Assembly (NCBI GenBank): GCA_030646255.1
Contig: JAUSNF010000021.1
Location: 9,340 to 73,339, forward strand
Reading direction: 5' to 3'
DNA length: 64,000 nucleotides
Source of the DNA: Candidatus Burarchaeum sp.
Lineage (GTDB): Archaea; Micrarchaeota; Micrarchaeia; Burarchaeales; Burarchaeaceae
The position numbers were made by a program, and so were the translations under genes. Under the pieces are notes generated by a model. The model saw nothing but the letters and a program-made list of their open reading frames with translations, was not told where the DNA came from and did not search any database. Of this stretch, positions 1 to 64,000 are shown piece by piece (position 1 is the first letter of the stretch; the number at the start of each line of letters is the position of its first letter).

Positions 1-112
1 TCTGCAAAGCAGGATACTCGTAGGTGTAGAATATGCGGTCCAACCTGGCGCCTTCCACGAAGCACCAGACTTCAACCCTCTTCCCTGTAGCTTCTTTCAG
101 GCGCACCGCCAT
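1..112 (-). CDS. Partial CDS (N-terminal 37 aa: MAVRLKEATGKRVEVWCFVEGARLDRIFYTYEYPALQ...), continues beyond window start; hypothetical
   Basis: Manual reverse-complement translation from ATG (complement of 110-112) is open to position 1 with protein-like composition; not in the ORF track because it is truncated. Confidence 0.3.
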   Translation of the reverse strand, partial: MAVRLKEATGKRVEVWCFVEGARLDRIFYTYEYPALQ

Positions 113-252
113 GTCAGCATAGCGCACTGAACAACTTCGGGTGCGCGGAAGCTGCCGGCTTGAGCCGGTAGAGGAGCGCACCCAGCAGCTTCCCGATTTC
201 TGGCCGGGCCAGAAATGGGCCCATTGCTCGAAGCGTCGAGCAATCGGGCCGC

Positions 253-684
253 CTAAAGTCCATACACGCCGGAAGCTGAGGGCTTTAGCCCGCAGTTGTT
301 CACGGAGTACGCGCCCCAGATGGCATCTGCCTGCGCAAAGGTTACCGGGTAGGGGCCAGCATACGAAACACCGTAAATCACTGCCTTGCCGTCCTTCGGC
401 GAGGCCCTTTCGTACCAGTGCTCCCGCGCGTTCATCTCAAAGTAGGCGGGATATTGGAGCGAAGACTGGGTGCCTTCATCCCATATGGCCTTCTGCACCG
501 AGCCATTGCCCGCATAGGCATTGATGGCGTCCAGCAGCCTCACAAGGCTTCCATGGTTGCCAGTGCCCGACCAGAAGCCCATGTGCACGGGTTTATAAGG
601 ATTGCTTTCCCTACTCATATCAGTGGGTAAGTCCTGGGGTGCTGGTGCACCTTGAGGTGCACATTCGTCAACTCCAGGGTCCAC
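253..684 (-). CDS. Hypothetical GC-rich ORF; HWYER and GNHG motifs are faintly metallophosphoesterase-like and it may be a 3' remnant
   Basis: 143-aa ORF with a GTG start, in the same frame as and separated only by the TAG stop from the upstream DUF3800 gene; sharp GC rise relative to 691-1320. Confidence 0.25.
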   Translation of the reverse strand: MDPGVDECAPQGAPAPQDLPTDMSRESNPYKPVHMGFWSGTGNHGSLVRLLDAINAYAGNGSVQKAIWDEGTQSSLQYPAYFEMNAREHWYERASPKDGKAVIYGVSYAGPYPVTFAQADAIWGAYSVNNCGLKPSASGVYGL

Positions 685-690
685 TAAACG

Positions 691-1320
691 CTACTTTTCC
701 CAAAGCGGTATGACGCTAGTTTTGCCCTCTATTATTTTGAAGTAGGAATCATCCCCAATGCTGAACTTCCTGTTCACTGCCCAGGCTACGAAATCAACGG
801 CCTGCAGCGCCCTATCTTCATATCCATGCAGGCCTTTTATCTGAAGCCCCTTTTGCGGGAAGGCCTCCTTGAATTTGCCGCATACGTATTCCTCAAACTC
901 CCTGCTCAGCAGCCTGTTGGTTTCCCGCTTTTCATAAACGATCGAAACCTCAGCGCACTCTTCTATCTCCATGGTCTGCAGCAGTATTCCTGCAATGTAG
1001 CTGTAAAGCCTGACTTTTTTATCGTATAACTCTGGGCGTATTTTCTGTTTGTCCACCACTATTGTGGCCAGCCTGCAGTCCATCTCGTTTATGGCCTTAA
1101 GGACATAGCGCCTTATTTCCTCATCTGAATTGTTCGCCTTTATCTGCGGAAGGCTGGAAAGCCTCTTGTTCAGCCGCCGCTCCCGTATTCTTTTCATCTT
1201 GTTCTGTATTGGTTTCGGGTCTCCTGTAATTAGTGCGGATATGTTGAAGTATTTGCTTCCGTGCGTTCCCAGGTCTCCACTTTCATCGACAAAAAGGTAT
1301 AGGCATATTGCATTCTCCAT
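691..1320 (-). CDS. DUF3800-family protein (defence/abortive-infection-associated)
   Basis: N-terminal LYLFVDESGDLG motif typical of DUF3800, ~210 aa, AT-richer than flanks. Confidence 0.6.
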   Translation of the reverse strand: MENAICLYLFVDESGDLGTHGSKYFNISALITGDPKPIQNKMKRIRERRLNKRLSSLPQIKANNSDEEIRRYVLKAINEMDCRLATIVVDKQKIRPELYDKKVRLYSYIAGILLQTMEIEECAEVSIVYEKRETNRLLSREFEEYVCGKFKEAFPQKGLQIKGLHGYEDRALQAVDFVAWAVNRKFSIGDDSYFKIIEGKTSVIPLWEK

Positions 1321-1363
1321 AGTAGCGCCATAAATGAACCTTTTGCCGAAGCTTATAAACCAC

Positions 1364-1401
1364 CCGAGACCGGGGAGCGGGTGACTTCCTTACTTCTCCC
1401 C
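1364..1401. repeat. Direct repeat copy A (core GGGGAGCGGGTGACTTCC)
   Basis: 16-bp identical core plus similar flanks with copy at 2841-2879. Confidence 0.5.
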
Positions 1402-1465
1402 TATGGGATCTTCGCCGCCCGAGTTGATGTAAAGGTTTTTATACCTGCCAAAGGAAAGGAAAAGC

Positions 1466-1693
1466 ATGAAGAACCTCGGGCTTACAGCCGTAATCTGGAA
1501 GGAAGGAAAGCACTACGTTTCGCTCTGCCCGCAGCTCGATGTTTCGAGCTTCGGCTCCACAAAGGCCGAAGCCATCGAGAACCTCAAGGAAGCGGCATCC
1601 CTTTATCTTGAGTCGGCAAAGCAGGTGAAGCTTCCCCTGCCTGCCAGCGTAGTTTACAAGAAATTCGTGCTGCCTCTTAAACTGGCTCAATAG
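1466..1693 (+). CDS. hicB: HicB-like (UPF0150) antitoxin, short form
   Basis: 75 aa; motif ...KEGKHYVSLCPQLD...GSTKAEAIENLKEAASLYLE matches the HicB N-domain; 10 bp upstream of hicA. Confidence 0.6.
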   Translation: MKNLGLTAVIWKEGKHYVSLCPQLDVSSFGSTKAEAIENLKEAASLYLESAKQVKLPLPASVVYKKFVLPLKLAQ

Positions 1694-1702
1694 GGCGGTC
1701 CC

Positions 1703-1936
1703 ATGGCCGGGCTGCGGAACATAACTTCGAAGCAGATGGTCGAGTTCCTGAAATCAAAGGGATTCTCGGAACTGCGCCAGAAGGGAAGCCATCTCTCGAT
1801 GTTTTCCCCTTCAACCAAGCACCTCACCGTAGTTCCCATGCACGGGACAAAAGAAATACCAATAGGCACAATTCTTTCAATTCTCCGCTCAGCGGGCTTG
1901 TCGCGAAAAGAGCTCGAGGAATTTTTAGGAAGATGA
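1703..1936 (+). CDS. hicA: HicA mRNA-interferase toxin
   Basis: 77 aa; KGSHLSMFSP...VPMHGTKEIPIGTILSILRSAGL matches the YcfA/HicA signature. Confidence 0.7.
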   Translation: MAGLRNITSKQMVEFLKSKGFSELRQKGSHLSMFSPSTKHLTVVPMHGTKEIPIGTILSILRSAGLSRKELEEFLGR

Positions 1937-2062
1937 TGCTAAGCGGCTCACCGCCCGATAGTTTCAAGCCGCGTTACCTTTCCTGCCCTTGCCTCTGCCT
2001 TAAGCTTGCGCAGTTCCGCCATCTCTGCCTTGCTGAGGGTTATCTCATGCACGAGCTCGCCC

Positions 2063-2134
2063 CTAATACTTCTGCCTATACGCCTTCTTTTTCTCAACGC
2101 GCTGGTACTTGGTCTGGAACTTCTTCTTGCTCAT
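2063..2134 (-). CDS. Micro-ORF copy 1, 23 aa basic peptide MSKKKFQTKYQRVEKKKAYRQKY
   Basis: Paralogue at 5792-5863; differences between copies are mostly synonymous or conservative; G-rich RBS-like GGGGGG about 8 nt upstream and an AT-rich box further upstream. Confidence 0.4.
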   Translation of the reverse strand: MSKKKFQTKYQRVEKKKAYRQKY

Positions 2135-2180
2135 GCGAATCCCCCCATGCCTATTCTCTGCCGCATCTTCTATTATATCA

Positions 2181-2444
2181 CTATATGCCCGTCCACTCCT
2201 CATAATCTTTATGCGTGCCTATGAAAACAAGTGTTCTTACTGCGGCATCCTTGTCCTCGTGATAGCAGAGTCGGTACTGACCGATTTCGCAAACGCAGAT
2301 TGGAAGCCCCTGCTTCAGGTGCCTTGCAGAAATGCCGCCCGCAAGCTGCTCTATCTTCTTCATCACCCTCACTTTCATTCCCTTGTCTAGCTTCGAGAAA
2401 CAAGCGTCCCAGGCAGGATGGAACCATATCTCCCAGGCGCTCAT
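2181..2444 (-). CDS. RelE/ParE-superfamily toxin
   Basis: 87 aa; ...GQYRLCYHEDKDAAVRTLVFIGTHKDYEEW pattern; 4-nt overlap with the upstream antitoxin. Confidence 0.65.
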   Translation of the reverse strand: MSAWEIWFHPAWDACFSKLDKGMKVRVMKKIEQLAGGISARHLKQGLPICVCEIGQYRLCYHEDKDAAVRTLVFIGTHKDYEEWTGI

Positions 2445-2713
2445 TCAAAGGCCTCCGGGTATTTGCGCCTGACATCTGCCATTGTGAGTGCCTTCTTCTT
2501 TCCGCTCCTGAGCTCCTGCATCATGGCCTGCGCCTTTGCTGCAGCCAGCTCATCCATCACTTCCTCCCTGCTCTTTATCATGTGGTATTCCTTGCCTAGC
2601 GCGAGTATGCCCGCCCTTACTGCCTCATTCTTGGTCTTGAAAAAGCCGGCTTCCACTAGGTGCTTGAGCGTTTCTTCTACGGGACCTTCCAGCCTTACTA
2701 GTAATTCCGACAT
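2441..2713 (-). CDS. ParD/CopG-type ribbon-helix-helix antitoxin
   Basis: 90 aa; N-terminal LVRLEGPVEETLKHLVEAGFFKTKNEAVRAGILAL RHH-like; directly precedes the toxin. Confidence 0.55.
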   Translation of the reverse strand: MSELLVRLEGPVEETLKHLVEAGFFKTKNEAVRAGILALGKEYHMIKSREEVMDELAAAKAQAMMQELRSGKKKALTMADVRRKYPEAFE

Positions 2714-2840
2714 TTTACCACCTGTCTTAGTTATATATCAGATTGATATATAAACATATCACTTTGATATACCTGTTCAAGCTATGCATCATTCCTGCTT
2801 CCGCTCTCCTTCAAAGAATATTGGGCATTTAAAGCCTCGG

Positions 2841-2879
2841 AGAGTGGGGAGCGGGTGACTTGCCCTACCTTTTCTTTCC
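2841..2879. repeat. Direct repeat copy B (core GGGGAGCGGGTGACTTGCC), overlaps the Fic stop codon
   Basis: Matches 1364-1401. Confidence 0.5.
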
Positions 2880-3809
2880 AAGCATCCTCTTCAGTGCCTT
2901 ATACTCCTTCAGCAGCAGATTCAGCGTGGGCCTGAGGTCGTGCCCGTGCTCGTACTTCTGCAACGCCGCATAATACTCGCTCCTGTGCTTCATCTCAATG
3001 TTCACCGGCGGCAGGCCGTTCTTCAGCAGCATGTTGTTCAGCAAAAGCCTACCTACCCGGCCGTTACCGTCCTGGAACGGGTGAATGTTCTCGAACTGAT
3101 TGTGAATGACTGCAGCCAGCACGAGCGGAGGGTACCTGCGCCTGTTCTTGGAATACCAGCGCACCAGCTCGAACAGCAGGCTCCTGACCTGCGAGGAAGG
3201 CGCTCCCTGATGCACAATCCTGCGCGCGCCGTCCACCACCGCCACTTCAACGCCCGGCGGCCTGAGCTTGCCTGCAAAGGGCTTCGAGTTTCCGAAAACA
3301 AGCCTATGAAGCTCGAGGATGAGCGGCAGGGAGATATGCTCCTTGGTCTTCCTGATGAACGCAATCGCATTGGCGACCCCATAGGTTTCCGATATCTCCT
3401 CCTTCGGCTTGTCCGGCCAGTTGTCTTTTTCCAATATTTCTTCAACTTCCTTGTAGCTGACAGTGGAACCTTCGATGGCGTTGGTGTCATAGGCGAAGGA
3501 TTCGACGAATTTCTGCCAGTCTTCTTCTGACAGGTGCGCTATTCTGATTTCCCCCATCGCCTCGAGCGTGCGAAGCTCCTTCAGCTCTTGCGGTGAGAGA
3601 GCGGCTTCAAGCGGGTCCCGCATGCCTGCCTGCGCGCTGATTTTGGCCGTTAGCTTTGCTTCGGCCATGCGCTTAGCTTCCGCAAGCTCGTCGGGGCTGA
3701 GGTTCTCGCCGAGATAGATGCGGAGCTTCCTCACCTTGCCGCCCTTCCGGTACGAGTGTGCGAGATAGTATTTTTTCCCTCCCCTCAGTTTCCTAATTTC
3801 GACGTGCAT
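2865..3809 (-). CDS. fic: Fic/Doc-family protein (AMPylase-type)
   Basis: HPFQDGNGRVGR Fic motif, 314 aa. Confidence 0.85.
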   Translation of the reverse strand: MHVEIRKLRGGKKYYLAHSYRKGGKVRKLRIYLGENLSPDELAEAKRMAEAKLTAKISAQAGMRDPLEAALSPQELKELRTLEAMGEIRIAHLSEEDWQKFVESFAYDTNAIEGSTVSYKEVEEILEKDNWPDKPKEEISETYGVANAIAFIRKTKEHISLPLILELHRLVFGNSKPFAGKLRPPGVEVAVVDGARRIVHQGAPSSQVRSLLFELVRWYSKNRRRYPPLVLAAVIHNQFENIHPFQDGNGRVGRLLLNNMLLKNGLPPVNIEMKHRSEYYAALQKYEHGHDLRPTLNLLLKEYKALKRMLGKKR

Positions 3810-3816
3810 GATGCTA

Positions 3817-3932
3817 TTAGGTGACTACATTTTATAAACATTTGCATTTAGGTGACCACACTCACGTCGTAAGCGGGCCGGCTTTAGGTGACTACACATA
3901 CGTCGTAAGCAAGCGCGTTTGGGTGACTACAC
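3817..3932. repeat. Four iteron-like direct repeats T(T/A)(A/G)GGTGAC(T/C)ACA, spaced 32-36 bp, plus 2x CGTCGTAAGC
   Basis: Read directly at about 3817, 3848, 3884 and 3919; lies between the divergent fic start and the helicase gene. Confidence 0.7.
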
Positions 3933-4179
3933 ACGCACATTTTGACGCCTAAATGCGTGCCTAAAAAAACGGCGTGGATTTTACCACACATTTTTCCATT
4001 TCAATGTAAGCCAATACATCGCTCATTTCTTCCCCGCCGCGTCCCCTACGCCTTCCTCCCGCTGTCGTAACTCCACCGCCTTTTTAACAATTGACTTTCC
4101 ATACGCATCTGCGATCAGCAGGTGGGATATTGGTCGAGCGGTATGAAGAACCTAGCGTGATTTAGGGGATGGCTTCGTT

Positions 4180-5682
4180 ATGGGTAGTGCAGCAGCGTAT
4201 TCAACCAATTCATACTCTAGCGCGCCCAAATCCCTTTTGGAACGGCTCGAACCGCTAAACAAAAGAATTAGCGAGCGCATAGAAAGAGAGAGGCAAGAAG
4301 ATGTGCGCACACCCTTGGCCATGGGGCACTCCAGACGTGTTCACAAGACTAGAATAGTTAGGGACGTAATCGGGACAATGACGCAGTTTCCCCTGCGCCT
4401 CGGTTGGGCATTAACGATACACAAAAGCCAGGGCCTTACTTTGCGGCATGTGTGCCTGGATTTTGGCCATAAAGCTCCCTGGGCCCATGGGCAAACTTAT
4501 GTCGCACTGAGCAGATGCACTGGTTTAGACGGACTTTTTCTGAAGGCGCCCATCAGCGATTCCAATGTAATTGTTGATGATCGGATCCTTGATTTTCTCA
4601 ATGATGCCGGTTTGGGCGATTCTCCTGAACTGGACGGCAATTCAACCAGTTTTTATGCACCCCGTGCTTCTGAAACTAGCACGGGCAGCAAGGAAGAACT
4701 GCTTGAACTGCTGGAAACATCAAAAGACTCATTTTTCATAACGGGCCCTGCCGGAAGCGGCAAATCAACCCTAATCAGGGAATTCGTCAATAATACTGAG
4801 AAAAATTCAGTAATCGTGACGTTTACTGGAATAGCTGCCATCAATGTCGGAGGCCAGACTATCAATTCTTTCTTCAGAATCCCGCCTTTCAATTCCAAAA
4901 CTAGGGAGGCAAAGCCCCTTTCGAAAGAAGAGTGCGAGCTGTACCGGAGCATCGACATCATCCTGATAGATGAAATTTCAATGGTCCGCGCGGATTTATT
5001 TGATGAGATGGATGAACGGATGCGCGAGGCCAAACAAAATGACAGCCCATTTGGCGGAGTCCGCATGCTTCTTTTCGGTGACTATTACCAGCTGCCGCCA
5101 ATAGACGATGTTGGTGAAACCATTGCAAAAGGATACGGAACTGAGTATGCCTTCAGCTCCAATGCCTATCGTTCCATGAACATAAAAAATATAAAACTCC
5201 TGAAAATCCACCGCCAAAAAGAGGATTCCATTTTCTTGACGTGCCTTAATGCCATACGCACCGGAACCCGCAGAGAGCAGTTGAGCTCTGCGCTGGCTCA
5301 CATTAATGCCCGTTTCGGAGTAACACCGCAAGAAACTGCGGCCCGGTCGCTGGTAACTTTAACTACGACTAGGCAGCATGCAAAACAGATCAATGAAACA
5401 ATGCTGGGACAATTATCCGGTGAAGAATACCACTATTCTGCCACAGTAACTGGAAAGTTTCCGATTAAGGAAAATAGGATTCCTGCCGAGCTGGATTTAG
5501 TTCTAAAAGCGGGTGCGCGGGTAATTTTTACACAAAATGACCCGAATCATCAATGGGTGAATGGCAGCAGGGGAATAGTGACTAAGCTTACTGAAGATTC
5601 AATGAATATAAAATTAGACGACGGAACACTGGTTTCACCCAATCGTTTTCAATTTGAGATGTTCGAGCATAAGCTCGGTTAA
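4180..5682 (+). CDS. PIF1-like SF1B helicase, circularly permuted ORF
   Basis: Walker A GPAGSGKST, motif Ia GGQTINSFF, motif II ILIDEISMV and motif III LLFGDYYQLPPI at aa ~190-310, but the normally C-terminal motifs QFPLRLGWALTIHKSQG and GQTYVALSR sit at aa ~68-110; lower GC. Confidence 0.7.
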   Translation: MGSAAAYSTNSYSSAPKSLLERLEPLNKRISERIERERQEDVRTPLAMGHSRRVHKTRIVRDVIGTMTQFPLRLGWALTIHKSQGLTLRHVCLDFGHKAPWAHGQTYVALSRCTGLDGLFLKAPISDSNVIVDDRILDFLNDAGLGDSPELDGNSTSFYAPRASETSTGSKEELLELLETSKDSFFITGPAGSGKSTLIREFVNNTEKNSVIVTFTGIAAINVGGQTINSFFRIPPFNSKTREAKPLSKEECELYRSIDIILIDEISMVRADLFDEMDERMREAKQNDSPFGGVRMLLFGDYYQLPPIDDVGETIAKGYGTEYAFSSNAYRSMNIKNIKLLKIHRQKEDSIFLTCLNAIRTGTRREQLSSALAHINARFGVTPQETAARSLVTLTTTRQHAKQINETMLGQLSGEEYHYSATVTGKFPIKENRIPAELDLVLKAGARVIFTQNDPNHQWVNGSRGIVTKLTEDSMNIKLDDGTLVSPNRFQFEMFEHKLG

Positions 5683-5791
5683 ACTCGTCAGAGGCTGAAG
5701 CACCCTTAAAGCTACTTTCTAGCCGTACTGCTCCTTAATTCCTCCCAGTTGCATTCGCAGTTCCCACCAGCCAGCAGTCTGCCTTCCAATC

Positions 5792-5863
5792 CTAATACTT
5801 CTGCCTATATGCCTTCTTTTTTTCCAGGCGCTGGTATTTTGCCTGGAACTTCTTCTTGCTCAT
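5792..5863 (-). CDS. Micro-ORF copy 2, MSKKKFQAKYQRLEKKKAYRQKY
   Basis: Paralogue of 2063-2134; RBS-like AGGGG upstream; immediately downstream of mscL on the same strand. Confidence 0.4.
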   Translation of the reverse strand: MSKKKFQAKYQRLEKKKAYRQKY

Positions 5864-5992
5864 GCGTATCAACCCCTATCTTCTACGTCTTCTCTACTTT
5901 TTATCAACAATCCTTATCAAAAACGGTATCAGGATGTACAGCGTCGTGCTCCATGTGCTGCCCGCCATTGCAACCAAAATTGCACCTCTCCA

Positions 5993-6319
5993 TCACTTCT
6001 TTTTCTTCCCTGTCGCTTCCTCCTTCATAATCAACTTCACTATGGTGAAGACTACGAGCGCGATTATCATAAAGTCTATCAGCGCGCCCACGAAGTCGCC
6101 TATCATGAACTTTGCAGAACCTATCTGCAGGGTGGCCGTGCGCCAGTCTCCGCCAGGTATGAGCACGCCGATTATGGGCATTATAATGTCAGTCACAAGG
6201 GCAGTAACCATTTTGGTCGAGGCCGCGCCTATGACAAATGCAACTGCCAGTCCTATTACCTGATATTTCTTCAGGAACTCCGCAAATTCGGACAAAACGC
6301 TCATGCGACCACCATGCAT
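5993..6319 (-). CDS. mscL: Large-conductance mechanosensitive channel MscL
   Basis: ...FAEFLKKYQVIGLAVAFVIGAASTKMVTALVTDIIMPIIG... MscL signature, 108 aa. Confidence 0.8.
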   Translation of the reverse strand: MHGGRMSVLSEFAEFLKKYQVIGLAVAFVIGAASTKMVTALVTDIIMPIIGVLIPGGDWRTATLQIGSAKFMIGDFVGALIDFMIIALVVFTIVKLIMKEEATGKKKK

Positions 6320-6379
6320 GAGCTCGGAAAGCGGGTTTATAATTATTTATACTTTACTTGAAATGCATAGTCAGAAGAG

Positions 6380-7222
6380 GTGGTTGTCTTGAAGGGAATT
6401 TACTTATTCGCGTTGTTGGCCGTTTTCAGTCTTCTTATGGCAGGCTGCATTAACCTGCCGGGCCAGCAGGCTCAGCCAGCGCCTGAAAAGAATGCGCAGA
6501 CTGGCACCAACTTCGAGATCGAGCTCTACAAGGCGCAGGTGGACAAGGCAGCCCTGCAGGAGAAGTATGATGCTGCAACGGCAGACCTAAGGCAGTGCCT
6601 GGCAGACACGGCCGCATGCGAGGGCAAGCCCGCCGAGAAGTGCCCTGCACCTGAGAACTGCGATGCCATAAAGGCGGAAAGGGATTCTGCGCTTTCAAGG
6701 CTCTCAACCTGCATAGACGAGAAGGCCGCCATAGCCGGCTCGACGGGAACGTGCAATTCAGCTCTTTCAACGTGCCTTTCCGACAAGTCAGGTTTGACAA
6801 CCTCGCTTGCAACATGCACTGCGGACAAGAGCGCCCTGCAGCTTAGTCTAACTGCGGCGCAGAATGCAGTGCCGAACACTACGGTATGGCACTATGCACC
6901 CGGCAATTTAGGCGCTGAGGGCGGCACCGGCTACAGGACAACAGACTACAAGGTGCCCAGCAGCCTGAAGAAGGCGCTCATAGGGCTGGATTATTCAGGA
7001 GGCAGTGACGCGTTCTTCGGGCCAGGCGTAGTGTCCGGCCTAGTGAGGTGGTACACCATGACCTCGGTGGACGGCGTGCGCTTCAGCTCGGACATAGATG
7101 ACACTGTCGTTATCGACCTGTCCGTTGGCAATCCTCTGAAGGTGAAGACAGTCGAGTTCGCGGCAGGCACTTCAAAGGAGGGCTTTGCACTAAAACGCGT
7201 GATTGCAATTTACATCCAATGA
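6380..7222 (+). CDS. Putative secreted lipoprotein, Cys-rich with a coiled-coil
   Basis: Signal peptide followed by the LLMAGC lipobox-like motif; no recognisable domain. Confidence 0.4.
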   Translation: MVVLKGIYLFALLAVFSLLMAGCINLPGQQAQPAPEKNAQTGTNFEIELYKAQVDKAALQEKYDAATADLRQCLADTAACEGKPAEKCPAPENCDAIKAERDSALSRLSTCIDEKAAIAGSTGTCNSALSTCLSDKSGLTTSLATCTADKSALQLSLTAAQNAVPNTTVWHYAPGNLGAEGGTGYRTTDYKVPSSLKKALIGLDYSGGSDAFFGPGVVSGLVRWYTMTSVDGVRFSSDIDDTVVIDLSVGNPLKVKTVEFAAGTSKEGFALKRVIAIYIQ

Positions 7223-7327
7223 GCGCTTCCAGTCATTTGCGCGCAAGCTTCAGGCCTATGAATGCAAGAAGCGCCAGCACGATTAGCGCGCCCACTCACG
7301 TGCAGCTTGCAGTGCCTGCAGAAAATC

Positions 7328-8044
7328 CTATGCGCGCATTTCCCTGTGGCGCACAAACGCCGCACCGGCAATGAAAAGCAGCCCGAATGCCGGCAGGCAG
7401 CATACCGAGCCCCCGCCCTGGTCCTGCTCAATCTTCTGGAAAGCCTGCTTTAGCTCGTCCTTATTCTCCGCAGTATAATACTTGCCTCCGCCCGCAGCTG
7501 CAATCTGCTGGTGCTGCGCCTTGGCAGCCGGGTCATCGGCGAGCGAGTAGCTGATGACGTTTATCACTGCTATTCCCTCATCCGTAGTCTTCTGGGCCTC
7601 GAGCACCGGGTCCCCGCCGCAGTTCTCCTCGCCGTCAGTAAGCAGTATTATGGTACCCTTCCCGCCCATCTCGCTCTTCACGTACTCCCTTCCCTCTGCA
7701 ATCGCCTCTGCTATGGGCGTCCAGTCTCCGGTGCCTATGCCGTTTATAGAGCTTCTCAGCTCCTGCTTGTTCGAAGTGAGCTCCCTTATCACGCGTATGT
7801 CGCCTGTCTGCGGGTTCCCTCCGTCATCGCACGTGTGGAATTTCATGACGGCGAACTGGTCTCCCTGCGATGCATCTATGAAATCTATGGCCGCGGCCTT
7901 GGCCGCCTCCAGCTTCGTCTCCCCGCTGTCCAGGTAGTCGTCCATGCTGGTGCTGGCATCCATTATGACAAGGAAGGAGCCTGCCGATACTGTGGCTGCG
8001 AGAAGCAGCAAGAATAGTCCTGTTTTTGCAATATATCTTTTCAT
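7328..8044 (-). CDS. Secreted von Willebrand factor A domain protein with a C-terminal membrane anchor
   Basis: Signal peptide, MIDAS DASTSMDD, C-terminal LPAFGLLFIAGAAFVRHR PGF-CTERM-like tail. Confidence 0.7.
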   Translation of the reverse strand: MKRYIAKTGLFLLLLAATVSAGSFLVIMDASTSMDDYLDSGETKLEAAKAAAIDFIDASQGDQFAVMKFHTCDDGGNPQTGDIRVIRELTSNKQELRSSINGIGTGDWTPIAEAIAEGREYVKSEMGGKGTIILLTDGEENCGGDPVLEAQKTTDEGIAVINVISYSLADDPAAKAQHQQIAAAGGGKYYTAENKDELKQAFQKIEQDQGGGSVCCLPAFGLLFIAGAAFVRHREMRA

Positions 8045-8180
8045 ACAGTTGTAATTCTTGCTTCCTTTAAAAACCTAACTGCCACCGCCAACAATCGCGT
8101 GCAATTCTCGTGCCTGCCCGGGCAGTGATGCAAAACTATAAATAAGACTGCTTCCAACCCCTTTCCAGAGGTGTTTACCT

Positions 8181-8729
8181 ATGCCGCCAGTGAAGAAAAA
8201 ACCGATTCATTTCAAGCATCATGAAATTTACACAGGCCCGCGCTCCGGCACGGACATAGATTACTCTCACTACTATTCTAGCGCAGGCACGAATGTGCAC
8301 TTCCTTGTGGCTGTGTTCATAGGCGCGCTGGTCTATTCCGTAATTTCATTCATCGTGCACATGGCGGGCGCAATTGCCGACATGGGCTATTACTTCATGC
8401 CAGACTATTTCAGCGTGTGGAGCAAGCTCATGATGCCTGTTGCAGGCCCGCCGCCAATTGAGTTCACCTATGCCTCACTGCTCTTCGGCTTCATAGCCGG
8501 CTTGCTCTTCACCTACTGCTTCTATCTAGTAAGGAACTCAATGCCGGGCAAGGGCATTGCAAAGGGGCTGAACTACGGAATGTTCGTAATGCTCCTGGCA
8601 GGCCTGCCCTTCTACATGACAATGACTCTGCTCATCAACCTGCCGCAGGGCCTGATGCTCTCGTGGCTCGTGCAGACATTCATAATCTACGAGCTGTCGG
8701 GCATTGCAGTTGCAAAGCTGGTGCGCTGA
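8181..8729 (+). CDS. Hypothetical multi-pass membrane protein
   Basis: Four or five hydrophobic segments. Confidence 0.35.
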   Translation: MPPVKKKPIHFKHHEIYTGPRSGTDIDYSHYYSSAGTNVHFLVAVFIGALVYSVISFIVHMAGAIADMGYYFMPDYFSVWSKLMMPVAGPPPIEFTYASLLFGFIAGLLFTYCFYLVRNSMPGKGIAKGLNYGMFVMLLAGLPFYMTMTLLINLPQGLMLSWLVQTFIIYELSGIAVAKLVR

Positions 8730-9032
8730 GCTGGCGTACAGATGTGAACGCATGGACAAGCGCCTGATGGCAAAGCTCAAGTTTGCACTTCTTGTGCTAG
8801 CCGAGCTAGCGGGCCTTGTCTTTATCTTCCTCAGCAGGGAAAAAGTCAACCTCATGTTCATGTCGGACTATGGGTCTATTTTTGCAATGATCGTTTTTGC
8901 TACGTTCTGCACATCTTTTGAGCTGAGGCTCCTGGAAGAGATGAAGCAGGCCTAGCACCAGCGCTTTTTCAGGCGGCAGGCTCGGCATTAGATATAAATA
9001 CCCCCTCAGGCCAAAACTGGGCAGGCGATCGG

Positions 9033-12000
9033 TTGGTTTTCATAAAGGAATTGTCACTGCGGAACTTCAAATCATTCAAGAGCGTCGACATTAAGCTCAG
9101 CCCCGGCCTTATCTGCCTGGCAGGCCCGAATGGCTCTGGGAAGTCGAACGTTACTGACGCCGTGCGCTTTGCGCTGGGCGAGATGAGCCTGAAGCAGCTC
9201 AGGCCTGAGGGCAAGAAGGCGAGCGGCCTGATTAGGCGGGGCTCGAGCCATGCTGTCGTAGGCGTGGTTTTCGGCGGGGAAGCGGGACTGGAAATAAAGC
9301 GGGCCATACGTGAAGATGGCAAGATGGCCTACAGGCTTGATGGCAAGCGGGCTACGAGAACATCAGTAGTTGAGAGCCTGCGCAAGGTGGGCGCAGAGGT
9401 GGGCGAACACAACGTCATCGCGCAGGGCGAGGTTGACCGAGTAGTGAAGATGAATGCGAAAGAAAGGCGCGAAATTATCGACCGCGCTTCGGGAGTTTAC
9501 GAGTTTGAGGAGAAGAAAAAGGAGGCGCTTTCAGAACTCAACAAAGTAGAGAGCCGCATAAGCGAGGCCAACATTGCGATAGGTGAGCGCGAGGGCGTGC
9601 TCTCGGAGCTCGAGAAGCAGAAGGACGAGGCCCTGCGTTATGCGGAGCTGAGCAAGGAGCTCAAGCGCGCCAAAGGTACGCTCATACATGCGGAAATGAT
9701 TAGGCTTGAAAAAGAGTTTGAGGGCAGTGCCAAGAAGGCTGCAGATTTGCAGGCCAAGTTTGATGCATTGCAGCATGAGCTCGAGGGGCTTGAGGCTAAA
9801 TTGGAAGGGCTTGAGAGCGAGCGCTCCAAAATAGCGAGCATCATAAATGAGCAGGCAGGCAAGGAAGGCCTGCGCGAGGAGCTTGAAAGGCTGCGCACTG
9901 AGATTGAGAGCAACTCGCGGCTGAGGGTTGAGAAGGAAAGGCAGGTCGGCGAGCTGCGCAAGTCCATAGCTGCGCAGGATGTCGAGCTCAAATCATTCGA
10001 GACAAAAATGGTCAATGCTCTCAAGGAAGCAGGAGAGTCAGAGAAGCAGGCCAAGGCTTTGGCAGGCGAGATAGCTGCGGGTGAGAAGGAAAGGTCCCAC
10101 GTTTTGTCAGGCGCTGGAGGCAAGCGCGCAGCAGAGCTGCGCAAGCGCCACTCAGAGCTGCTCAGGCAGATGGAGGAGAAGAAGGGCGCCGCGCTCGAGT
10201 CTGAGTCTGCTGCTGTACGCGATTCTGAAATTGCAAAGCTCAAGGAAGAGGAGCTCGCGCTAATAGCCGGCGAGCTGGGCGAGGGAAATGGGCGGGCGGC
10301 TGAGCTTGAGTCGCAGCTCGGGGAGCTGAACGGAAAGCTTGCAATATTTGCAAAAGAGGAGGATGACATTTTCGAGCGCGAGAAGGAAATCAACAAGCGG
10401 CTGCCGGACTATGACCGCAGGATACTTGAGATTGGGAACAAACTGCCTGAAATGAGAATGGTGAGCGGCAAAAGGCCTGCAGTGGATGCAGTGATAAGCG
10501 CTTCAAAGGCAGGCCAGCTCGAGGGCATTGTAGGTACTGTTTCAGACTCCTGCACATTCGAAGAGAAATACGCGCTTGCGATTGAGGCGAGCGCAGGCCC
10601 AAGACTTCACTATATACTAACTGAAGATGCCGATGCAGCAATGGATGCTATTGAGCACCTGAAGAAGACTAAAGCGGGCAGGTGCTCGTTCATACCTCTC
10701 GACCGCAAGATTTCAAACCTGCCGCCCGAGGCCATGCAGTTCGAGAAGTCGCAGGGCGTGCTAGGTTTTCTCATCAACCTGGTTCAGTTCGACAAGAGGC
10801 ACCTGAACGCGCTCCACTATGTCTTCGGCGACACGTTGCTGGTAAAGGACTCGGAAACTGCAAAGCGGCTTACGGGCAAGGTGCGCACGGTCACGATGGA
10901 CGGCGAGCTCTTCGAAAGGTCAGGAATAATCACGGGCGGCCCCTTCGGTTCAGGCTCCTCGCTCAAGAGCAGGATCGAGCTCGAAAGGCTTGAAAAGCAG
11001 ATGGATGAGGTGCAGACGGCGAAGAAGGCCGCGCTCGCGGAGCTCTATTCCTCGCGTGATTCGCTGGGCCAGCGGAGAAGGGAAAAGTCAGGGCTTGAGG
11101 TCAAGGCGCGCGGGCTTGAGATTGAGCTCGAGGGCATGCGCGTGCAGGGCGAGAGGAAGAAGGGACTGGTGCAGAAGCGCTCACAGTTTGAAAATGACTT
11201 GCAGAATTTGAAGTCCGCCATCACAGAAAACCAGAAGACTGCGGGCGAGTTCCGGGAAGCGCTTTCGCGCATAGAGTCCGAGCTTGCATCAATCTCAAAA
11301 ATGCTTGATAGCCAGGAAGTGCCTGAGGAAAAGGCAGAGGAGCTCGCACTAATAGAGGGCAAGATAACTGAGCTGGGCGACAAGAGGCGCGGGCTCGACA
11401 ATCTGGCTTCATCCAAGAAGGCCGAAGTGAAGATGCTCGAGGAGAATATGGCGAAGGGCGAGGGTGAGCTCGAGGTTGCGAGAGCCTCGCTCAAGGAACT
11501 GCTTGGTGCAATCGAGCAGATGCGGAAGATTGTTGAGGCTGATGGCGGGCTTCTGAAGGAAAAGGAAGAAAAGATGAAGGAGGCGAGCTCCAAGATGGCC
11601 TCGCTCTACGAGCAGCAGACGAAGATGGGCGCCGAGGTTGAGAAATATTCTAAGGAAAAGGGCAAGGCGCAGTTCAACTTCACGCGGGTATCAAACGAGC
11701 TGGTCGAGATGAAGTCTACCAGGCAGATGCATGAGATGCGGCTGGGCGATTTGAAGGCCGAGTGGGCGGAGTACAAGGAAATCGAGACCATGCAGCTCTC
11801 GAAAGATGAGCTTGAGGACAGGATGAAACAGGTTGAAGGCGAGCTCAACGCCATGGGCATGGTCAACATGCTGGCGCCCGAGCAGTACGAGCAGAAGAGC
11901 GCTGAGCTGAAGGAGAAGAAGGAGATTATCGGGAAGCTTAGCGAGGAGAAGAAGGCCGTGCTGAGCATGATTGAGGAGATTGACAGCAGGAAAGCAGAAA

Positions 12001-12473
12001 TATTCCTGCAGACATTCAGGGCTGTGGATGAGAACTTCCGCAAGATATTTAATTACGCTTTGCCCGGCGAGGGCATGCTGCTGCTGGACAATCCTGACGA
12101 CATTTTCGACAGCGGGCTGCAGATAAAGGTAAGGGTGGACGGCAAGGACCACTACATAGAGGCCAAGTCTGGCGGTGAGCGATCACTTCTCGCACTCCTC
12201 TTTGTATTCGCCCTTCATTCTACAAGGCCCTCTTCATTCTACGTGCTGGACGAGGCGGATGCCGCGCTAGACAAGGAGAACAGCAAGAAGCTCGCGGACA
12301 TGCTCAAGCAGCTCTCGAAGAAGGCGCAGTTCATAGTAGTCACGCACAATGATACCGTGCTTTCTGCGGCAGACATCGCGCTCGGCGTGACAAGGCAGGA
12401 CGGGGTTTCAAAAATAGTCGGAATAGAGTTCAAGAAAATGGCGACAGCCTCGGCTTCAGCCCCGGCGGGCTGA
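9033..12473 (+). CDS. smc: SMC chromosome segregation ATPase
   Basis: Walker A GPNGSGKSN, long coiled coils, hinge, signature SGGERSL, Walker B LDEADAALD. Confidence 0.9.
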   Translation: MVFIKELSLRNFKSFKSVDIKLSPGLICLAGPNGSGKSNVTDAVRFALGEMSLKQLRPEGKKASGLIRRGSSHAVVGVVFGGEAGLEIKRAIREDGKMAYRLDGKRATRTSVVESLRKVGAEVGEHNVIAQGEVDRVVKMNAKERREIIDRASGVYEFEEKKKEALSELNKVESRISEANIAIGEREGVLSELEKQKDEALRYAELSKELKRAKGTLIHAEMIRLEKEFEGSAKKAADLQAKFDALQHELEGLEAKLEGLESERSKIASIINEQAGKEGLREELERLRTEIESNSRLRVEKERQVGELRKSIAAQDVELKSFETKMVNALKEAGESEKQAKALAGEIAAGEKERSHVLSGAGGKRAAELRKRHSELLRQMEEKKGAALESESAAVRDSEIAKLKEEELALIAGELGEGNGRAAELESQLGELNGKLAIFAKEEDDIFEREKEINKRLPDYDRRILEIGNKLPEMRMVSGKRPAVDAVISASKAGQLEGIVGTVSDSCTFEEKYALAIEASAGPRLHYILTEDADAAMDAIEHLKKTKAGRCSFIPLDRKISNLPPEAMQFEKSQGVLGFLINLVQFDKRHLNALHYVFGDTLLVKDSETAKRLTGKVRTVTMDGELFERSGIITGGPFGSGSSLKSRIELERLEKQMDEVQTAKKAALAELYSSRDSLGQRRREKSGLEVKARGLEIELEGMRVQGERKKGLVQKRSQFENDLQNLKSAITENQKTAGEFREALSRIESELASISKMLDSQEVPEEKAEELALIEGKITELGDKRRGLDNLASSKKAEVKMLEENMAKGEGELEVARASLKELLGAIEQMRKIVEADGGLLKEKEEKMKEASSKMASLYEQQTKMGAEVEKYSKEKGKAQFNFTRVSNELVEMKSTRQMHEMRLGDLKAEWAEYKEIETMQLSKDELEDRMKQVEGELNAMGMVNMLAPEQYEQKSAELKEKKEIIGKLSEEKKAVLSMIEEIDSRKAEIFLQTFRAVDENFRKIFNYALPGEGMLLLDNPDDIFDSGLQIKVRVDGKDHYIEAKSGGERSLLALLFVFALHSTRPSSFYVLDEADAALDKENSKKLADMLKQLSKKAQFIVVTHNDTVLSAADIALGVTRQDGVSKIVGIEFKKMATASASAPAG

Positions 12474-12475
12474 CG

Positions 12476-13516
12476 ATGATATATATGTACAAGAAAAGAC
12501 TGCAGAACTTTTTCACCAATTCAAAAGCAGACGCGCTCATCCTGCACAACGGCGATTCCGAGGGCTATTTTGACATCAACTACCGCTACTTCATGGGCCT
12601 TGAGTTCGACAACTCCATCCTGCTTGCGCGCCGCACTGGAAGCGCGATGCTGCTCTGCACCTCGCTGAACTATGATTATGCGCGCGAGAAGGCGCGCGTG
12701 CCAGTGGAAAAGATTGAGCGCAAGCTGCTGCCGCAGCAGCTCAAGAAATTCATGGCCAGCTGCAAGAGCATAGGCATAAACAAGCGCTCGCTGCGCCTCT
12801 CAACTTTTGAGGTTTTGAGAAAGGCAGGCAAGGGCAAAAAGTTTATGGATGTGAGCGAGGAGCTGGGCATGAATAGGGCTATGAAGGATGGCGAGGAGCT
12901 CGCGATAATGAAAAAGTGCATTACAAAAACGCGCGGCATTCTCGAATCCGTTGAAGTGCGCGCAGGCATGAAGGAAGAGGACATCCTGAAGAATTTGCGG
13001 GTGCAGGCGCTCGAGGCAGGCGCCGACATTTCCTTCCCGCCCATTGTGCTGAGCGGCCCGAAGGCCAGCATACCCCACGGCGTGACCGGTGGAAGAAGAA
13101 TAGGGGCCAATGAAGCTGTGCTTATAGACTTCGGACTGAAAATGAACGGCTACTGCTCAGACCTGACCAGGTGCTATTTCACGGGCGCGTGCAAGCAGGA
13201 GCGCTCTATTTATGAGAAACTACAGAATGTGCAGGAATCGCTGGCAGACTATGGCCACGCAGGCACGCGCATCTCTGAGTTTGTGAAAAAGTCCGACGCG
13301 CTCATTAGGCAGGCCGGCCTGCCCAAGCTGCCCCACTCAATCGGCCATGGTTTGGGCCTGTATGTGCATGAAGCTCCCTCGCTGTGCGCAGACTCCAAGA
13401 AGAAATTTGAGGCAGGCATGACATTGGCCATAGAGCCCAGCTACTACGGCAAGAAATTCGGCTTGCGCTACGAGAATGATTTTGTGGTAGGCGGAAAGAA
13501 ACTGCGGATGCTCTAG
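12476..13516 (+). CDS. M24-family Xaa-Pro peptidase
   Basis: PHSIGHGLGLYVHEAPS metal-binding motif. Confidence 0.8.
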   Translation: MIYMYKKRLQNFFTNSKADALILHNGDSEGYFDINYRYFMGLEFDNSILLARRTGSAMLLCTSLNYDYAREKARVPVEKIERKLLPQQLKKFMASCKSIGINKRSLRLSTFEVLRKAGKGKKFMDVSEELGMNRAMKDGEELAIMKKCITKTRGILESVEVRAGMKEEDILKNLRVQALEAGADISFPPIVLSGPKASIPHGVTGGRRIGANEAVLIDFGLKMNGYCSDLTRCYFTGACKQERSIYEKLQNVQESLADYGHAGTRISEFVKKSDALIRQAGLPKLPHSIGHGLGLYVHEAPSLCADSKKKFEAGMTLAIEPSYYGKKFGLRYENDFVVGGKKLRML

Positions 13517-13527
13517 CTGCAATCACT

Positions 13528-15714
13528 CTAGTCCAGGAAAGCTTCCGGCCTCGGAGGCTCCTTGGGCTCGCCCTTGCGCTCGCGCACCTGGTAGACAATC
13601 TTCTGCTGCAGCTCCTTGTTCAAAGGCTCGAAGCCTGCGTACTCAGTGTACCAGATTGCGCGGCCCTGCGTGGCGCCGCGGATGCTGTTCGAGAAGCCGA
13701 ACATTTCTGCAACAGGCACCTTGGCATTTACAGTCACAATCTCGCCTTCCTGCTCGATGTTCAGAACCTGCCCGCGCCTTCCCTGTATCTGGCTGATAAT
13801 CGCGCTCATGTAATCCTGCGGCGCCTGCACGAGCAGCTTCTGCTTGGGCTCGAGCAGCTGCACGCCTGCCAAAAGCATGGCAGCATAAATCGGGTTGCGC
13901 ACTGCCGGAATTACCTGCGCAGGCCCCCTGTGAACCGGGTCCTCGTGGATTTTCGCATCAACAACATAGACCATCATGCCCGTAACCTTCTCCTTTGCCA
14001 AGGGGCCTTTCATGCACGCTTCCTCAAATGCCTGTATGACGAGCTCCATAATCTCGTTTATGTACTGCACTCCCTTTGTCGCATCTATCAGTATGTTTGC
14101 GTTGAAAACGTCCGCAATGTTGCGCGCGTCCTCGCGCTCCATGCCAGCTGTGATGAACGGCTCCCAGAAGCCCTTGCCCTTCGGCTTCTTGTTCGGTATC
14201 GTCCCATCAGTAATTGCCTGCAGAAGCGTAGCGGGCATCGGCTCAACAGTCACCTTAATCTTGGTGTGCTTGTTGGGCGACTTGCCCTCAACAGGCCCTG
14301 CCGAGCCTATAATAGTCTCACGGTAAACGACAATCGGGGGCGAGGTCTCGATGGCCACGCCTTTCTCCTTCGTAATCTTGTACTCGATAATCTCAAGGTG
14401 CAGCTCGCCCATGCCAGAGAGCAGGTGCTCGCCGGTCTCCTGGTTGATTTCAACCCTGAGCGTCGGGTCTTCCTTCGCAAGCTGCCTCAGAATCTCAATG
14501 AGCTTCACAAGGTCCGAGGTATTCTTGGCCTCGATAGACTTGGTCACGACAGGCTCGGAATAATGCTTAATTTGCTCGAAAGGATCCATATCTCCCTCGC
14601 TTATGGTCTCGCCCACATACAAATCGTGCAGGCCTATAATCGCCACAATGTTGCCAGCAGGCACCTTTTCTACAAGCACGCGGTCAATGCCCATGTAAAC
14701 GCCAACCTGCTGCACCTTCTCGCTCACGTGCTTGGAGGCGAGCGTCAGCTCCGTTCCCTTTGTAACCGTGCCCGAGAATATGCGCGCAATGCCGACCTCG
14801 CCGGCATGCTCGTCAATAGTGACTCCGAAAATCACACCGCACACCTTGCCCTTTGCGTCAGCCGAGGTCATGCCCTTGCCGTACTCGCTCTGCAAATCTC
14901 CTTTCCAAAGAACTGGAATGCGGTACTTCTGCGCAGTCATCGGGTTGGGAAGGTGCGTAATCGCCATCTCGAGAATAACCTCGTCAATGGGCCCCTTTAC
15001 CATCAGCGTCTTGTGGTCCTGCTTCGAGCAGTAGTCGTAGATGGTCTTGAAGTTCAGCCCGCTGCGCTTCATGTGCGGCACGCTCACGGCCCACTTGTTG
15101 TATGCAGAGCCGAATGTCACATTGCCCTTCTCGGGCGAGATGAGCCACTCCTCCTTGTACTCGCCCGCATAATTCGTGATGAGCTTGTTCACGCCCGCAA
15201 TGATTTTCATGAGCTTTTCCTGCATTGCTTCGGGCGTGAGCTTAAGCTCGTTGATGAGCCTGTCAATCTTGTTGATGAAAAGAGTTGGCTTGGACTTTTC
15301 CTTGAGCGCCTGCCTCACCACCGTCTCGGTCTGCGGCATGATGCCCTCAACTGCGTCCACGACGAGAATTATGCCGTCGACAGCCCTCATCGCCCTCGTC
15401 ACGTGGCCTCCGAAGTCCACGTGCCCGGGCGTATCAATTAAATTAATCAAGTGCGGCTTGCCCTGGTAGTTGAAGCCCAGGGAAATGTTTGCCGCCTTAA
15501 TCGTGATGCCGCGCGCCTGCTCCTGCTCATCATAGTCAAGCACGCGCTGCTCGCCCGCAAGCTCCTTTGAGATGAGCCCTGCGCGGGCAACAAGAGAATC
15601 AGACATCGTGGTCTTGCCATGGTCGACGTGCGCCACAATCGCCATGTTGCGCACCTGCTCGAGGTTGCCCATGATGGACTGCACTTCATCGACAACATAT
15701 TCTTTTCGAACCAT
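13528..15714 (-). CDS. fusA: Elongation factor 2 (aEF-2)
   Basis: AHVDHGKTT G-domain, 728 aa, downstream of S7. Confidence 0.95.
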   Translation of the reverse strand: MVRKEYVVDEVQSIMGNLEQVRNMAIVAHVDHGKTTMSDSLVARAGLISKELAGEQRVLDYDEQEQARGITIKAANISLGFNYQGKPHLINLIDTPGHVDFGGHVTRAMRAVDGIILVVDAVEGIMPQTETVVRQALKEKSKPTLFINKIDRLINELKLTPEAMQEKLMKIIAGVNKLITNYAGEYKEEWLISPEKGNVTFGSAYNKWAVSVPHMKRSGLNFKTIYDYCSKQDHKTLMVKGPIDEVILEMAITHLPNPMTAQKYRIPVLWKGDLQSEYGKGMTSADAKGKVCGVIFGVTIDEHAGEVGIARIFSGTVTKGTELTLASKHVSEKVQQVGVYMGIDRVLVEKVPAGNIVAIIGLHDLYVGETISEGDMDPFEQIKHYSEPVVTKSIEAKNTSDLVKLIEILRQLAKEDPTLRVEINQETGEHLLSGMGELHLEIIEYKITKEKGVAIETSPPIVVYRETIIGSAGPVEGKSPNKHTKIKVTVEPMPATLLQAITDGTIPNKKPKGKGFWEPFITAGMEREDARNIADVFNANILIDATKGVQYINEIMELVIQAFEEACMKGPLAKEKVTGMMVYVVDAKIHEDPVHRGPAQVIPAVRNPIYAAMLLAGVQLLEPKQKLLVQAPQDYMSAIISQIQGRRGQVLNIEQEGEIVTVNAKVPVAEMFGFSNSIRGATQGRAIWYTEYAGFEPLNKELQQKIVYQVRERKGEPKEPPRPEAFLD

Positions 15715-15782
15715 TTCAAAACACCCGTATTGTAATGCCTATGCGATTGCATCCGTTCCCGCATCCTGCAATTCGCCTAACC

Positions 15783-16400
15783 CTACCTCGTGCTTCTGGC
15801 CATGCGCTCGGTCTCATCGCGCTTCTTTATGGCATAGCTGTTGAGGCTGTTCTGCGAAGCGAGTATCATTTCATCTGCGAGCGCCTGCGCCATCGTCTTT
15901 GGGTGGTTGAAAGAGCCCATGATTGCTGAGAGTGCAATGTTGCGCAGCGCCATGTCAAGCCTTCTCTGGGGCGAAACGTCGACTGCGACCTGGTATGAAA
16001 TGCCACCGTACTGCACGCGCGTAGTGTCCTCTCGCGGAGCCGTGTTCTTGAGCGCGCTCACGAGCACCTGCACCGGATTCTGGCTGGTCCTCTTGGCTAC
16101 GTCGGCAAAAGATTCCTCGACAATCTTCATGGCCTTGCTCTTCTTGCCCTGCAGCTTCCCGTGCGTGCGAATGACCTTGCCGCTCGTCTTCTCGCCCGTG
16201 CCTCCCCTCATAAGCTTGTTGACAAGCCGCTCGACAATGTTCACGCCGAGCTTGCCGAACTGCTTCTGCGCCTGCCTGCCGTGCGAGTGGGGCAGCGAGA
16301 TGGGTGAGAGGTTGATGTAAGGCCCGAGGCTCGGGTCGTCCACCTTCACTTCGCTCAAATCATATTTGTTGAAAAGCAACATGTCTGCCATTTTATTCAC
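15783..16400 (-). CDS. rps7: Ribosomal protein S7
   Basis: Sequence and its position in the S12-S7-EF2 cluster. Confidence 0.85.
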   Translation of the reverse strand: MNKMADMLLFNKYDLSEVKVDDPSLGPYINLSPISLPHSHGRQAQKQFGKLGVNIVERLVNKLMRGGTGEKTSGKVIRTHGKLQGKKSKAMKIVEESFADVAKRTSQNPVQVLVSALKNTAPREDTTRVQYGGISYQVAVDVSPQRRLDMALRNIALSAIMGSFNHPKTMAQALADEMILASQNSLNSYAIKKRDETERMARSTR

Positions 16401-16415
16401 CCTCTATTGTCCAAT

Positions 16416-16844
16416 CTATCTCTTCGGCTTCTCCTTCTTGCCCAGCCTGAGCTGGTCCAGATCAACGCCATTGACCGCAACTACCTTGTAGCGCACGCCG
16501 GGAATCGAGCCCATCTGCCCGCGCTGCGAGCCGCCCAGCCCCGCCACCAGCACCTCGTCGTGCTCATCAATGAAATTGATGGCCTTGTTGCGCGGTGCGA
16601 ATGCCGTGATTATCCTTCCGTTCTTCGAGAGCTGTACCTTCACGCACTTGATGAGGCCTGAGTGAGGCTGCTTCTGCTCCAAAGCCCTCTTCTCAAGAAC
16701 AATGCCGCGCGCCTGCGGTGCGCCTTCGAGCATGTCGTATTTTTCCTTGAGCCTGAGCTTGCGCCTCTTCCACGGCTTCTTCAGCCAGCGCTGTCGCTTC
16801 CTCTTCCTTTCCAGGTCCCTTGCTCCAAATTCACCACGGCCCAT
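16416..16844 (-). CDS. rps12: Ribosomal protein S12
   Basis: Sequence similarity; conserved cluster. Confidence 0.9.
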
Positions 16845-16876
16845 ATACGCACCTTTCCAAACAATATCACTGCTTC

Positions 16877-17305
16877 TCAGTCCTTCGTGACAAGACGAAG
16901 ATCAGCACCGAAGCGGCGTTGCAAAAGCGCCTTGTGCATCTTTATCCGCTCGCCGCCCTTCCCTATTGCCGCGCCCCTGTCGCGCGCATCGACTGTAACA
17001 ACAGCAGTCCGCGCATTATCTTTCTCTTGAATGTTTAAATTACTTATGGGAATGGGCTTGAGCAGGTTCACTACGAAATCCCGCAAATCCTCGGCATTCT
17101 CGACCACGTATATCGGCTTGCTTCCGAAGGCCTTGCGCGCGCGCTCAAGCGCGCTGCCGCCCTTGCCGATGGCCCTTCCCATCTCGCCCTCCTTTATCAC
17201 AAAGGCAATTCCATCATCGCCTATGAGGCAGTCCTTCACTATCGCACCCGTCATGCTCTCAAAGAGCGCGATGCACTTCATATCGTCATTGCTGAGCGTG
17301 ATCAT
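16877..17305 (-). CDS. nusA: Archaeal NusA homologue (2x KH)
   Basis: Two GxxG KH motifs (IGKGGS, IGKGGE), 142 aa, in the conserved position. Confidence 0.8.
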
Positions 17306-17317
17306 TATGAACAGCCT

Positions 17318-17713
17318 CTAATCCTGCACCTGCGTTTCTGCCTCTGGCTCCTGTGCAGACTCTGCGCCCGCCTTCTCAGCACTTGCAGTTACATTCTTTT
17401 CGGCGCCCGCCTCAGCCGCCGTTGCCCTTCCCATCTCAAGTATGTTGGAAGTGCCTGCATCAAGCACTGCGAGCACGCTCACCGGGAATGGTTTTCCGCA
17501 CACGGCGCCCAGCTCCATCGACGTGCCCTTGTATGCCTGGATCGGCACGCCCGCCTTGGCGCACTGCGCCTCAAGCGTCTTCCTTGAATCTGCGGGGCAG
17601 TTGGAAGAAACCAGCACCATCTTGGCCTTGCCCGCTGCCCTTGCGCAGCTGCGCGTGCCGAACTCGACCTTCCCGCTTTCAACAGCAGTTCTCAATACCT
17701 TGTCAATATCCAT
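17318..17713 (-). CDS. rpl30e: Ribosomal protein L30e with a ~35-aa Ala/Glu-rich C-terminal tail
   Basis: L30e core similarity; extension AAEAGAEKNVTASAEKAGAESAQEPEAETQVQD. Confidence 0.8.
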   Translation of the reverse strand: MDIDKVLRTAVESGKVEFGTRSCARAAGKAKMVLVSSNCPADSRKTLEAQCAKAGVPIQAYKGTSMELGAVCGKPFPVSVLAVLDAGTSNILEMGRATAAEAGAEKNVTASAEKAGAESAQEPEAETQVQD

Positions 17714-17750
17714 TTACATCCTCTCCAAATAGTAATTCACAATCATGAAC

Positions 17751-18800
<1,050 letters not shown>

Positions 18801-18817
18801 TTAACCCCATGCTCCTC

Positions 18818-21358
18818 CTACTCGCGCTCCGTTTCCTCAGTTGCCTCGCCCTTGCCCGCCCGCTGCGGGTCCTTGCCGTCGCTTCCGTAAGTGTACTCAA
18901 CCACGATGTTCTTGGAATCGCGCACGCTCAGGTCCCTCTTCACCACCAAGTCCTGCAGCGCGTTGATGAGCCTTCTCTGCATGTAGCCCGACCGCGCCGT
19001 CCTGATGGCCGTGTTCACGAGGGACTCGCGGCCTCCCATCGAGTGGAAGAAGAATTCCTCTGGCGTGAGGCCCCGCACGAATGAAGATGCGACAAACCCG
19101 CGAGCATCCGCGCCCCTGTCGGTCTTCCTGAAGTGTATGAGCGCCCTGCCGCGGTAGCCGCGCGACAGTCGCTTCTCGCGCACTGCCTGCTGGCCTACTG
19201 TGGCGGCCATCTGGATTGCATTAAGTATGCTTCCACGCGCGCCGATGCGGGCCATCAGTATTGACGTGTTCTCAATGCCCATCGAATTCTCGACAATCTT
19301 GCCGCATTCATTCCTGACCCTGCTCAGACGCGCCATTACCTTCTCTTCAAGCGTTTCCTGCAGCGTGCGGCCGGGCATGCGCTCGAGCAGGCCCTTCTTG
19401 TACTGGCTGACGAGCCGCATCACGTCCTTGCGCGCATTGTCATTGGCCTCATCGACCTCGACGGCAGCCTCCTTTGAAAGCGTGTAGTTCGAAAGGTCTG
19501 CTGAAAATCCGTGCTTTGTAATGACATAGAGCGCCATTCTTGTCGCATCATCTATGAACTTGCGCGCAACGGGCGCGCCGTAATTCCGCACGAGCACCTC
19601 GATAATCTCATTCTCGAAAGCCTTGCTCTCAATCGTGCCGTGGGTGAGCAGGCCGTCCTTCACTACGATATAGCCGTCATACGGGCACTTCTCCTTGCCG
19701 CACTGGCCCTCGCACCTGCAGAGCTTCGAGCGCACGCGCATGTTGAAGTCCTTGGGCAGGAGCTGCGAGAACAGCAGCTTGCCCGAGTATTTCCCGCCGT
19801 GCACATCCGATGCAGGCAGTTCGTAAATGCCCGCAAGCGCGAGAATCTGGCACGCTTTCTCGTACGAGAAAACAGAATCCTTCTTTGTAAGATAGTAAAT
19901 GCCGGACACGTGGTCCTCCTGCGGCTTGATGATCGCATGGCCGTGGCGGGGCGAAATAATCTGGTTCTCGACCTTCATGAGCATCTCAGCCTCCACGCGC
20001 GCCTCCTCTGTCTGCGGCACGTGCAGGTTCATTTCATCGCCGTCAAAGTCCGCATTGTATGGCGGGCAGACCGGCAGGTTAATCCTAAAAGTCCTTCCAT
20101 CGAGAACCTTGACATTGTGGCACATCATTGACATCCTGTGCAGCGAAGGCTGCCTGTTGAACAGCACCGTGTCGCCGTTCATGAGCTGCCTCTCGACTAT
20201 GAAGCCCGCGGCCAGCGTGGTCTGTATTTCCTCCTTGGTCTTGTCCGTGACCTTGCGCCTCTTTCCATCTGGCCTTATAACGTAAACCGCATGCGGGTAG
20301 TCAATCGCGTCTATGAGCTTCTTGCACTCCTCAATATTCCACTCGGTCACGCGCACTGGCACGGTCAGCTCCTCGGCCATCATGCGCGGCACGCCCACGT
20401 CGTTAATCGATATGTTCGGGTCTGGCGAAATCACCGTGCGGGCCGAGAAGTTCACGCGCTTTCCTGAGAGGTTGTACCTGAACCTTCCTTCCTTGCCCTT
20501 CAGCCTCTGCGACAAAGTCTTCAGGGGCCTGCCCGACCTGTGCCTTGCAGGCGGGATGTTCGTTGTTTCATTGTTGAAGTACGTAGTAACGTGGTACTGC
20601 AGAAGCTCCCACAAGTCCTCAATGATTAGCTGGGGCGCGCCCGCATTGATGTTGGCCTCAAGCCGCTGGTTAATCCTCATGGTGTCTACAAGCTTGTGCG
20701 TCAGGTCATCCTCGCTCCTCTCACCGGTCTCGAGCGTGATTGAAGGCCTTACAGTTACGGGCGGCACAAGCAGTGCAGTCAGAATCATCCATTCGGGCCT
20801 TGCATAGTCAGGGTCGTAGCCCATGAGCCTCAGTTCCTCATCAGGTATCTTCGAGAGCCTGTCCCTTATTTCAGTGGGCAGAAGCGTCTTCTCTCCCTCG
20901 TAGAATGTGGTTGGCTTCTCGAACTTCAGCTCTGCCTGCTTGGCCTCGCAGTGCGGGCACGAGCCGCCCTTCTTTCCTTTTGCCAAGGCCCCGAGTGTCA
21001 TGTGCTTCTTCTTGGTGAGCATCTTGCCGCACTTTACGCACGTGCTCCTGAGCAGCATGTAAATTATGCGCGAGAACTCCGGGTGCACGACCGGCCGAAC
21101 CAGTTCGATGTGCGTGAAGTGGCCCGAGCATGTCCTCGTTCTTCCGCCACACGTCTTGCATTTAAGGCCGGGGTCAATGACGCCCATGCGCTGGTCGACA
21201 AGCCCGCCGTCAATCGGGTACCCGTCCTCGTTGTAGGTGTCGGGAACCGTAATCTTCGCAGCCGAAATCTTCCTGACCATCTCTGGCGAGAACAGGGAGA
21301 ACTTTATCCTGTCAACCATTTTTTCGACGAATTCACTCATGCGAGCACCCAATAACAT
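18818..21358 (-). CDS. rpoA1: RNA polymerase subunit A'
   Basis: 846 aa; zinc-finger N-terminus, NADFDGDEMN active site. Confidence 0.95.
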   Translation of the reverse strand: MLLGARMSEFVEKMVDRIKFSLFSPEMVRKISAAKITVPDTYNEDGYPIDGGLVDQRMGVIDPGLKCKTCGGRTRTCSGHFTHIELVRPVVHPEFSRIIYMLLRSTCVKCGKMLTKKKHMTLGALAKGKKGGSCPHCEAKQAELKFEKPTTFYEGEKTLLPTEIRDRLSKIPDEELRLMGYDPDYARPEWMILTALLVPPVTVRPSITLETGERSEDDLTHKLVDTMRINQRLEANINAGAPQLIIEDLWELLQYHVTTYFNNETTNIPPARHRSGRPLKTLSQRLKGKEGRFRYNLSGKRVNFSARTVISPDPNISINDVGVPRMMAEELTVPVRVTEWNIEECKKLIDAIDYPHAVYVIRPDGKRRKVTDKTKEEIQTTLAAGFIVERQLMNGDTVLFNRQPSLHRMSMMCHNVKVLDGRTFRINLPVCPPYNADFDGDEMNLHVPQTEEARVEAEMLMKVENQIISPRHGHAIIKPQEDHVSGIYYLTKKDSVFSYEKACQILALAGIYELPASDVHGGKYSGKLLFSQLLPKDFNMRVRSKLCRCEGQCGKEKCPYDGYIVVKDGLLTHGTIESKAFENEIIEVLVRNYGAPVARKFIDDATRMALYVITKHGFSADLSNYTLSKEAAVEVDEANDNARKDVMRLVSQYKKGLLERMPGRTLQETLEEKVMARLSRVRNECGKIVENSMGIENTSILMARIGARGSILNAIQMAATVGQQAVREKRLSRGYRGRALIHFRKTDRGADARGFVASSFVRGLTPEEFFFHSMGGRESLVNTAIRTARSGYMQRRLINALQDLVVKRDLSVRDSKNIVVEYTYGSDGKDPQRAGKGEATEETERE

Positions 21359-21386
21359 TCAACTAAGTCTGTCCCCTTCTATACCC

Positions 21387-23273
21387 TCATGCCTTATCCT
21401 TCAGCTTCAGCCTCGGCAGGATGCCAATGGCCTTAATCTCATCGAGCAGCAGCTTGAATGCATAACTCATCTCGACCTTGTACAGTTCAACGGAATCGCA
21501 GAGCGGGCAGTAGTCGCGCCTCTTTATGAAATCGTGCACGGCAATCATGCCGCACTTGTTGCACACGAGCTCGACAGTCTTGTCGCTCTCCTCCAGCATC
21601 CTCTCGCGCACGAGCATGGATGCGCCATAGCCTATGAGGCAGTCGCGTTCCATCTCTCCGAACCGAAGCCCTCCTTCACGGGCCTTGCCTTCAGTCGGCT
21701 GGTGCGTGAGCAGCTGCACAGGCCCGCGCGAGCGCACGTGCATCTTGTTCGACACAAGGTGGTGCAGGCGCTGGTAGTATATTACGCCGACGAACACCTC
21801 GCTCTCAATGCGCTCGCCGCTCAAACCATCGTAAAGGATTTCCTTGCCATAGCTTTCAAAGCCCTGTTCCTTGAGCGTCTGCTTGAATTCTTCCGCATCC
21901 TGGCCCGAGAATGCAGTTCCATTGACGCGCTCGCCCGTGAAGCACGCGGCCTTGCCTCCCAGCATCTCTATCAGGTGGCCTGCAGTCATGCGCGATGGAA
22001 TGGCGTGCGGGTTGATAATCAAATCAGGCACAATGCCGCTCTCGGTGAATGGCATGTCCTCCTGCGGCACGAGAAGGCCGATGACACCCTTCTGGCCGTG
22101 CCTGCTCGCGAACTTGTCGCCGTTCTCCGGCACCTTTATGCTCCTGACGCGCACCTTCACGAACTTGTTGCCCGACGGGCTCTCGGTAAGCATGACCGAA
22201 TCGACAACGCCCTCATCGCCGCTCTTGATGACCAGCGAGTTCTCCCTCTTCTTCTCTTCAGTCAAACCAAAAGCGCTGACTTCCTCCAAAAATCTCGGCG
22301 GCGAGGTCTTGCCCACGAGCACATCCTTGGACTGCACCTCGCTCTCAGGCACCACTATGCCGTCATCGCCCAGATAGCGGTACATGTACTCTTCGCGGTA
22401 GCCGCTCACCGTCGGGTTCGGACTCTCGAACTTGTCCTTCTGCCCGCCAGGGTAGCGCCTTTCCTCGCTCTCATGCACCTTGAAGAAGACAGACCTGCCG
22501 AGGCCGCGGTCGACTGCGTTCTTGTTCATCACTACCGCATCGCCCATATTGTATCCATAGTAGCTCGTAATCGCGACAACGAAGTTCTGGCCCGCGGGCC
22601 TGCGGTGGAAGTTCATGTGCCTGTATGGCTCGCTCTGCACCAGCGGCTCCTGCGGGTAGTATAATATGTGCGCGCGCGAGTCCATGCGCAGGTTGTAGTT
22701 GCTCGCGTAGAAGCCGAGAGACTGCTTGCTCATTGCGCAGGCCATTGTAATTCTCGGCGAGGAGTTGTGCTCCGGGTAGGTGAGCTGCGAGACTGTTACG
22801 CCGCAGATTGAAACCGGGTCGATTTCCATGTGCGTGCTCTTCTCGGTTATGTGCTTCTCGTCCGCAGCCACAAATGCGATATCGTTCTCTTCCTCGGCGT
22901 CCAAATACTCAATGACGCCCATCTTGATGAGTTCGTTCCACTTGAGCTCGCCGCTCTCAACTTTCTTTACCATTTCAGGAGTGTAAAGCGACTTGCCATT
23001 CTCGACAACTATGTACGGCCTGCGCGCCCGGCCGCTGTCGGTGCTGACTTGCAGTTCTCCGGTCGCGCGGTTGAGCGCAAAATTCACCTCAGGGCTTATC
23101 TCGCCCGCGCGCCTCTTTGCGCGCAGTTCGGCCACGAGCGAATCTCCGTCATCGTGGAATCCGATGAGCCTGCCGTTTATGTAGATGGCGGTCTTGGAAG
23201 GCCTCTCGCCATCCTCTATCTTGCCCGCTACCATTTTCTTGAACATTCTGCTCTTTTTTTTCGCCGGCACCAT
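21387..23273 (-). CDS. rpoB1: RNA polymerase subunit B' (C-terminal half of split RpoB)
   Basis: GDKFASRHGQKGV motif and a C-terminal Zn motif. Confidence 0.95.
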   Translation of the reverse strand: MVPAKKKSRMFKKMVAGKIEDGERPSKTAIYINGRLIGFHDDGDSLVAELRAKRRAGEISPEVNFALNRATGELQVSTDSGRARRPYIVVENGKSLYTPEMVKKVESGELKWNELIKMGVIEYLDAEEENDIAFVAADEKHITEKSTHMEIDPVSICGVTVSQLTYPEHNSSPRITMACAMSKQSLGFYASNYNLRMDSRAHILYYPQEPLVQSEPYRHMNFHRRPAGQNFVVAITSYYGYNMGDAVVMNKNAVDRGLGRSVFFKVHESEERRYPGGQKDKFESPNPTVSGYREEYMYRYLGDDGIVVPESEVQSKDVLVGKTSPPRFLEEVSAFGLTEEKKRENSLVIKSGDEGVVDSVMLTESPSGNKFVKVRVRSIKVPENGDKFASRHGQKGVIGLLVPQEDMPFTESGIVPDLIINPHAIPSRMTAGHLIEMLGGKAACFTGERVNGTAFSGQDAEEFKQTLKEQGFESYGKEILYDGLSGERIESEVFVGVIYYQRLHHLVSNKMHVRSRGPVQLLTHQPTEGKAREGGLRFGEMERDCLIGYGASMLVRERMLEESDKTVELVCNKCGMIAVHDFIKRRDYCPLCDSVELYKVEMSYAFKLLLDEIKAIGILPRLKLKDKA

Positions 23274-23321
23274 GATATCACATCAACAAAATCATTTGCA
23301 TTCGTCTGCTTCTTTCATTGC

Positions 23322-24896
23322 CTATTTCTTTCCGCCCTTCTCCGCTTTCTCCGGCTTCTCGCTCTTCCCAACTTCCGCAACAGTCATCTCTTCAACCGCC
23401 ATCGGTTCAGCGGCGTGCGAAACATCTTCGATCGCAACTCCGCTGGCCCTCAGCAGTTCCTCAACAGGCTTCTCGCTCTCGCCCGTCGTAATCTCACACA
23501 GCAGTGCCATGTTCTTTACCAGCGCGCAGCTCGGGCCTTCGGGCGACTCGTTCGGGCAGAGCTTGCCCCAGTGCGAGCCGTGCAAGTCGCGGGCCTTGAA
23601 GTGCGGGTGCTTGCGCGAAAGCGGCGAGATGATGCGCCTCAAGTGCGAGACGCTTGAAAGATGGTTCGTGCGGTCGAGCAGCTGCGATACGCCTGTCTGG
23701 CCAGCAATCCAGTTGCCCGTAGCCATTGAGTACCTCATCCTTTCACTCAATGCGTCGGGCCTGACTATTGTCTGAACGACAAGCCTTCTTCCGCGCGCGA
23801 ATGCGCGCTCAACCTGATAAGCAACATCCTTTACGAGGAACTGGAACGCATACCTGAAAAGCTCCTCCATCAAATTGCCTGCGAGCTTAATTCTCTTGTT
23901 CCCATAGAAGTCCTTGTCATCCTCGGGCACCATCTTGTAGGCAACCTTCATTCCCTTCTCAGCCATCTTGCACAAGTAGTATGCCTTAGCGAGCCTGTCG
24001 CCGGGCTCAACGCCCAAGTGCGGCAGCAGGTAAGTGTCAAGCAGGACATCCACGCGCTTTGCGCGGTACTCGCGGGCCTGGCCCGGCGCCACTTTCTTGC
24101 CGATGGCTTCCATTGCCTCCTCGCGGTTCTTGGTCTCATCCACCTCGAGGTTCAATAGGATATCATTCATTATTTCGCTCTTGTCAGAATCCTTGAAAGC
24201 GGCAATTATGTCCTCGTTCTTCTCAAGCCCGAGCGCGCGCAGCGCTGTCGTGAGCCGCATATCCTTGGGTGCGGCCGGGAAGCTCACGTTCACAACGCCC
24301 TCATGGTTTCTTTCCGCAACGCAGCGGGCGCGGAAGCCGAAGCGCATCGAGAAGACCTTCGAGGTCGTGAGCGTGCCGTCCTTCTCGCGCGAAACCATGA
24401 TGCGGTTGGGCGCAAGATCCTCAATCGAAACGAGCACGCGCTCGCTCCCATTAATGATGAAGTAGCCGCCCGGATCCTCGGGATCCTCGCCCTTCTCTAT
24501 GAGCTGCTCGCGGTTCAGGCCCTCAAGGTGGCACAGCTTGGACTTAATCATCACGGGCAGCTCGCCAATGAATACTTCTGGGAAGCCGCGCCTCTCAACG
24601 CCATTCACAATCGGTATAATCTCGAGGAAAATAGGCGTGGCATAATTCAAATCGCGCATGCGCGCCTCCATCGGCGTGATGGGTCGGCGCGAGCCGTCGG
24701 CCTCCATCATCATCGGTTTTTCCTCAATCCTCACCTTTCCGAGCTTGAGCTTGTAGTTCTCAATATTCGGCTCAATCACGCCAACGCGGTCAATGACCTG
24801 CTGGATGCCGAAGGCCACGAACTTGTTGTAGCTCTCAAGGTGCTGGCGCACAAGGGAATTCTGGTGGAAATACGCATCAAGGAGTTCAACAGTCAT
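23322..24896 (-). CDS. rpoB2: RNA polymerase subunit B'' (N-terminal half of split RpoB)
   Basis: 524 aa with N-terminal RpoB homology. Confidence 0.9.
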   Translation of the reverse strand: MTVELLDAYFHQNSLVRQHLESYNKFVAFGIQQVIDRVGVIEPNIENYKLKLGKVRIEEKPMMMEADGSRRPITPMEARMRDLNYATPIFLEIIPIVNGVERRGFPEVFIGELPVMIKSKLCHLEGLNREQLIEKGEDPEDPGGYFIINGSERVLVSIEDLAPNRIMVSREKDGTLTTSKVFSMRFGFRARCVAERNHEGVVNVSFPAAPKDMRLTTALRALGLEKNEDIIAAFKDSDKSEIMNDILLNLEVDETKNREEAMEAIGKKVAPGQAREYRAKRVDVLLDTYLLPHLGVEPGDRLAKAYYLCKMAEKGMKVAYKMVPEDDKDFYGNKRIKLAGNLMEELFRYAFQFLVKDVAYQVERAFARGRRLVVQTIVRPDALSERMRYSMATGNWIAGQTGVSQLLDRTNHLSSVSHLRRIISPLSRKHPHFKARDLHGSHWGKLCPNESPEGPSCALVKNMALLCEITTGESEKPVEELLRASGVAIEDVSHAAEPMAVEEMTVAEVGKSEKPEKAEKGGKK

Positions 24897-24997
24897 TCAA
24901 TCATCTACCATTATTCCGAAACTTCTGTTCTTCAGCCCGCAGTCCTTTGCAACTTCCTTGCCCGTCTGCCTTCCGTCCGGCCCTCGCCCTACTTTTT

Positions 24998-25231
24998 TTA
25001 TTCTATTACTAGCCTGTAATACCTGATCTCGATTTTCTTGTCAACATCGCCCTTGCGTATAATCCTGACAACATCGCCCGGCTCAGCCATGCCTTTTATA
25101 ATCACGTCATTGGCCGAAATTTTCGGCAACTGCTCGGGCTTCAGTCCGCTTTCAGAGAAGAACTTCTCCCTCTCGCCCCCGGATAGTATTTCGTGTACAG
25201 GAATTAGGATATGCTCTGGGGACTCGGCCAA
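24998..25231 (-). CDS. rpoH: RNA polymerase subunit H
   Basis: 77 aa Rpb5-like; HILIPVHEIL... Confidence 0.85.
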   Translation of the reverse strand: MAESPEHILIPVHEILSGGEREKFFSESGLKPEQLPKISANDVIIKGMAEPGDVVRIIRKGDVDKKIEIRYYRLVIE

Positions 25232-25390
25232 ATAACCACCTTACTTTAGAAGTGCAATGTGGCTCTTACATAAGTCGGCAAGTTTTATAAAGCTTAAGCC
25301 GCCTTTTTGCAACAACTTTACCGTAGTTCCTGCGCAAACTATATGTACAGTGTCTGCTTCTAGCCTATTTTCTTCCTTAACCTCTATTCC

Positions 25391-26134
25391 TTAAAGTTGT
25401 TCACCATATTTATCATAATATCTCTTTATAGCCACGTCCATATTCTCCTCTAATTTGAGCTCTGAAATACGCCTTTTCCCTTCCTTATGATACTCCATGA
25501 TCTCCTTCCATTCATCATCCGTAACTTTATCCGTATTCTCCTCCTTGGGGGTCTCTCCCTTTCCTCCTCCTAAAACCGTTGCGATCCCGCTTATGAGCGG
25601 CTCATTTCCGCTTTCCTCTGTTTTAAACCTGTCCCCAATTGGGTGCTCTTTGTCGTATCTTTTTGTAATTGTCTCCATTGTTTTATCGATAAATCCGAAG
25701 AACTCATTTGTTTTTTTATCCTTAAGCTCCCTTTCCTTCTGCTGCAAATTAAGTGCCTCAAGCTTCAGATTGACACCGTCCAGCTTATGTTGAAGCCAAA
25801 TCAGTTCAGCTATCCAATATTTTTTTGGATTATCCTTTGCATAGATTTTCTTGTTTAGCCGTTCTATTTTATCACTCAACTTCTTGCGCTGCCTCTCCCA
25901 AAGTGCGCAGTTGTAGTCCTCGTTCGGTATCTCCTTCTTGACTAGCGCAGGTCCAAGGTCGTGCAATAGCCTGAAATTGAACGCAATCTGGCTCGGCGAG
26001 AACTTAGTCAACAGCGGGTTCCGAGCCACAGTCCTTGCATCTTTTTGCATGGCATTTCTTGCTCTTTGAAAGCTTAAAAACTTTATAATCATGCTCGCCT
26101 GCAAGCGCGCCTTACTTCTTCTGGTCTTCCTCAA
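25391..26134 (-). CDS. Hypothetical protein encoded in an AT-rich insertion
   Basis: GC markedly below the flanking DNA; charged/coiled-coil composition; no recognisable motif. Confidence 0.4.
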   Translation of the reverse strand: MRKTRRSKARLQASMIIKFLSFQRARNAMQKDARTVARNPLLTKFSPSQIAFNFRLLHDLGPALVKKEIPNEDYNCALWERQRKKLSDKIERLNKKIYAKDNPKKYWIAELIWLQHKLDGVNLKLEALNLQQKERELKDKKTNEFFGFIDKTMETITKRYDKEHPIGDRFKTEESGNEPLISGIATVLGGGKGETPKEENTDKVTDDEWKEIMEYHKEGKRRISELKLEENMDVAIKRYYDKYGEQL

Positions 26135-27587
26135 CGATATTCTTTATCATCTTCTGCAGCTTCAGGCGCTTGGCATCATAGGCCTTCTCTTTCAGGTCCG
26201 CATCCTCAACGTTCTCCTTTATCTCAGCAATCTTTCCGCTTTGGGAGGTCACTTCTGCGGAAACCTCGAGCGCAGTCACTGTCTTAGAAAGCAGTCGCAA
26301 CTGCCTCACAAGCCTGTCCCTTTCAACCTCCAGCTCATCTATCGCACTCACAATGTCCGTCACCTGCTGCCTCTTGCCTATCGCACTCTCATACTTCTCC
26401 ACGCCCTTGGTTGCAATGCTCAGCTGGTCCTCTATCTCCTTCTTGCTCTTGTTCAGCGCATTAGTCATCTCATCTGCCAAATCCCTTATCTGCGTGGCCT
26501 CCTGCCTGAAGTTCAGGTCTGCCTTGGCCAGCTGTGAATCATAATCTGTGACACTCCCGATGAGCTTCTTCTGCGCCCGCAGGAGCTCCTCGTACTTGCT
26601 CTCATGCGTCTCGAGCGCCTTTGTTATGGAGTCGCTGCGGTTCGCGAGCAGCCGGCTCTGCTCCCCTATTTCGCTCTCCAGCCTTTCAATATTCTCCTTC
26701 TCCTTCCTGAGCTTTACAAGATTCTCAGCAACCTCGCCGCTCACGAGCGCATCCTTCATCGTGCCCAGCTTCCGGTCCAGGTCAATAACCCTAAACTGCA
26801 TCTTCTCTACGAGCGCCTCAGCCGCGGCCTTCTCGCCCGCCATCTCCTTGGCAGTCTCCTCCAGCCTGTTCATGGCATCGATGGACTCAGTGAGCGCGCC
26901 CTTCTTGTCCGTGCTCTTCTTGAGCTCCTTCTGCAGAGAGGCCTTCATCTCGGTTATGGCTGCAAGCGTCTCATCCAGCTTCTTCCTCGCCTCGACAATC
27001 TCGCCCGCGCGCGCCTTGAGCTCAGGCGACCTTTCAATCTCCTTCACGCGCTTGTTCATCTCCTCGAGCATCTCGCGCTTCAGCTTGATGTCCCGCTCAA
27101 CAGAATTAACGCTCTCGCGCAAATCGGAAATCCGCGCCATCTTCTCGTTGAAAATCTTCTCCTTGTCCTTGTCCACCGCGTGCAGCGCGTCGAGCCTTGA
27201 CCTCAGCTTCTCGGGCAGCTGCGCATCCAGCACGCCCGCGAGCTCGTTCAGCTCCTTGCGCACCATCTGGAGCTCGCCCTCCTTTGCCTTGGCGCGCTCT
27301 ATCAGCCCGCGTATGTCCCTCGTGAGCGACTCCTTCTGCTCGCCTATCTTCGAAATGCTATCCTTCATCTCCTCCTCGGTCGGGCCCCTCCACACCAGGT
27401 AGACGCGCGTGAGCCTGTATTCTAGCTTCAGCACTTTTTCTTCTTCAAGCAGCTTGGCCCACTCTTCTGCAACCTGCGGGGTCACGCCCAAATTAGCGGC
27501 AGCCTCGCTCAGCTCGAGCCTGCCCCTGTCATGCACTATTCTTATGAGTCCGTCTATGCCAGTTGTAATCGAGCCTTCCTGCACCAT
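26112..27587 (-). CDS. Hypothetical N-terminal wHTH plus ~400-aa coiled-coil protein
   Basis: N-terminal ...LSEAAANLGVTPQVAEEWAKLLEEEKVL... HTH-like, then heptad-rich sequence. Confidence 0.45.
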   Translation of the reverse strand: MVQEGSITTGIDGLIRIVHDRGRLELSEAAANLGVTPQVAEEWAKLLEEEKVLKLEYRLTRVYLVWRGPTEEEMKDSISKIGEQKESLTRDIRGLIERAKAKEGELQMVRKELNELAGVLDAQLPEKLRSRLDALHAVDKDKEKIFNEKMARISDLRESVNSVERDIKLKREMLEEMNKRVKEIERSPELKARAGEIVEARKKLDETLAAITEMKASLQKELKKSTDKKGALTESIDAMNRLEETAKEMAGEKAAAEALVEKMQFRVIDLDRKLGTMKDALVSGEVAENLVKLRKEKENIERLESEIGEQSRLLANRSDSITKALETHESKYEELLRAQKKLIGSVTDYDSQLAKADLNFRQEATQIRDLADEMTNALNKSKKEIEDQLSIATKGVEKYESAIGKRQQVTDIVSAIDELEVERDRLVRQLRLLSKTVTALEVSAEVTSQSGKIAEIKENVEDADLKEKAYDAKRLKLQKMIKNIVEEDQKK

Positions 27588-27827
27588 TCCAAGACCGCAA
27601 GGGCATCGCTCGCCCCCTATATTAAGCTTACTTTCTCGCCCCCGTGCCTTCGCAGGCGTTACCGCGTTCAGTGAAAACGGGTTTTGAAAATTTGCAGCTC
27701 AAGCCCCAGATACTGAAAGTGGTCCGAACTTTCTTTTCTCTCATCCTGTGCAACAATCTTACCCTTGTTTTCTAGCAAAGTATTAGCAGGCACAAGTGGG
27801 GAAAGACTTTTAAACCTCCCTCCCAAA

Positions 27828-27837
27828 CTTTTTAAAG
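27828..27837 (+). promoter_or_regulatory. TATA-like box (CTTTTTAAAG) about 60 nt upstream of the tfb ATG
   Basis: AT-rich octamer in otherwise GC-rich DNA, preceded by a purine-rich BRE-like stretch. Confidence 0.3.
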
Positions 27838-27896
27838 CTACTATAATCCCGCCGACGTGCCGGCATTATGCTTAATCAGAATCGGAGGCTGCTAAC

Positions 27897-28796
27897 ATGA
27901 CTGAAACCTGTCCCGAATGCAAGAGCAAGAACCTCGTCAAGGACCACGAGAAGGGAGAGATCATCTGCAAGGACTGCGGCCTCATAGTGAGCGAGGAGCT
28001 CGATGCCGGGCCCGAGTGGCGCGCCTTCGACTCCGAGCAGCGCGACAAGCGCGCCCGCGCAGGCGCACCAGTCAAATTCATGAGGCCCAACAAGGGCCTT
28101 GTAACCGAGATTGACCAGTACAACCGCGACATACGCGGGGTGAAGATTTCCTCGCACAAGCAGGCGCAGATGTACCGCATGCGCAAGTGGCACAGGCGCG
28201 CATCAGTGGCCAGCTCAATGGAGCGCAACCTCTCAATAGCGCTGAGCGAGCTCGACCGCATTGCCAGCTATCTAGGCCTTCCTGAGAACATGCGCGAGTC
28301 TGCCGCACTGCTCTACCGGCGATGCGTTGAGCGCGGCCTCATAAGGGGCAGGCTCATCGAGGCTGTGGTGGCTGGCGTAATCTATGCAACTTGCAGGGAA
28401 TACGGCGTGCCGCGCACGCTCGACGAGCTCTCGGCCCAGTCCAACATCGAGAAGAAGGAGATTGGCAGGGCATACAGGCTCATAGCGCGCGAGATGAACC
28501 TCAAGCTGCCACTCACAGACCCCTCGCAGTACGTTCCGCGCCTCTGCTCGTCGCTCAGGCTCAGCGGCAGGACGCAGGAGCGCGCAATTGAGATGACGCA
28601 CAAGGCGCTCAGCGGCTCGCTCATAAGCGGCAGAGGGCCGAGCGGAGTTGCAGCTGCGGCAGTCTACATCGCAGCCTCGCTCGAGGGCGAGAGGCGCACG
28701 CAGAAGGAAGTCTCCGATGTCGCGGGCGTCACGGAAGTGACAATCCGCAATAGATACCGTGAGTTGAAGAAGGCGCTAAACATCAAGGGTGGATAG
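27897..28796 (+). CDS. tfb: Transcription initiation factor TFB
   Basis: N-terminal Zn ribbon CPECKS...CKDCG; cyclin repeats. Confidence 0.95.
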   Translation: MTETCPECKSKNLVKDHEKGEIICKDCGLIVSEELDAGPEWRAFDSEQRDKRARAGAPVKFMRPNKGLVTEIDQYNRDIRGVKISSHKQAQMYRMRKWHRRASVASSMERNLSIALSELDRIASYLGLPENMRESAALLYRRCVERGLIRGRLIEAVVAGVIYATCREYGVPRTLDELSAQSNIEKKEIGRAYRLIAREMNLKLPLTDPSQYVPRLCSSLRLSGRTQERAIEMTHKALSGSLISGRGPSGVAAAAVYIAASLEGERRTQKEVSDVAGVTEVTIRNRYRELKKALNIKGG

Positions 28797-28866
28797 CCGG
28801 CTGCCTTTCGTGCGAAGTTAAAAATATTAGCTAGTGTAAATGAGGAAGGTATCGGGAACTGCACGT

Positions 28867-29043
28867 TCTCGATAACGGGCCGGTAGCTTAGCCTGGTTGG
28901 AGCGCTCGGCTGATAGAGCCAATGGTTTTCCGAGGGAAGGTATCGGAAACCGTAGGTTTCTGATACCGAGAGGTCCTGCGTTCAAGAGCCCTTTTCCGCC
29001 TGAGGGCGCAAAAGCGCTCGCGGAAAATCGCTGAACAAATCGC
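28867..29043 (+). tRNA. tRNA-Ile(GAU) with two introns (28906-28954 at canonical 37/38; ~28976-29028 within the T-loop)
   Basis: Perfect 7-bp acceptor GGGCCGG/CCGGCCC+A; D-arm GCTT/GAGC; spliced anticodon arm CTCGG-CTGATAA-CCGAG plus variable AGGTC; T-stem CTGCG/CGCAG with loop TTCAAAT after removing 53 nt; both introns begin GAGCC; oligo-T follows. Confidence 0.55.
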
Positions 29044-29079
29044 AGCCGGCCCATTCTTTTTCTTTCTTCTAAAATCAGT

Positions 29080-29460
29080 TCACGCCGCATGCACGACAAT
29101 CCCGCCGCGCGGCTGCCTAAGTGCGAACTCAGTGAGCTTCGGAGGCGCAGACTGCGAATAGCTAATATTGCCTTCATTCATCACACTAGAAACAGTTTCC
29201 TGTGTTGAAACAGCAACAGCTGGCTTCTGAACTGGGGCAGCCTCCATCCTCGCAGGCCTCTGCTTGAGCAGCTCAGTCATCCGCATCTCAAGGCCTGCCT
29301 TCTGCTCGGGGCTCATGTTCTTCTGCAGGTTGCCCGCAAGCAGCTGGCGCGCAATATTCTTTATCCTGTACTCAAGGCTCTCTGCCTCGGGCGCCATCTC
29401 CCTAAACTCCTGCTGCGGCCTTCCCTTCTCCTTCATTGTTTCAGCGCCCATATGAACCAT
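29080..29460 (-). CDS. Hypothetical protein
   Basis: ORF only. Confidence 0.3.
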   Translation of the reverse strand: MVHMGAETMKEKGRPQQEFREMAPEAESLEYRIKNIARQLLAGNLQKNMSPEQKAGLEMRMTELLKQRPARMEAAPVQKPAVAVSTQETVSSVMNEGNISYSQSAPPKLTEFALRQPRGGIVVHAA

Positions 29461-29498
29461 AAACTACACTCGCCCGGGCAATATAAACCTTTATATTC

Positions 29499-29996
29499 TT
29501 GGGCAATGCATCTCAGACCATGCTCGACATAAGGAACACGGTGCTGACGTACGCGGAAGCGCGCAGGACGGCAAAGGGCGCGATAAGCGGCATCAACGTG
29601 AACATCTCGCTCGACGACGTGCTCGTGCGCGGCCAGGAGATAGAGATAAACTTCAAGTACACGGTCGAGTACGCGGAAAAGGTTGGCACACTTACAATGT
29701 ACGGCCTCATGACTGCATCGGGCTCGCTCGAGGAATGCCAGGCGCTTTCTAGGCAGTGGTCTGCAACCCGCAAGCTGCCCAAGGAGTTTGCCGAGGATGT
29801 CCTCAACACCATAAATTACGCGTGCGGCACGAACGGCACTTTGGTCGTGCGCGCAGTCAACCTCTCGCCGCCCATGGTGCCCCCGCGAATTACGGTTGCA
29901 GACGCCGGCGCATCCTCCACTGATGAGGGCGCGGCAGAGAAAAAAGAAAGCACGCCTGCAACTGAGCCTGCAAATGCACAACCAGGAGAAGAATAA
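29499..29996 (+). CDS. Hypothetical protein
   Basis: ORF only. Confidence 0.3.
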   Translation: MGNASQTMLDIRNTVLTYAEARRTAKGAISGINVNISLDDVLVRGQEIEINFKYTVEYAEKVGTLTMYGLMTASGSLEECQALSRQWSATRKLPKEFAEDVLNTINYACGTNGTLVVRAVNLSPPMVPPRITVADAGASSTDEGAAEKKESTPATEPANAQPGEE

Positions 29997-30273
29997 GCAC
30001 TTCCTATTCCTTTACATCAGCCGCCTTTCTCTCAAGCTCCTTTGATGAGCGCAGCACATCAGACATCTCTTCCATTAACTCTTGCTTGTCCCGCTTGCGC
30101 TTCTCAAGCGCATAATTGGTAAGGGGCAGCATTCCGAGCGCGCGCCTGAAGATGCCCTTCACAAACCTGAAAGGCGCGGCGATTATTGAATACCCGAAGG
30201 GCTCGCGTTGTTCCATCTTCTCACAGCACTGCTTCCGCATTAACCTTTTAAAATGGGACAGGAATAGTGCCCC

Positions 30274-31122
30274 ATGGTGCTCGAGCACATAATCTCAACC
30301 CAAAGGCTAGAGCGGAGCCCTTACCTCATCCTTTTCATCTCCTTCATCTTTGTCTCCTTCGCAGTATTCCTCACGCACTACTTCTATCCGAACGACCACG
30401 GCATGGTCGTAATTTTGCTCACGATCCTTCCCGCAATCCCATTCTTCCTTAACTTCATACGCACTGAGGAGCAAAGGCACGAGGTTGAAAGCGGGATGCG
30501 GCATAATATTTTCCACATATACAAGCCCCTCATCTCGCTCTACATATTCTTCTTCATCGGCACTGCGCTCAGCTTCGCGTTCTGGGCATCCATACTTCCC
30601 ATCGGGGTTTCAGATTCCATGTTCAGCGAATTGAAAGCAGAGTTATCCCTGGTGCAAGGCGCAGTAACACCTCCTGCGCTGACTTATGCCGGCTCGCCCT
30701 TTGAATTCATACTAACCCGCAACCTGCTGGTGTTCGCCCTCATGATCCTCTTCTCATTCATCTACAGCATCGGCTCAATATTCCTTCTAACTTGGAACGC
30801 CGCGCTGCTCGGCATGTTCATGGAGCAGTCAGTGCGCACCCAGATGCTCCTCATCTCGCAACAGTTCGGCCTCTTCGCCTATCCTGTTGCATTTGTCATG
30901 GGCTCAGTAGCGGGCCTCCTCAGCGTTCTGCCCCACGGCATCTTCGAGCTGAGCGCCTTCTTCATCGCCAGCCTCGCGGGCGGCATCCTGTCGGTCGCGC
31001 TCGAGCGCGGCACCTACAGGCGGCAATGCTTCTGGTGCATCATCCAGGACGCCTCGAAGCTCTTTATTCTGGCGCTGGTGCTGCTCGTGATCGGGGCAGC
31101 GATCGAAGGGCTTTACGCGTGA
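30274..31122 (+). CDS. Multi-pass membrane protein (DUF95/SpoIIM-like)
   Basis: Six or seven TM helices; composition and architecture. Confidence 0.4.
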   Translation: MVLEHIISTQRLERSPYLILFISFIFVSFAVFLTHYFYPNDHGMVVILLTILPAIPFFLNFIRTEEQRHEVESGMRHNIFHIYKPLISLYIFFFIGTALSFAFWASILPIGVSDSMFSELKAELSLVQGAVTPPALTYAGSPFEFILTRNLLVFALMILFSFIYSIGSIFLLTWNAALLGMFMEQSVRTQMLLISQQFGLFAYPVAFVMGSVAGLLSVLPHGIFELSAFFIASLAGGILSVALERGTYRRQCFWCIIQDASKLFILALVLLVIGAAIEGLYA

Positions 31123-31138
31123 AATAAAAAATTAGAAA

Positions 31139-31210
31139 CGCCCCGAGTCGGGTTCGAACCGACGGCCTACTGGTTAACAGCCAGTCGCTCTACCACTGAG
31201 CTATCGGGGC
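31139..31210 (-). tRNA. tRNA-Asn(GUU)
   Basis: Reverse complement folds canonically: GCCCCGA/UCGGGGC acceptor, anticodon loop CUGUUAA, T-loop UUCGAAC; oligo-T downstream. Confidence 0.85.
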
Positions 31211-31368
31211 AAATGGACCAAGGTCCCTTTGCTCAACCTCCTTTTATTTAGCTACGGTTTCTTGCTAGTTTCCCTTTTATTTAGCAAGGTTCCTTGCAGA
31301 CCTCCTTCACCCAACCTCCCTTCGCAGGAAAGGTTCACCCTTCTTTTCCGTCATGCCAAATATATAAA

Positions 31369-31746
31369 TCAAATCCTCGGCCTGCGCAGGTGGTAGTACA
31401 CCGTGCGCAGGGGCAGATGGAGCTTATGCGCAATCTCCGCGGCCGCAAAGCCCTGCCCGTGCAGCTCCTCAATCATCTTCAACTTCTCGCGCGCATGCAC
31501 GTGCGGCCTGCCCCTCTTCACCCTTTCAACCGCAATCTCAACGCCCATCTGCTCGAGCGCGGCAACTGCGCTCCTGGGCAGGCTCCCATATATTGCGGGC
31601 GAGCACATTATGCGCGAAACAGGCGCTTTTTGCATAATCTGCGCTAGAAGAACCGTGCTCACCTTTCTTTTCAGAAGCAGCTCAGGGTCGTGCGCCCTTT
31701 CCACTGCTTCGAGCACCTGCCTGTTGCTTCCCCTTATCTCGAGCAC
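31369..31746 (-). CDS. Putative HTH DNA-binding protein
   Basis: C-terminal AAEIAHKLHLPLRTVYYHL helix-turn-helix; overlaps the upstream ORF by 65 nt so the true start may be internal. Confidence 0.4.
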   Translation of the reverse strand: MLEIRGSNRQVLEAVERAHDPELLLKRKVSTVLLAQIMQKAPVSRIMCSPAIYGSLPRSAVAALEQMGVEIAVERVKRGRPHVHAREKLKMIEELHGQGFAAAEIAHKLHLPLRTVYYHLRRPRI

Positions 31747-33232
31747 CTTTCACCAGCTCCATGAACTTCTTCGCCCTTTCTCCGCCCGACAGCAGCGCCT
31801 CCACCTTTCCGCGCGCCTCGTACAGCTCGTCCTCTCCAACGCGGAAGAACTCCGCGCACCATTTCTCCTTTTTCTCGCTCCTCATCAAGAAGAGCGCAGC
31901 TCCGAACAAATCTCCCTTTATGCCAGCAGAAAGCGGCTCGCTGTCAATCTTCTCGAGCAGCAGCGCGCCCGCATCCGTCACACCCAACGCCCTGCTCACA
32001 GGCCCGAACATGCGCACCTGCTTCAGGCTCAAGGATGCGGACAAAGTTGGAAATATCGGCGCGCTCTCGCGCTTGCGCACAGGCGTGCTCATGTAGTACC
32101 TGAAGAGGTCGAGCGCAAGCGCCTCGGAAGCCGTGCGCGCGGCACTTGCCTTCAGCCACTTCCGCCTCTCCTCCACAGCATCAGCCAAGCCCTCGCCGAG
32201 CACATACCCTTCCTTGCCCTTGGCAGCCAGCCCTTTCTCAGCCAGCTGCTCCATTATCCTGAAATACTTGTCATCGTCATCCTCGAGCGCATTCAAATCC
32301 GCCATTCCATTCTTGGAAAGCACTTCGACATAGCCGGACAGCTTGCTATTCTTCCGGAGCTCAGCATCGAACTCCTGCGCAGCTTTTGCAGATGCAAGCG
32401 CGGAATAGGCGCTCGCCACGCAGGCGCGCACGCCTTTGCTCCGAACTAGCGAATCCTGGGCAGTCCGCACCTCAGTGGAAACCACGCGCGCCGCCGCACC
32501 ATAGGCGCGCCTCACGCGCTCCTCAATCTTCTGGTCGCTCAGCAGCCTTATCTTCTCCTGCACCTTCTTGCCGCCCACATCGCGCTCAATGGTCACGAGC
32601 ACGCTCCTCTCAAGCTCGCTTCCAGCAGCCGCAAGAGTTTCCAAAAGAACCGAGTATGCATGCACAGCATGCTCGCCGTGCTTAACAAGCTGCGCTATGT
32701 AATTGCCGCCGAGCGGCAGCGTCTTCAGCGCCTCGCTCCCGCCCCGCTCAAGCAGCCTGGCCGCAATCTTGTTCGCAGCAATCGCCACCATGAGCCTGTT
32801 CAGCGTGAACTTCTTGGCGTTCGCCAAATCTTTCATCTTGCGCAGCTGCTTCTTCAAATCAGAAAGCTCCGCTTCCTCCAGCTCCTCGGACTTCTTGGCA
32901 TCGCCCGCGCCGGTGAACGGAGTGCTGAACCCGCCCGCGCGCATCTCCTCCTTGAACCTCTCAAGCTCGTCAATGGTCTGAAGCGCCTCATCCACGCGCG
33001 CGGGCTCGGCTATCGCATCCATGAACTTGTTGGCCTGCGCAATCAGGCTGGCCGATGAGCTCGTTTCAAGCATTTTCCCACAACGGTAAAATTGTTGTAA
33101 AAGTAAGTTATATAATGGTTTTATAAAGGGGGGACGGCATAATGACCTACTATTCCTAAAGGTGCGCGCAATGCTGTTTAGACAAGTGCCAATCATTCCT
33201 CCTGAGCACCGCCCGCTCGCAAGGGCGGTCAA
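31682..33232 (-). CDS. Hypothetical alpha-helical protein
   Basis: Long ORF; probable start at the internal MLETSSS... Confidence 0.4.
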   Translation of the reverse strand: MTALASGRCSGGMIGTCLNSIARTFRNSRSLCRPPFIKPLYNLLLQQFYRCGKMLETSSSASLIAQANKFMDAIAEPARVDEALQTIDELERFKEEMRAGGFSTPFTGAGDAKKSEELEEAELSDLKKQLRKMKDLANAKKFTLNRLMVAIAANKIAARLLERGGSEALKTLPLGGNYIAQLVKHGEHAVHAYSVLLETLAAAGSELERSVLVTIERDVGGKKVQEKIRLLSDQKIEERVRRAYGAAARVVSTEVRTAQDSLVRSKGVRACVASAYSALASAKAAQEFDAELRKNSKLSGYVEVLSKNGMADLNALEDDDDKYFRIMEQLAEKGLAAKGKEGYVLGEGLADAVEERRKWLKASAARTASEALALDLFRYYMSTPVRKRESAPIFPTLSASLSLKQVRMFGPVSRALGVTDAGALLLEKIDSEPLSAGIKGDLFGAALFLMRSEKKEKWCAEFFRVGEDELYEARGKVEALLSGGERAKKFMELVKGARDKGKQQAGARSSGKGARP

Positions 33233-34199
33233 TGTGGTTAGCCGGCGCTGGGCGATAGGTCAACCATTTGACGACGCATTTGACACTTTCAGCAGCCTCA
33301 GCCGCGGCCAAGCGCCCAAGACGCCTCCCAGCAATTTTTTCAGCAAGCTTCTCGAAAACGAGCTGGTGCAGCAGGCGGTCGACGTAATTGCGTTTGACCT
33401 GGCGTTACAAAAGGTTTCCAACTTGCTGCAAAGCAAGCCTAAGGACGAACTGGCGCATTTCACTTCGCTATCATCCGAAGTTACGGAAGCCCTTGAATTC
33501 GCGGAAAATCTTTCCTCGGATTTTCTTAAACACTCGTCACATCAAAAAATCGCATATGTCGATCTTCTGCTTCTGCGTAGCCATGAGCTGCGTGATTGCG
33601 GCAACGCGCCCGAGGCGCTCCTCTACCTGGACGAAGCCATCTCCTTCGACCCCTCCCGTGACGATATACGCACACACAGGTTAGCGTTTCTGTATGAATC
33701 GTTAAACGCCTCAAGCGATTTGAAGTCTCCCGATGCCATTGAACTAGCAAATAAAGTGCTTGCAGACGCCACATACTTAATCGATAATGGGTTTGACACT
33801 GGAGGAATCAGGACAATGCGCGGATGCGCTTGTTTCTCGTTAAATGATATGCAATCTGCAGAATTGGATTTCCGCGAAGCCCTCAGAATCTTTTTGAACG
33901 TCCCAGTCAACACCGCTAATGATGTGATGATGGCGATGCTTGATTATTCCTACCTGGGCATCTTGAAATTCCAAACTGGAACTTTGGCAGAGCTCCCAAA
34001 AAGCAAACTGGTTCATTTCGAGAATGCATTTGACTTTTTTATGTGCGCCAAAATGGCAATCGAAAAGTCCCCAGTCCCGCTAATGGGTTTACCCAATAAA
34101 TTTCTTGGCTCGCTGGAGAATGGTTTGGCGGCGGCTAGCAGGGAAAAGCAGCTTGTCCTGGACGCATTGGCAAAATCAAACCAAACAGATCTTTCATAG
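33162..34199 (+). CDS. Hypothetical helical-repeat protein, AT-richer
   Basis: ORF only. Confidence 0.35.
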   Translation: MRAMLFRQVPIIPPEHRPLARAVNVVSRRWAIGQPFDDAFDTFSSLSRGQAPKTPPSNFFSKLLENELVQQAVDVIAFDLALQKVSNLLQSKPKDELAHFTSLSSEVTEALEFAENLSSDFLKHSSHQKIAYVDLLLLRSHELRDCGNAPEALLYLDEAISFDPSRDDIRTHRLAFLYESLNASSDLKSPDAIELANKVLADATYLIDNGFDTGGIRTMRGCACFSLNDMQSAELDFREALRIFLNVPVNTANDVMMAMLDYSYLGILKFQTGTLAELPKSKLVHFENAFDFFMCAKMAIEKSPVPLMGLPNKFLGSLENGLAAASREKQLVLDALAKSNQTDLS

Positions 34200-34204
34200 C
34201 CCGC

Positions 34205-35335
34205 CTACGGCAGGAACTTCTTCGCCTTAATCTTCTCCCGTAAATATTCACCAACGAATGAAAGGCGGGGACCCTGCAGCGCATCCTGCTCAAGCTTCTT
34301 CTTGGTCTTCAGCACGGTCTTCAGCTCATTCACCCATTCCTTGTGCCGCGCAATCCACGGGTAATCCATCATTTCCTGCGCCCTCTTCAGGTCAACCTCT
34401 TTTGCGTTAATCGTCAGCTTTCCAAGGAAGTCATAATCCACAATGTCCTGCATCGTCACGCCCACAAACCGCGCACTCGGCGTTGCGATGTCGTCCGCCA
34501 GATATGCCAGATTCATGCTGCCCGTCTTGATGGCCCAGTAAATGTACCAGCCCCACGCATCGCAGTCCGTGAAAACATAGACCGGCAGCTTCTTCTGCGA
34601 CAGTTTCTTGATTAGGCGCCTGCATCCGCGCGAGGCCTGCCCCTTGGGCGTAATCAGAATGCACCCCTCCTTCTTCCAGAACTTGTCCTCATTCAGCCTC
34701 TGCCACAGCGCGTCCTTTTCCACTACAAGCACATAATTCGCATCCACCTTCTCAAACTCCATTCCATTGTCCACATCGCTCGGAATGGCCCAGCCGCTCC
34801 TGCCCTGCTTTGCGCAGTCAATTTTCGTTTCATCCCCTCCAAACCTGTCCACCACCGTCATCTCACCCGCCACCACTCCCTTCCTGTCTGTATTCAGGTT
34901 CAAATCCTCTCTCTTGAGTGTGAGCGCCACTTCCAAATCTTCTATGAGCGGGTTCGACTCGCTCTGCTCCGTGAAAAGCTCCTCCTCCACGTCATCCCCG
35001 AGCGAGTACTTGAGCTGGTAGAACAAACCTCTGATTGAAGTGTGCGACTTCTCCTCCAAAAACTTCTTGCACTTTGAAGCAACCGCAACAGTCTGCATGA
35101 ACTTGCGCGCCTGCCCCACATTCACAAAAGTCCTCGTCTCCTTCTTCTCGCCCAGCCGCAGATAGCCGAAGCTCTCGTCATAGTTGATGTTGCCCCTGCT
35201 CCTCACCGCAGTTTCGAACTCGGGCGAGCTGCCCCTCATCACTTCTGCAATCATATTCTTGCCAAGCGTCTCGAGCTTCTCAAGCGCCGCCTCGCTGTCT
35301 TTTTTTGCCATAACAACCACCACAAACGACCGCAA
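34205..35335 (-). CDS. top6A: DNA topoisomerase VI subunit A (Spo11-like)
   Basis: RGLFYQ and VVEKDA toprim motifs. Confidence 0.9.
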   Translation of the reverse strand: MRSFVVVVMAKKDSEAALEKLETLGKNMIAEVMRGSSPEFETAVRSRGNINYDESFGYLRLGEKKETRTFVNVGQARKFMQTVAVASKCKKFLEEKSHTSIRGLFYQLKYSLGDDVEEELFTEQSESNPLIEDLEVALTLKREDLNLNTDRKGVVAGEMTVVDRFGGDETKIDCAKQGRSGWAIPSDVDNGMEFEKVDANYVLVVEKDALWQRLNEDKFWKKEGCILITPKGQASRGCRRLIKKLSQKKLPVYVFTDCDAWGWYIYWAIKTGSMNLAYLADDIATPSARFVGVTMQDIVDYDFLGKLTINAKEVDLKRAQEMMDYPWIARHKEWVNELKTVLKTKKKLEQDALQGPRLSFVGEYLREKIKAKKFLP

Positions 35336-35430
35336 TCATTTACTTCTTGCCATTCTTCTTCATCTCGCCCGCCATCACCTTTTACTTCTTGCCATTCCCC
35401 GCAGCCCTCGCCGCCCTTTCCGCCAATCGC

Positions 35431-37083
35431 CTACTCCTCGCCATTCCCATTCTCCCCATTTGCCGCATGCTCCACAGCAGCCGCCTCGCCCGCAATCTCC
35501 TCTAAGCTGGCCTCCTCAATGTGCTTCTGGTATTTTCCTTCGACAAGCGCAACCAGCTTCTTCTGAATCTGCTCGGCACTGCCCTTGCCCGACAGGTCAG
35601 CCAGGTCGCGCGCCAGCTGCTCCACATATCTCATAATAGCCTTCTTCTTGGCCTCGCGCTCGCCAACGCGCGCCTTGCCCCTCAGATGCAGCTGCACGTC
35701 GCGGCAGCACTCCATGACAGAGCGCTTAATCTCATCAAGAATTTCCTCCTCATCCGAAATGGCCTGCTTGCCCGCGCCCGTGTAGGGCACGTGCACTGAC
35801 ACGAAGTTCACGAATATAGTAATCGGCATGACGTCAAAGTCCCTCATGTCATACCTGTTCCAGTCAATCGAGTTGCACGCCTCGCTGATGGCGCACCCGC
35901 CTGCGTCAAACAAAAGCGGCGCCCTGTTCGCATACCTTATGATGCTCCCGCCCACCGCGCCCTCAGCAGTTCTCCTTCCTGCATTCCCTCCATAGGCAAC
36001 TGCGGCCTCGACCATGAACGGCACGCCGCCCCTGAAAACTTTGGGCTTGCGGTCGCCCACAACCATGAACTCGGGATTCAAAATATTCACGAGCGCCTTC
36101 TCAATCTGCTCCTTGCCAATTGGCCTGAGCGCGTCTGTCGAAGGCGCAATCCACTTCATCTGCTGGAATGCCTTTGTCATCTCCTCGGCCTCGGGCCACG
36201 TGAGCGCAGCCGGCTTCTTGTCAATGTCAAAATTCGGCATGACTGTGCGCAGCTCGTCAATCTTGGCCGCGCTCACGCGCGCGAAGTTGTTTGTAAGGAA
36301 GCTCGTGAGCTTGCGGTCCTCGGAGTGGTGGGCCATGTCTATGAGCTCGTGCGTGGTTATGCCGAGCGGATGCGGCAGGACCTCCTGCCCCTTCTGCGGC
36401 ACGACCGAGCTCGCGCGCGGGAAGATTGCGCTGTCGCCATCCGGGCCGCTGAATGAAATTTGCGCGTGCGGGTTCGCGAGCGCAGTGCGCTTTATGTACT
36501 CGAACACGCCGTACTCGCCCTTGTCGTACTTCACCTCGCCGAACTCGCCCTCCACGATAAGGCCCTTGAAATCGCCATCCACCGTCTTCTCGTTTGCAGG
36601 CAGCGGCCTGTTGGTCTTCAAATCAACCGCAAGGTCGCACTCGTAAACCTTTCCCGTGCCTGTGCCAGTCCGTATGTGCACCGGCTTGCCTGTAGTAATC
36701 TGTGCGAACATCGTGCAGCCAGATGCTCCAATTCCCTGCTGCCCTCGCTGCTGCATATACCTGTGGAATTTAGTTCCAGCCAGCATCATGCCCAGGGCCT
36801 TGCCCACAAGCTTTGGCGGAATGCCCGGCCCATTATCTTCAACCCTCACAATACAGTGGTCGCCATTGTTTGCAGACTCAATCTTGACTGAAATGTCCGG
36901 TAGGATGCCGCCCTCCTCGCACGCATCGAGCGAGTTCGTCACGTACTCATGCACGATGGTGGTGAGGCTCCTGGTCTTGCCCGCAAAGCCGAGCATCTGC
37001 CTGTTCTTGCGGAAGAACTCGGCAACCGAATGCTCGCGGAATTCCTTGAATATGGTATCTGCACTAGCCATGAAACACACCAT
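35431..37083 (-). CDS. top6B: DNA topoisomerase VI subunit B (GHKL ATPase)
   Basis: Bergerat fold: NSLDACEE and DNGPGIP. Confidence 0.9.
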   Translation of the reverse strand: MVCFMASADTIFKEFREHSVAEFFRKNRQMLGFAGKTRSLTTIVHEYVTNSLDACEEGGILPDISVKIESANNGDHCIVRVEDNGPGIPPKLVGKALGMMLAGTKFHRYMQQRGQQGIGASGCTMFAQITTGKPVHIRTGTGTGKVYECDLAVDLKTNRPLPANEKTVDGDFKGLIVEGEFGEVKYDKGEYGVFEYIKRTALANPHAQISFSGPDGDSAIFPRASSVVPQKGQEVLPHPLGITTHELIDMAHHSEDRKLTSFLTNNFARVSAAKIDELRTVMPNFDIDKKPAALTWPEAEEMTKAFQQMKWIAPSTDALRPIGKEQIEKALVNILNPEFMVVGDRKPKVFRGGVPFMVEAAVAYGGNAGRRTAEGAVGGSIIRYANRAPLLFDAGGCAISEACNSIDWNRYDMRDFDVMPITIFVNFVSVHVPYTGAGKQAISDEEEILDEIKRSVMECCRDVQLHLRGKARVGEREAKKKAIMRYVEQLARDLADLSGKGSAEQIQKKLVALVEGKYQKHIEEASLEEIAGEAAAVEHAANGENGNGEE

Positions 37084-37088
37084 TTTTC

Positions 37089-37490
37089 CTATCTCATCAA
37101 CCTTTCCTTCACGAATGAAACCAGCCGCTTGGCATCCTGCATGGCGCTCTCGGCTTCCGGGGCTTTCGCCATTCTCTCGCCATAGGCTACGTTATTCTTC
37201 AATCCGAGCAGCCGACTCAAATGCCTGGTCGCACTTTTTACTTGCGGGTCGTTTGGTGCGCAACTTATAAATAAGTTTACCGCTTCCTCATGCCGCTGGC
37301 TTCCACTTCTTTCTCCCTTGTTATACACGCAGAAGGCATCTGCGGCGGAAATCGAGGCGTGGACTGCCATAAGCATGCACACGTCCCATTCGCCCCTTTT
37401 TCCGGCCTCTTCCATCGCGTTGAGCATCTGCTCCGCCTTAGCCAGGTAATTGCCATACAGCTCCCTTTGCACCTTCACAGTTTCGCTCAT
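37089..37490 (-). CDS. HEPN-domain protein (toxin of a HEPN/MNT module)
   Basis: 133 aa all-alpha; 4-nt overlap with the upstream NTase gene. Confidence 0.6.
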   Translation of the reverse strand: MSETVKVQRELYGNYLAKAEQMLNAMEEAGKRGEWDVCMLMAVHASISAADAFCVYNKGERSGSQRHEEAVNLFISCAPNDPQVKSATRHLSRLLGLKNNVAYGERMAKAPEAESAMQDAKRLVSFVKERLMR

Positions 37491-38095
37491 GGCATCACGT
37501 AAATTCCATTTCTGGCCTTTTCTATTATCTCTGCAAATTCCGTCTCCCTTTGTACGCGACTAGCCACAACTATCGGCTGAAGCGTGTTTCCATATCGGAT
37601 CAAAGTTTCTGTAGACAGCGTCACCATTTCTTCCATTATATCGCTTCCTATCCGTACAGTTGATTTTTTGTTATACGTTTCTTTTTTCAAAACAATCAGC
37701 AGGTCTATATCGCTTCCTTCCTCTTCCCTTCTCTCTCCAACAGAACCATAAATCACCGCGAACTCTATGCTTTCCTTCCATTTTTCCAGTTTTCCGGCTA
37801 TCATTTTTTTCAAATCGGCATATGGGTTTGCGAGCGCCGCCAACCCGGCCAGTTTCTCACGCGCGAAGCTTTTCTCCTTCACAAACCATATTTTCGAGCC
37901 GCCCACCCTGGATGCGGAGACCAAGCCCGCCGACTCGAAGTCTTTCATGATTTTGTTTACCGCCACGTGCGACATGCCGAGCAGCCTGGCGATTTCCCTC
38001 TCGCTTGCCGCGGGTCCTCCCGTAAGCAGGTACCTCAGGACTTTCGGCTTTCCCCTGTCTCCCAGCAGCATTACCGCTACGTTGCGAAACTTCAT
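37487..38095 (-). CDS. wHTH-fused minimal nucleotidyltransferase (MNT antitoxin-type)
   Basis: N-terminal HTH (REIARLLGMSHVAVNKIM) plus NTase GS-x9-SDIDLLIV motif. Confidence 0.65.
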   Translation of the reverse strand: MKFRNVAVMLLGDRGKPKVLRYLLTGGPAASEREIARLLGMSHVAVNKIMKDFESAGLVSASRVGGSKIWFVKEKSFAREKLAGLAALANPYADLKKMIAGKLEKWKESIEFAVIYGSVGERREEEGSDIDLLIVLKKETYNKKSTVRIGSDIMEEMVTLSTETLIRYGNTLQPIVVASRVQRETEFAEIIEKARNGIYVMP

Positions 38096-38143
38096 GATTA
38101 GCTTAACACATGTTAATTTAAAAAGTTAACGGTTGTTAACCAT

Positions 38144-38737
38144 TCATCCAATTACCGAGATGCCCTTCTCAACCGCGCCCCTGTACTTCGAGCCCAGCTC
38201 CTCCTCGCTCGCTATGTGCGCCGCCAAACCATTCCCAAACAGCGCGCGGCACTCCTTATCAAGCTCAAGCAGGCTCCTGTCGAGCGAGCTCCTGAAATAG
38301 CCCTCATATCTAGTATGCGGCCTGAGCACGAGCAGCACCTCGATAGCACTGTCCCTTTCCTCCCTTCCTTCAGCAACAGGCCCGAAAAGCACAACCTTCT
38401 GCAGCTCCCGGTAGCCGCCTAGCCTGCCAGCCAGGAGCTCCACCAGCTTTTCAAGCGGCTCTTTTACCAATATAGGCACCAGCGCCTTGTACAGATAGCT
38501 CTCCTTGTTCACGCGCCAGAGCAGTGCATTGCCAACGTGCACGGGCGTGACGAGGTTCAACTCGTGGAACTCGTGCATAGCCTTGCTCACGGCCGTATGG
38601 GAAAGGCCCATCATCTCGGCCACCTCGCGCTCGCTGGCCGACATCTCCTCGTTGAGCAGGCGCAGGAGCAGCTTTACCTTGACCTTGGAGCCCAGCGCCC
38701 TCTCGTAGAACCTGTGGAACCGCATATTTTCGCCCAT
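38144..38737 (-). CDS. Paralogous wHTH-NTase-like protein with a degenerate NTase motif
   Basis: HTH (REVAEMMGLSHTAVSKAM) plus LFGPVAEGREERDSAIEVLLVL. Confidence 0.5.
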   Translation of the reverse strand: MGENMRFHRFYERALGSKVKVKLLLRLLNEEMSASEREVAEMMGLSHTAVSKAMHEFHELNLVTPVHVGNALLWRVNKESYLYKALVPILVKEPLEKLVELLAGRLGGYRELQKVVLFGPVAEGREERDSAIEVLLVLRPHTRYEGYFRSSLDRSLLELDKECRALFGNGLAAHIASEEELGSKYRGAVEKGISVIG

Positions 38738-38885
38738 TTAAGCCATTTTCAGCACTTTCTGTTTACATATGTAAATTTAAAAAGCTTCCGTTTGGCAACT
38801 TTAATTATACTTCTCTTTCAAATAGCTTTAAATAGGCGGAGACCCACATTATCCTACTATTTCCGGTTATGCTAGGTGCTGGATT

Positions 38886-39461
38886 TTGGTGTTGACTATG
38901 GACGTTAGGGTATTCTCCAACGAAGGCGACGAGCTGCGCTCGCTGATGCTGGAGCTGCACAATATGCTCACTGTGATCGAGGGTAAGCCTGAAACGACTG
39001 GGCCGGAGTTCATACTTTACTTCGGGCTGAACAGCAGAATAAGCGCGCTCATGAATGCGCCGGGCTTCGATGCCGAGGGAAGGGACGGCACGGGAACAAC
39101 CCATCTCATGGCGGCTGCGGGCCTCGGCCTCGATGGAGTGGTCAAGGACCTTCTGAACAAGGACGTCATCCCAACCGCATTGGATAATGCTGGGCGGGAT
39201 GCCCTAAAACATGCATCCTCAGCAGCCCCCTGCGAAGCCTCGTCTGAAGGCGAGATGTCTCCCTTTTCCAGCAGATCCCGAAGATACTTCTACACGATGA
39301 GTATCTTGCAGATTGCCATGGAACATGCAGGACAGGTTGATACGGACAAGTTCACAATATTTGTGAGAAGCAGAGACGCCAGTTCCCTTCCCGCACCCAT
39401 GAATTCCGGGAAGTCGGACAAGCAACCGGTCAAGCCAGCAATCAGGCCGCCAATCGCTTAG
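38886..39461 (+). CDS. Ankyrin-repeat-containing protein
   Basis: GTTHLMAAAGLGLDGVVKDLLNKDV...GRDALKHA ankyrin-like repeats. Confidence 0.4.
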   Translation: MVLTMDVRVFSNEGDELRSLMLELHNMLTVIEGKPETTGPEFILYFGLNSRISALMNAPGFDAEGRDGTGTTHLMAAAGLGLDGVVKDLLNKDVIPTALDNAGRDALKHASSAAPCEASSEGEMSPFSSRSRRYFYTMSILQIAMEHAGQVDTDKFTIFVRSRDASSLPAPMNSGKSDKQPVKPAIRPPIA

Positions 39462-39530
39462 CCTGCGGCCTAGCGAATACTTAAAAACCAGGGAGCGCAT
39501 ATAATCTAACTATTCCTGGGGTCGCCAAAC

Positions 39531-40685
39531 ATGCAAAAAATCCAATCTCTGCACAGTAGGATGTGCACTCGGCGTTTTGAAAATAAACTGCAGCTCCTGC
39601 GCGAGCGCTGGGTCGAAGGCCGGCCTGCTGATGAAGCGGCAGATCGCTTCGTAGGCCTCAGCCTCGGAACCCGCCGCGACTTCTTCTACAGGCTCTTGCC
39701 AAGCAAGCAAAAGCTGTATGCAGTGGATTTGCTGGCCCTTGAGCTGGTTGCCACGCGGGCACGTAGGACGCAGGAGGAAGCGCATATCGCGCAGGCAATG
39801 GCATGCGCGGGAAAATTCGGCATCCCACAGCTCGAATCGCTGGTTGAAACCGGGATTACGAAAAAAATATCTAATACGGCGTTCAGACAGGAGTCTGACA
39901 ATCCCTCTACAGGACTCTTCCCATTCACTCTGCGCGGGACATTCTGGCGCGCACCCGGGCTCATGCAGATATTCACAGCGGCATACCTGCGGCTCGGGGA
40001 GCTGTTCAGCCGCAGCAGCCCGGAGTACGCAGAAAAATATTATGCTGGCGCAATTGTGCTCGACTCGAAGAACGCCAAGGCATATGTTGCGCGGGGCAAT
40101 ATCTGGCTGCGGCAGGCCAGGACATCCGCCAACTCCAAGGAATCTGCCGGCGGCACTGAAAACGTCGTCAAGTTCCTTACGAATGCCCTTGCGGATTTCG
40201 ACAAGGCACTTGGGCTAGACCCGGGCCATGCAGAAGCCCATTATGGAAAAGGCATGGCGCTGGCTGAGTGGGGCCTCTTGGAAGACGCCATAAGCCAATA
40301 CTCTGCAGCAATACTTCACAACCCGATGCATGCGCAGGCATACACGGAAATGGCCCTTGCAAACCTGACGCTTGGGTTGGAGGCTTGCAGGAGGGAAGGC
40401 ACACCTCCAAACGCCCCTTCAGTTTTTTTGCACCCCGATGAGTTATTGGCGCTTCCAGAAGAAGAATTCAACAAGCTGGGCGCAATAGATCCAATAATGG
40501 ATGCGTTCGATAACTGCGACAAGGCAATCAAATTGGACCCGAAACTGGCAAGAGCCCTGTATATCCGCTCCATACTCAACAACCTCCTGGGCAATTCCGA
40601 TTCTGCAGATGAGGACTTCCGCACTGCGTGCAGCCTGGATCCCGAAATGCCGCCTGACGTCGAACGAATTTCATACCCGGGCTGA
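39531..40685 (+). CDS. TPR-repeat protein
   Basis: Multiple 34-aa AxxY/A..G..L repeats. Confidence 0.6.
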   Translation: MQKIQSLHSRMCTRRFENKLQLLRERWVEGRPADEAADRFVGLSLGTRRDFFYRLLPSKQKLYAVDLLALELVATRARRTQEEAHIAQAMACAGKFGIPQLESLVETGITKKISNTAFRQESDNPSTGLFPFTLRGTFWRAPGLMQIFTAAYLRLGELFSRSSPEYAEKYYAGAIVLDSKNAKAYVARGNIWLRQARTSANSKESAGGTENVVKFLTNALADFDKALGLDPGHAEAHYGKGMALAEWGLLEDAISQYSAAILHNPMHAQAYTEMALANLTLGLEACRREGTPPNAPSVFLHPDELLALPEEEFNKLGAIDPIMDAFDNCDKAIKLDPKLARALYIRSILNNLLGNSDSADEDFRTACSLDPEMPPDVERISYPG

Positions 40686-40694
40686 GGCCATTTT

Positions 40695-41522
40695 ATGCAC
40701 AAAACAACCCAAGGTTTTCAAAAAACTCCCCGCATTCCCTCTCCCGCCACGGCACCTCTGGCAGAACCTCTCCAAATCCAACCTACAAGCCAGGAGCTCA
40801 TGTACGGTTGGTTTGCGAAAAAGGGATGGCTCACGAAGCGCGGCAAGCCAAGGGCCCAATGGGCTCAAAATCCCGATGCCAAGGCAGAATCAGTAAGGCA
40901 GTTGGTGGTTGCCCTGAAGAAAGATCCTCGCGACCTCGAATTCAATGACTTCCACTTCAACTACCTCTCCGGCCTTATATCCAACTACTACAACGGCAGC
41001 GTATATGCCGCAGTCTCAGACGCATTCCCCGAGCTCAATATCCTTCCATGGGAACTTATGCAAACGCCCCGCGGTTTCTACGAATCCAAGGAAAACCGCA
41101 TCGCAGCCGTCAAATGGCTAGTTGAAAAACTTGGCAAAGATCCGCGCGACATCACAGTCGAAGACTTCCACTCCAACCGCCTCGGTGGCCTTCTGCTGCG
41201 CAACTACAACGACAGCCCCTATGCCGCAGTCTCAGAAGCATTCCCGGAGCTGAACATACATCCATGGGAAATGTTATCGACGCCCCGCGGTTTCAATGAA
41301 TCCAAGGAAAACCGCATCGCAGCCGTCAAATGGCTAGTTGAAAAACTTGGCAAAGACCCAAGAGACATCACAGTCGAAGATTTCCGCTCCAACCGCCTCG
41401 GAGGCCTCCTCAATGCTTACTATCGCGACAGCCCCTACCTTGCCCTTCTCGAGGCTGGCCTGGTCACGCAAGCAGACGAAGCATATATGAAAAGCCGAGG
41501 CCTAAAACGCGCGACAGCCTAG
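40695..41522 (+). CDS. Protein with a 3x tandem ~72-aa repeat, unknown function
   Basis: Repeats ...PRGFxESKENRIAAVKWLVEKLGKDPRDITVEDFxSNRLGGLL...; a 59-nt perfect DNA repeat at 41082-41140 and 41298-41356. Confidence 0.5.
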   Translation: MHKTTQGFQKTPRIPSPATAPLAEPLQIQPTSQELMYGWFAKKGWLTKRGKPRAQWAQNPDAKAESVRQLVVALKKDPRDLEFNDFHFNYLSGLISNYYNGSVYAAVSDAFPELNILPWELMQTPRGFYESKENRIAAVKWLVEKLGKDPRDITVEDFHSNRLGGLLLRNYNDSPYAAVSEAFPELNIHPWEMLSTPRGFNESKENRIAAVKWLVEKLGKDPRDITVEDFRSNRLGGLLNAYYRDSPYLALLEAGLVTQADEAYMKSRGLKRATA

Positions 41523-42076
41523 GCGCCTTCCTTCCTCTCCGGGTGCTCCACCCAGAGTTTGCGCCTCTCGTCGTTCAGCCTTCTCCTTCCGCGCTCCAAG
41601 AATTTGTAAACAGTCGAGTGCATCGCGCCCTCTATGAGCATGCCAATGGCCTGCTCTGCAAGCGCAACCTCGTCAACCAGGCCGATTATGGCGACCGTGT
41701 GCCCATATACGCATACATCGGCATCGCTGCACTGCTCGATAATCAGCCTAGTCCTGCCCTGCTCGCCAATCACGCGGCCCTTCACGCGCGCAAGTTCATT
41801 GTCCGAGTCGAACAGGATGCGCAGGTCCATGATTTTCAGATAGTAGTCCTCATCAGTGAGCTTTAGCGCCCTCTCAGGTGCGAAGCCTCTTCCAATAGCA
41901 AGCACCACATCTTTTGCGCGCCACTCATCGAGCGGGTCCTTGGCCTTTACCTCGACCTCGCCCTCCTCGCTTACCTTGAGCTTGCACCTGCACAGCTTCT
42001 CTAGCTTGCGCTTGTCCTTTCCCTTCTCGCCCACGAGCACTCCGACCCGCTCCTCAGGTATGTTGACAAGCTGCAT
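41519..42076 (-). CDS. KH-domain RNA-binding protein (Dim2/Pno1-like)
   Basis: Two KH GxxG motifs (VGEKGK, IGEQGR). Confidence 0.65.
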   Translation of the reverse strand: MQLVNIPEERVGVLVGEKGKDKRKLEKLCRCKLKVSEEGEVEVKAKDPLDEWRAKDVVLAIGRGFAPERALKLTDEDYYLKIMDLRILFDSDNELARVKGRVIGEQGRTRLIIEQCSDADVCVYGHTVAIIGLVDEVALAEQAIGMLIEGAMHSTVYKFLERGRRRLNDERRKLWVEHPERKEGA

Positions 42077-42130
42077 GCCGTCTACTAAGCAAGGCTAATC
42101 TTATTACATTTATCCCAACCAACTTTCATT

Positions 42131-42760
42131 ATGCCTTCCAACTCCGACCTCATCGCGCACCTCCTCGAGTCCGGTTATGCAGATGCGCGGGTGGCAGATG
42201 CAATGCGTAAAATCGACCGCATCAACTTCATTCCAGCCGAGCTCGCCCCCCACGTCTATCACGACACACCGCTGCCAATCGGCCATGGCCAAACTATCAG
42301 CGCGCCCGGCATTGTCGCATTGATGAGCAAGCTTCTCGACGTGCGCGAGGGCATGACTGTTTTAGAAGTTGGCTCAGGCAGCGGCTACCAGGCAGCTATT
42401 TTAGCCGAACTCGTAGGCAAGCGCGGCCGCATAATTACACTCGAGCGCATTGAGTGGCTTGTTTCATTTGCAAAAGAAAACTGCAATCGCGCGGGCTACA
42501 AGAATATTGAGTTTATTCATGGCGACGGAAGCAAAGGCCACTCTGCAAAAGCGCCCTACGCGCGCATAATCGTAACAGCCGCCGCGCGCTCAGTTCCAAA
42601 AGCCCTCACAGACCAGCTGGCAGAAGGCGGCAAGCTCGTTATACCTGTGGGCCAGCCTTATAGACAGGACTTGCTCGTGATAGACAAGCTCGCGGGCGGC
42701 GAGCTGCGCACCGAGCCCAGCATACCGGTTATTTTTGTGCCGCTGATAGAAGGTTATTAA
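42131..42760 (+). CDS. pcm: Protein-L-isoaspartate O-methyltransferase
   Basis: GQTISAPGIVALM and VLEVGSGSGY SAM motif. Confidence 0.9.
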   Translation: MPSNSDLIAHLLESGYADARVADAMRKIDRINFIPAELAPHVYHDTPLPIGHGQTISAPGIVALMSKLLDVREGMTVLEVGSGSGYQAAILAELVGKRGRIITLERIEWLVSFAKENCNRAGYKNIEFIHGDGSKGHSAKAPYARIIVTAAARSVPKALTDQLAEGGKLVIPVGQPYRQDLLVIDKLAGGELRTEPSIPVIFVPLIEGY

Positions 42761-42811
42761 ATATTCGCGGGCACAATTCCTTTGCTCCGTTGATACAAAA
42801 TTGAGGGGCAG

Positions 42812-43309
42812 GTGTTTTTCATGGGTATGTATAAGTACATCAAGCAGACGCTACAAAAGGAATACGCGACTCGTTCTCCTGAATACAGGGCAAGGCTCAC
42901 TTCCTGGGGCAAGCAGCCCACTACTATCAGGGTTGAGAAGCCCACGAACCTTGCGAGAGCACGCGAGCTCGGCTACAAGGCCAGGCAGGGCGTTGTAATT
43001 GTGCGCGTGCGCGTAAGGCGCGGCAGGAGGAAGCGCGAGAAGGCCGACCTCGGCAGGAAGCCGGGAAAGGCCGGCAGGTTCTTCTCGCCGGGCAAGTCGC
43101 TCCAGCGCATTGCGGAGGAGCGCGCCAACATCCACTACCCGAACTGCGAGGTGCTGAACAGCTACTGGGTCGGCGCGACCGGGCAGGACAAGTACTTCGA
43201 GGTCATACTCTACGACAGGGCGCACCCTGCGAACAAGGACATGCCGAAGCAGGTGGGCAGGGTCTTCAGGGGCCTCACGCACTCGGGCAAGAAGGGCAGG
43301 TCGCTCTGA
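42812..43309 (+). CDS. rpl15e: Ribosomal protein L15e
   Basis: MYKYIKQT...; very basic; the start is probably the internal MGMYKYI. Confidence 0.9.
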   Translation: MFFMGMYKYIKQTLQKEYATRSPEYRARLTSWGKQPTTIRVEKPTNLARARELGYKARQGVVIVRVRVRRGRRKREKADLGRKPGKAGRFFSPGKSLQRIAEERANIHYPNCEVLNSYWVGATGQDKYFEVILYDRAHPANKDMPKQVGRVFRGLTHSGKKGRSL

Positions 43310-43540
43310 AATAGGTGAGCCTGTGAACGTAACTCTGGGCACGCCCTTCAAGGCGCTTCTCCATAAGGCAGTAGAGGTTGAACTGCAGAAAATGGAAGGA
43401 CGGCGCTGGCTGCCAATGAAAGAAGTAATGAAGAAGGCAGGGCTCTGAAACGCGATGTTTTTCCTTTATTCTTTTAGGAATATTTCTGTCAAAAAATATT
43501 ATAAAGCCCGGGCGCAGCGATAGAATGCAAACCAAGAGGT

Positions 43541-44257
43541 GTGCATATGTGCGGTCAGGTAAGCGTTTCAACAAATCAAAGAACAGAGGCCGTTTCTCTA
43601 CAGCACGGAGTTAAACTTATTCAGGCCTTTTCAACCCGCCTGCTCCAGAAGAATGCGCCCACAGAGCGCGTCAGGCTTCCGGGGGACGTGCTTGCAGGAG
43701 GCAAACCTGCGATTGAACAGTATATAAAGGAAAATTATGGCACGGGGAAGCTGGAGAGCCGGAATCTAAGGGCGCAAAGTTATGTAGAAAAGAATTATGA
43801 CATACTGCTCCTGGAGGGCTTCAAGACCGCGGCGCCACAAGCGGTGTTGGACAAATGGGCCCCTATTGTATTGGAAGACCTCAGATCACAAGGCCTTCTG
43901 CGCCCCGCTCCTTTAGAGCTTGTTGAGGTCAAGGGGCTGAATGGCATCAACTTAGATTCTACAGACCTTTCGGGCTTCAAATTTACCCGGGTCGCGGCTC
44001 CGAACGCAACATTCTGGCGCACCCGCGCAATATCAGAGACAACCATCGATGGGGGCGTTTTCAACGGAATCGAGGTATCATTCGCAGACTGGGTGGGCGT
44101 GAAGTTTATCAATGACGTGAATGTGCGGGACTCCTATTTCCGCGAAGTATTTATCACAAAAGAAGGCACCAGCGGCGGCGATTTCGGGTGTGCAACCGGT
44201 GTGAGCGACGGCGGCATGAGGTTCGTGAAGCCGCAGCCGGAGACGATACGGCAATAA
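43541..44257 (+). CDS. Hypothetical protein with C-terminal pentapeptide-like repeats
   Basis: A(D/N)LSGxKF-like repeats. Confidence 0.4.
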   Translation: MHMCGQVSVSTNQRTEAVSLQHGVKLIQAFSTRLLQKNAPTERVRLPGDVLAGGKPAIEQYIKENYGTGKLESRNLRAQSYVEKNYDILLLEGFKTAAPQAVLDKWAPIVLEDLRSQGLLRPAPLELVEVKGLNGINLDSTDLSGFKFTRVAAPNATFWRTRAISETTIDGGVFNGIEVSFADWVGVKFINDVNVRDSYFREVFITKEGTSGGDFGCATGVSDGGMRFVKPQPETIRQ

Positions 44258-44371
44258 CTGCAACGAAACCTCGCTCTCCCGGCCGCACTTCTGGCAGGCG
44301 CACATAAGAAAAGCTTAAATCTGCCCTAGTGCACAACGCCCTACTAATTTGAACGATGCGGGCGGCTGGAC

Positions 44372-44890
44372 ATGGCGCAGAAACAAGAACCACCTAAAGG
44401 CAAGAAAGAAAAGAAAAAGCCTTCCAGGTCCGGCGTGCTGTCCGCACACCCTATCGCGCGTTCTCCTTATCAGAGGCTTTCAAATATGAAACCTGCCCCA
44501 GACGTAAATCCGCCCTCGAAAAACGGCAGATCAAAATATTTCCGGCCGCAGAAATGCATCGATGCCATCAGGAGTTCGACCACTCCCGCCACAACGCAGA
44601 TGAACCTGGGCGTGCTGGCCTTGTTCATAAAGAATTATGCGGGCGACCTGCCCCTTGACCTGAGCGGCCTAGACCTCTCGGGACTCTACCTTCCGCACGC
44701 CAACTTAACCGGCGCGAACCTCGCACGCACAAAATTCATAGGCGCCACCCTCGATGGAGCCGATTTCACAGGCGCCACCCTCACGGACGCCATATTCAAA
44801 AACGCCTACCTCAAAGACGCCATCTTCCCGCGCGAGCACGCGGATCTGCTGTCAGATGACCAAAAGAGGCAGATTAAAGAGTGGGCCTGA
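44372..44890 (+). CDS. Pentapeptide-repeat protein
   Basis: LDLSGLDLSGLYLPHANLTGANLARTKFIGATLDGADFTGATLTDAIF. Confidence 0.7.
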   Translation: MAQKQEPPKGKKEKKKPSRSGVLSAHPIARSPYQRLSNMKPAPDVNPPSKNGRSKYFRPQKCIDAIRSSTTPATTQMNLGVLALFIKNYAGDLPLDLSGLDLSGLYLPHANLTGANLARTKFIGATLDGADFTGATLTDAIFKNAYLKDAIFPREHADLLSDDQKRQIKEWA

Positions 44891-44925
44891 GCAACCTATT
44901 TTAACCGTGCCTTCGCAATAGCCTC

Positions 44926-45474
44926 ATGGCCTATTACGACATGCACGTGAGGTTCAAGCCTTCTGCGTCAGACCTGCGCGAGCTGGGCTTTGCCTCTGCA
45001 TGCACCGGAGGCGAGCAGGTTCAGGAATGCGTAATACACAATGAAAACGAGCTTTCGCAGGCTCCTGCGAAGGGCAAGATATCAATTCTCGCATGCGAGA
45101 ATCCCGAGCTCCTGCGCAAGGGCGTGAAGCGCTTCGACCTTTTCTTCGTATCGTCATTCTACCCGGACACAGCGCTCATGCGCGAGGTTGCGCGCGAGGA
45201 GAAGGCTTTCGAAATACCGGTTAACGGGCTGCTGCGCTCAGGAGGCTACGCAAGGGCCAACCTGCTTGCAAGGATGCGCTTCTTCGTGCGGCTGTGCATA
45301 AAGTACAAGGCGGATTTTGTGCTGACCAGCAGGGCGAGCGACAGGCTTGAAATGAAGAGTGTGGATGAGCTGATTGCGATTGCAGGCATGCTCGGGCTTG
45401 AGCCACAGCAAGCAAAGCATTCTCTTTCAGATGTGGCTGGGCGCATAATCAGCGAAGCAGCCTCACGCCACTAA
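44926..45474 (+). CDS. rnp3: RNase P protein component Rpp30-like
   Basis: N-terminal YDMHV; size and position next to pop5/psmA. Confidence 0.5.
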   Translation: MAYYDMHVRFKPSASDLRELGFASACTGGEQVQECVIHNENELSQAPAKGKISILACENPELLRKGVKRFDLFFVSSFYPDTALMREVAREEKAFEIPVNGLLRSGGYARANLLARMRFFVRLCIKYKADFVLTSRASDRLEMKSVDELIAIAGMLGLEPQQAKHSLSDVAGRIISEAASRH

Positions 45475-45832
45475 TGCCATGGAAATGGGAATCGTAAGTA
45501 ACAAGCAAAGCCGATTTCTGCTGGGCAGCGGTAAGTATTATTGCGTCTGCAAGGGACAATCTATGCTTTATCGCATTATTTGCTGCCTCCTCACACAAGA
45601 AAGAATCAACATCAACAATCTCGCTATTGCTCTTGACAAACCAAAGCTTGGACTCTCTTTCTGAACGCGGTATTCCGACGCCCAGCATCTTTTTCTTGAT
45701 TTCGAAAAGGGACAAAGCGCATGTGAATTTGCGCATCTCGTCATTTTCCGCATAACCTGCCGCTTGTTCTTCTCCACTAACAAGATATGTAATCCAAACC
45801 GAAGAGTCAAGTAAAACCCTAGTATCTGTCAT
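45449..45832 (-). CDS. vapC: PIN-domain VapC toxin
   Basis: N-terminal LLDSSVW with conserved acidic residues; 14-nt overlap with the upstream small gene. Confidence 0.7.
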   Translation of the reverse strand: MTDTRVLLDSSVWITYLVSGEEQAAGYAENDEMRKFTCALSLFEIKKKMLGVGIPRSERESKLWFVKSNSEIVDVDSFLCEEAANNAIKHRLSLADAIILTAAQQKSALLVTYDSHFHGISGVRLLR

Positions 45833-46034
45833 GCTCGTCCCTCAGTCCTTTCAATGCTTCTTCTCTCGATTTGAAATACTTCTGAAGAGACCCACGCATA
45901 GATTTGGGCGCGGCCTTTTTTCTCACAAGATGGGAAATAATGTCGTCGTAAGAACTCGCCTTTTCTTTCTTCCTGAGCTCCTTTAGCATAGCTATCGTCT
46001 GCACCCGAAGTTGTACTGTTGAGAATTCTCCCAT
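45819..46034 (-). CDS. vapB: VapB-like antitoxin
   Basis: 71 aa, overlaps vapC. Confidence 0.45.
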   Translation of the reverse strand: MGEFSTVQLRVQTIAMLKELRKKEKASSYDDIISHLVRKKAAPKSMRGSLQKYFKSREEALKGLRDEHDRY

Positions 46035-46105
46035 GCGCTCACCTGCTTATATTCTATAAGTTATAGCCTATAGATTTTTAAACCTTTCCTTCGTATCCTA
46101 TATCT

Positions 46106-46435
46106 ATGACGTTGAAGCCAAGCATGCGCGAGAAGTGGCGCTACGTTTCATTCAGGCTTGAGGTAGAGGGCGAGCTGAGTGCAAGCGAGGCAAAGGACGG
46201 CATTGAGAAGGGCGTCATACGCTTCCTCGGCGAGCTGGGCGCCTCGATAGCGAAGCCCAAGGTGCTCGAGTACGGTGCGCAGGAGCGCGAGGGCATCGTA
46301 AGGTGCGAGACTGCGGGCGTGGGCGGGGTGCGCGCTGCCCTTGCGCTAATCAATAATTTAGGCGGCAAGAGGTGCGCAGTGCGCACGCTCAAGACGAGCG
46401 GCACTATTGCAGGGCTTGGCGTGAAGCACCGCTAA
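46106..46435 (+). CDS. rnp2: RNase P protein component Pop5
   Basis: LKPSMREKWRYVSF matches the Pop5 N-terminus. Confidence 0.7.
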   Translation: MTLKPSMREKWRYVSFRLEVEGELSASEAKDGIEKGVIRFLGELGASIAKPKVLEYGAQEREGIVRCETAGVGGVRAALALINNLGGKRCAVRTLKTSGTIAGLGVKHR

Positions 46436-46486
46436 ACCCTTTTAAATATATAGCGTTCCAACTACTTCATAGTTCTGTTCACAGAG

Positions 46487-47203
46487 GTGAAATCAATGTA
46501 TCCAGCTGTAAATCCACAGGCTTACGACAGGGCCATAACCGTATTCAGCCCTGACGGCAGGCTGTTCCAGGTAGAATATGCGAAGGAAGCCGTGAGGCGC
46601 GGAGCGACTGCAGTGGGCGTAGTGGGCGCAGATGCAGTAGTGCTCGTGGCCTTCAAGAACCTCACCTCAAACTTGCTCGTGAACGAGTCCATGAAGAAGG
46701 TGTACAAGATTGACGACCACCTTGCGGCAACTGCCAGCGGGCTGGTCGCGGATGCGCGCAGGCTCGTGGACATCGCGCGCCTCGAGGCGCAGAAGCACAA
46801 GCTGCAGTACAACGAGCCCATATCGGTCGAGCAGCTCAGCAGGCACCTGTGCGACCTTATGCAGATTTACACGCAGTACGGGGGCATCAGGCCCTTCGGA
46901 GTTTCCCTGCTCATGGGCGGAGTGGACGGCGAACCGAGGCTCTACGAAGTGGAGCCCAGCGGCGCGCTCACTGGCTACAAGGCCTATGCAATCGGCTCGG
47001 GCAAGAAGGACGCCGAGGCATTCTTCGAGAAGGAGTACAAGGACGGCATGAAGATGGAAGAGTGCATAGAGCTCGCGCTCAAGGCTCTCAAGAAGAGCGA
47101 GAACGTGAAGTTCAAGCCCGAGAACATCGACATAGCGGTTGCCACAAAGGCCACGAAGACATTCAAGGTGCTTGAGCCGGCCGAATCCGTAAAGTACCTC
47201 TGA
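46487..47203 (+). CDS. psmA: Proteasome alpha subunit
   Basis: YDRAITVFSPDGRLFQVEYA. Confidence 0.95.
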   Translation: MKSMYPAVNPQAYDRAITVFSPDGRLFQVEYAKEAVRRGATAVGVVGADAVVLVAFKNLTSNLLVNESMKKVYKIDDHLAATASGLVADARRLVDIARLEAQKHKLQYNEPISVEQLSRHLCDLMQIYTQYGGIRPFGVSLLMGGVDGEPRLYEVEPSGALTGYKAYAIGSGKKDAEAFFEKEYKDGMKMEECIELALKALKKSENVKFKPENIDIAVATKATKTFKVLEPAESVKYL

Positions 47204-47230
47204 TGATTGCTGCCCTGAGAGGGCAATTTT

Positions 47231-47926
47231 ATGACATCGCTCGAGAAGTCGGTAATAGCGCATCTTGACATGCAGGGCGAGCACTTCGAACTGCTGGTGG
47301 ATGCCGACCTTGCCTACATGTACAAGACGGGCAAGAAGACTGACTTGGCAAATGTTCTGGTGGTGGAGGAAGTATTCAAGGACGCGAAGAAGAGCGAGAG
47401 GCACAAGAGCGAACTGCTGCAGAAGATGTTCAAGACTACGGACATAAACGAGATTGCGAAGCAGATAATACAACGGGGTGAACTGCAGCTGACGACAGAC
47501 CAGCGCAGGAAAATGCTGGAGGACAAGAGGAAGCAGATAGTGGCGATAATCGCGCGCGAGTGCATTGACCCGCGCACGGGCGCGCCGCACCCTCCTGCAA
47601 GAATCGAGAAGGCGATGGAGGAGGCGCGCGTGCACATAGACGCCACCAAGAGCGCCGAGGCGCAGCTCGAGGAAGTCATGAGCTCCCTGCGGCCGCTGCT
47701 GCCCCTCAAGTTCGAGAAGCTGCGCATTGCGGTCAGAATTCCCGCGGAGTTTGCGTCCAAGGCATTCGGCTCGCTCAAGGAGTTCAACATGCAGCAGGAT
47801 GAATGGCAGAAGGACGGCTCGCTCATCGCGGTTGTCGAGATTCCCGCCGGAACGCAGGGAGACTTCTACGACCGCGTGAACAAGCTGACCGCGGGCAAGG
47901 TCGAGACAAAGGTCCTGAAAAAGTAG
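47231..47926 (+). CDS. SBDS-family ribosome maturation protein
   Basis: SBDS-like N-terminal domain; conserved superoperon position. Confidence 0.8.
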
Positions 47927-47987
47927 GCGGAAACGGGATGCGGGCGGAAAACGGAAATTCGTGATTTGCGATAACAGGTGATTTTGG

Positions 47988-48587
47988 ATGGCAGGAAAAT
48001 TGGTGGTTCCAGGCGAGATAATCGCCGAAGGCTCGAAAGGCGGCGTGAATGCCTACAGCGAAGATGGCAAGATACGCTCTGAAGTAATCGGCATCGTGGA
48101 CGAGCAGAAGGGCCGTGTCATACCCTTGAACGGCCAATACATACCAACGGCGGGCGATTGGGTAATCGGCGTGGTGCAGGACGTGAAGTACGCGGGCTGC
48201 GGCGTTGAGATAAAGTCCGCCTACCGCGCATTCATACTCAACAAGATGACGCGCATTGAGTTCAAGATGGGCGATGTGGTGGGCGCGACTATTGAGCGCG
48301 TTGACGAGGCGCGCAACATTGACCTGGCCGAGCCCCGCAGGCTAGTGGGCGGCGAGATTCTTGTGATTAGCGCCGTGAAAGTGCCGCGCGTGATTGGCAG
48401 GGCAAACTCGATGATAAACATGCTCATAACGGAGACGGGCAGCGAGATTCTCGTTGGCAGGAATGGAAGGATATGGATAAAGGGCGGCAAGAGCGCGCTC
48501 GCGGTGCGCGCAATTCTGACAATCGAGCGCGAGGCGCACACGCAAGGGCTAACGGACCGCATAACTGAATTGCTGAAGACCGGGTGA
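47988..48587 (+). CDS. rrp4: Exosome subunit Rrp4 (S1+KH), compact
   Basis: KH GxxG IGRANSMINML; position. Confidence 0.75.
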   Translation: MAGKLVVPGEIIAEGSKGGVNAYSEDGKIRSEVIGIVDEQKGRVIPLNGQYIPTAGDWVIGVVQDVKYAGCGVEIKSAYRAFILNKMTRIEFKMGDVVGATIERVDEARNIDLAEPRRLVGGEILVISAVKVPRVIGRANSMINMLITETGSEILVGRNGRIWIKGGKSALAVRAILTIEREAHTQGLTDRITELLKTG

Positions 48588-48632
48588 AGAAAAGATAGCT
48601 ACAATTGCGTTGCAAAAAACAAAGGTGATTGA

Positions 48633-49400
48633 ATGGTTGGTGGAGCTACCACAAAGGAGCTCATTGTGAATGGAAAACGGCTGGACGGCCGCGCGCTGGA
48701 CGAGCTGAGGCCCATAAAGATAGAGGCCTCGGTGCTCAACAAGGCGGACGGTTCAGCCTACGTAGAGTGGGGAAAGAACAAGGTGATTGCAGGCGTATTC
48801 GGGCCGCGCGAGTGCTTCCCGAGGCGGGATGTCAATCCATACCGCGCAACGCTCAGGTGCAGGTACCGCATGTCGCCCTTTGCGACAAGCGACCATGGCA
48901 GGAGCGGGCCGAACAGGCGCTCGACCGAACTTTCCAAGGTGATAAGGGAAGCCTTCGAGGGCGTTGTTCTGCGCGAGCAGTTCCCGAAGACTGCCATAGA
49001 CGTCACGGTCGAAGTTCTGCAGGCTGACGGCGGCACAAGGTGCGCCTCGCTGGTTGCAGTCTCAACCGCGCTCGCTGATGCGGGCATACCTATGAAGGAT
49101 TTGGTGAGTGCAGTCGCAGTGGGCAAGATAAATGGCAAGCTCGCACTCGACCTCACGGGCGTTGAGGACAACTTCGGAGACAGTGATATACCCGTGGCAA
49201 TAACAGGCCGCAACAAGGAAATAGTGCTGTTCCAGATGGACGGCGTGCTCCTGCCCGAGCAGATTTCGCAGGCGCTTAAGATGGCGTCTGCGGCAAACGA
49301 GCACATACACGCACTGCAGGTGGACGCGCTCAAGCTCGTCTACGAATCTAAGCAGGCGCAGGGCGGTGCCCGCACGGGCGCAGCTTCGGAGGAGGACTGA
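48633..49400 (+). CDS. rrp41: Exosome subunit Rrp41 (RNase PH)
   Basis: RNase PH fold motifs. Confidence 0.9.
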   Translation: MVGGATTKELIVNGKRLDGRALDELRPIKIEASVLNKADGSAYVEWGKNKVIAGVFGPRECFPRRDVNPYRATLRCRYRMSPFATSDHGRSGPNRRSTELSKVIREAFEGVVLREQFPKTAIDVTVEVLQADGGTRCASLVAVSTALADAGIPMKDLVSAVAVGKINGKLALDLTGVEDNFGDSDIPVAITGRNKEIVLFQMDGVLLPEQISQALKMASAANEHIHALQVDALKLVYESKQAQGGARTGAASEED

Positions 49401-49404
49401 TTAT

Positions 49405-50202
49405 ATGACAATAAACATACTTGACGAGATAAAGCGCGACTATGTGCGCGACCTTGCGATGCACGGCGGCAGGACCGACGGCAGGGCAATGGATGCGTTC
49501 AGGCCCATAAGCGTCGAGCCAGGCGTGATAACCTCAGCCGAGGGCTCTGCGCGCGTGAAGCTCGGGAAGAGCCAGGTGATAGCCGGCATCAAGCTGGGCG
49601 TCGGCTCGCCATTCCCGGACAGGCCCAAAGAGGGCGTTCTCTCAACTAATGCCGAATTCCTGCCCCTGGCCTCGCCTTCCTTTGAGTCAGGCCCGCCCAG
49701 CGAGCTGTCCATAGAGCTCGCGCGCGTGGTGGACCGCGGCATAAGGAGCGCGAATGCAGTTGACATTGCATCCCTCCTCATCGACGAGGACACTGAGGGC
49801 AAGTCCAAGGTCTGGGCAGTCTACATCGACCTCTACGTGCTTGACCACGACGGCAACCTGCAGGATGCGGCCGGCCTTGCGGCCATGTCTGCAATACTGA
49901 ACGTGCAGATGCCCAAGTACGAGGACGGCAAGCTGACGCTCGAGGAAAAGACCGGCCCGCTGCCCTCGCAGGCAACCGCAGTCTCATGCACCTTCGGCAA
50001 GATAGGAAACGCGATTCTGGTGGACCCCTCCTATGAAGAGGAGGTGAGCCTTGACGCACGCATAACAATGGCCACCATACCGGGCCACATATGCGCGTGC
50101 CAGAAGACGGGCATGGGCTCTTTCAAGCTGGAGGAAATCGACAGCTGCATGCAGATAGCCCTGAAGAAGGGCGATGAGCTGAGGGCGCTGTTAAAGCAGT
50201 AG
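49405..50202 (+). CDS. rrp42: Exosome subunit Rrp42
   Basis: RNase PH-like; the track start at 49366 overlaps rrp41, the internal ATG at 49405 is preferred. Confidence 0.85.
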   Translation: MTINILDEIKRDYVRDLAMHGGRTDGRAMDAFRPISVEPGVITSAEGSARVKLGKSQVIAGIKLGVGSPFPDRPKEGVLSTNAEFLPLASPSFESGPPSELSIELARVVDRGIRSANAVDIASLLIDEDTEGKSKVWAVYIDLYVLDHDGNLQDAAGLAAMSAILNVQMPKYEDGKLTLEEKTGPLPSQATAVSCTFGKIGNAILVDPSYEEEVSLDARITMATIPGHICACQKTGMGSFKLEEIDSCMQIALKKGDELRALLKQ

Positions 50203-50240
50203 CTGAATGGCTCAGACTCGCAATAAAAACGAATAAAAAT

Positions 50241-50570
50241 GTGCGCAGGCACAAGAGTGCCACAAAATCTGCACAAAACGGAGCGATTGATATGGTAAAA
50301 GCATCGGTAAGGGGCGGCGCAGAGATGCGCAAGCTCGCTGCCAACATTGACAAGCAGAAGCGCGCCAGCTACCCGTGCCCATCATGCGGCAAGGCGGCTG
50401 TCAGGCGCATATCTAATGCAGTTTGGAAATGCAGGTCCTGCAGCGCGACTTTTGCAGGCGGAGCCTACAACCTCTCAACGCCCATGGGCGGAGTTGGCAA
50501 CAAGGCTCTGGACGTAATTTCTGCCCAGCAGAAGAGCAGTAACTTGAAGTCAGGTGGAAAAAGCGGCTAG
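50241..50570 (+). CDS. rpl37ae: Ribosomal protein L37ae
   Basis: C4 zinc ribbon CPSCG...CRSC; the true start is probably the internal MVKAS. Confidence 0.85.
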   Translation: MRRHKSATKSAQNGAIDMVKASVRGGAEMRKLAANIDKQKRASYPCPSCGKAAVRRISNAVWKCRSCSATFAGGAYNLSTPMGGVGNKALDVISAQQKSSNLKSGGKSG

Positions 50571-50584
50571 GTGGAGGCGAAACT

Positions 50585-50716
50585 ATGTATACTTGCTGGA
50601 AATGCAAAGAGTCCATAAAGGAACTCGACCAAGCCTTCATCCGATGCCCTAAGTGCGGCTCGCGCGTGCTCTTCAAGGAGCGCCAGCCCGTTACGCGGGA
50701 CATCAAGACTGATTAA
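50585..50716 (+). CDS. rpoP: RNA polymerase subunit P (Rpb12)
   Basis: 43 aa MYTCWKCKES...CPKCGSRVLFKERQ; shorter than the track cutoff, found manually. Confidence 0.75.
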   Translation: MYTCWKCKESIKELDQAFIRCPKCGSRVLFKERQPVTRDIKTD

Positions 50717-50725
50717 GGTTAAGGT

Positions 50726-50977
50726 ATGGCCACAAAAGCCGACTGCACACTTACAGTCCATTTTGAGAGCGCAAAGGAGGCGCAGCAGGCGGGCCTCATA
50801 CTCAAGCGCGAGACAACATTCAGGAAGCGCGGGAGCGCAGAGGTAAGGATAAAAAACCGTTCTATTACAATAGTCATCCAGGCCGATGACATAGTGGCGA
50901 TGAGGGCAACGCTCAACACATACCTGCGGCATCTACAGGTCGTGGGCGCGGTGTCCGATGTCGCCGGAAACGGGTGA
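50726..50977 (+). CDS. pcc1: KEOPS subunit Pcc1-like
   Basis: ...IQADDIVAMRATLNTYLRHL matches the Pcc1 ATDxxALRAxxNSYLRW pattern; position. Confidence 0.55.
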   Translation: MATKADCTLTVHFESAKEAQQAGLILKRETTFRKRGSAEVRIKNRSITIVIQADDIVAMRATLNTYLRHLQVVGAVSDVAGNG

Positions 50978-51327
50978 TATTCATGGCGCAGACGGGAATT
51001 GAAGGAATGGAAAAAGAGCTTGCCGAGTACCAGTCGCTCCAGACCCAGCTCCAGTACATGCTTTTCCAGAAGCAGCAGTACAAGATGCAGCTCGACGACG
51101 CCGACATGGCGCTGGGCGAGCTCGCGAAGGCCGAGGGCGATGTTTACAAGAACGCCGGCCTGCTAATGATTAAATCGAACAAGGATGACGCACTGAAGGA
51201 CCTCAAGGAGAAGAAGGAATTCATAAGCGTGCGCATGAGTTCGCTTGCCAAGCAGGAAGAGGGCCTGCGCGAGCAGCTCGAGGGGCTCAAGGCAAAGCTT
51301 GAGGCTGCAATAAAGCGGAAAATCTGA
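50974..51327 (+). CDS. pfdB: Prefoldin beta subunit
   Basis: Coiled-coil / beta-hairpin / coiled-coil; sequence. Confidence 0.85.
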   Translation: MIFMAQTGIEGMEKELAEYQSLQTQLQYMLFQKQQYKMQLDDADMALGELAKAEGDVYKNAGLLMIKSNKDDALKDLKEKKEFISVRMSSLAKQEEGLREQLEGLKAKLEAAIKRKI

Positions 51328-51341
51328 GTGAGGGCGCGCTT

Positions 51342-52328
51342 ATGGCCGGCGACCTCCGATTCCTTGACTCTTTAAAAGGAAAGCGCGTAGTGCTGACCTT
51401 CCACTCGCTCGGCGACGTTGATGGCGTGGCCGCGGCCTTTGCGCTCAAAAACTACTTGGGCGAGCGCGCGCTCGTCGTGCCCGCTGACCGCGTAACTTCG
51501 CTCTCCGGAAAACTTCTTGCGCATGTCGGCTTCTCGCTCGACGAACTCCCACAGTCAGCCGCCTCGGCTTCCGCCGCTTCTCCCTCGGCTCGCGCTCCTT
51601 ATGATGCACTCGTCGTGCTCGACTGCAACTCGCGCATGCTCATGGGCCGTTTCTCTAATGAAAAACCCTATGCTGTAATAGACCATCACTCACTGCACAC
51701 CGACCCGCTCGGCTCTCGCAATGAGTTCATCAACCCCTCCTATTCCTCTGCATCTGAAATAGTCTACGAATTCTTACGCGAGCGCCAAGGGCAGAAGCCG
51801 CTTGACAGCCGCATCGCGCTTTTGCTGGCAGCCGGCATTGCAACAGACTCCGCGGGCTTCAGGAGCTCGCGCGAGAAGACTTTCACTTACATGGGCGAGC
51901 TTTTGGCGCAGGCACACACTGAATACGGCGACCTGCTCGAGCTTCTCGAAGTGCCACTCAACATCTCAGAGCGCGTGGAGCTGCTTCGAGCCTGCCAGCA
52001 AGCCAAAGTGGAACGAAAGGGCAACTTCCTTCTTGCAACCTCGCTCGTGAAATCCTATGAAGCTGCGGCAGCCGATGCGCTCATTGCGCTCGGTGCCGAC
52101 GTCGCATTCGTGGGCTACGCAGGCGATGATGCGCGCATCTCCGGCCGCACCACGCTGCACCTCGCGCACACCATCCAACTTACCGAAATAATGGCGCGCG
52201 CAGGCAAGCTTTTGGGCGGGAGCGGCGGAGGCCACCCTGCAGCAGCAGGCGCCACAGGGCCGAAGAAGTCAAAGCTCAAGCAGGCGCTCGCCCTCTGCTC
52301 AAAGCTCGCGCTTGAGAGATTGGGCTGA
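51342..52328 (+). CDS. DHH/DHHA1 phosphoesterase (NrnA/RecJ-like)
   Basis: VIDHHSL and GGGHPAAAG. Confidence 0.75.
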   Translation: MAGDLRFLDSLKGKRVVLTFHSLGDVDGVAAAFALKNYLGERALVVPADRVTSLSGKLLAHVGFSLDELPQSAASASAASPSARAPYDALVVLDCNSRMLMGRFSNEKPYAVIDHHSLHTDPLGSRNEFINPSYSSASEIVYEFLRERQGQKPLDSRIALLLAAGIATDSAGFRSSREKTFTYMGELLAQAHTEYGDLLELLEVPLNISERVELLRACQQAKVERKGNFLLATSLVKSYEAAAADALIALGADVAFVGYAGDDARISGRTTLHLAHTIQLTEIMARAGKLLGGSGGGHPAAAGATGPKKSKLKQALALCSKLALERLG

Positions 52329-52393
52329 AACAGTAGCCAAACTCGCCGAAGACATTCAAAAACATATAAATAGGGTAAAGCTCAAATGCAACC

Positions 52394-52780
52394 ATGGCCA
52401 GCGAGTGGTTTTACGGTTTGCTTGTCTTGCTATTGGGTGTTGGACTCATGTACGGCGTCTACCATGCGCTCACCTCTGCTGACACAATACGGCAGGCTTC
52501 CAACTCGCTTCCCTCTTCGCAGTACTCTTCTTCCCCTTCACAAACAGCATCTTCCCAGCCCGTGTGCACCGAAGGCTCCAAAGAATCTTGCATTTTAGCC
52601 AACGGCTGCGATGGCAAGAAAGTCTGTTTCCAGGGCGAATGGACCAGCTGCATTGCGCCCAGGCAGGCCTGCACACCAGGCTCAAAACTAGGGTGCGCAT
52701 TTACAGATGAAAACGGCTGCGGCGTGGGTGAAAAAACCTGCAACGAATGCGGCACAGGCTGGAGTGGCTGTTCTCCATGA
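52394..52780 (+). CDS. Small N-terminally anchored Cys-rich protein, first gene of the pilin-like operon
   Basis: One TM helix, Ser-rich linker, 12 Cys in ~65 aa; stop overlaps the next start (ATGA). Confidence 0.5.
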   Translation: MASEWFYGLLVLLLGVGLMYGVYHALTSADTIRQASNSLPSSQYSSSPSQTASSQPVCTEGSKESCILANGCDGKKVCFQGEWTSCIAPRQACTPGSKLGCAFTDENGCGVGEKTCNECGTGWSGCSP

Positions 52781-53556
52781 GCTCGAAAAAAGGTTTCGTA
52801 TTCACCGTAGATGCCTTCGTAGCCCTCACGCTAGTCGTGCTCGTAATCTTCGTAATAGTCTACCAGCTCAACATACCATCAGCCTTCTTCCCTCAGCAGT
52901 CCCAGACCTACAACTACGCGCGCGACGTCGTGAGCACGCTGAGCACGCTGACAATAAAGAACCTTAAAGATAATAACGATAAGCTCGGCGATCCTCTATA
53001 TGATATGCTGTTGGATTCGGGCTATGCATACGTTCTCGACATCAATGGCGATCCAATACCCTACCTTCCAATCACAACTGAAGACGATCACACCGTTCTT
53101 GAACAGATAGCAAAGGAAGCCCGAATTACTGACAGGAAAGAGGTAGCTAGGCTTATTGCAGTGAATCTCCTTGCTTCCGATGCTGACAACGATTCGACGA
53201 CCTCTGGCAAGCCGATGATTCCTGAGCAGTTCGGAGTTAAGATTAGCATCGAAGGTTATCCGGACGCGGACGTGATAGTACGCGACAAGCCGTTCACAAA
53301 AATCCAGTCTTCCGCTAGCTATGTGTTGATGGGCTACACTGCAAGCCGAGACCCCCGCGTCCCGCGCTATGATTATCCTTCCTATGTTCCGGAAAACAGA
53401 AAATACTGCTCAGACGGAACTTCAGACGGCGCACCTGGAGATATTGACAGCAACCAACCTGCGCTTCCCTGTGCTGTCTTTTTCCAAGACACCAATTATG
53501 AACCAGGGGCAATAACCGAGACGCCACTCATTGTGCGCGTCAGCGTATGGACGTGA
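52777..53556 (+). CDS. Class III signal peptide (type IV pilin-like) protein
   Basis: MSSKKG|FVFTVDAFVALTLVVLVIFVIV: KG cleavage motif plus long hydrophobic helix. Confidence 0.6.
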   Translation: MSSKKGFVFTVDAFVALTLVVLVIFVIVYQLNIPSAFFPQQSQTYNYARDVVSTLSTLTIKNLKDNNDKLGDPLYDMLLDSGYAYVLDINGDPIPYLPITTEDDHTVLEQIAKEARITDRKEVARLIAVNLLASDADNDSTTSGKPMIPEQFGVKISIEGYPDADVIVRDKPFTKIQSSASYVLMGYTASRDPRVPRYDYPSYVPENRKYCSDGTSDGAPGDIDSNQPALPCAVFFQDTNYEPGAITETPLIVRVSVWT

Positions 53557-55430
53557 ACTTCATGATTTTCCACAAATCCCACAAAGCATTCTTCTTCACA
53601 GGCGCAGTGGCCATTCTGCTCGTGCTGCTCATAGCCTCAACCATGACCTGGGTCGCAGTCTCGAACGCGCGCTCCGAGCGCGCGCCGCTCATTACGCAGG
53701 GCCAGCAGGTTCAGAACATGGTGCAGAGCGTCATGGGCTACCAGCGCGCGCTGCAGGTTTCATCGGAAACGGCGTTTTATCAGACCAACCTGCACATGCG
53801 CGCGCAAATTACAGTTCCGAATCCATCAGGCGGCATGACTGCATTAGATGCAAAAAACGAAAGGTATACGTGCATCTATCCTGACATTAGCCCTACTCCT
53901 GATCCGCTATGCGACATAGCCCATTCCAATGATCCGATTTACACGGGAGTAAGAAATAATGTAATCAAGTACTTCTTCTGCGACACATTGGCAACCTATG
54001 CGCAGGGCTGGAGATCCGGGATAAGGAAGCTCGGCAATGAGATGGGGCTTGACGTGTTTATCACTGAAGACCCGGATGCGGAAGAGGTCTGCAAGCTCTC
54101 AATGTCTAATTACAGGACTGTGAAAGTGGAATACAAAGGAACCTACGAAATAAGAGACAAGGCAACCGGCCAGCTGCTTGCCAGCGGCAAGCTGCCCGGC
54201 GAGGCCTACGTGGACATAAACGGCTACGAGGACCCTGCCATATGGGACCGGGCCCGCAAGGATCCGGCTGCGTTCACCGGCGGTCCTATAAGGAACATAT
54301 ACTTCAGCGGCGAGGTCGGGACCAAGCCTACTGTCGGGACCTCGCCTGACGTCCTCAAGCCCGATCCAAAGGTGATTGGCATGCGCGGCAAGGGCTGGTT
54401 CTACGGCAAGACCATCTCTGATACGTTCGACTCAGTCTCCAATCCCGAATGCGTGGACGCTTCAGATCCCAACCCGACGAACCTCAAGAAATGCATAGTC
54501 GTCATATTTGCAGTTTCCTTCTCGGATCCCAATGTCGTCTCGGACCTTAATGCAAACTACGGCGGTGTAATCCTGCTGAACGTGCCGGAGGAAGTTGTAA
54601 GCGACGTTGACTGCGACGGCAACTTAATACCTGATTACGAACTTCATGAGGAAACGGAATACTGCCTTGACTGCCTAACGTACTTGAAGAAGATTGGTAC
54701 TGACGAAATTACAACAAACCCTCTGGACTGCCCCTTCGGGGTGCCCCAACCTCCGCTACCAAACATCCTGGGCCCGAACGGCCTTAACCAGGTTTCGATC
54801 CCGTTCATAGCAGCAGATTACACAGATCCATCCATCAAGGCTTTCGTGGACGATCCAGCAAACCGTTGGAAGCACTACTTCATAGGTTCTAAGAACTGGA
54901 GCAACACAATAGGCATCTCTGAAGTTCACAATATTTGGGACATCGAGAAGCTCAGGGCAACTGCGGTGTGCGGATTCTATATGAATATGAGCGGCTATGT
55001 GGACGTGAACAACCAGCCCATCCCAGATGCGCCGGACTTCCTACAGCGCATGACCATAAGCGGCGACAGCCAGACTTCGCCCAACGGAATCGAAAGCTTC
55101 CTGGTTGGCGTGGGCGTGAATGACATATGGAATGAGGGCGTTCTAATAACCGGCGTCTCGGGAATCTATTCCAACGCGGACCACGCATATCTAGAGCAAC
55201 TCGGTCCTCCGAAAGCCTCACCCGATACCTTCAGGATGAAGGGCATGCCCGGATGCCGCGAGCTGGATCAGTGCTCTTACCTTACGCCAGCGGGCCAGAG
55301 CTCGCCCGTAGGCCACTTTGCAATTGATTACACAGACCACTTGCTCTATGATCCTTTCAACATCTTGCAATGCAATCCCGATTCTGCGACTTCAGGCTAT
55401 CATGCCTCCTGCGACGACACTGCAAACTAG
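53547..55430 (+). CDS. Large (627 aa) pilin-like protein, candidate adhesin/tip subunit
   Basis: N-terminal ...HKSHKA|FFFTGAVAILLVLLIAS; 10-nt overlap with the upstream gene; many Cys and Asn. Confidence 0.5.
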   Translation: MDVNFMIFHKSHKAFFFTGAVAILLVLLIASTMTWVAVSNARSERAPLITQGQQVQNMVQSVMGYQRALQVSSETAFYQTNLHMRAQITVPNPSGGMTALDAKNERYTCIYPDISPTPDPLCDIAHSNDPIYTGVRNNVIKYFFCDTLATYAQGWRSGIRKLGNEMGLDVFITEDPDAEEVCKLSMSNYRTVKVEYKGTYEIRDKATGQLLASGKLPGEAYVDINGYEDPAIWDRARKDPAAFTGGPIRNIYFSGEVGTKPTVGTSPDVLKPDPKVIGMRGKGWFYGKTISDTFDSVSNPECVDASDPNPTNLKKCIVVIFAVSFSDPNVVSDLNANYGGVILLNVPEEVVSDVDCDGNLIPDYELHEETEYCLDCLTYLKKIGTDEITTNPLDCPFGVPQPPLPNILGPNGLNQVSIPFIAADYTDPSIKAFVDDPANRWKHYFIGSKNWSNTIGISEVHNIWDIEKLRATAVCGFYMNMSGYVDVNNQPIPDAPDFLQRMTISGDSQTSPNGIESFLVGVGVNDIWNEGVLITGVSGIYSNADHAYLEQLGPPKASPDTFRMKGMPGCRELDQCSYLTPAGQSSPVGHFAIDYTDHLLYDPFNILQCNPDSATSGYHASCDDTAN

Positions 55431-55438
55431 CTGATATT

Positions 55439-55900
55439 ATGGACTCCCACCGCGCCCAGGCAAGCACCGAGCTCTTCGTGCTCGTAGCCTTCTTCCTAGT
55501 CTTTCTCATACCCATAGTCTTCCTGATGATGAACCTGTCGGGCGAGAAGGCGAACGAGGCGTCGCTGGCGCAGGCGCAGCAGCTGGGCAGGAGAATGACG
55601 GACCTTGCAGACCAGGTTTACATACAGGGCGGCGCGGCGCAAAAGGTGGAAGCGCTCTTCTTCCCGGCAAACATCATCAACCTGAATGTGGGCGGGGACG
55701 CGCCCGATAAGCACGAAATCGTGATAACGGTTTCAACCTACAACGGGGAGACTGACTTGGTGTTCATGACTACTGCACCGCTTTCAACGACTACGGACTG
55801 GACCGGCCAGCCCGACCTTTACCTGGGCGCCGGCATGAAAAAAGTAAGGGTTTACAATGAACCTGCCGATAATTCGGTGGCGATTGACTATGAGCCCTAG
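55439..55900 (+). CDS. Pilin-like protein
   Basis: MDSHRA|QASTELFVLVAFFLVFLIPIVFLMM with Q+1/E+5; the ATG at 55439 is preferred over the track start. Confidence 0.65.
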   Translation: MDSHRAQASTELFVLVAFFLVFLIPIVFLMMNLSGEKANEASLAQAQQLGRRMTDLADQVYIQGGAAQKVEALFFPANIINLNVGGDAPDKHEIVITVSTYNGETDLVFMTTAPLSTTTDWTGQPDLYLGAGMKKVRVYNEPADNSVAIDYEP

Positions 55901-56375
55901 GCTGAAGGCGCAGATGGCGCTTGAATTCCTTTTGCTAGTGTCCTTCTTCCTCCTAGTGCTCGTGATAGCCATGGGCTATTTCGCGAGCCTGCAGCAGACC
56001 GAGATGACTAACCGCGAGTATCTGCTCGGCAGGGAAGTTGCAGCCCGCATTGCGGACGAGGTTCACCTGGCGCTGGTGAGCGGGCCGGGCTATGAAAAGA
56101 CCATTAACCTGCCTCCGACAGTGGCAGGCTCGCCCTACGAGCTGCGCATAACGAACTCCGACCAGTTCGCAACAGCCTACGTGGAAATCAGCTGGACGCG
56201 GGGCGGCACAGACCTGGAATACGCCTTCCCGCTTGCGAGCAGGAGCGTTTACGGCGAGCTGAACGGACTGGGGGTATTTCCACCATTTGCTTTAGATGTT
56301 ACAATACCTTTAACTATAAAGAATGCTGATCTTACAGACAACCGAGTTGGTATAATTGTTTTCCACCAAGACTAA
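55890..56375 (+). CDS. Pilin-like protein
   Basis: MSPRLKA|QMALEFLLLVSFFLLVLVIAM with Q+1/E+5; start at the internal ATG 55890, overlapping the upstream gene by 11 nt. Confidence 0.65.
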   Translation: MSPRLKAQMALEFLLLVSFFLLVLVIAMGYFASLQQTEMTNREYLLGREVAARIADEVHLALVSGPGYEKTINLPPTVAGSPYELRITNSDQFATAYVEISWTRGGTDLEYAFPLASRSVYGELNGLGVFPPFALDVTIPLTIKNADLTDNRVGIIVFHQD

Positions 56376-57087
56376 AACCTCCAAAGGCCAGTTCTTCTCG
56401 CTAGACGTGATAGCGGGCTCGCTGATCTTCATGGTGGCCTTCTTCATCCTTGCCTTCTACTGGCTCAATGCGCAGGCAGGCATGGGCGATAAGACGGATG
56501 ATCTGCAAAGGGAATCCGAGCGCATTGCGGACCAGCTCATGGTGCCCAGCCAGTTTGAAAACATTGAATTTACCGATATGCAAACCGCACTCGGTCCCAT
56601 GTGCCCTAACTATCCCGATATAACGGATACATCGATAAAGCAGCCAGACGACCTCCTCCCTGTCAATTATGTCAGCATAATCAATTCCAAGTCAAGGGTA
56701 CTGCTCACGGCAATGGCATATCTCAACTACACGAGTGCCCTAACTGCGGGAGCAGGAAGCATCAGATTCTACGACTCAATAAAAGAAAAGCTGGGAATTC
56801 CCCGGTATGAGTATTATATTACGCTTGAAGATAGCAATGGGGACGTGCGTACGGATTGCGCAGATTTTGGATTCACGACTACGACCTGTTCTCCTAGCGG
56901 TCCGCCGCCAATGTTGAACTGCGTGGGAGGCGCGCCTCCGCCACCAAATGCCCGCGAAATTGCAAATGCAGAGCGCATAGCGCTGTTTAACCGATACCGG
57001 GGCGAATTTGATCCTGATGTTGCTGGCCAGCTGTACTTTGGAGCACCAGAACTGGTCAAGGTACGCGTTCAGGTGTGGCGTCCATAG
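56356..57087 (+). CDS. Pilin-like protein (TTG start)
   Basis: ...TSKG|QFFSLDVIAGSLIFMVAFFILAFYW; overlaps the upstream gene. Confidence 0.5.
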   Translation: MFSTKTKTSKGQFFSLDVIAGSLIFMVAFFILAFYWLNAQAGMGDKTDDLQRESERIADQLMVPSQFENIEFTDMQTALGPMCPNYPDITDTSIKQPDDLLPVNYVSIINSKSRVLLTAMAYLNYTSALTAGAGSIRFYDSIKEKLGIPRYEYYITLEDSNGDVRTDCADFGFTTTTCSPSGPPPMLNCVGGAPPPPNAREIANAERIALFNRYRGEFDPDVAGQLYFGAPELVKVRVQVWRP

Positions 57088-57120
57088 GCTCATATTAGGA
57101 AATATACGAGGTGTTTTGAA

Positions 57121-58224
57121 ATGATAATCGGAGTACCAAAAGAAATAAAGGACAACGAGAACCGCGTGGCGCTCACGCCCTCGGGCGCGTCCGAGCTCAA
57201 GCGCAGCGGGCACACCGTTCTCGTGCAGAAGGATGCCGGCGCAGGCAGCGGGTTTGCAGATGCGCATTACCTGAAGGCGGGTGCGCAGATTATCGACTCG
57301 CCCGCGGAAATTTTCGAGAAGGCCGAGATGATACTGAAGGTCAAGGAACCCCAGCCGCCCGAGCTCAAAATGCTCCGCGAGGGGCAAATACTTTTCACCT
57401 ACTTGCACCTGGCAGCAGAAAAGGCTGTTACAGATGCACTGCTTGAGCGGAAAGTCACGGGCATAGCCTACGAAACAGTGTCGGAGAACGGCTTCCTGCC
57501 CCTCTTGGCGCCCATGAGCGAGGTAGCGGGCCGCATGTCCTGCCTGGTTGCAGGCTATTACCTGCAAAAGCCGCATGGCGGAAAGGGCGTGCTAATGTCG
57601 GGCGTGCCGGGCACAAAGCCTGCAAAGGTGCTCATAGTGGGCGGTGGCTTTGTGGGCATGAATGCCGCAACTGTAGCCTATGGCATGGGCGCGGACGTTA
57701 CAATACTTGAGAAGGGCATACCAAGAATACGTGTGCTCAAGGACCTTCTTCCAAAGGCCACAATATTAGTGTCAAACCATGCAGTGCTCGAGGACGAAAT
57801 TAAGACCGCAGACGCGGTAATAGGCGCAGTGCTCGTGCCCGGCGCAAAGGCGCCCAAGCTCATAACAAAGGAAATGGTGGCGAGCATGCAGCCAGGTTCA
57901 GTCATAGTGGATGTTGCGATAGACCAGGGCGGATGCACAGAGACATCACGGCCAACTACTCACTCAAAGCCGGTTTACACCGAGAACGGCGTAATACACT
58001 ACTGCGTGACCAACATGCCCGGCGCATACCCGCGCACCTCGACGATAGCATTAACAAACGCAACCCTGCCCTATGCGCTCCTTCTCGCAAAAAGTGGCAC
58101 AGCCGCAATTAAGACAAACGTGCCGCTCAAGCTCGGCCTGAACACGTACAAGGGCAAGCTCACGTGCGAAGGCGTTGCGGAAGCATTTGGCATGGAGTAC
58201 GTGAACCCGGACAAATTACTTTGA
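57121..58224 (+). CDS. ald: Alanine dehydrogenase
   Basis: AlaDH/PNT N- and C-domains; NAD motif VLIVGGGFVG. Confidence 0.9.
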   Translation: MIIGVPKEIKDNENRVALTPSGASELKRSGHTVLVQKDAGAGSGFADAHYLKAGAQIIDSPAEIFEKAEMILKVKEPQPPELKMLREGQILFTYLHLAAEKAVTDALLERKVTGIAYETVSENGFLPLLAPMSEVAGRMSCLVAGYYLQKPHGGKGVLMSGVPGTKPAKVLIVGGGFVGMNAATVAYGMGADVTILEKGIPRIRVLKDLLPKATILVSNHAVLEDEIKTADAVIGAVLVPGAKAPKLITKEMVASMQPGSVIVDVAIDQGGCTETSRPTTHSKPVYTENGVIHYCVTNMPGAYPRTSTIALTNATLPYALLLAKSGTAAIKTNVPLKLGLNTYKGKLTCEGVAEAFGMEYVNPDKLL

Positions 58225-58872
58225 AACAGAAACCTCAACCTTCTTCACGCCCTTCAAGGCCTTCACATGCTCCTCCACTTCCTCCTTTATGTTCTCGGTG
58301 AACATCTCATCAGTGTTGCCAAGTGAAATCTCCACTTTGACTGCGCCCGCCTTCCCATCCACCTCAACATTCTTCACCATCTTCAGCCGCACTATGTTTA
58401 TGCCAATGTCAGGGTTAATCACACCCATCAGCTCATTCATCACATTCTCAGAAGTCAGCTCAGTCTCGCCTTCAGCACCAGCTTTAGCCAGCCCATGCTT
58501 CTGCTCGTAATCCCTTATGGCAGCCATCAACGTCTTGGCAGCCAGCACGGAGCAGTGCATCTTGACTGAAGGAAGGCCTCCCAGCTCGTCGGCAGCAGCA
58601 TTCCACTCGATCTTCTTGGCCTCCTCCAACTTCTTGCCCTTGGCCATTTCTGTAATTATGGACGCAGTCGCAATGTTAGAAGCGCACCCGTATGACTTGA
58701 ACTTTATGTCCTCAATCACGTGCGTCTTGGGATTGACCTTCAAATAGACGCTCACCATGTCGCCGCACGCAGGGCTGCCTTCAGTAGCCTCGGCATCAGC
58801 CCCTTCAATCTCGCCCATGTTCTTCGGGTGCAGGAAATACTCGAGCACCTTTTTCGTATATTTCAAAGCCAT
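58216..58872 (-). CDS. IscU/NifU-like scaffold fused to a DUF59 (MIP18/SufT-like) domain
   Basis: CGD...GCASN...HCS scaffold cysteines, then C-terminal INPDIGINIVRL. Confidence 0.7.
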   Translation of the reverse strand: MALKYTKKVLEYFLHPKNMGEIEGADAEATEGSPACGDMVSVYLKVNPKTHVIEDIKFKSYGCASNIATASIITEMAKGKKLEEAKKIEWNAAADELGGLPSVKMHCSVLAAKTLMAAIRDYEQKHGLAKAGAEGETELTSENVMNELMGVINPDIGINIVRLKMVKNVEVDGKAGAVKVEISLGNTDEMFTENIKEEVEEHVKALKGVKKVEVSVSK

Positions 58873-58888
58873 TTTTTCGCCTCTTTTC

Positions 58889-60106
58889 CTATTCCCCTAG
58901 CACTTCCTTTCTTTCCTCATAATAACTCTTCGACTTGCCGGGCCTGAACGCGCTCATCTTGCGCAGCTCCTCAACTTCCTTTCTGACCGCGGCCACCACA
59001 TACCTTGCCTCTTTCTCATTGTTGAACTTTGACAGCGAGAACCTGATGGAGCCATGCGCCTGCTCATGCTCCAGCCCGATTGCCTTGAGCACATGGCTCG
59101 GCTGCAGGGATTTGGAAGAACAGGCCGAGCCTGTTGATACGCAGATGCCCTTCACGCTCAGCCGCATCAGCAGCGCCTCGCCCTCTATGAAGTCGAATGT
59201 AATGTTCGCATTGTTGCACAGCCTCCTGCCCAAATTCTTCCCTACAGGCCCGTTCATTCTTGTGTTCGGTATTTTCAAGAGCTCCGCAACCAACGCATCC
59301 CGCAGGCGCGCCATGCGCGGCACTTCCTTCTTCATATCCCGCACTCCAATTTCAGCCGCCTTTGCAAAGCCCACAATGCCTGGCACATTCTCAGTGCCCG
59401 CCCTCAAATTCCCCTCCTGCGGCCCACCGTAAATCTGCTTGCCCAGCCGGATGCCCCGCCTTACGAAGAGCGCGCCAACGCCCTTGGGGCCATGAATCTT
59501 GTGCGCATTCAGCGTGAGCAGGTCAACATTCTGCCGCTTAACGTCAATCGGCACTTTCGTAAAGCTCTGGCATGCATCTGTGTGGAAGAGCACTCCCTTA
59601 GCCCTGCAAACCTTGCCAATTGCCCCAATATCCTGAATAGTGCCAATCTCGTGATTGGCATGAATCACGCTCACGAGCACAGTCTTGTCATCAATTGCCC
59701 TTGCCACCTGCTCAGCACTTACAAAGCCTTCCGAATCAACATCTAGGAATACAACTTCAAAGCCCTTCTCAGCCATGCGCTTGAACACATTGCCCACAGA
59801 CGCGTGCTCAATCTTCGTCGTAATTATTCTCTTGCCCTTCGCGCCCTCGCCAAGCGCCTCGCATGCACCCACAATCGCAAGATTATTGGCTTCAGTAGCG
59901 CATCCAGTGAAAATAATCTCCTCAGGCTCGGCATTAATGCACTTCGCAACCGTGCGCCTGCTGGCATCCAGAATCTCCTCTGCCTCAAGGCCCATATAGT
60001 GCAGGCTCGACGCATTGCCATACTTTTCAGTCATGTAGGGCAGCATAGCCTTGGCTACCTCTGGCAGAACCCTTGTCGTGGCCCCGTTGTCCATGTAAAC
60101 TTTCAT
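58889..60106 (-). CDS. iscS: Cysteine desulfurase IscS/NifS
   Basis: SVIHANHEIGT, PLP Lys in TLNAHKIHGPKGVG, SGSACSS active site. Confidence 0.9.
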   Translation of the reverse strand: MKVYMDNGATTRVLPEVAKAMLPYMTEKYGNASSLHYMGLEAEEILDASRRTVAKCINAEPEEIIFTGCATEANNLAIVGACEALGEGAKGKRIITTKIEHASVGNVFKRMAEKGFEVVFLDVDSEGFVSAEQVARAIDDKTVLVSVIHANHEIGTIQDIGAIGKVCRAKGVLFHTDACQSFTKVPIDVKRQNVDLLTLNAHKIHGPKGVGALFVRRGIRLGKQIYGGPQEGNLRAGTENVPGIVGFAKAAEIGVRDMKKEVPRMARLRDALVAELLKIPNTRMNGPVGKNLGRRLCNNANITFDFIEGEALLMRLSVKGICVSTGSACSSKSLQPSHVLKAIGLEHEQAHGSIRFSLSKFNNEKEARYVVAAVRKEVEELRKMSAFRPGKSKSYYEERKEVLGE

Positions 60107-60130
60107 TCCATCGCCCTCTGCATCAGCAGT

Positions 60131-60379
60131 TCAGCAAACCTCGACCAGGAACCCTTTCCTGCCTACGGGCATTAGCTTGGTCTTGTCCCCTTTCTTTATG
60201 CCCATGTGCCGCGCCAAATCCTCGGGTATGGTTATGATGAGCGACCTGCCCGCATAGCTGACCTTCCTCTCGAAAATCAGGTTCTTCTTCCGTATGTTCT
60301 CGAGCGAGAGGTTGCAATAGCCGCACATGCCCGCCTTTCCCGGTTCGTCATTCTTCGCTTTAGCACCCATATCAATCAC
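60131..60379 (-). CDS. AbrB/SpoVT (MazE-like) swapped-hairpin domain protein
   Basis: ...LIITIPEDLARHMGIKKGDKTKLMPVGRKGFLVEV. Confidence 0.4.
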   Translation of the reverse strand: MIDMGAKAKNDEPGKAGMCGYCNLSLENIRKKNLIFERKVSYAGRSLIITIPEDLARHMGIKKGDKTKLMPVGRKGFLVEVC

Positions 60380-60612
60380 TAATCTAATTAGTGAAAGATA
60401 AGAATTAAAAAGCTTTCTGCGTCCTGCCAGACAGATGCTAGAACGCCCTAGGCCTGTATCCGGATTTGGTCTAGCTACCGCATCAGAAACTAATTAAAAG
60501 ACATACTTCGTAGGATATTGGTTCTGCAAGACAATCAATTTGACTGGGTGAACATATCAAAGCACAATCGGCAATCGAGTACCTGACAATTTATGGCTGG
60601 GCATTCTTATTA

Positions 60613-62997
60613 TTGGTCGTTATGCTCGCAGTATTGTTACAGTTGGGCGTTTTCAAAACAGCAAACTATGTCCAAACTGGAAACGAAGTCGTGGGGTTCA
60701 ACAGCTTCAACATCAACCGAGTTCTTGTGCGCTCATCAGGCGAATTCGAGGTCAGCCTCTCCAACCTGCTCGATGACAAGGTTACTATAACGGAAATCAC
60801 CGTGGACGGCTTGCCCCTAACAAACGTTTTGCCAGCGCTGCCCTTCAACCTTTCAGCGGGCTCGAACGTTACGATAACAGCAGACTCGCCAGTCACAGGC
60901 ACCGCAGGCGCGATTTACAATTCCAAGATAAGCATAAAATTCGACGTTGAGCGCGGCACCTCAGACCACTATGACGCGGGCTTCCTCAAGGGCGAGTTCC
61001 AGCCCGGCGGAATGGGAAAAAAGCAGTGTTCGAACGGGCTCGATGACGACAGCGATACGCTCACCGACTTCCCCGCAGACCCAGGCTGCTCCAATGGGAA
61101 TGATGGAAACGAGCGCAACCCGCTAATAGCGTGCGATGATGAGAAGGACAACGACAATGACGGGCTCAAGGACTATCCTGCAGACCCCGGCTGCTCGAGC
61201 CCCATAGACGGTGATGAGACTGATTCAGTGCTGGAAACAGCGTGCGAGGACGGCGTCAACAACGACAATGACGGCCTCATCGATTATCCTGCAGACCCCG
61301 GCTGCACGGGCGCCTCTGACACGAGCGAGCTCGGCATGGTGGAGTGCGACAATAATGTTGACGATGACACTGACGGCTACACCGACTATCCTGCAGACAC
61401 CGGATGCTCAAGCGCCTCTGACACAAGCGAGCTTGGCACGGTGGAGTGCAACGACGGCAACGACAATGATGCGGACGGCCTCATTGATTATCCTGCGGAC
61501 AGCGACTGCTCGAGCCCCGCCGATGACAGCGAAGCCTCGTCAGCATCCTGCGCTGACACCGACGGCGGCATCAACTACACTACGCTGGGCTCGGTGAGCG
61601 GCTACTACAACGGCATGCCTTACAGCTACACTGACTACTGTGCCGGCTCATACATTGCTGAACACTACTGCGACGGCACGGTGAACAAGACCTCGTGGTA
61701 TACTTGCAATAGCATGGGCACCGGCTACACATGTTCAAACGGCGTCTGCGTGCCTCCTGCGCCTCCGGCGAACTGCACGGACAGCGACGGTGCACTGCCC
61801 ATGGAGCCGTTTTACCCGATAGCATCACAAATAGGCACCGCGGGAACGTGCACTGATGCGAACGGAATTTTCACTGACATCAGCGTCAACTCAACAATCC
61901 TGAACGAGTTCTACTGCGGCCCGACGCAGAACCCGATTTCGTGCCTGAATACCACATGGTACAACTGCCTCTCGCACAACTACACCGGCTCTTCGGGCGG
62001 CAAGTGCATCTGGGAGAACGTGTCAAACAACAACAGCTGCAGTGATTCGGATGGCGGCTTGATATACAATGTCACCGGTGCAACTAGCGGCTACTACAAC
62101 AACACAGCTTACAATTACACCGACAGCTGTTACAATGCGACATGGGTGAATGAGCAGTTCTGCTCTGGGAGCCCATGGCAAGCTATCTGGTCGAACTCGA
62201 CTGTTTACGCATGCAGTAACATGGGCGCGAACTACACATGCTCTGCTGGGAAGTGCGTGTACAGCGCACCTCCGCCGCCCAACATGACAAACTGTACGGA
62301 TACAGACGCTTATCTGCAAGAGGCGCTGAAGTACCCGCTCCAGTCGCAGATAGGCGTGCAGGCGCAGTGCACTGACTACCGTGGCATATATTACGACACG
62401 AGCCAGGATTCCAATTGGACGAGCGAATACCATTGCTACCAATACAACAGCAGCGAAAACAGGTGCGGCTTGACCGTATACAACTGCCTGTCATGGAACT
62501 ACACTGGCTCATCGGGCGGCAAGTGCGTCTCGTCAAACAACAGCTGCAGCGACACTGATGGAGGGCAGATATACAATGTGACTGGAACTGTTAATGGAAC
62601 TTACAATGGCGCAAATTACAGCTACACCGATACCTGTTCATCCGGCACACTCCTGCAGGAAAATTACTGCTCGGGTACCACGAACCACTCGGAGATGTTC
62701 ACCTGCACCAATATGGGCGCGGGCTACACATGCTCGGGCGGCAAGTGCATTCCGCCCGCAGCAAACTGCACTGACACGGACAGCTACCTCCAAGTTGCCA
62801 GGAATTATCCGCTTTCCTCGCAGATAGGCGTGTATGCCAACTGCACGGACAGCGGCGGCGGAACCTATGATGACGCGACTATAAATGCGACAGCGTCTAG
62901 GGAGTTCTACTGCGTTTCCTTGACTTGTTACTACGCGGAATACAACTGCCTGTCATGGAACTACACCGGCTCATCGGGCGGCAAGTGCTACAAGTAG
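60613..62997 (+). CDS. Large secreted Cys-rich modular repeat glycoprotein; real start is probably near 60556
   Basis: 5x C-x-DNDxDGLxDYPADPGC Ca-binding-like repeats, then alternating ~95-aa modules A/B x3; more than 40 N-x-S/T sequons; an in-frame upstream KAQSAIEYL class III signal motif. Confidence 0.6.
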   Translation: MVVMLAVLLQLGVFKTANYVQTGNEVVGFNSFNINRVLVRSSGEFEVSLSNLLDDKVTITEITVDGLPLTNVLPALPFNLSAGSNVTITADSPVTGTAGAIYNSKISIKFDVERGTSDHYDAGFLKGEFQPGGMGKKQCSNGLDDDSDTLTDFPADPGCSNGNDGNERNPLIACDDEKDNDNDGLKDYPADPGCSSPIDGDETDSVLETACEDGVNNDNDGLIDYPADPGCTGASDTSELGMVECDNNVDDDTDGYTDYPADTGCSSASDTSELGTVECNDGNDNDADGLIDYPADSDCSSPADDSEASSASCADTDGGINYTTLGSVSGYYNGMPYSYTDYCAGSYIAEHYCDGTVNKTSWYTCNSMGTGYTCSNGVCVPPAPPANCTDSDGALPMEPFYPIASQIGTAGTCTDANGIFTDISVNSTILNEFYCGPTQNPISCLNTTWYNCLSHNYTGSSGGKCIWENVSNNNSCSDSDGGLIYNVTGATSGYYNNTAYNYTDSCYNATWVNEQFCSGSPWQAIWSNSTVYACSNMGANYTCSAGKCVYSAPPPPNMTNCTDTDAYLQEALKYPLQSQIGVQAQCTDYRGIYYDTSQDSNWTSEYHCYQYNSSENRCGLTVYNCLSWNYTGSSGGKCVSSNNSCSDTDGGQIYNVTGTVNGTYNGANYSYTDTCSSGTLLQENYCSGTTNHSEMFTCTNMGAGYTCSGGKCIPPAANCTDTDSYLQVARNYPLSSQIGVYANCTDSGGGTYDDATINATASREFYCVSLTCYYAEYNCLSWNYTGSSGGKCYK

Positions 62998-63072
62998 GCT
63001 GACTAACTGATTCTGCTTATCTAAACGCCCGGGCCGCACGGCTAGGGTCTGTCTAGATGCAGCGGCACGGGT

Positions 63073-63618
63073 TTACTCCCTGAACCGCTTCCTGTCTGCC
63101 CTTATCTGCGATCTGAGCGCGAAAGAGCCCCGGGGCGTCCGCCTAATTTTCGCATCCCCAATACTGCCAACCTTGTGGAACACAATTTTCCTTCCATAAA
63201 AAGAAAGCAGGCGGCCTATCTTTCCTGAGCGGAAGGTTCCCTTCCCGAGATTCCTCGCAATCCTCCCCCCAATATCCCGCTTCAGGCTGACTTTCTCGTT
63301 GACAATATGGATTTCCCCTGACGGCCTCCAGCTGATCCCAACAGCCTCTTCTGCCGTGGCGCAGCTGTAGTAGAACTTCCCGCTCGACAGGAATAAGGCT
63401 ATGGCAAGCGTCAGCACGCGGATGGGATCATCCATGAACCAGCCAGCCCGCTCCTCCTCGGAAGGGACGTAATATATGCCCTTGAAGGGCGTGGGGAATA
63501 TTTTGAGGGCCGCGCTCAGATTCGCAATCTCCGCAGGCGCAAGTCCCTCCTTCACAAGCTGCGCATGGCTAACTACTTGCCTTGGAAGCATCTTCAACCA
63601 CCTTCGCGAAAAATTCAT
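63073..63618 (-). CDS. AbiEi-like antitoxin/transcriptional regulator
   Basis: N-terminal LPRQVVSHAQLVKEGL...FKGIYYVP resembles AbiEi_4 wHTH. Confidence 0.5.
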   Translation of the reverse strand: MNFSRRWLKMLPRQVVSHAQLVKEGLAPAEIANLSAALKIFPTPFKGIYYVPSEEERAGWFMDDPIRVLTLAIALFLSSGKFYYSCATAEEAVGISWRPSGEIHIVNEKVSLKRDIGGRIARNLGKGTFRSGKIGRLLSFYGRKIVFHKVGSIGDAKIRRTPRGSFALRSQIRADRKRFRE

Positions 63619-64000
63619 AGTCCTCTTCCTTCCAAACAGTCTTCCTCATTTCTTCCATTGTCTCGGGCAGCCCGTATTTCCGGATCAGGCGCCCTAGGCC
63701 GGACAAATCCCCCTTCCTCTTCATTATGAACACGCAGTCGAAAAGGTCCCTCGCCTCCTTCCTGTCCGCATACGCCTCGATTTTCATCCTCAATAGCTCG
63801 TCGAGTGCGGCCACCTTCAGCATTGAGTTTCCCAGCGCATGCTCATCATACCCGCCCACCTTGCGCTTCGGCTTGAATATCTCCACTTTTATCGACGCGT
63901 CCTCGAACTGGATTGCAAACTGGTTCTTGTACGCAGTTCTCTGCGTCCTGTAGCCTTTCTTGCTCAGGCAGCCCTTCAGCGCCTCCTTCGCCCTTGCCTC
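63569..64000 (-). CDS. AbiEii-like nucleotidyltransferase, 5' end beyond the window
   Basis: Open frame runs to the window edge; C-terminal ...MKIEAYADRKEARDLFD; 50-nt overlap with the downstream gene. Confidence 0.5.
   Translation of the reverse strand, partial: EARAKEALKGCLSKKGYRTQRTAYKNQFAIQFEDASIKVEIFKPKRKVGGYDEHALGNSMLKVAALDELLRMKIEAYADRKEARDLFDCVFIMKRKGDLSGLGRLIRKYGLPETMEEMRKTVWKEEDYEFFAKVVEDASKASS

Follow-up and report, generated by a model that had tools for sequence, protein, structure and literature searches.

A probable tRNA-Ile(GAU) gene with two introns, one of them in the T-loop, in a Burarchaeum genome (Micrarchaeota)

Highly disrupted tRNA genes whose introns are cut by a splicing endonuclease (EndA) of the ε2 type were described by Fujishima et al. 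(2011) from ARMAN-2, Candidatus Micrarchaeum acidiphilum (PMC3239211). Examples include a 59/60 intron in pre-tRNA-Cys, two introns near the T-loop in pre-tRNA-Pro(GGG), and a 37/38 intron in pre-tRNA-Ile(UAU) (PMC3239211), and the hosts on record for multi-intron or T-loop-intron tRNAs include both ARMAN-1 and ARMAN-2 (PMC3239211, PMC4033280). The ARMAN-2 enzyme cleaves strict as well as relaxed bulge-helix-bulge (BHB) motifs, that of a T-loop intron included (PMC3239211; structure in PMC12397907). In Thermoproteales and other Crenarchaeota, up to three BHB introns are found per gene (PMC4033280, PMC4090602). Multi-intron and T-loop-intron tRNAs, along with an ε2 EndA, were already described for ARMAN-2 in 2011, and the rarity that an initial annotation of the locus reported here had implied for such genes was overstated, given the hosts on record.

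Here we describe a tRNA-Ile(GAU) gene interrupted at 37/38 and, within the T-loop, most probably at 58/59, located in a 64-kb stretch of archaeal DNA (the window, which in what follows means the whole stretch analysed). The locus resembles ARMAN-2 in that it comes from the same phylum, carries short and apparently protein-spliced introns at 37/38 and in the T-loop with more than one intron per gene, and fits a relaxed motif of the hBH/HBh' type at the non-canonical site. It differs in its order (Burarchaeales), in the tRNA concerned, in its combination of sites (37/38 and 58/59, as opposed to 53/54 and 59/60 in ARMAN-2), and in the mismatched helix H of intron 1, whereas the motif of ARMAN-2 tRNA-Ile(UAU) is strict. 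Multiple BHB introns, non-canonical positions and relaxed motifs are likewise shared with Thermoproteales and other Crenarchaeota possessing an (αβ)2 EndA (Sugahara, Fujishima), as is rapid intron gain and loss between related genomes; however, these lineages are unrelated to Burarchaeum and their intron families span many tRNA genes, whereas the present analysis covers one locus, with no further copies seen in 64 kb.

The host was identified through the TFB gene that precedes the tRNA gene. The TFB protein matches an NCBI protein of Candidatus Burarchaeum sp. at 100% identity and its counterpart in Ca. Burarchaeum australiense LFW-281_7 at 93%, and these identities place the window in the Micrarchaeota, order Burarchaeales (DPANN; PMC8561730). 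Comparisons were made with six other assemblies in which synteny from TFB to tRNA-Ile is kept (L005, L001 = L051, L057, L052, L053, and L054). Features of the locus and of its surroundings are listed in Table 1.

Table 1. Features in and around the tRNA-Ile(GAU) gene, in window coordinates unless another assembly is named.
Feature	Coordinates	Strand	Basis or remark
RNA polymerase subunit B'' (rpoB split)	23322-24896	-	near tRNA-Ile gene
491-aa coiled-coil protein	26112-27587	-	no family match
TFB gene (Pfam TFIIB, Zn_Ribbon_TF)	27897-28796		ends 80 nt upstream of tRNA-Ile gene
TATA-box-like element TTAAAAATATTA	28818-28829	+	sequence reading; ~50 nt upstream of tRNA position 1
5' leader with 10-bp hairpin (stem 28850-28859 / 28865-28874)	28844-28876	+	folding, direct repeat, covariance model
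Exon 1, 39 nt, positions 1-37	28877-28915	+	ARAGORN on spliced sequence
Intron 1, 49 nt, canonical 37/38	28916-28964	+	register analysis, ARAGORN -i, orthologues
Conserved block in intron 1, GGTTTTCCGAGGGAAGGTATCGGAAACCGTAGGTTTCTGAT	28924-28964	+	alignment with L005, L057
Exon 2, 21 nt, positions 38-58	28965-28985	+	ARAGORN, orthologues
Intron 2, 53 nt, T-loop, best register 58/59	28986-29038	+	register scan, folds
Exon 3, 15 nt, positions 59-73	29039-29053	+	sequence reading, ARAGORN
T-rich tract TTCTTTTTCTTTCTTCT	29054-29070	+	sequence reading
SpoIIM-like membrane protein	30274-31122	+	
DUF530 protein	31682-33232	-	
Block/leader copies, L005	3955-3986, 4047-4083		
Block/leader copies, L057	1233-1269		

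When both inserts are removed in silico, ARAGORN reads 28877-29053 (+) as a tRNA-Ile(GAU) of 75 nt, CCA excluded. The initial annotation had placed the gene at 28867-29043, which is off by 10 nt, the true span lying further right, and had given 73 nt for the product. Its reading of the mature molecule otherwise agrees with the sequence: the acceptor stem GGGCCGG/CCGGCCC with A73, the anticodon arm CUCGG-CUGAUAA-CCGAG, the variable loop AGGUC, and the T-arm CUGCG-UUCAAAU-CGCAG can all be read there, as can GAGCC in the first bases of both inserts. The identity that it proposed is borne out both by the ARAGORN call on the spliced form and by the contiguous orthologue in L052, which scores 67.9 bits with the Rfam tRNA model RF00005. 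All 21 stem pairs of the spliced cloverleaf are standard. Exon 1 supplies the acceptor 5' strand, the D-arm, the 5' strand of the anticodon stem, and C32-A37 including the anticodon GAU, and has 0 or 1 mismatch with L005, L001, L052, and L057. Exon 2 contributes the 3' strand of the anticodon stem, the variable loop, the T-stem 5' strand and U54-A58, and exon 3 provides A59, U60, the 3' strands of the T-stem and acceptor stem, and the discriminator; CCA is unencoded.

Orthologous loci carry two, one or no introns. Two-intron genes are present in L057 (TFB 84% identical to the window; both introns 46 nt) and L001 (87%), where intron 1 is present and the contig ends inside an intron 2 that begins after TTCAA. 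Intron 1 alone interrupts the genes of L005 (93%; 50 nt), L053 (79%; 54 nt), and L054 (79%; 38 nt), and L052 (84%) has neither intron. Homologues of intron 1 thus occupy the same site, at 38-54 nt, in every comparison assembly except L052, where the site is empty, and exons 2 and 3 are joined without a gap in L005, L052, L053, and L054. Where intron 2 occurs (window, L057, and L001), it shares the 3' ending GAACAA. Since the two-intron form is found in three independent assemblies, an assembly artefact is ruled out. A metagenome scan with an exon 1 pattern returned solely the L001 contig.

These orthologues also fix the extent of the inserts. Excision of 49 nt at 37/38, as initially proposed, is the sole cut that matches the orthologous mature sequence and alone reproduces the product of the intron-less orthologue; a CTGATA repeat was considered as a source of ambiguity at this junction and ruled out, as only the 37/38 cut fits. 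The T-loop insert, estimated earlier at ~53 nt, is confirmed at 53 nt, with 58/59 as the best register and with four orthologous genes lacking it.

When the spliced sequences are aligned, standard pairs fill 99% of the stem cells, and double compensatory changes are seen at four pairs, namely 31:39, whose partners flank intron 1, and 49:65, 50:64, and 52:62, which span the site of intron 2. The window, for example, has the T-stem CUGCG/CGCAG and L057 has GAGAG/CUCUC, and intron 2 interrupts both genes. Compensatory changes across introns imply that selection worked on the exons as joined while the intron was in place, and a chance resemblance to a tRNA is thereby excluded. For both introns, therefore, exact absence in orthologues is found together with selection on the joined exons, the combination by which we recognize BHB introns. 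As a separate observation, departures from Watson-Crick pairing among the spliced orthologues are confined to U50.U64 in L054 (3107-3219) and G7.U66 in L005 (3991-4115).

This bears on whether the locus could instead be a dead tRNA gene, broken by two insertions and yielding no functional tRNA. Failure of standard detectors on the locus and the imperfect BHB motifs (both treated below) would be in keeping with such decay; against it, the exons are intact, the intron-interrupted stems show the compensatory changes described above, and the promoter box and T-tract are retained in orthologues, AGTTAAAAATATT of the TATA-like element being kept in L005, L001, and L057. Moreover, three lineages with nearly saturated neutral sites maintain the two-intron state, and no second tRNA-Ile was found in the 64 kb. 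DPANN genomes of ~1.2 Mb normally have one gene per anticodon, which also counts against the loss of this one. We consider a dead gene very improbable, and 28877-29053 very probably represents a functional tRNA-Ile(GAU) gene from which EndA removes introns at 37/38 and at T-loop position 58/59.

When mapped on TFB similarity, intron 1 looks ancestral and would have been lost in L052. Since the window, L001, and L057 share intron 2, which L005 and L052 lack, at least two precise losses, or else repeated gains, have to be assumed. The L052 gene equals the in-silico spliced L057 gene base for base. L057 (1181-1347, two introns) and L052 (1801-1875, none) have TFB genes that are 87% identical and the same tRNA-Ile exons; an exact spliced product is what intron loss through recombination with a mature-tRNA copy would be expected to leave. 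A comparable case is the tRNA-Thr(GGU) of Caldiarchaeum subterraneum, in which one- and two-intron orthologues also occur among close relatives (Sugahara et al. 2012, PMC3293823). In Caldiarchaeum the heterogeneity is linked with a 1.8-kb element that encodes a recombinase and with a scattered fragment of a tRNA (PMC3293823), whereas no recombinase, mobile-element gene or tRNA fragment was seen adjoining the Burarchaeum locus.

The 5-bp anticodon stem serves as helix h of the intron 1 splice motif, with bulges U36-A37|G and A-U|A38 in the window. Helix H is formed by 28910-28913 with 28959-28962 (C32-G, U33.U, G34-C, A35-U), and helix h' by 28917-28920 with 28955-28958 (AGCC/GGUU), which extends as a rod. 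Across the six genomes with intron 1, the motif has an h of 5 bp, 3-nt bulges UA|N and AY|A, and three of four pairs in H, the U33.U/C mismatch being present in all six. Helix h' measures 4-13 bp in four of the six; the rod of the window, L053, L054, and L001 shows many compensatory substitutions in the junction register, and an indel in L005 breaks this register after four pairs. L057 is without h', so that its intron 1 5' site lies in an internal loop. The BHB conformer of intron 1 is 0.3-8.7 kcal/mol above the best fold that keeps the anticodon stem (4.6 in the window), and in the window it is 6.6 kcal/mol above the local minimum-energy fold. Read from sequence, the motif fits a relaxed rather than a strict BHB. 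The pairing of intronic UAUCGG with CUGAUA of the anticodon loop, initially put forward as the basis of the motif, does exist; it is not the BHB helix, as H uses UCUG at 28959-28962 against C32-A35.

The junction of intron 2 is ambiguous by sequence, from 55/56 to 58/59, and 58/59 is the only register in this range that combines four of four pairs in H, a 3-nt 5' bulge and an h'. Here helix H pairs 28980-28983 (G53-U54-U55-C56) with GAAC at 29033-29036, the 5' bulge is A57-A58|G, and h' joins 28987-28989 to 29030-29032 (AGC/GCU) over 3 bp, followed by a rod of 8 bp and 6 bp. The 3' site of the window's intron 2 lies in a 5-nt bulge, with no h in the strict register (HBh' type). In L057, cleavage at 58/59 would act on a near-strict motif, with H at 4/4, an h of 4 bp and both bulges of 3 nt; the 4-bp h and the 3-nt 3' bulge are owed to its repetitive T-stem. 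The intron 2 BHB fold costs 1.4 kcal/mol relative to the local minimum-energy fold. Motifs of this quality are frequent by chance. The global minimum-energy fold computed for the window precursor contains helix H.

Excision one position further on, at 59/60, would leave G59 and give the T-loop UUCAAGU in place of UUCAAAU. This is the commonest non-canonical site. The T-loop introns of ARMAN-2 are located there (PMC3239211), and in this register the intact 5-bp T-stem acts as helix h, an H of 5 bp forms with the bulge A58-G-A in an alternative fold, and the two products are identical in L057, where the first base of intron 2 is A. Two observations weigh against it: only one of four H pairs forms at 59/60 in either the window or L057, as compared with all four in both at 58/59, and every orthologue without intron 2 has A59 (TTCAAAT). 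We regard cleavage at 59/60 as unlikely and retain 58/59.

It is important to note how little BHB geometry discriminates. When a 237-nt stretch was scanned exhaustively, 149 pairs of junctions reached H >= 3 and h' >= 3; with this many chance-level candidates, BHB geometry alone is weak evidence, and comparative evidence was relied on instead. The initial expectation that both junctions would be BHB-compatible therefore holds at most in part: in the window both junctions fit relaxed motifs and neither fits a strict one, and the geometry by itself is unspecific.

By analogy with the archaeal pathway, transcription would start from the TATA-like box, whose promoter role we infer from archaeal promoter architecture, would include a leader of ~30 nt, and would stop in the T-tract after 29053, which is likely an archaeal transcription terminator. 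EndA would then cut out 49 nt at 37/38 and 53 nt at 58/59 at the relaxed BHB motifs, an RtcB-type ligase would join exons of 39, 21, and 15 nt into a 75-nt tRNA, and the leader would be trimmed and CCA added afterwards. The splicing, the enzymes, the cleavage and the transcript ends in this scheme are what we infer from that pathway and from the ε2 EndA of ARMAN-2. We also considered whether EndA might take off the leader at a BHB formed between leader and trailer or between leader and acceptor, and rejected this, as inspection found no in-register complementarity. With both junctions relaxed, a host EndA of broad specificity would be expected, for example one of the ε2 type as in ARMAN-2, and by that analogy an enzyme of broadened specificity is plausible. 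Endonucleases able to cut relaxed motifs are of the ε2 type, or of the (αβ)2 type if they carry a specific loop. A six-frame translation of the window gave no EndA homologue with phmmer at E <= 10, and a database search with the catalytic unit of ARMAN-2 EndA returned 47 matches, none attributable to Burarchaeum.

Alternatively, the inserts might be self-splicing group I or group II introns, or fragments of mobile elements, rather than EndA substrates. One report places group I introns in archaea (PMC6125680); however, 49 and 53 nt are far too short, Rfam searches at E <= 10 give only chance matches of microRNA-like type, and no other copies are found in the window or in viral contigs. The probability of this explanation is negligible, and removal by EndA remains the preferred reading.

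The exon-level conservation of a block in the 3' part of intron 1, together with a copy of it in the leader, is the one non-routine feature of the locus. The block (Table 1) is identical at 40 of 41 positions to both L005 and L057, which match each other at 40/40, and four-fold degenerate sites of the adjoining TFB gene are 46-60% identical, which is near saturation. Around the block, the first 6-10 nt of intron 1 are unalignable, exon 2 differs at 4 of 21 positions, and intron 2 is identical at 33 of 53. Two mutually exclusive folds are available to it. In one, GGUUUCCGA pairs with UCGGAAACC to form the BHB-compatible rod; in the other, GGUAUCGGAAAC pairs with GUUUCUGAUACC in a hairpin of 12-13 bp (-19.5 kcal/mol, z -6.2; 12-bp stem 28939-28950 / 28956-28967), which in the modelled structure would hide the 3' splice site of intron 1 together with the 3' strand of H.

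The hairpin recurs in the leader as a direct repeat (D1), in which leader positions 28844-28877 match the intron 1 3' hairpin over 34 nt at 76% identity. The window's leader hairpin scores 43.3 bits with a covariance model (R1) and folds at -12.3 kcal/mol (z -3.7), and in L005 leader and intron copies are identical at 32 of 32 positions, the match ending exactly at the last base of the intron. The leader hairpin is present, with covarying pairs, in the window, L005, L057, L001, and also intron-less L052; all eight hairpin copies fold as hairpins, with some covariation. It is missing from the outgroups L053 and L054, where leaders are shorter, and this absence suggests that copying went from intron to leader. 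Model R1 found no further copies in the 64 kb, and IMG/VR viral contigs gave no match to the element. L001 and L053 carry a second type of intron 1 with the same architecture, and the distribution of the two types departs from the TFB tree.

A 3' part of intron 1 that nearly copies the 5' leader raises the question of whether two separately transcribed pieces are joined in trans, with the intron 1 hairpin as the leader of the 3' half. In work on the tri-split tRNA of Caldivirga by Fujishima and colleagues in 2009, the leaders of split halves are reported to resemble introns at the same position in related Crenarchaeota, and the clear similarity of leader and intron sequences is shared with Burarchaeum. 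The Burarchaeum leader, however, belongs to the same unsplit gene, where it lies ahead of exon 1 and not of the 3' half; it is itself a hairpin, unlike the Caldivirga leader strand, which is complementary to the partner transcript. Intron 1 has no TATA-like or AT-rich box upstream of the hairpin copy, the exons on its two sides are colinear with 49 nt between them, and its rod runs continuously from both junctions, with covariation. Nor is a split or permuted arrangement seen in the gene as a whole, the three exons being colinear within 177 nt with one TATA-like box upstream. Expression in separate pieces is, in our estimation, extremely unlikely, and a single colinear transcript is preferred.

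Candidate explanations for the conservation of the block include a switch masking the 3' splice site, binding of a protein, a function of the intron RNA once excised, and gene conversion or intron mobility. Only tentatively would we suggest that it is a functional RNA element (a bistable switch, an excised circular intron RNA or a protein-binding hairpin) that was copied into the leader; we hold this more doubtful than probable. A box C/D sRNA was considered both for intron 1 and for 29130-29190 of the minus strand and was rejected, the boxes being unconserved and without an Rfam match. A conserved box C is absent from intron 1 of the window, L005, and L057, with CUGA found at the intron 3' end only, and no Rfam C/D family matches the tRNA-Ile gene at E <= 10.

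The prediction that automated annotation would overlook the gene proved correct for ARAGORN and Rfam. On the 64-kb window, ARAGORN with default settings and Rfam at the gathering threshold both report a single tRNA, tRNA-Asn(GUU) at 31138-31211, and when Rfam is relaxed to E <= 10 a tRNA match at the tRNA-Ile locus is still absent. Both tools succeed after splicing or on intron-poorer orthologues: if intron 2 alone is removed, ARAGORN -i recovers the gene with a 49-nt anticodon-loop intron, and with RF00005 one-intron genes score 47-55 bits and two-intron genes go undetected, compared with the score of intron-less L052 given above. No other tRNA-Ile was found within 64 kb by ARAGORN or by a scan for acceptor stems and D-arms, which returned tRNA-Ile and tRNA-Asn only. 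A tRNA-Gly(GCC) called by ARAGORN -i at 21621-21767 (+), with a 72-nt intron at 29/30, was judged a probable false positive on account of its D-loop of 3-4 nt, its odd variable region and the lack of support from the acceptor/D-arm scan.

Two further observations concern the surroundings of the gene. The tRNA-Asn(GUU) gene, on the minus strand, is intron-less (76.6 bits with Rfam), and its leader (31212-31245) has a small terminal hairpin, GGAC-CUUG-GUCC, directly ahead of position 1; its sequence bears no relation to that of the hairpin in the tRNA-Ile leader. The promoter and leader-start region of the tRNA-Ile gene, 28823-28849 (AATATTAGCTA and CTAGTGTAAATGAGGAAGG), has an inverted, rearranged copy at 29159-29189, ~100 nt past the tRNA, comprising 11 nt that are perfect and 19 nt at 74%. 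This copy sits in the 3' part of a small convergent ORF, 29080-29460 (-); weak homologues of the ORF occupy the corresponding position in L052 and L053.

The gene is required for decoding AUC and AUU, and since Rfam and ARAGORN miss it, such tools would undercount the tRNAs of this genome. In the published genome of Ca. Burarchaeum australiense, 18 tRNA types are given at 96.8% completeness (PMC8561730), a number consistent with overlooked genes. With this locus, the micrarchaeal record of T-loop and multi-intron tRNAs reaches beyond ARMAN-2 and comes to include a second order, and relatives with two, one or no introns form a small natural series in which intron gain and loss can be studied. 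If the conserved block does act as a switch, alternate masking and exposure of the 3' splice site would pace or control maturation of tRNA-Ile(GAU), and the gene so controlled may be the single such gene of the cell; under any of these functional readings of the block, the leader copy would testify to mobility of the intron sequence, as DNA or as RNA.

Follow-up and report, generated by a model that had tools for sequence, protein, structure and literature searches.

Candidatus Burarchaeum (Micrarchaeota, DPANN) is a tiny symbiotic archaeon. A 64-kb stretch of its DNA, analysed as a whole and referred to below as the window, contains a six-gene operon in which five products have pilin-like N-termini. 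The question raised by this locus is what these proteins could assemble into, and with which machinery. The original prediction, a minor-pilin or pseudopilin-like set with its motor encoded elsewhere, is supported by the conservation of the putative cleavage sites, by Pfam matches and by the gene linkage seen in Ca. Gugararchaeum and Halobaculum.

Operon structure and genomic setting

The genes, designated G1–G6, are closely spaced on the + strand across positions 52394–57087, and an ORF check recovered all six at the starts first given for them (52394, 52777, 53547, 55439, 55890 and 56356). The features of the locus are as follows, with a slash marking the putative cleavage site.

52364–52372, + strand: TATA-box-like element ATATAAATA, read from the sequence, 21 nt before the G1 ATG
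52394–52780, + strand: G1, 128 aa, membrane-anchored (ORF; orthologue alignment)
52777–53556, + strand: G2, 259 aa, class III-like, MSSKKG/FVFTVDAFVAL; ATGA overlap with G1
53547–55430, + strand: G3, 627 aa, class III-like, ..HKSHKA/FFFTGAVAIL (ORF; the NCBI record starts at M6)
55439–55900, + strand: G4, 153 aa, class III with Q+1/E+5, MDSHRA/QASTELFVLVAFF (ORF; orthologue motifs)
55890–56375, + strand: G5, 161 aa, class III with Q+1/E+5, MSPRLKA/QMALEFLLLV; DUF7266-like
56356–57087, + strand: G6, 243 aa, class III-like, ..KTSKG/QFFSLDVIAG, TTG start; DUF7287-like
60544–62997, + strand: Cys-/Asp-rich repeat protein of about 814–817 aa with a class III N-terminus, (M)KA/QSAIEYLTIYGWAFLLLVV; beyond the operon span

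An overlap had been claimed for every junction; this holds for four of the five (4, 10, 11 and 20 nt), while G3 and G4 are separated by an 8-nt gap if the G4 start is taken as 55439, and a short gap is present here in orthologues too. The operon lies, as had been noted, between the exosome cluster and ald: the exosome superoperon, Pcc1, prefoldin beta and DHH genes form the upstream flank and alanine dehydrogenase the downstream one. To judge from the usual archaeal promoter layout, the element at 52364–52372 is the probable operon promoter, from which transcripts would have little or no leader.

Class III-type N-termini

The N-terminal plan read originally in G2–G6, a short basic leader, a [KR][GA] motif and a hydrophobic helix of about 20 residues, is present in all five, with a Kyte–Doolittle window of 2.5–3.2 after each motif; the two members said to carry Q+1/E+5 are G4 and G5. 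Near-invariant across diverged orthologues are K/R at –2, G/A at –1, Q or F at +1, and E+5 or D+6. The counts are F+1 in 27/30 and D+6 in 26/30 for G2 (consensus [RK][AG]/F[IV]FS.DAF); Q+1 and E+5 each in 44/47 for G4 and in 52/54 for G5; and G–1, Q+1 and D+6 each in 57/58 for G6. G3 has no acidic residue past the predicted cleavage site, and its orthologues conserve F+1 (34/42) and F+3 (36/42) without a conserved acid. The conserved residues are concentrated ahead of the hydrophobic segment, not behind it, and the shortest leaders (MRA/ or MKG/) comprise three residues. The conserved pattern, together with such short leaders, points to class III and not Sec signal peptides.

A six-frame scan of the whole window for [KR][GA] and a hydrophobic helix close to an ORF start gave 7–8 matches, five of which are G2–G6 consecutively and one the real class III protein at 60544. 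Since the motifs are kept in tens of diverged orthologues, the N-terminal pattern of G2–G6 is far beyond chance.

Protein families of the operon

The first gene had been described as encoding a membrane-anchored protein with 12 cysteines. G1 does have an N-terminal hydrophobic helix, which lacks a class III motif and is followed by a Ser/Pro-rich linker and a domain of about 70 aa outside the cell. The cysteines, however, number 11 and not 12; they lie in this domain and are invariant in five orthologues. No match to G1 was found in Pfam or NCBIfam. An HMM of G1 detects a copy directly upstream of the other five genes (the pentad) in locus L015 and in 11 of the 31 loci from metagenomes; G1 is an accessory partner of the pentad.

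G2, which ends in VRVSVWT, has no robust Pfam match. The length of 627 aa claimed for G3 is correct for the ORF, while the NCBI record, starting at M6, gives 622 aa. Its extracellular part is large and Cys-rich, with the conserved motifs GxGWFYG, CGYYV, APSFLQR, GIETF and KGMPGC. A homologue search yielded neither a Pfam family nor a PDB entry related in sequence. G3 belongs to an orphan family, and its AF2 model (pLDDT 41) is unusable.

G4 and G5 are paralogues, as judged from the cross-matching of their HMMs, and orthologues of both match Pfam Class_IIIsignal (4/7 in the case of G4). G5 itself reaches 20.1 bits against this family (cut-off 23.7) and 25.1 bits against DUF7266 (E 1.6e-5, cut-off 27.6); precomputed Pfam annotation tags the exact G5 protein as PF23928.2. 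For G6, which ends in KVRVQVWRP, a profile search retrieved 322 clusters at 50% identity, and DUF7287 is matched by 5/7 orthologues (best E 5e-7). The AF2 model of G6 (pLDDT 79) comprises a long N-terminal helix (16–61) and an alpha/beta domain.

Conservation of the gene set

All six genes are syntenic in Burarchaeales relatives, at 33–55% identity, and a distant Micrarchaeia MAG has the complete set too, at another chromosomal site. Wherever a metagenomic locus includes enough upstream DNA, the pentad is found in the order G2-G3-G4-G5-G6 (31/31 loci). It is kept across the phylum Micrarchaeota, almost always apart from a pilus motor.

This fixed order bears on the alternative that the products are ordinary Sec-secreted or unrelated membrane proteins which are neighbours by accident. 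The window's own proteins do score under the Pfam curated (gathering) cut-offs, as such proteins might; however, the placement of conservation before the hydrophobic segment, the three-residue leaders, the constancy of the five-gene order and the linkage of these families with T4P genes elsewhere make an accidental neighbourhood scarcely conceivable.

Pilus machinery in the window and in relatives

The original prediction stated that the window encodes no ATPase, platform protein or prepilin peptidase, and inspection agrees. In the 64 kb, neither a T2SSE ATPase nor a T2SSF platform was found by Pfam on the large ORFs or by phmmer with an ATPase and a TadC from Micrarchaeota as the query pair. 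The sole multi-TM ORF is SpoIIM-like, which leaves no candidate there for a prepilin peptidase. Likewise, the 342 kb around 31 related pentads yielded no secretion ATPase, platform or peptidase. This is less surprising than first implied, because the literature describes pilin sets of archaea that are encoded in trans (PMC4858521). Type IV pilus genes have been described in genomes of Burarchaeum's lineage (PMC8561730), and two T4P systems with a single FlaK are reported for the cultured Micrarchaeon Mia14 (PMC5498576).

Use of a T4P machine is deduced, since no machinery lies near the pentads, solely from Gugararchaeum paralogues and haloarchaeal relatives. In Ca. Gugararchaeum (locus L014), G4-, G5- and G6-like genes (HMM E 1.6e-11, 1.3e-7 and 3.8e-14), paralogous to those of the pentad, are followed by two more class III-like genes. 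Next come T2SSE, two T2SSF genes and a gene for a pilin scoring 27.9 bits against Class_IIIsignal, over the 23.7 cut-off. In Halobaculum halophilum, plasmid NZ_CP058531 has the order ATPase, TadC, DUF7287, DUF7288, DUF7261, DUF7266, DUF7289, with the five coupled DUF genes directly downstream of the pilus ATPase and platform. An unusually large ATPase (about 990 aa) and a pilin set of its own suggest that this is a haloarchaeal PilB4-type system, a locus type assigned to euryarchaeal clade 2 (Makarova et al. 2016, Fig. 4B).

The consistent absence of machinery near the pentad would also suit a static, non-filamentous envelope or host-contact complex of G1–G6, anchored by uncleaved N-termini and needing no ATPase, comparable with membrane-anchored ArlF/ArlG of the archaellum. 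The recurrence of G1, a plain membrane-anchored Cys-rich protein, as a partner is consistent with this, as is the G6 ectodomain, which is closer to Cache/PAS-like extracellular sensor domains than to solved pilins. Nevertheless, the near-invariant G/A–1, Q/F+1 and acid, combined with very short leaders, constitute a peptidase recognition signature, and ATPase and platform genes directly adjoin both the paralogues and the haloarchaeal relatives; uncleaved anchors are therefore unlikely.

Proposed role

G2–G6 are fairly likely to be a pilin set assembled in trans; the set is probably a priming or tip complex of minor pilins, in which G3 would be the cap or adhesin. Each protein would be inserted in the membrane by its N-terminal helix, and a FlaK/PibD-type prepilin peptidase encoded elsewhere would cut off the leader of 3–13 residues after the conserved G/A. 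A PilB-type ATPase and a TadC-type platform, also encoded elsewhere, would then assemble the mature subunits via their hydrophobic N-terminal helices. The pentad would form a low-copy priming or tip complex, as with bacterial minor pilins, in which G3 would be the large acid-less capping or adhesive subunit, on a shaft built from a major pilin encoded elsewhere. A low-copy complex is the most likely arrangement given five distinct genes in fixed order, their tight packing with overlaps at four of five junctions, and a large, acid-less G3.

Alternatively, the pentad could be a complete filament kit. A dedicated fibre would then have G4 or G5 as its major subunit and the rest as accessory pilins, with assembly still by a motor encoded in trans. 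G4 and G5 are small and the nearest members to Class_IIIsignal, the window has no other small major pilin gene, and the PilB4-type set is described as holding its own predicted major pilin (PMC4858521). On the other hand, the tight packing with overlapping junctions suggests similar expression of all five genes, while a shaft subunit would normally be needed in large excess, and the Gugararchaeum locus has a separate small pilin over the Class_IIIsignal threshold after TadC, besides its G4/G5/G6-like genes. A domain homologous to that small pilin also occurs in the window, at residues 31–116 of the 60544–62997 protein (E 7e-4). The filament kit is consequently possible but doubtful.

The 60544–62997 protein, whose start codon is probably a non-canonical ATC at 60556, has no Pfam match and has an orthologue in syntenic position in loci L002 and L017. 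It is likely a modular pilin-adhesin and is possibly associated with the operon. The G1–G6 set is a good candidate for the surface or host-contact fibre of these cells.

Comparison with known systems

Across the archaea, class III signal peptides are widely found on binding proteins that are not pilins (preprint 10.64898/2026.04.22.720090), and the Sulfolobus bindosome, formed by class III-anchored sugar-binding proteins, shares with the pentad class III-type N-termini on non-classical pilins and machinery in trans. A bindosome-like assembly for nutrient uptake is nonetheless very improbable here: none of G1–G6 has a solute-binding-protein domain, no ABC transporter adjoins the operon, and the families, except the orphan G3, are small and pilin-sized.

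The Epd pilus of Methanococcus maripaludis (archaeal clade 1/System 1) resembles the set at the level of N-terminal and gene features: G4 and G5 share Q+1, the acidic +5 and Class_IIIsignal (UPF0333-type) N-termini, several minor pilins accompany a large adhesin-like class III protein, and the Gugararchaeum locus has two platform genes beside the ATPase (PMC4858521; preprint 10.64898/2026.04.22.720090). However, the Epd genes are in a single locus together with their ATPase and a dedicated peptidase, EppA, and the pentad has neither nearby.

The bacterial minor (pseudo)pilins GspH-I-J-K (T2SS), FimU-PilVWX with PilY1 (T4aP) and ComGD-GG offer an analogy in the proposed working principle only, not family membership. 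Here too, the genes for four or five distinct pilin-like proteins are grouped, often away from the motor. GspK, the largest T2SS pseudopilin, lacks the conserved acidic residue, as does the biggest member of the pentad. Sequence or fold similarity to the G1–G6 set is not detectable, and the pentad differs in having Q or F at +1 and D+6 in two members.

The haloarchaeal PilB4-type system, the function of which is still unknown (PMC12542753, PMC4371748), differs in several respects. The Micrarchaeota set is apart from ATPase/TadC genes in every pentad locus examined, its G3 is far larger (500–900 aa) and belongs to an orphan family, G1 has no counterpart, and +1 is F instead of Q in G2 and G3. 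No significant match to DUF7288, DUF7261 or DUF7289 was obtained with G2, G3 or G4, and profile comparison of G2, G4, G5 and G6 with single haloarchaeal sequences gave no significant result. Both sets, however, consist of five distinct, tightly coupled class III-like genes in a common circular order, with DUF7287 matched by G6 and DUF7266 by G5. Their features also correspond position by position: one member combines Q..D with RVW at the C-terminus, another an MRA/ leader with C-terminal VVW, and the largest lacks an acidic residue. As part of the same favoured reading, and with the same fair likelihood, the pentad would be the Micrarchaeotal counterpart of the Halobaculum set DUF7287-DUF7288-DUF7261-DUF7266-DUF7289.

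Organisation of the gene cluster

Core chromosomal genes fill the window: it carries those of split RpoB, RpoA, EF-2, SMC, topoisomerase VI and TFB as well as the exosome superoperon. The six co-directional genes of the original prediction were all found as open reading frames on the forward strand.

Genes of the cluster and the upstream element (window positions; the arrow marks the predicted cleavage site and +1 is the residue following it)
52364–52372: TATA-like box, ATATAAATA, 21 nt upstream of G1, read from the sequence
52394–52780, + strand: G1, Cys-rich membrane-anchored protein
52777–53556, + strand: G2, N-terminus KKG↓FVFTVD
53547–55430, + strand: G3, large subunit, N-terminus HKA↓FFFTGA
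55439–55900, + strand: G4, N-terminus HRA↓QASTE
55890–56375, + strand: G5, N-terminus LKA↓QMALE
56356–57087, + strand: G6, N-terminus SKG↓QFFSLD

Every junction had been described as overlapping. This holds for overlaps of 4, 10, 11 and 20 nt; G3 and G4 are separated by a gap of 8 nt. The count of 12 cysteines given for G1 has to be corrected to 11. The public record starts G3 at M6, which shortens the protein from 627 to 622 aa. G3 shows 100% identity to a hypothetical protein from a MAG of Candidatus Burarchaeum sp. (Micrarchaeota, DPANN).

The gap between the DHH gene and G1 measures 65 nt (52329–52393) and contains the TATA-like box. In three related loci (L001, 8527–8844; L002, 8672–8953; L003, 6344–6610), a small MGMT-like gene (Pfam DNA_binding_1, 88–105 aa) is located between the DHH gene and G1; it is absent from the window and from the related locus L005, which have a short intergenic gap instead. 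Elsewhere in the window, a gene for a Fic/DOC-family protein (2865–3809, − strand) adjoins that of a PIF1-like helicase (4180–5682). This stretch (2865–5682) has a lower G+C content (0.47 at 4–6 kb) and may represent a mobile or defence-related insertion. Two open reading frames, 26112–27587 (− strand, 491 aa) and 40695–41522 (+ strand, 275 aa), have no Pfam matches or spurious ones. The sole RNA gene detected in the 64 kb, tRNA-Asn(GTT) (31138–31211, − strand), lies directly downstream of the gene of a SpoIIM-like membrane protein.

Class III signal signatures

As had been proposed, G2–G6 (the pentad) begin with class III-like sequences, in which about 20 highly hydrophobic residues come after [KR][GA] (hydrophobicity windows 2.5–3.2). 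A six-frame motif scan of the whole window returned only 7–8 sites, five of which belong to the consecutive genes G2–G6. K or R at −2 and G or A at −1 are kept in 30–58 distinct orthologue N-termini per family.

Family motifs around the cleavage site and their conservation among orthologues
G2: [RK][AG]↓F[IV]FS.DAF; F+1 in 27/30, D+6 in 26/30
G3: [KR]G↓F[LF]F; acidic residue not conserved
G4: [KR][GA]↓Q..xE; Q+1 in 44/47, E+5 in 44/47
G5: [RK][GA]↓Q.AxEF; Q+1 in 52/54, E+5 in 52/54
G6: KG↓Q[YF]FS.D; 57/58 each, counts partly biased by the retrieval pattern

The two members credited with Q+1/E+5 are G4 and G5, and both residues are conserved across the orthologue N-termini. G4 and G5 carry their acidic residue as E+5, G2 and G6 as D+6; it is lacking in G3. 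Sec signal peptides were considered for G2–G6 and rejected, since the constraint is concentrated just ahead of the hydrophobic helix and some orthologues have leaders of only MRA↓ or MKG↓, a pattern typical of class III (prepilin-type) signals. The family alignments show the putative cleavage region to be conserved, including that of several orthologues whose N-termini are cut short by public gene calls. A possible but less likely alternative is that G1–G6 constitute an uncleaved membrane complex. No candidate for a prepilin peptidase was found in the window, where the single multi-TM open reading frame is SpoIIM-like.

Family assignment and structure

Only G5 among the cluster proteins of the window matches Pfam, and both scores are just under the gathering thresholds: 25.1 bits for DUF7266 (PF23928, threshold 27.6) and 20.1 bits for Class_IIIsignal (PF04021, threshold 23.7). 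Window G4 gave no match to Class_IIIsignal at E ≤ 1, and window G6 gave none to DUF7287 (PF23958, threshold 27 bits). Among the orthologues, DUF7287 is matched by five of seven G6 proteins (best E 5e-7), Class_IIIsignal at E ≤ 1 by five of seven G5 proteins (best E 6e-4) and four of seven G4 proteins (best E 6e-3), and DUF7266 by three of seven G5 proteins. In precomputed Pfam annotation (version.2 models), PF23928.2 is assigned to window G5 and PF23958.2 to four of the G6 orthologues. No Pfam family was found for G1, G2 or G3, and an NCBIfam search produced no match. PDB sequence searches with the profiles of G3, G5 and G6, with a broad G3 profile and with an 817-aa protein encoded downstream of the cluster yielded nothing credible. 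According to an hhalign comparison, the G2 and G6 profiles are weakly similar, in the N-terminal part only.

Structure prediction, suggested for each subunit, was successful for G6 (pLDDT 79) and unsuccessful for G3 (AF2, seven sequences, pLDDT 41). The G6 model comprises a 45-residue N-terminal helix (16–61) followed by an alpha/beta domain; a Foldseek search of the PDB with this model found no match. A bindosome, one of the structures initially proposed, was rejected, as no SBP domain is present in G1–G6 and no ABC transporter is adjacent to the cluster.

Conservation of the pentad

A word-indexed homologue search with the 627-aa G3, as had been recommended, detected seven relatives at 33–38% identity. 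They show the same six-gene arrangement wherever the contig suffices, and in most of them the cluster comes after the exosome superoperon, Pcc1, prefoldin and DHH genes. Three such searches returned 7, 16 and 17 matches, covering close Micrarchaeota relatives only, and a scan of GTDB genomes found only five loci. A G6 profile search of 1.84 billion representatives retrieved 322 clusters at 50% identity, the named members of which are all Micrarchaeota or Micrarchaeia; a match to a plant multicystatin was judged to be probably spurious. One distant Micrarchaeia MAG carries the complete G1–G6 set beside the EF-2/RNA polymerase operon, and in another G2–G6 are convergent with the exosome operon.

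From a metagenome scan that yielded 173 relatives, 80 loci were kept. All 31 of these loci in which 3.8 kb or more precede G6 contain the ordered pentad G2-G3-G4-G5-G6, and in 11 of the 31, G1 comes immediately before it. The idea that the pentad always accompanies the exosome operon was rejected; the two are linked in Burarchaeales only, plus two further loci (L016 and L052) in convergent orientation.

Pilus machinery

The reported absence of motor genes from the window was borne out: neither a pilus ATPase (T2SSE) nor a platform protein (T2SSF) was found by Pfam searches of the large open reading frames or by phmmer, for which a paired ATPase and TadC from Micrarchaeota served as queries. 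ATPase, TadC and KaiC queries likewise had zero matches in the 342 kb flanking the 31 related pentad loci; the ATPase query is sensitive, picking up homologues from haloarchaea and bacteria at E < 1e-42. A possible but less likely reading of the pentad is a self-contained filament kit. In Ca. Gugararchaeum, two related loci are present.

L014, 7328–16318 (CABMDC010000016.1): pilus locus of Ca. Gugararchaeum adminiculabundum

This is a complete type IV pilus locus. It opens with a KaiC-like ATPase, followed by a G4-like protein (471 aa, with MG2-, filamin- and Fn3-like domains), a G5-like protein, a G6-like protein that matches DUF7287 and two further class III-like proteins (KKG↓LVISFD and KKG↓FVFTI), and ends with a T2SSE ATPase, two T2SSF platform proteins and a small pilin scoring above the Class_IIIsignal threshold. 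The order of its pilin-like genes, 4-5-6-2-3, is a cyclic permutation of that in the window. In the second locus (L008/L013, 8245–10591, CABMDC010000012.1), G4, G5 and G6 form a detached trio that lacks G2 and G3 and is divergent from an adjoining DsbA/thioredoxin-like gene; this neighbour hints that disulfide formation may matter for these Cys-containing surface proteins.

The cultured Micrarchaeon Mia14 possesses two T4P systems and one FlaK prepilin peptidase (PMC5498576). Type IV pilus genes have been reported for the present lineage in genome descriptions (PMC8561730), the supplementary files of which contain no per-genome list of FlaI/J/K. G2–G6 are best interpreted as type IV pilin-like subunits, and their processing and assembly would depend on a peptidase and an ATPase/platform encoded in trans.

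A further class III-type protein

60544–62997, + strand: class III-type protein of about 814–817 aa, 3.4 kb downstream of the cluster

The N-terminus of this protein reads (M)KA↓QSAIEYLTIYGWAFLLLVV. Of its repeats, five are Asp-rich ('DYPADPGCS') and three are large and Cys-rich; N-x-S/T sequons are numerous, and there is no match in Pfam. Residues 31–116 resemble the small pilin beside the Gugararchaeum ATPase/TadC genes (E 7e-4), and an orthologue occupies the syntenic position in L002/L017. The protein is likely to be a modular pilin-adhesin using the same machinery. No ATG, GTG or TTG occurs between the upstream stop and the Q+1 codon (window 60541–60562; L002 ~16463–16510), and the only conserved start candidate is ATC in the window and ATA in L002, giving the three-residue leader of MKA↓Q. 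Judging from these sequences, the gene may use a conserved non-canonical start codon; both the open reading frame listing and the JGI call start it inside or after the signal peptide.

Possible function

By analogy, the pentad most likely forms a priming or tip complex of low copy number, in which G3 would be the cap or adhesin; the fixed order, the tight packing, the five distinct families and the one large acid-less member argue for this role. The likeness to the bacterial GspHIJK and FimU-PilVWX complexes is one of analogy, not homology.

Micrarchaeota and other DPANN archaea cannot do without physical contact to their host cells, and microscopy has revealed pili-like connections. To our knowledge, the proteins making this contact are unknown. 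That the whole G1–G6 module is a Micrarchaeota-specific host-contact device is a speculative and rather unlikely reading. In such a device, the tip complex would present the orphan Cys-rich G3 (500–900 aa) as the factor by which the host cell is recognised or penetrated, with G1 as a dedicated membrane partner, and whichever T4P motor of the cell is active would drive the module in trans. On this reading, the frequent siting of the module by core information-processing operons (exosome, EF-2/RNA polymerase) would be a sign of expression that is constitutive and essential in an obligate symbiont.

What emerges is a set of five pilin-like proteins that spans the phylum, keeps a fixed order and is recognisable by clear sequence signatures, the new elements being the orphan large subunit G3 and the recurrent Cys-rich partner G1. 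In cultivated Micrarchaeota, these proteins offer definite targets for proteomics, for labelling in cryo-ET and for structure prediction.

Comparison with haloarchaeal and other known systems

Archaeal loci with several pilins have been described before, as have pilin sets that lie away from their motor genes (PMC4858521; preprint 10.64898/2026.04.22.720090), so the pentad is not a new kind of system. A literature search found no paper on the Micrarchaeotal module or on the DUF72xx families (DUF7261–7289). The ATPase of the Gugararchaeum pilus locus is flanked by two T2SSF genes. Two TadC genes beside the ATPase are one mark of the Epd-type (clade 1/System 1) pilus, along with EpdA–E homologues and a dedicated EppA peptidase, but clade 2 loci may likewise carry two TadC genes (PMC4858521).

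On a plasmid of Halobaculum halophilum, genes for an oversized ATPase (~990 aa) and TadC are followed by five coupled genes in the order DUF7287, DUF7288, DUF7261, DUF7266, DUF7289. In our reading, this locus is the PilB4-type system described by Makarova et al. (PMC4858521), the function of which is still unknown (PMC4371748, PMC12542753). DUF7287 has a class III-like site, SRA↓QTTVDF, and the C-terminus ..VRSW, and parallels G6 in Q..D (C-terminus of G6 RVQVWRP). DUF7288, with MRA↓QAHTLE and the C-terminus VVVWRI, parallels G2, many orthologues of which have an MRA↓ leader (C-terminus of G2 VRVSVWT). DUF7261, with ERA↓QMFLIGG, and G3 are each the largest of their set and lack the acidic residue.

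Pilin-like genes are often truncated or missed in public annotation. An unannotated DUF7287-like open reading frame (..TRA↓QASQIDF..., C-terminal end VVIRVWS) lies between the TadC and DUF7288 genes of Salinibaculum sp. KK48 plasmid NZ_CP129994.1 (L097, ~13080–13786), the annotated GTG start of a DUF7287 gene (L098, 12899) excludes the upstream SRA↓Q class III site, and the JGI calls for G4 and G5 of L002 are further cases.

The PilB4-type set differs from the pentad in that only two of its five families are detectable by sequence in the latter, which also has no adjacent ATPase. Statistical support for the haloarchaeal link comes, at the level of sequence, from G5 and G6 only; G2, G3 and G4 have no sequence match to the PilB4-type families. 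Comparisons of the G2, G4, G5 and G6 profiles with single haloarchaeal DUF proteins (hhalign) were not significant, and collinear orthology with the haloarchaeal pentad is therefore put forward as a hypothesis. The two sets run parallel in circular order (G6, G2, G3, G4, G5), and this parallel of order and features is suggestive only. Two independent genomic contexts, those of Gugararchaeum and Halobaculum, place relatives of the pentad proteins beside type IV pilus machinery, and the comparison suggests that the pentad of Micrarchaeota and the PilB4-type set of haloarchaea are two forms of one older module with five subunits.

Follow-up and report, generated by a model that had tools for sequence, protein, structure and literature searches.

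Where does translation of a large, cysteine-rich gene begin when its coding sequence appears to extend beyond the first available start codon? The question is raised by a locus of Candidatus Burarchaeum, a tiny, symbiotic DPANN archaeon, near the end of the window (the whole 64,000-nt stretch of DNA that was analysed). The open reading frame computed from a TTG codon occupies 60613..62997 of the + strand and encodes 794 aa. The frame is open for a further 69 nt 5' of this TTG, from 60544, directly behind a TGA at 60541-60543. The upstream stretch translates as LGEHIKAQSAIEYLTIYGWAFLLL and contains no in-frame ATG, GTG or TTG; thus K-A|Q-S-A-I-E-Y and a hydrophobic helix are encoded from 60544 onward, with the first canonical start only at 60613. 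The original prediction had described this reading frame and its open extension, and both were confirmed from the coordinates and the translation. The KAQMALEF and RAQASTEL motifs to which it had likened the extension were located upstream, in ORFs 55857..56375 and 55370..55900, respectively. We read 60556-62997 as a gene with a near-cognate start for an 813-residue modular type IV pilin adhesin, and assign this reading a probability of roughly two-thirds. As judged from its sequence, the protein is a complete small pilin (residues 1-151) to which five acidic disulfide repeats and then six sequon-rich disulfide modules are joined.

The upstream stretch resembles pilins to a degree that, on sequence comparison, is far beyond chance. 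A tblastn search with P0122, a complete 151-aa small pilin of Burarchaeum, covers 60556-61008 from residue 1, placing M1 on an ATC codon, with 65% identity (E = 9e-60). The putative class III (prepilin) leader, M-K-A (60556..60564, + strand), belongs to the motif [KR]-[AG]|Q-x-x-x-E-[YF] that is common to the pilin family. Read from 60556, M-K-A|Q-S-A-I-E has the short basic leader, the Gln after the cleavage site and the acidic residue at +5 that are expected of a pilin. Cleavage is predicted between A (60562-60564) and Q (60565-60567), with Glu +5 at 60577-60579. Of the best 150 pilin-family representatives, 15 have a leader of only three residues, M-[KR]-[AG].

The pilin module (60556..61008, + strand) is predicted to comprise an N-terminal hydrophobic helix and a beta-sandwich. 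In the AlphaFold2 model (pLDDT 79) a helix spans residues 2-30 and strands lie between residues 44 and 147, consistent with a hydrophobic N-terminal helix followed by a beta-rich globular domain. Ranks 1, 3 and 4 in a Foldseek search of the PDB were 8q30, 8fk7 and 5tfy (E = 1.8e-4 to 8e-4), which are archaeal type IV pilins and an archaellin; rank 2 was a bacterial chaperone-usher chaperone. TM-scores to the solved pilins are low (~0.35) because the orientation of the helix differs. Homology also links the module to pilus assembly, as P0124, a pilin with 54% identity to it, is encoded directly after two T2SSF platform genes in locus L110. The window ORFs scanned included no gene for a pilus assembly ATPase, a platform protein or a prepilin peptidase (peptidase A24). 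The Pfam model PF04021 (Class_IIIsignal) had no match at E <= 10 to the N-terminal 39 or 157 residues. This model has 27 positions, and a neighbouring pilin-like ORF matched it weakly. Neither the whole protein nor its segments had a meaningful match in Pfam, Rfam gave none for 60100-60800, and exact look-ups found neither the window protein nor P0122 on record.

A Shine-Dalgarno-like GGTGA (60547..60551, + strand) lies 4 nt before the proposed initiation codon, the near-cognate ATC at 60556..60558 (+ strand). Several other genes in the window are preceded in the same manner by (G)GTGA, 4-6 nt and an ATG (e.g., at 48633, 46496, 50983 and 47988), and in the small-pilin paralogues GGTGA or GTGA and 4 nt lead to the ATG of MKAQ... 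Orthologues bearing the N-terminus number three in the databases searched. Those in L001 (JGI sample 3300032069) and L002 (JGI sample 3300036766) come from independent metagenome assemblies; they are closely related and so represent effectively two lineages. Their start region reads GGTGA-GAAG-ATA-AAR-GCA-CAA, arranged as in the window. The position of the ATC is thus occupied by ATA in both orthologues and by ATG in the small-pilin paralogues L110, L111 and L112. Across three adhesin and three small-pilin genes the GTGA is invariant and the spacing identical, such that all six share, in a gap-free alignment, GTGA, 4 nt, AT[G/A/C] AAR GCN CAA. The leader codons differ between genes only by synonymous changes (AAA/AAG, GCA/GCG, GAG/GAA) and by the motif-allowed replacements S/A and I/M.

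Sequence further upstream behaves differently. 5' of GGTGA, indels that add up to 23 nt separate L001 from L002, which indicates that this region is non-coding. A TATA-like AT-rich box (TAATTAAAAG; 60491..60500, + strand), read directly, aligns with ATATAAA(C/T) elements of the orthologues and may be an archaeal promoter element; it lies 56-65 nt 5' of the proposed start. In the window and in L001, the interval from the upstream stop to the conserved coding sequence is free of canonical in-frame starts. The sole such codon in L002, a GTG 26 codons upstream, was rejected as a start: it falls in the region that the indels mark as non-coding, 5' of both the TATA-like box and the sequence with the frame-breaking 23-nt indel.

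A sequencing or assembly error, whether substitution or indel, could in principle mask a normal ATG or GTG, given that the window is part of a metagenome-assembled genome and that a GTG lies out of frame within GGTGA. The same out-of-frame GTG is carried by the small pilins, yet they use the ATG 4 nt further on, and the lack of a canonical start recurs in three independent assemblies, at one position and with unchanged spacing. The recurrence of this arrangement in two orthologues from independent metagenomes makes an error very unlikely, and we accord it next to no probability. The original prediction had proposed an unconventional start, and the orthologues speak for it: they keep K-A-Q...E and have no canonical start between GGTGA and K-A-Q. 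None of them was found to start at the TTG without a conserved K-A-Q...E, and no ATG created by a corrected base came to light. With a Shine-Dalgarno sequence at functional spacing and a conserved codon position, the gene appears on comparative grounds to be translated from a near-cognate start, ATC here and ATA in the orthologues.

A stop-to-stop comparison of the window with L001 and L002 served as a control. Among real genes, only the adhesin is conserved from a point far (21 codons) 5' of its first canonical start. All other pairs that were flagged represent shadow frames of conserved genes or, at the prefoldin gene, an overhang of 3 residues.

Public gene calls place the start elsewhere. 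The NCBI protein P0001 begins at TTG 60643, and the JGI calls P0002 and P0003 begin at a conserved internal Met. Translation from such a downstream codon (TTG 60613 or 60643, or the internal ATG of the orthologues) would make the upstream K-A-Q...E an untranslated relic. These codons are the choice of the gene callers and the only canonical ones on offer, but the ATG of the orthologues is the conserved Met +4 of the pilin family, represented by Ile (ATC) in the window, and the TTGs of the window lie within or after the hydrophobic helix and lack a Shine-Dalgarno sequence. The product would be a disulfide-rich, sequon-rich protein without a targeting signal, and the codons upstream evolve as coding sequence and match residues 1-19 of complete pilins. 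We thus regard a downstream start as highly improbable. The original prediction had considered that the protein might be a pilin-type adhesin or that an annotated N-terminus might be wrong. The first is upheld by K-A-Q...E conserved upstream in the orthologues and by the equivalence of the pilin module to a complete small pilin. The second also proved apt, as P0001 starts from TTG 60643 and P0002 and P0003 from an internal Met; judged by sequence, the public N-termini are truncated in all three gene calls examined. Because the gene appears to use a weak AUC/AUA start, all three drop the secretion signal.

Recoding would place initiation elsewhere, via GTG 60548 and a -1 frameshift, via the in-frame near-cognate CTG at 60544, or via reinitiation after a mini-ORF. 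In L001 and L002 the GTG indeed opens a mini-ORF of three codons (GTG AGA AGA TAA), the stop of which overlaps the ATA, whereas the equivalent GTG of the window opens a 12-codon ORF that ends elsewhere. Frameshifting and mini-ORF reinitiation were rejected because this arrangement is not conserved. There is also no conserved slippery site and no Shine-Dalgarno sequence 5' of the GTG, and the CTG overlaps the Shine-Dalgarno sequence and is missing from the orthologues. Recoding in any of these forms thus carries very little weight.

Absence of a canonical start and of Pfam domains might also be expected of a decaying pseudogene that has lost its start codon. Against this, the ORFs are intact (2.2-2.6 kb) in three lineages that share 45-57% protein identity. 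Across orthologues the Cys positions are invariant, and the sequons, the C-terminus and the synteny beside IscS/NifU are kept. Decay is scarcely credible for such a gene.

To our knowledge, no functional AUH initiation with comparative support has previously been described in Archaea, and we know of no experimental AUH initiation in any DPANN archaeon. Our search of the literature on AUH or other non-AUG initiation in archaea found nothing direct. In E. coli, AUA, AUC and AUU initiate at 1-2% of the level of AUG, and the N-terminal Met has been confirmed for AUC (10.1101/063800). The closest parallels are infC and pcnB of E. coli (both AUU), in which a normal Shine-Dalgarno sequence precedes a near-cognate AUH codon that is the conserved, authentic start and limits output (10.1101/063800). 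These genes encode bacterial cytoplasmic proteins, whereas the present case involves an archaeon, AUC/AUA codons and no known regulatory loop. Regulation of infC is an IF3-dependent autoregulation.

Beyond residue 151 the adhesin continues for 660 residues in modules unrelated to the pilin. The small pilins of Burarchaeum and other Micrarchaeota (~150 aa; P0121-P0127) share 49-67% identity with it over the whole pilin module. They and the solved archaeal type IV pilins (Aap of S. acidocaldarius, 8q30; P. calidifontis, 8fk7) resemble the adhesin in leader, helix, beta-sandwich and GTGA-N4 context. The small pilins terminate at ...GEYQPG, precisely where the extension of the adhesin begins, and start with ATG; the adhesin adds its 660 residues and starts with ATC.

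The extension begins with five acidic, Cys-bracketed repeats (61027..61509, + strand) of the form C-x3-D-x-D-x-D-G-x2-D-[YF]-P-x-D-x2-C. The repeats had been recognised in the original prediction, and their Cys pairs map to residues 158/178, 193/213, 230/250, 264/284 and 298/318, numbered from ATC 60556. A D-x-D-x-D-G loop is visible in the repeat sequence, and an HMM search assigned five stretches to the NCBIfam family NF033662 ('acidic double-disulfide repeat') with 71.8 bits, above the cut-off of 41. The likeness to thrombospondin type 3 or dockerin repeats that had been proposed holds in part. Membership of the Pfam thrombospondin type 3 and dockerin families was not borne out (no match of the repeat region at E <= 10), whereas a weak thrombospondin-3-like resemblance to teneurin was found. 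The only match in a PDB sequence search, itself weak (E = 0.23), was to the C-rich calcium-binding domain of teneurin-4 (7plp), and the teneurin domain has six Cys where each repeat of the adhesin has two. The C-rich sequence of teneurin-4 binds calcium in a thrombospondin-3-like manner (PMC9058538). NF033662 proteins, the teneurin C-rich domain and the calcium sites of thrombospondin type 3 share C-x-D-x2-D-N-D-x-D-G-L-x-D-x3-D-P-x-C with the adhesin repeats, and by this likeness the repeats are probably calcium-binding spacers.

Six modules follow, each with six Cys and all on the + strand. They alternate as had been foreseen, with A modules at 61549..61773 (A1), 62038..62292 (A2) and 62545..62766 (A3) and B modules at 61774..62037 (B1), 62293..62544 (B2) and 62767..62997 (B3). 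B3 includes the conserved C-terminus NYTGSSGGKCYK and the stop codon. The modules measure 74-88 aa, rather than the ~95 aa first estimated. AlphaFold2 predicts an all-beta structure for A2+B2 (pLDDT 71.5), and the six modules have no known fold. Their recurrence at the DNA level, also pointed out in the original prediction, was verified: a 36-nt repeat occurs at 62491-62526 in B2 and at 62953-62988 in B3, matching the proposed degenerate pattern with 0 mismatches and differing between copies at its Y position, and two matches were reached in none of 100 shuffles.

The number of N-x-S/T sequons had been put at more than 40; we count 30 of the form N-x(not P)-S/T. This is about twice the composition-shuffled expectation of 14.2 (sd 3.3), and none of 1000 shuffles exceeded 27. 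Enrichment of sequons is 2.1-2.9 fold in each of the four orthologues and five positions are conserved, which makes heavy N-glycosylation plausible from sequence.

Modular type IV pilins are an established design, exemplified by PilB and PilC of Streptococcus sanguinis (PMC8179133). Like the proposed Burarchaeum adhesin, these consist of a small class III pilin module, a short linker and bulky C-terminal adhesion modules, and they are minor, low-abundance subunits that are probably exposed at the pilus tip (PMC8179133). The Burarchaeum protein differs in having an archaeal pilin module (helix and Ig-like beta-sandwich, with the leader M-K-A|Q), in its non-canonical start codon, and in carrying five acidic repeats and six disulfide-rich modules in place of a vWA or lectin domain.

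These features suggest how the adhesin might be made and used. Ribosomes would bind the mRNA at GGTGA and initiate 4 nt downstream at ATC (ATA in the orthologues), read by Met-tRNAi if near-cognate initiation as measured in E. coli holds. Prepilin peptidase would then remove M-K-A, and the helix would allow the adhesin to assemble with the small pilin into one pilus. The C-terminal modules would be presented there for adhesion, and the likeliest sites of display are the pilus tip or scattered positions along the filament. The acidic repeats, probably binding calcium, may serve as a stiff stalk, and the A/B modules, probably N-glycosylated, are the probable ligand- or host-binding part. Speculatively, a start with ~1-2% of the efficiency of AUG (the value from E. 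coli) would hold the bulky subunit at a low level compared with the major pilin. Selection may have kept the AUC/AUA start as an attenuator that fixes the ratio of adhesin-pilin to its parent major pilin, a tentative idea that we consider possible but somewhat doubtful.

DPANN archaea rely on physical attachment to host cells, and the proteins involved in attachment are largely unknown. The adhesin is a concrete candidate for such a role, in which adhesin modules would be grafted onto the organism's own pilin. The attenuator idea, if true, would also hint at an organelle with which a DPANN symbiont attaches to its host. If AUC/AUA truly initiates translation, archaeal pipelines limited to ATG, GTG and TTG are incomplete, and the gene would be a simple natural example of stoichiometry control via start-codon strength. 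As the standard gene callers of NCBI and JGI cut the secretion signal from every copy examined, the adhesin will escape surface-proteome inventories and predictions of localisation for these lineages.

A hidden N-terminus was also considered as a habit of the pilin family. Related 'IKAQSAMEY' pilin N-termini (~115, from 107 loci) are almost always preceded by a canonical ATG at a distance of 1-30 codons, and Ile at -3 is thus usually a mere motif residue. Three pilins (P0124 in L110, P0125 in L111 and P0191 in L113) have been called from an internal Met, yet an ordinary ATG lies upstream in all three cases, which reflect errors of gene calling and not non-canonical starts.

Comparative sequence evidence supports reading the plus-strand gene at 60556-62997 as a modular archaeal type IV pilin whose adhesin modules are uncharacterised and whose AUC/AUA start is conserved in position. 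This upholds, as a real finding, the main interpretation of the original prediction, a pilin-type adhesin with an unconventional start. The ORF listing gives 794 aa from a TTG (60613..62997), and the NCBI protein (P0001) starts still later, at TTG 60643, so that the entire hydrophobic segment is lost. As had been noted, the frame is open from 60544, immediately after a TGA (60541-60543). The upstream in-frame translation is L-G-E-H-I-K-A-Q-S-A-I-E-Y-L-T-I-Y-G-W-A-F-L-L-L, and it contains no in-frame ATG, GTG or TTG.

Orthologues with the N-terminal domain were identified in JGI samples 3300032069 (P0002, 853 aa; locus L001) and 3300036766 (P0003, 746 aa; locus L002). They share 45-51% identity with the window protein overall and 56% in the N-domain. 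Both gene calls begin at an internal Met ("MEF", "MEY") equivalent to the I-E-Y of the window, and the DNA of both encodes the same hidden extension (...G-E-K-I-K-A-Q-A-A-M-E). No canonical start follows the preceding in-frame stop in L001, and the sole one in L002 is a GTG 26 codons upstream. The two loci differ by indels totalling 23 nt 5' of their common GGTGA, thus the region upstream of this element is non-coding. Beginning with the ATH codon, the sequences differ by synonymous changes (AAA/AAG, GCA/GCG, GAG/GAA) or by replacements that the family motif permits (S/A, I/M). The same arrangement occurs in three independent assemblies, so a sequencing error is very unlikely to be the cause of the missing start. 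The orthologue set is small, effectively two lineages.

A search with the N-domain only recovered small pilins of 142-164 aa that form a family in Burarchaeum and relatives (P0121-P0126). They are 49-67% identical to the adhesin across the whole N-domain and terminate at ...GEYQPG, the exact point where the adhesin extension starts. Small-pilin start regions read GTGA-TTCC-ATG AAA GCG CAA (L110), GGTGA-TAGC-ATG AAA GCG CAA (L111) and cGTGA-TGAC-ATG AAG GCG CAA (L112). Aligned without gaps to those of the three adhesin genes, the six regions share an invariant GTGA, 4 nt, AT[G/A/C], then AAR GCN CAA. A tblastn search with the 151-aa pilin P0122 placed its Met-1 on ATC 60556, with the match continuing to 61008 (65% identity, E = 9e-60). 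The three-residue leader M-[KR]-[AG] before Q is normal for the pilin family: 15 of the 150 best representatives have it, and most leaders are 3-8 residues in length. Taken together, the orthologue and paralogue start regions, the P0122 alignment and the leader lengths point to ATC 60556 (ATA in the orthologues) as the initiation codon, with a product predicted to start M-K-A|Q-S-A-I-E-Y. Several further genes of the window are preceded by (G)GTGA, a gap of 4-6 nt and an ATG. Four rival readings each fail on the comparative data: a canonical start further downstream, an assembly error, a frameshift from the GTG within GGTGA or initiation at CTG 60544, and a pseudogene.

N-termini of the related "IKAQSAMEYLMTYGWA" type abound in Micrarchaeota (107 loci). 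In nearly all of them, an ordinary ATG precedes the Ile by 1-30 codons, so the Ile at -3 is usually no more than part of the motif. Three pilins called from an internal Met all have normal ATG starts. When the window was compared stop to stop with L001 and L002, only one real gene, the adhesin, had protein conservation that sets in far (21 codons) ahead of the first canonical start. The remaining flagged pairs were either shadow frames of genes such as IscS and NifU or, at prefoldin, an overhang of 3 residues. From these controls, we conclude that the start anomaly is specific to the adhesin orthologue group.

Several other pilin loci deserve mention. At L110 (2920-2947), L111 (598-616) and L113 (247-274), the gene calls for pilins begin no earlier than the conserved internal Met (+4), with a normal ATG 6-9 codons upstream, so the class III signal peptide is missing from public protein records. 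An unrelated 302-aa Micrarchaeota pilin (IKAQSAMEYLMTYGWS...; L012, 2990-3030) has no canonical in-frame start after the upstream stop, with ATA at the Ile position and GGAG directly before it; this may be a second independent non-canonical start. Dozens of closely related metagenome pilins (L005-L082; e.g., L025 ~2920-3000) have unusually long leaders (~22-32 aa) that are repetitive and lysine-rich (...KKKLLGKASAKETFRESF|IKAQSAMEY), ahead of the conserved cleavage motif.

Residues 1-151 were modelled as a long N-terminal helix (2-30) and a beta-sandwich (44-147), with pLDDT 79. PDB fold matches ranked 1, 3 and 4 were the S. acidocaldarius Aap pilin, a P. calidifontis pilin and M. hungatei archaellin (E = 1.8e-4 to 8e-4); rank 2 was a bacterial chaperone-usher chaperone. 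TM-scores were low because helix orientation differs. In L110, a locus of a relative, the small-pilin homologue immediately follows two T2SSF platform genes. The next gene (3408-6305) encodes a 965-aa protein with SLT (weak match) and Peptidase_M23 (peptidoglycan hydrolase) domains, which suggests a pilus locus equipped to attack a bacterial cell wall.

The predicted five acidic repeats and A-B-A-B-A-B module order are present, as is a 36-nt DNA repeat at 62491 and 62953. Module length is 74-88 aa rather than ~95 aa, and we counted 30 N-x-S/T sequons instead of more than 40. Even so, the count is double that expected from shuffling (14.2, sd 3.3), and none of the shuffles had as many as 30. 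Sequon enrichment is 2.1-2.9 fold in all four orthologues, and five sequon positions, two of them invariant, are kept across module copies. The 46 cysteines fall in the acidic repeats (10) and six modules (36), with none in the first 157 residues. The acidic repeats match NCBIfam NF033662 (71.8 bits; cut-off 41), with no matches to the Pfam thrombospondin-3 and dockerin models. Their motif resembles the C-rich domain of teneurin-4 (E = 0.23), a domain with three bound calcium ions, two of them held in thrombospondin-3-like fashion (PMC9058538). Compared over 61027-62997, P0002, P0003 and P0004 have 2 or 3 acidic repeats versus 5 in the window. Orthologues vary in module number and order (AAB-AAAA-B or AAB-AAB), and all end with NYTGSSGGKCYK. 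This shuffling of modules is consistent with the exact 36-nt DNA repeat between B2 and B3 in the window.

At the level of sequence, then, we find a pilin module with grafted modules and a class III motif, a Shine-Dalgarno sequence with a near-cognate start at a conserved position, and truncated public annotations. Initiation would occur at AUC, read as Met; prepilin peptidase would remove M-K-A, and the shared helix would allow co-assembly with the small pilin. The calcium-stiffened stalk and the modules, rich in disulfides and probably glycosylated, would be displayed as an adhesin. The arrangement resembles bacterial modular pilins, whose bulky grafted module is probably at the pilus tip (PMC8179133). 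In E. coli, output from AUA, AUC and AUU is 1-2% of that from AUG, and N-terminal Met was confirmed for an AUC start (10.1101/063800). Speculatively, a weak start may have been selected so that the bulky subunit stays rare.

The window comes from the chromosome of a DPANN archaeon. In nr, the identical protein (P0001) bears the name "Candidatus Burarchaeum sp.", a genus within the Micrarchaeota-related order Burarchaeales (PMC8561730), and archaeal housekeeping genes (SMC, EF-2, RNA polymerase subunits, topoisomerase VI, TFB and an exosome/proteasome superoperon) lie near the adhesin. It is preceded by a six-gene pilin-like operon (52394-57087), alanine dehydrogenase, then NifU, IscS and a small AbrB/MazE-like gene on the opposite strand; the neighbourhood is the same on the 84-kb JGI contig carrying L001. 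The six pilin-like proteins have class III-type N-termini (e.g., KAQMALEF, RAQASTEL, KGQFFSLD); Pfam matches are almost absent, and one of the proteins is 627 aa long. This operon is kept in L001 (2476-6639), and in both genomes the adhesin lies ~3.4 kb downstream of it. The AbrB/MazE-like gene (SpoVT-AbrB fold, 82 aa; 60131-60379, minus strand) is divergent from the adhesin, 176 nt away. L001 has a counterpart (78% identity) at the equivalent position, so the gene may regulate the adhesin. Three accessory genes among the housekeeping genes, all on the minus strand, encode a Fic/DOC protein (2865-3809), a vWA-domain protein (7328-8044) and a PIN-domain protein (45449-45832).
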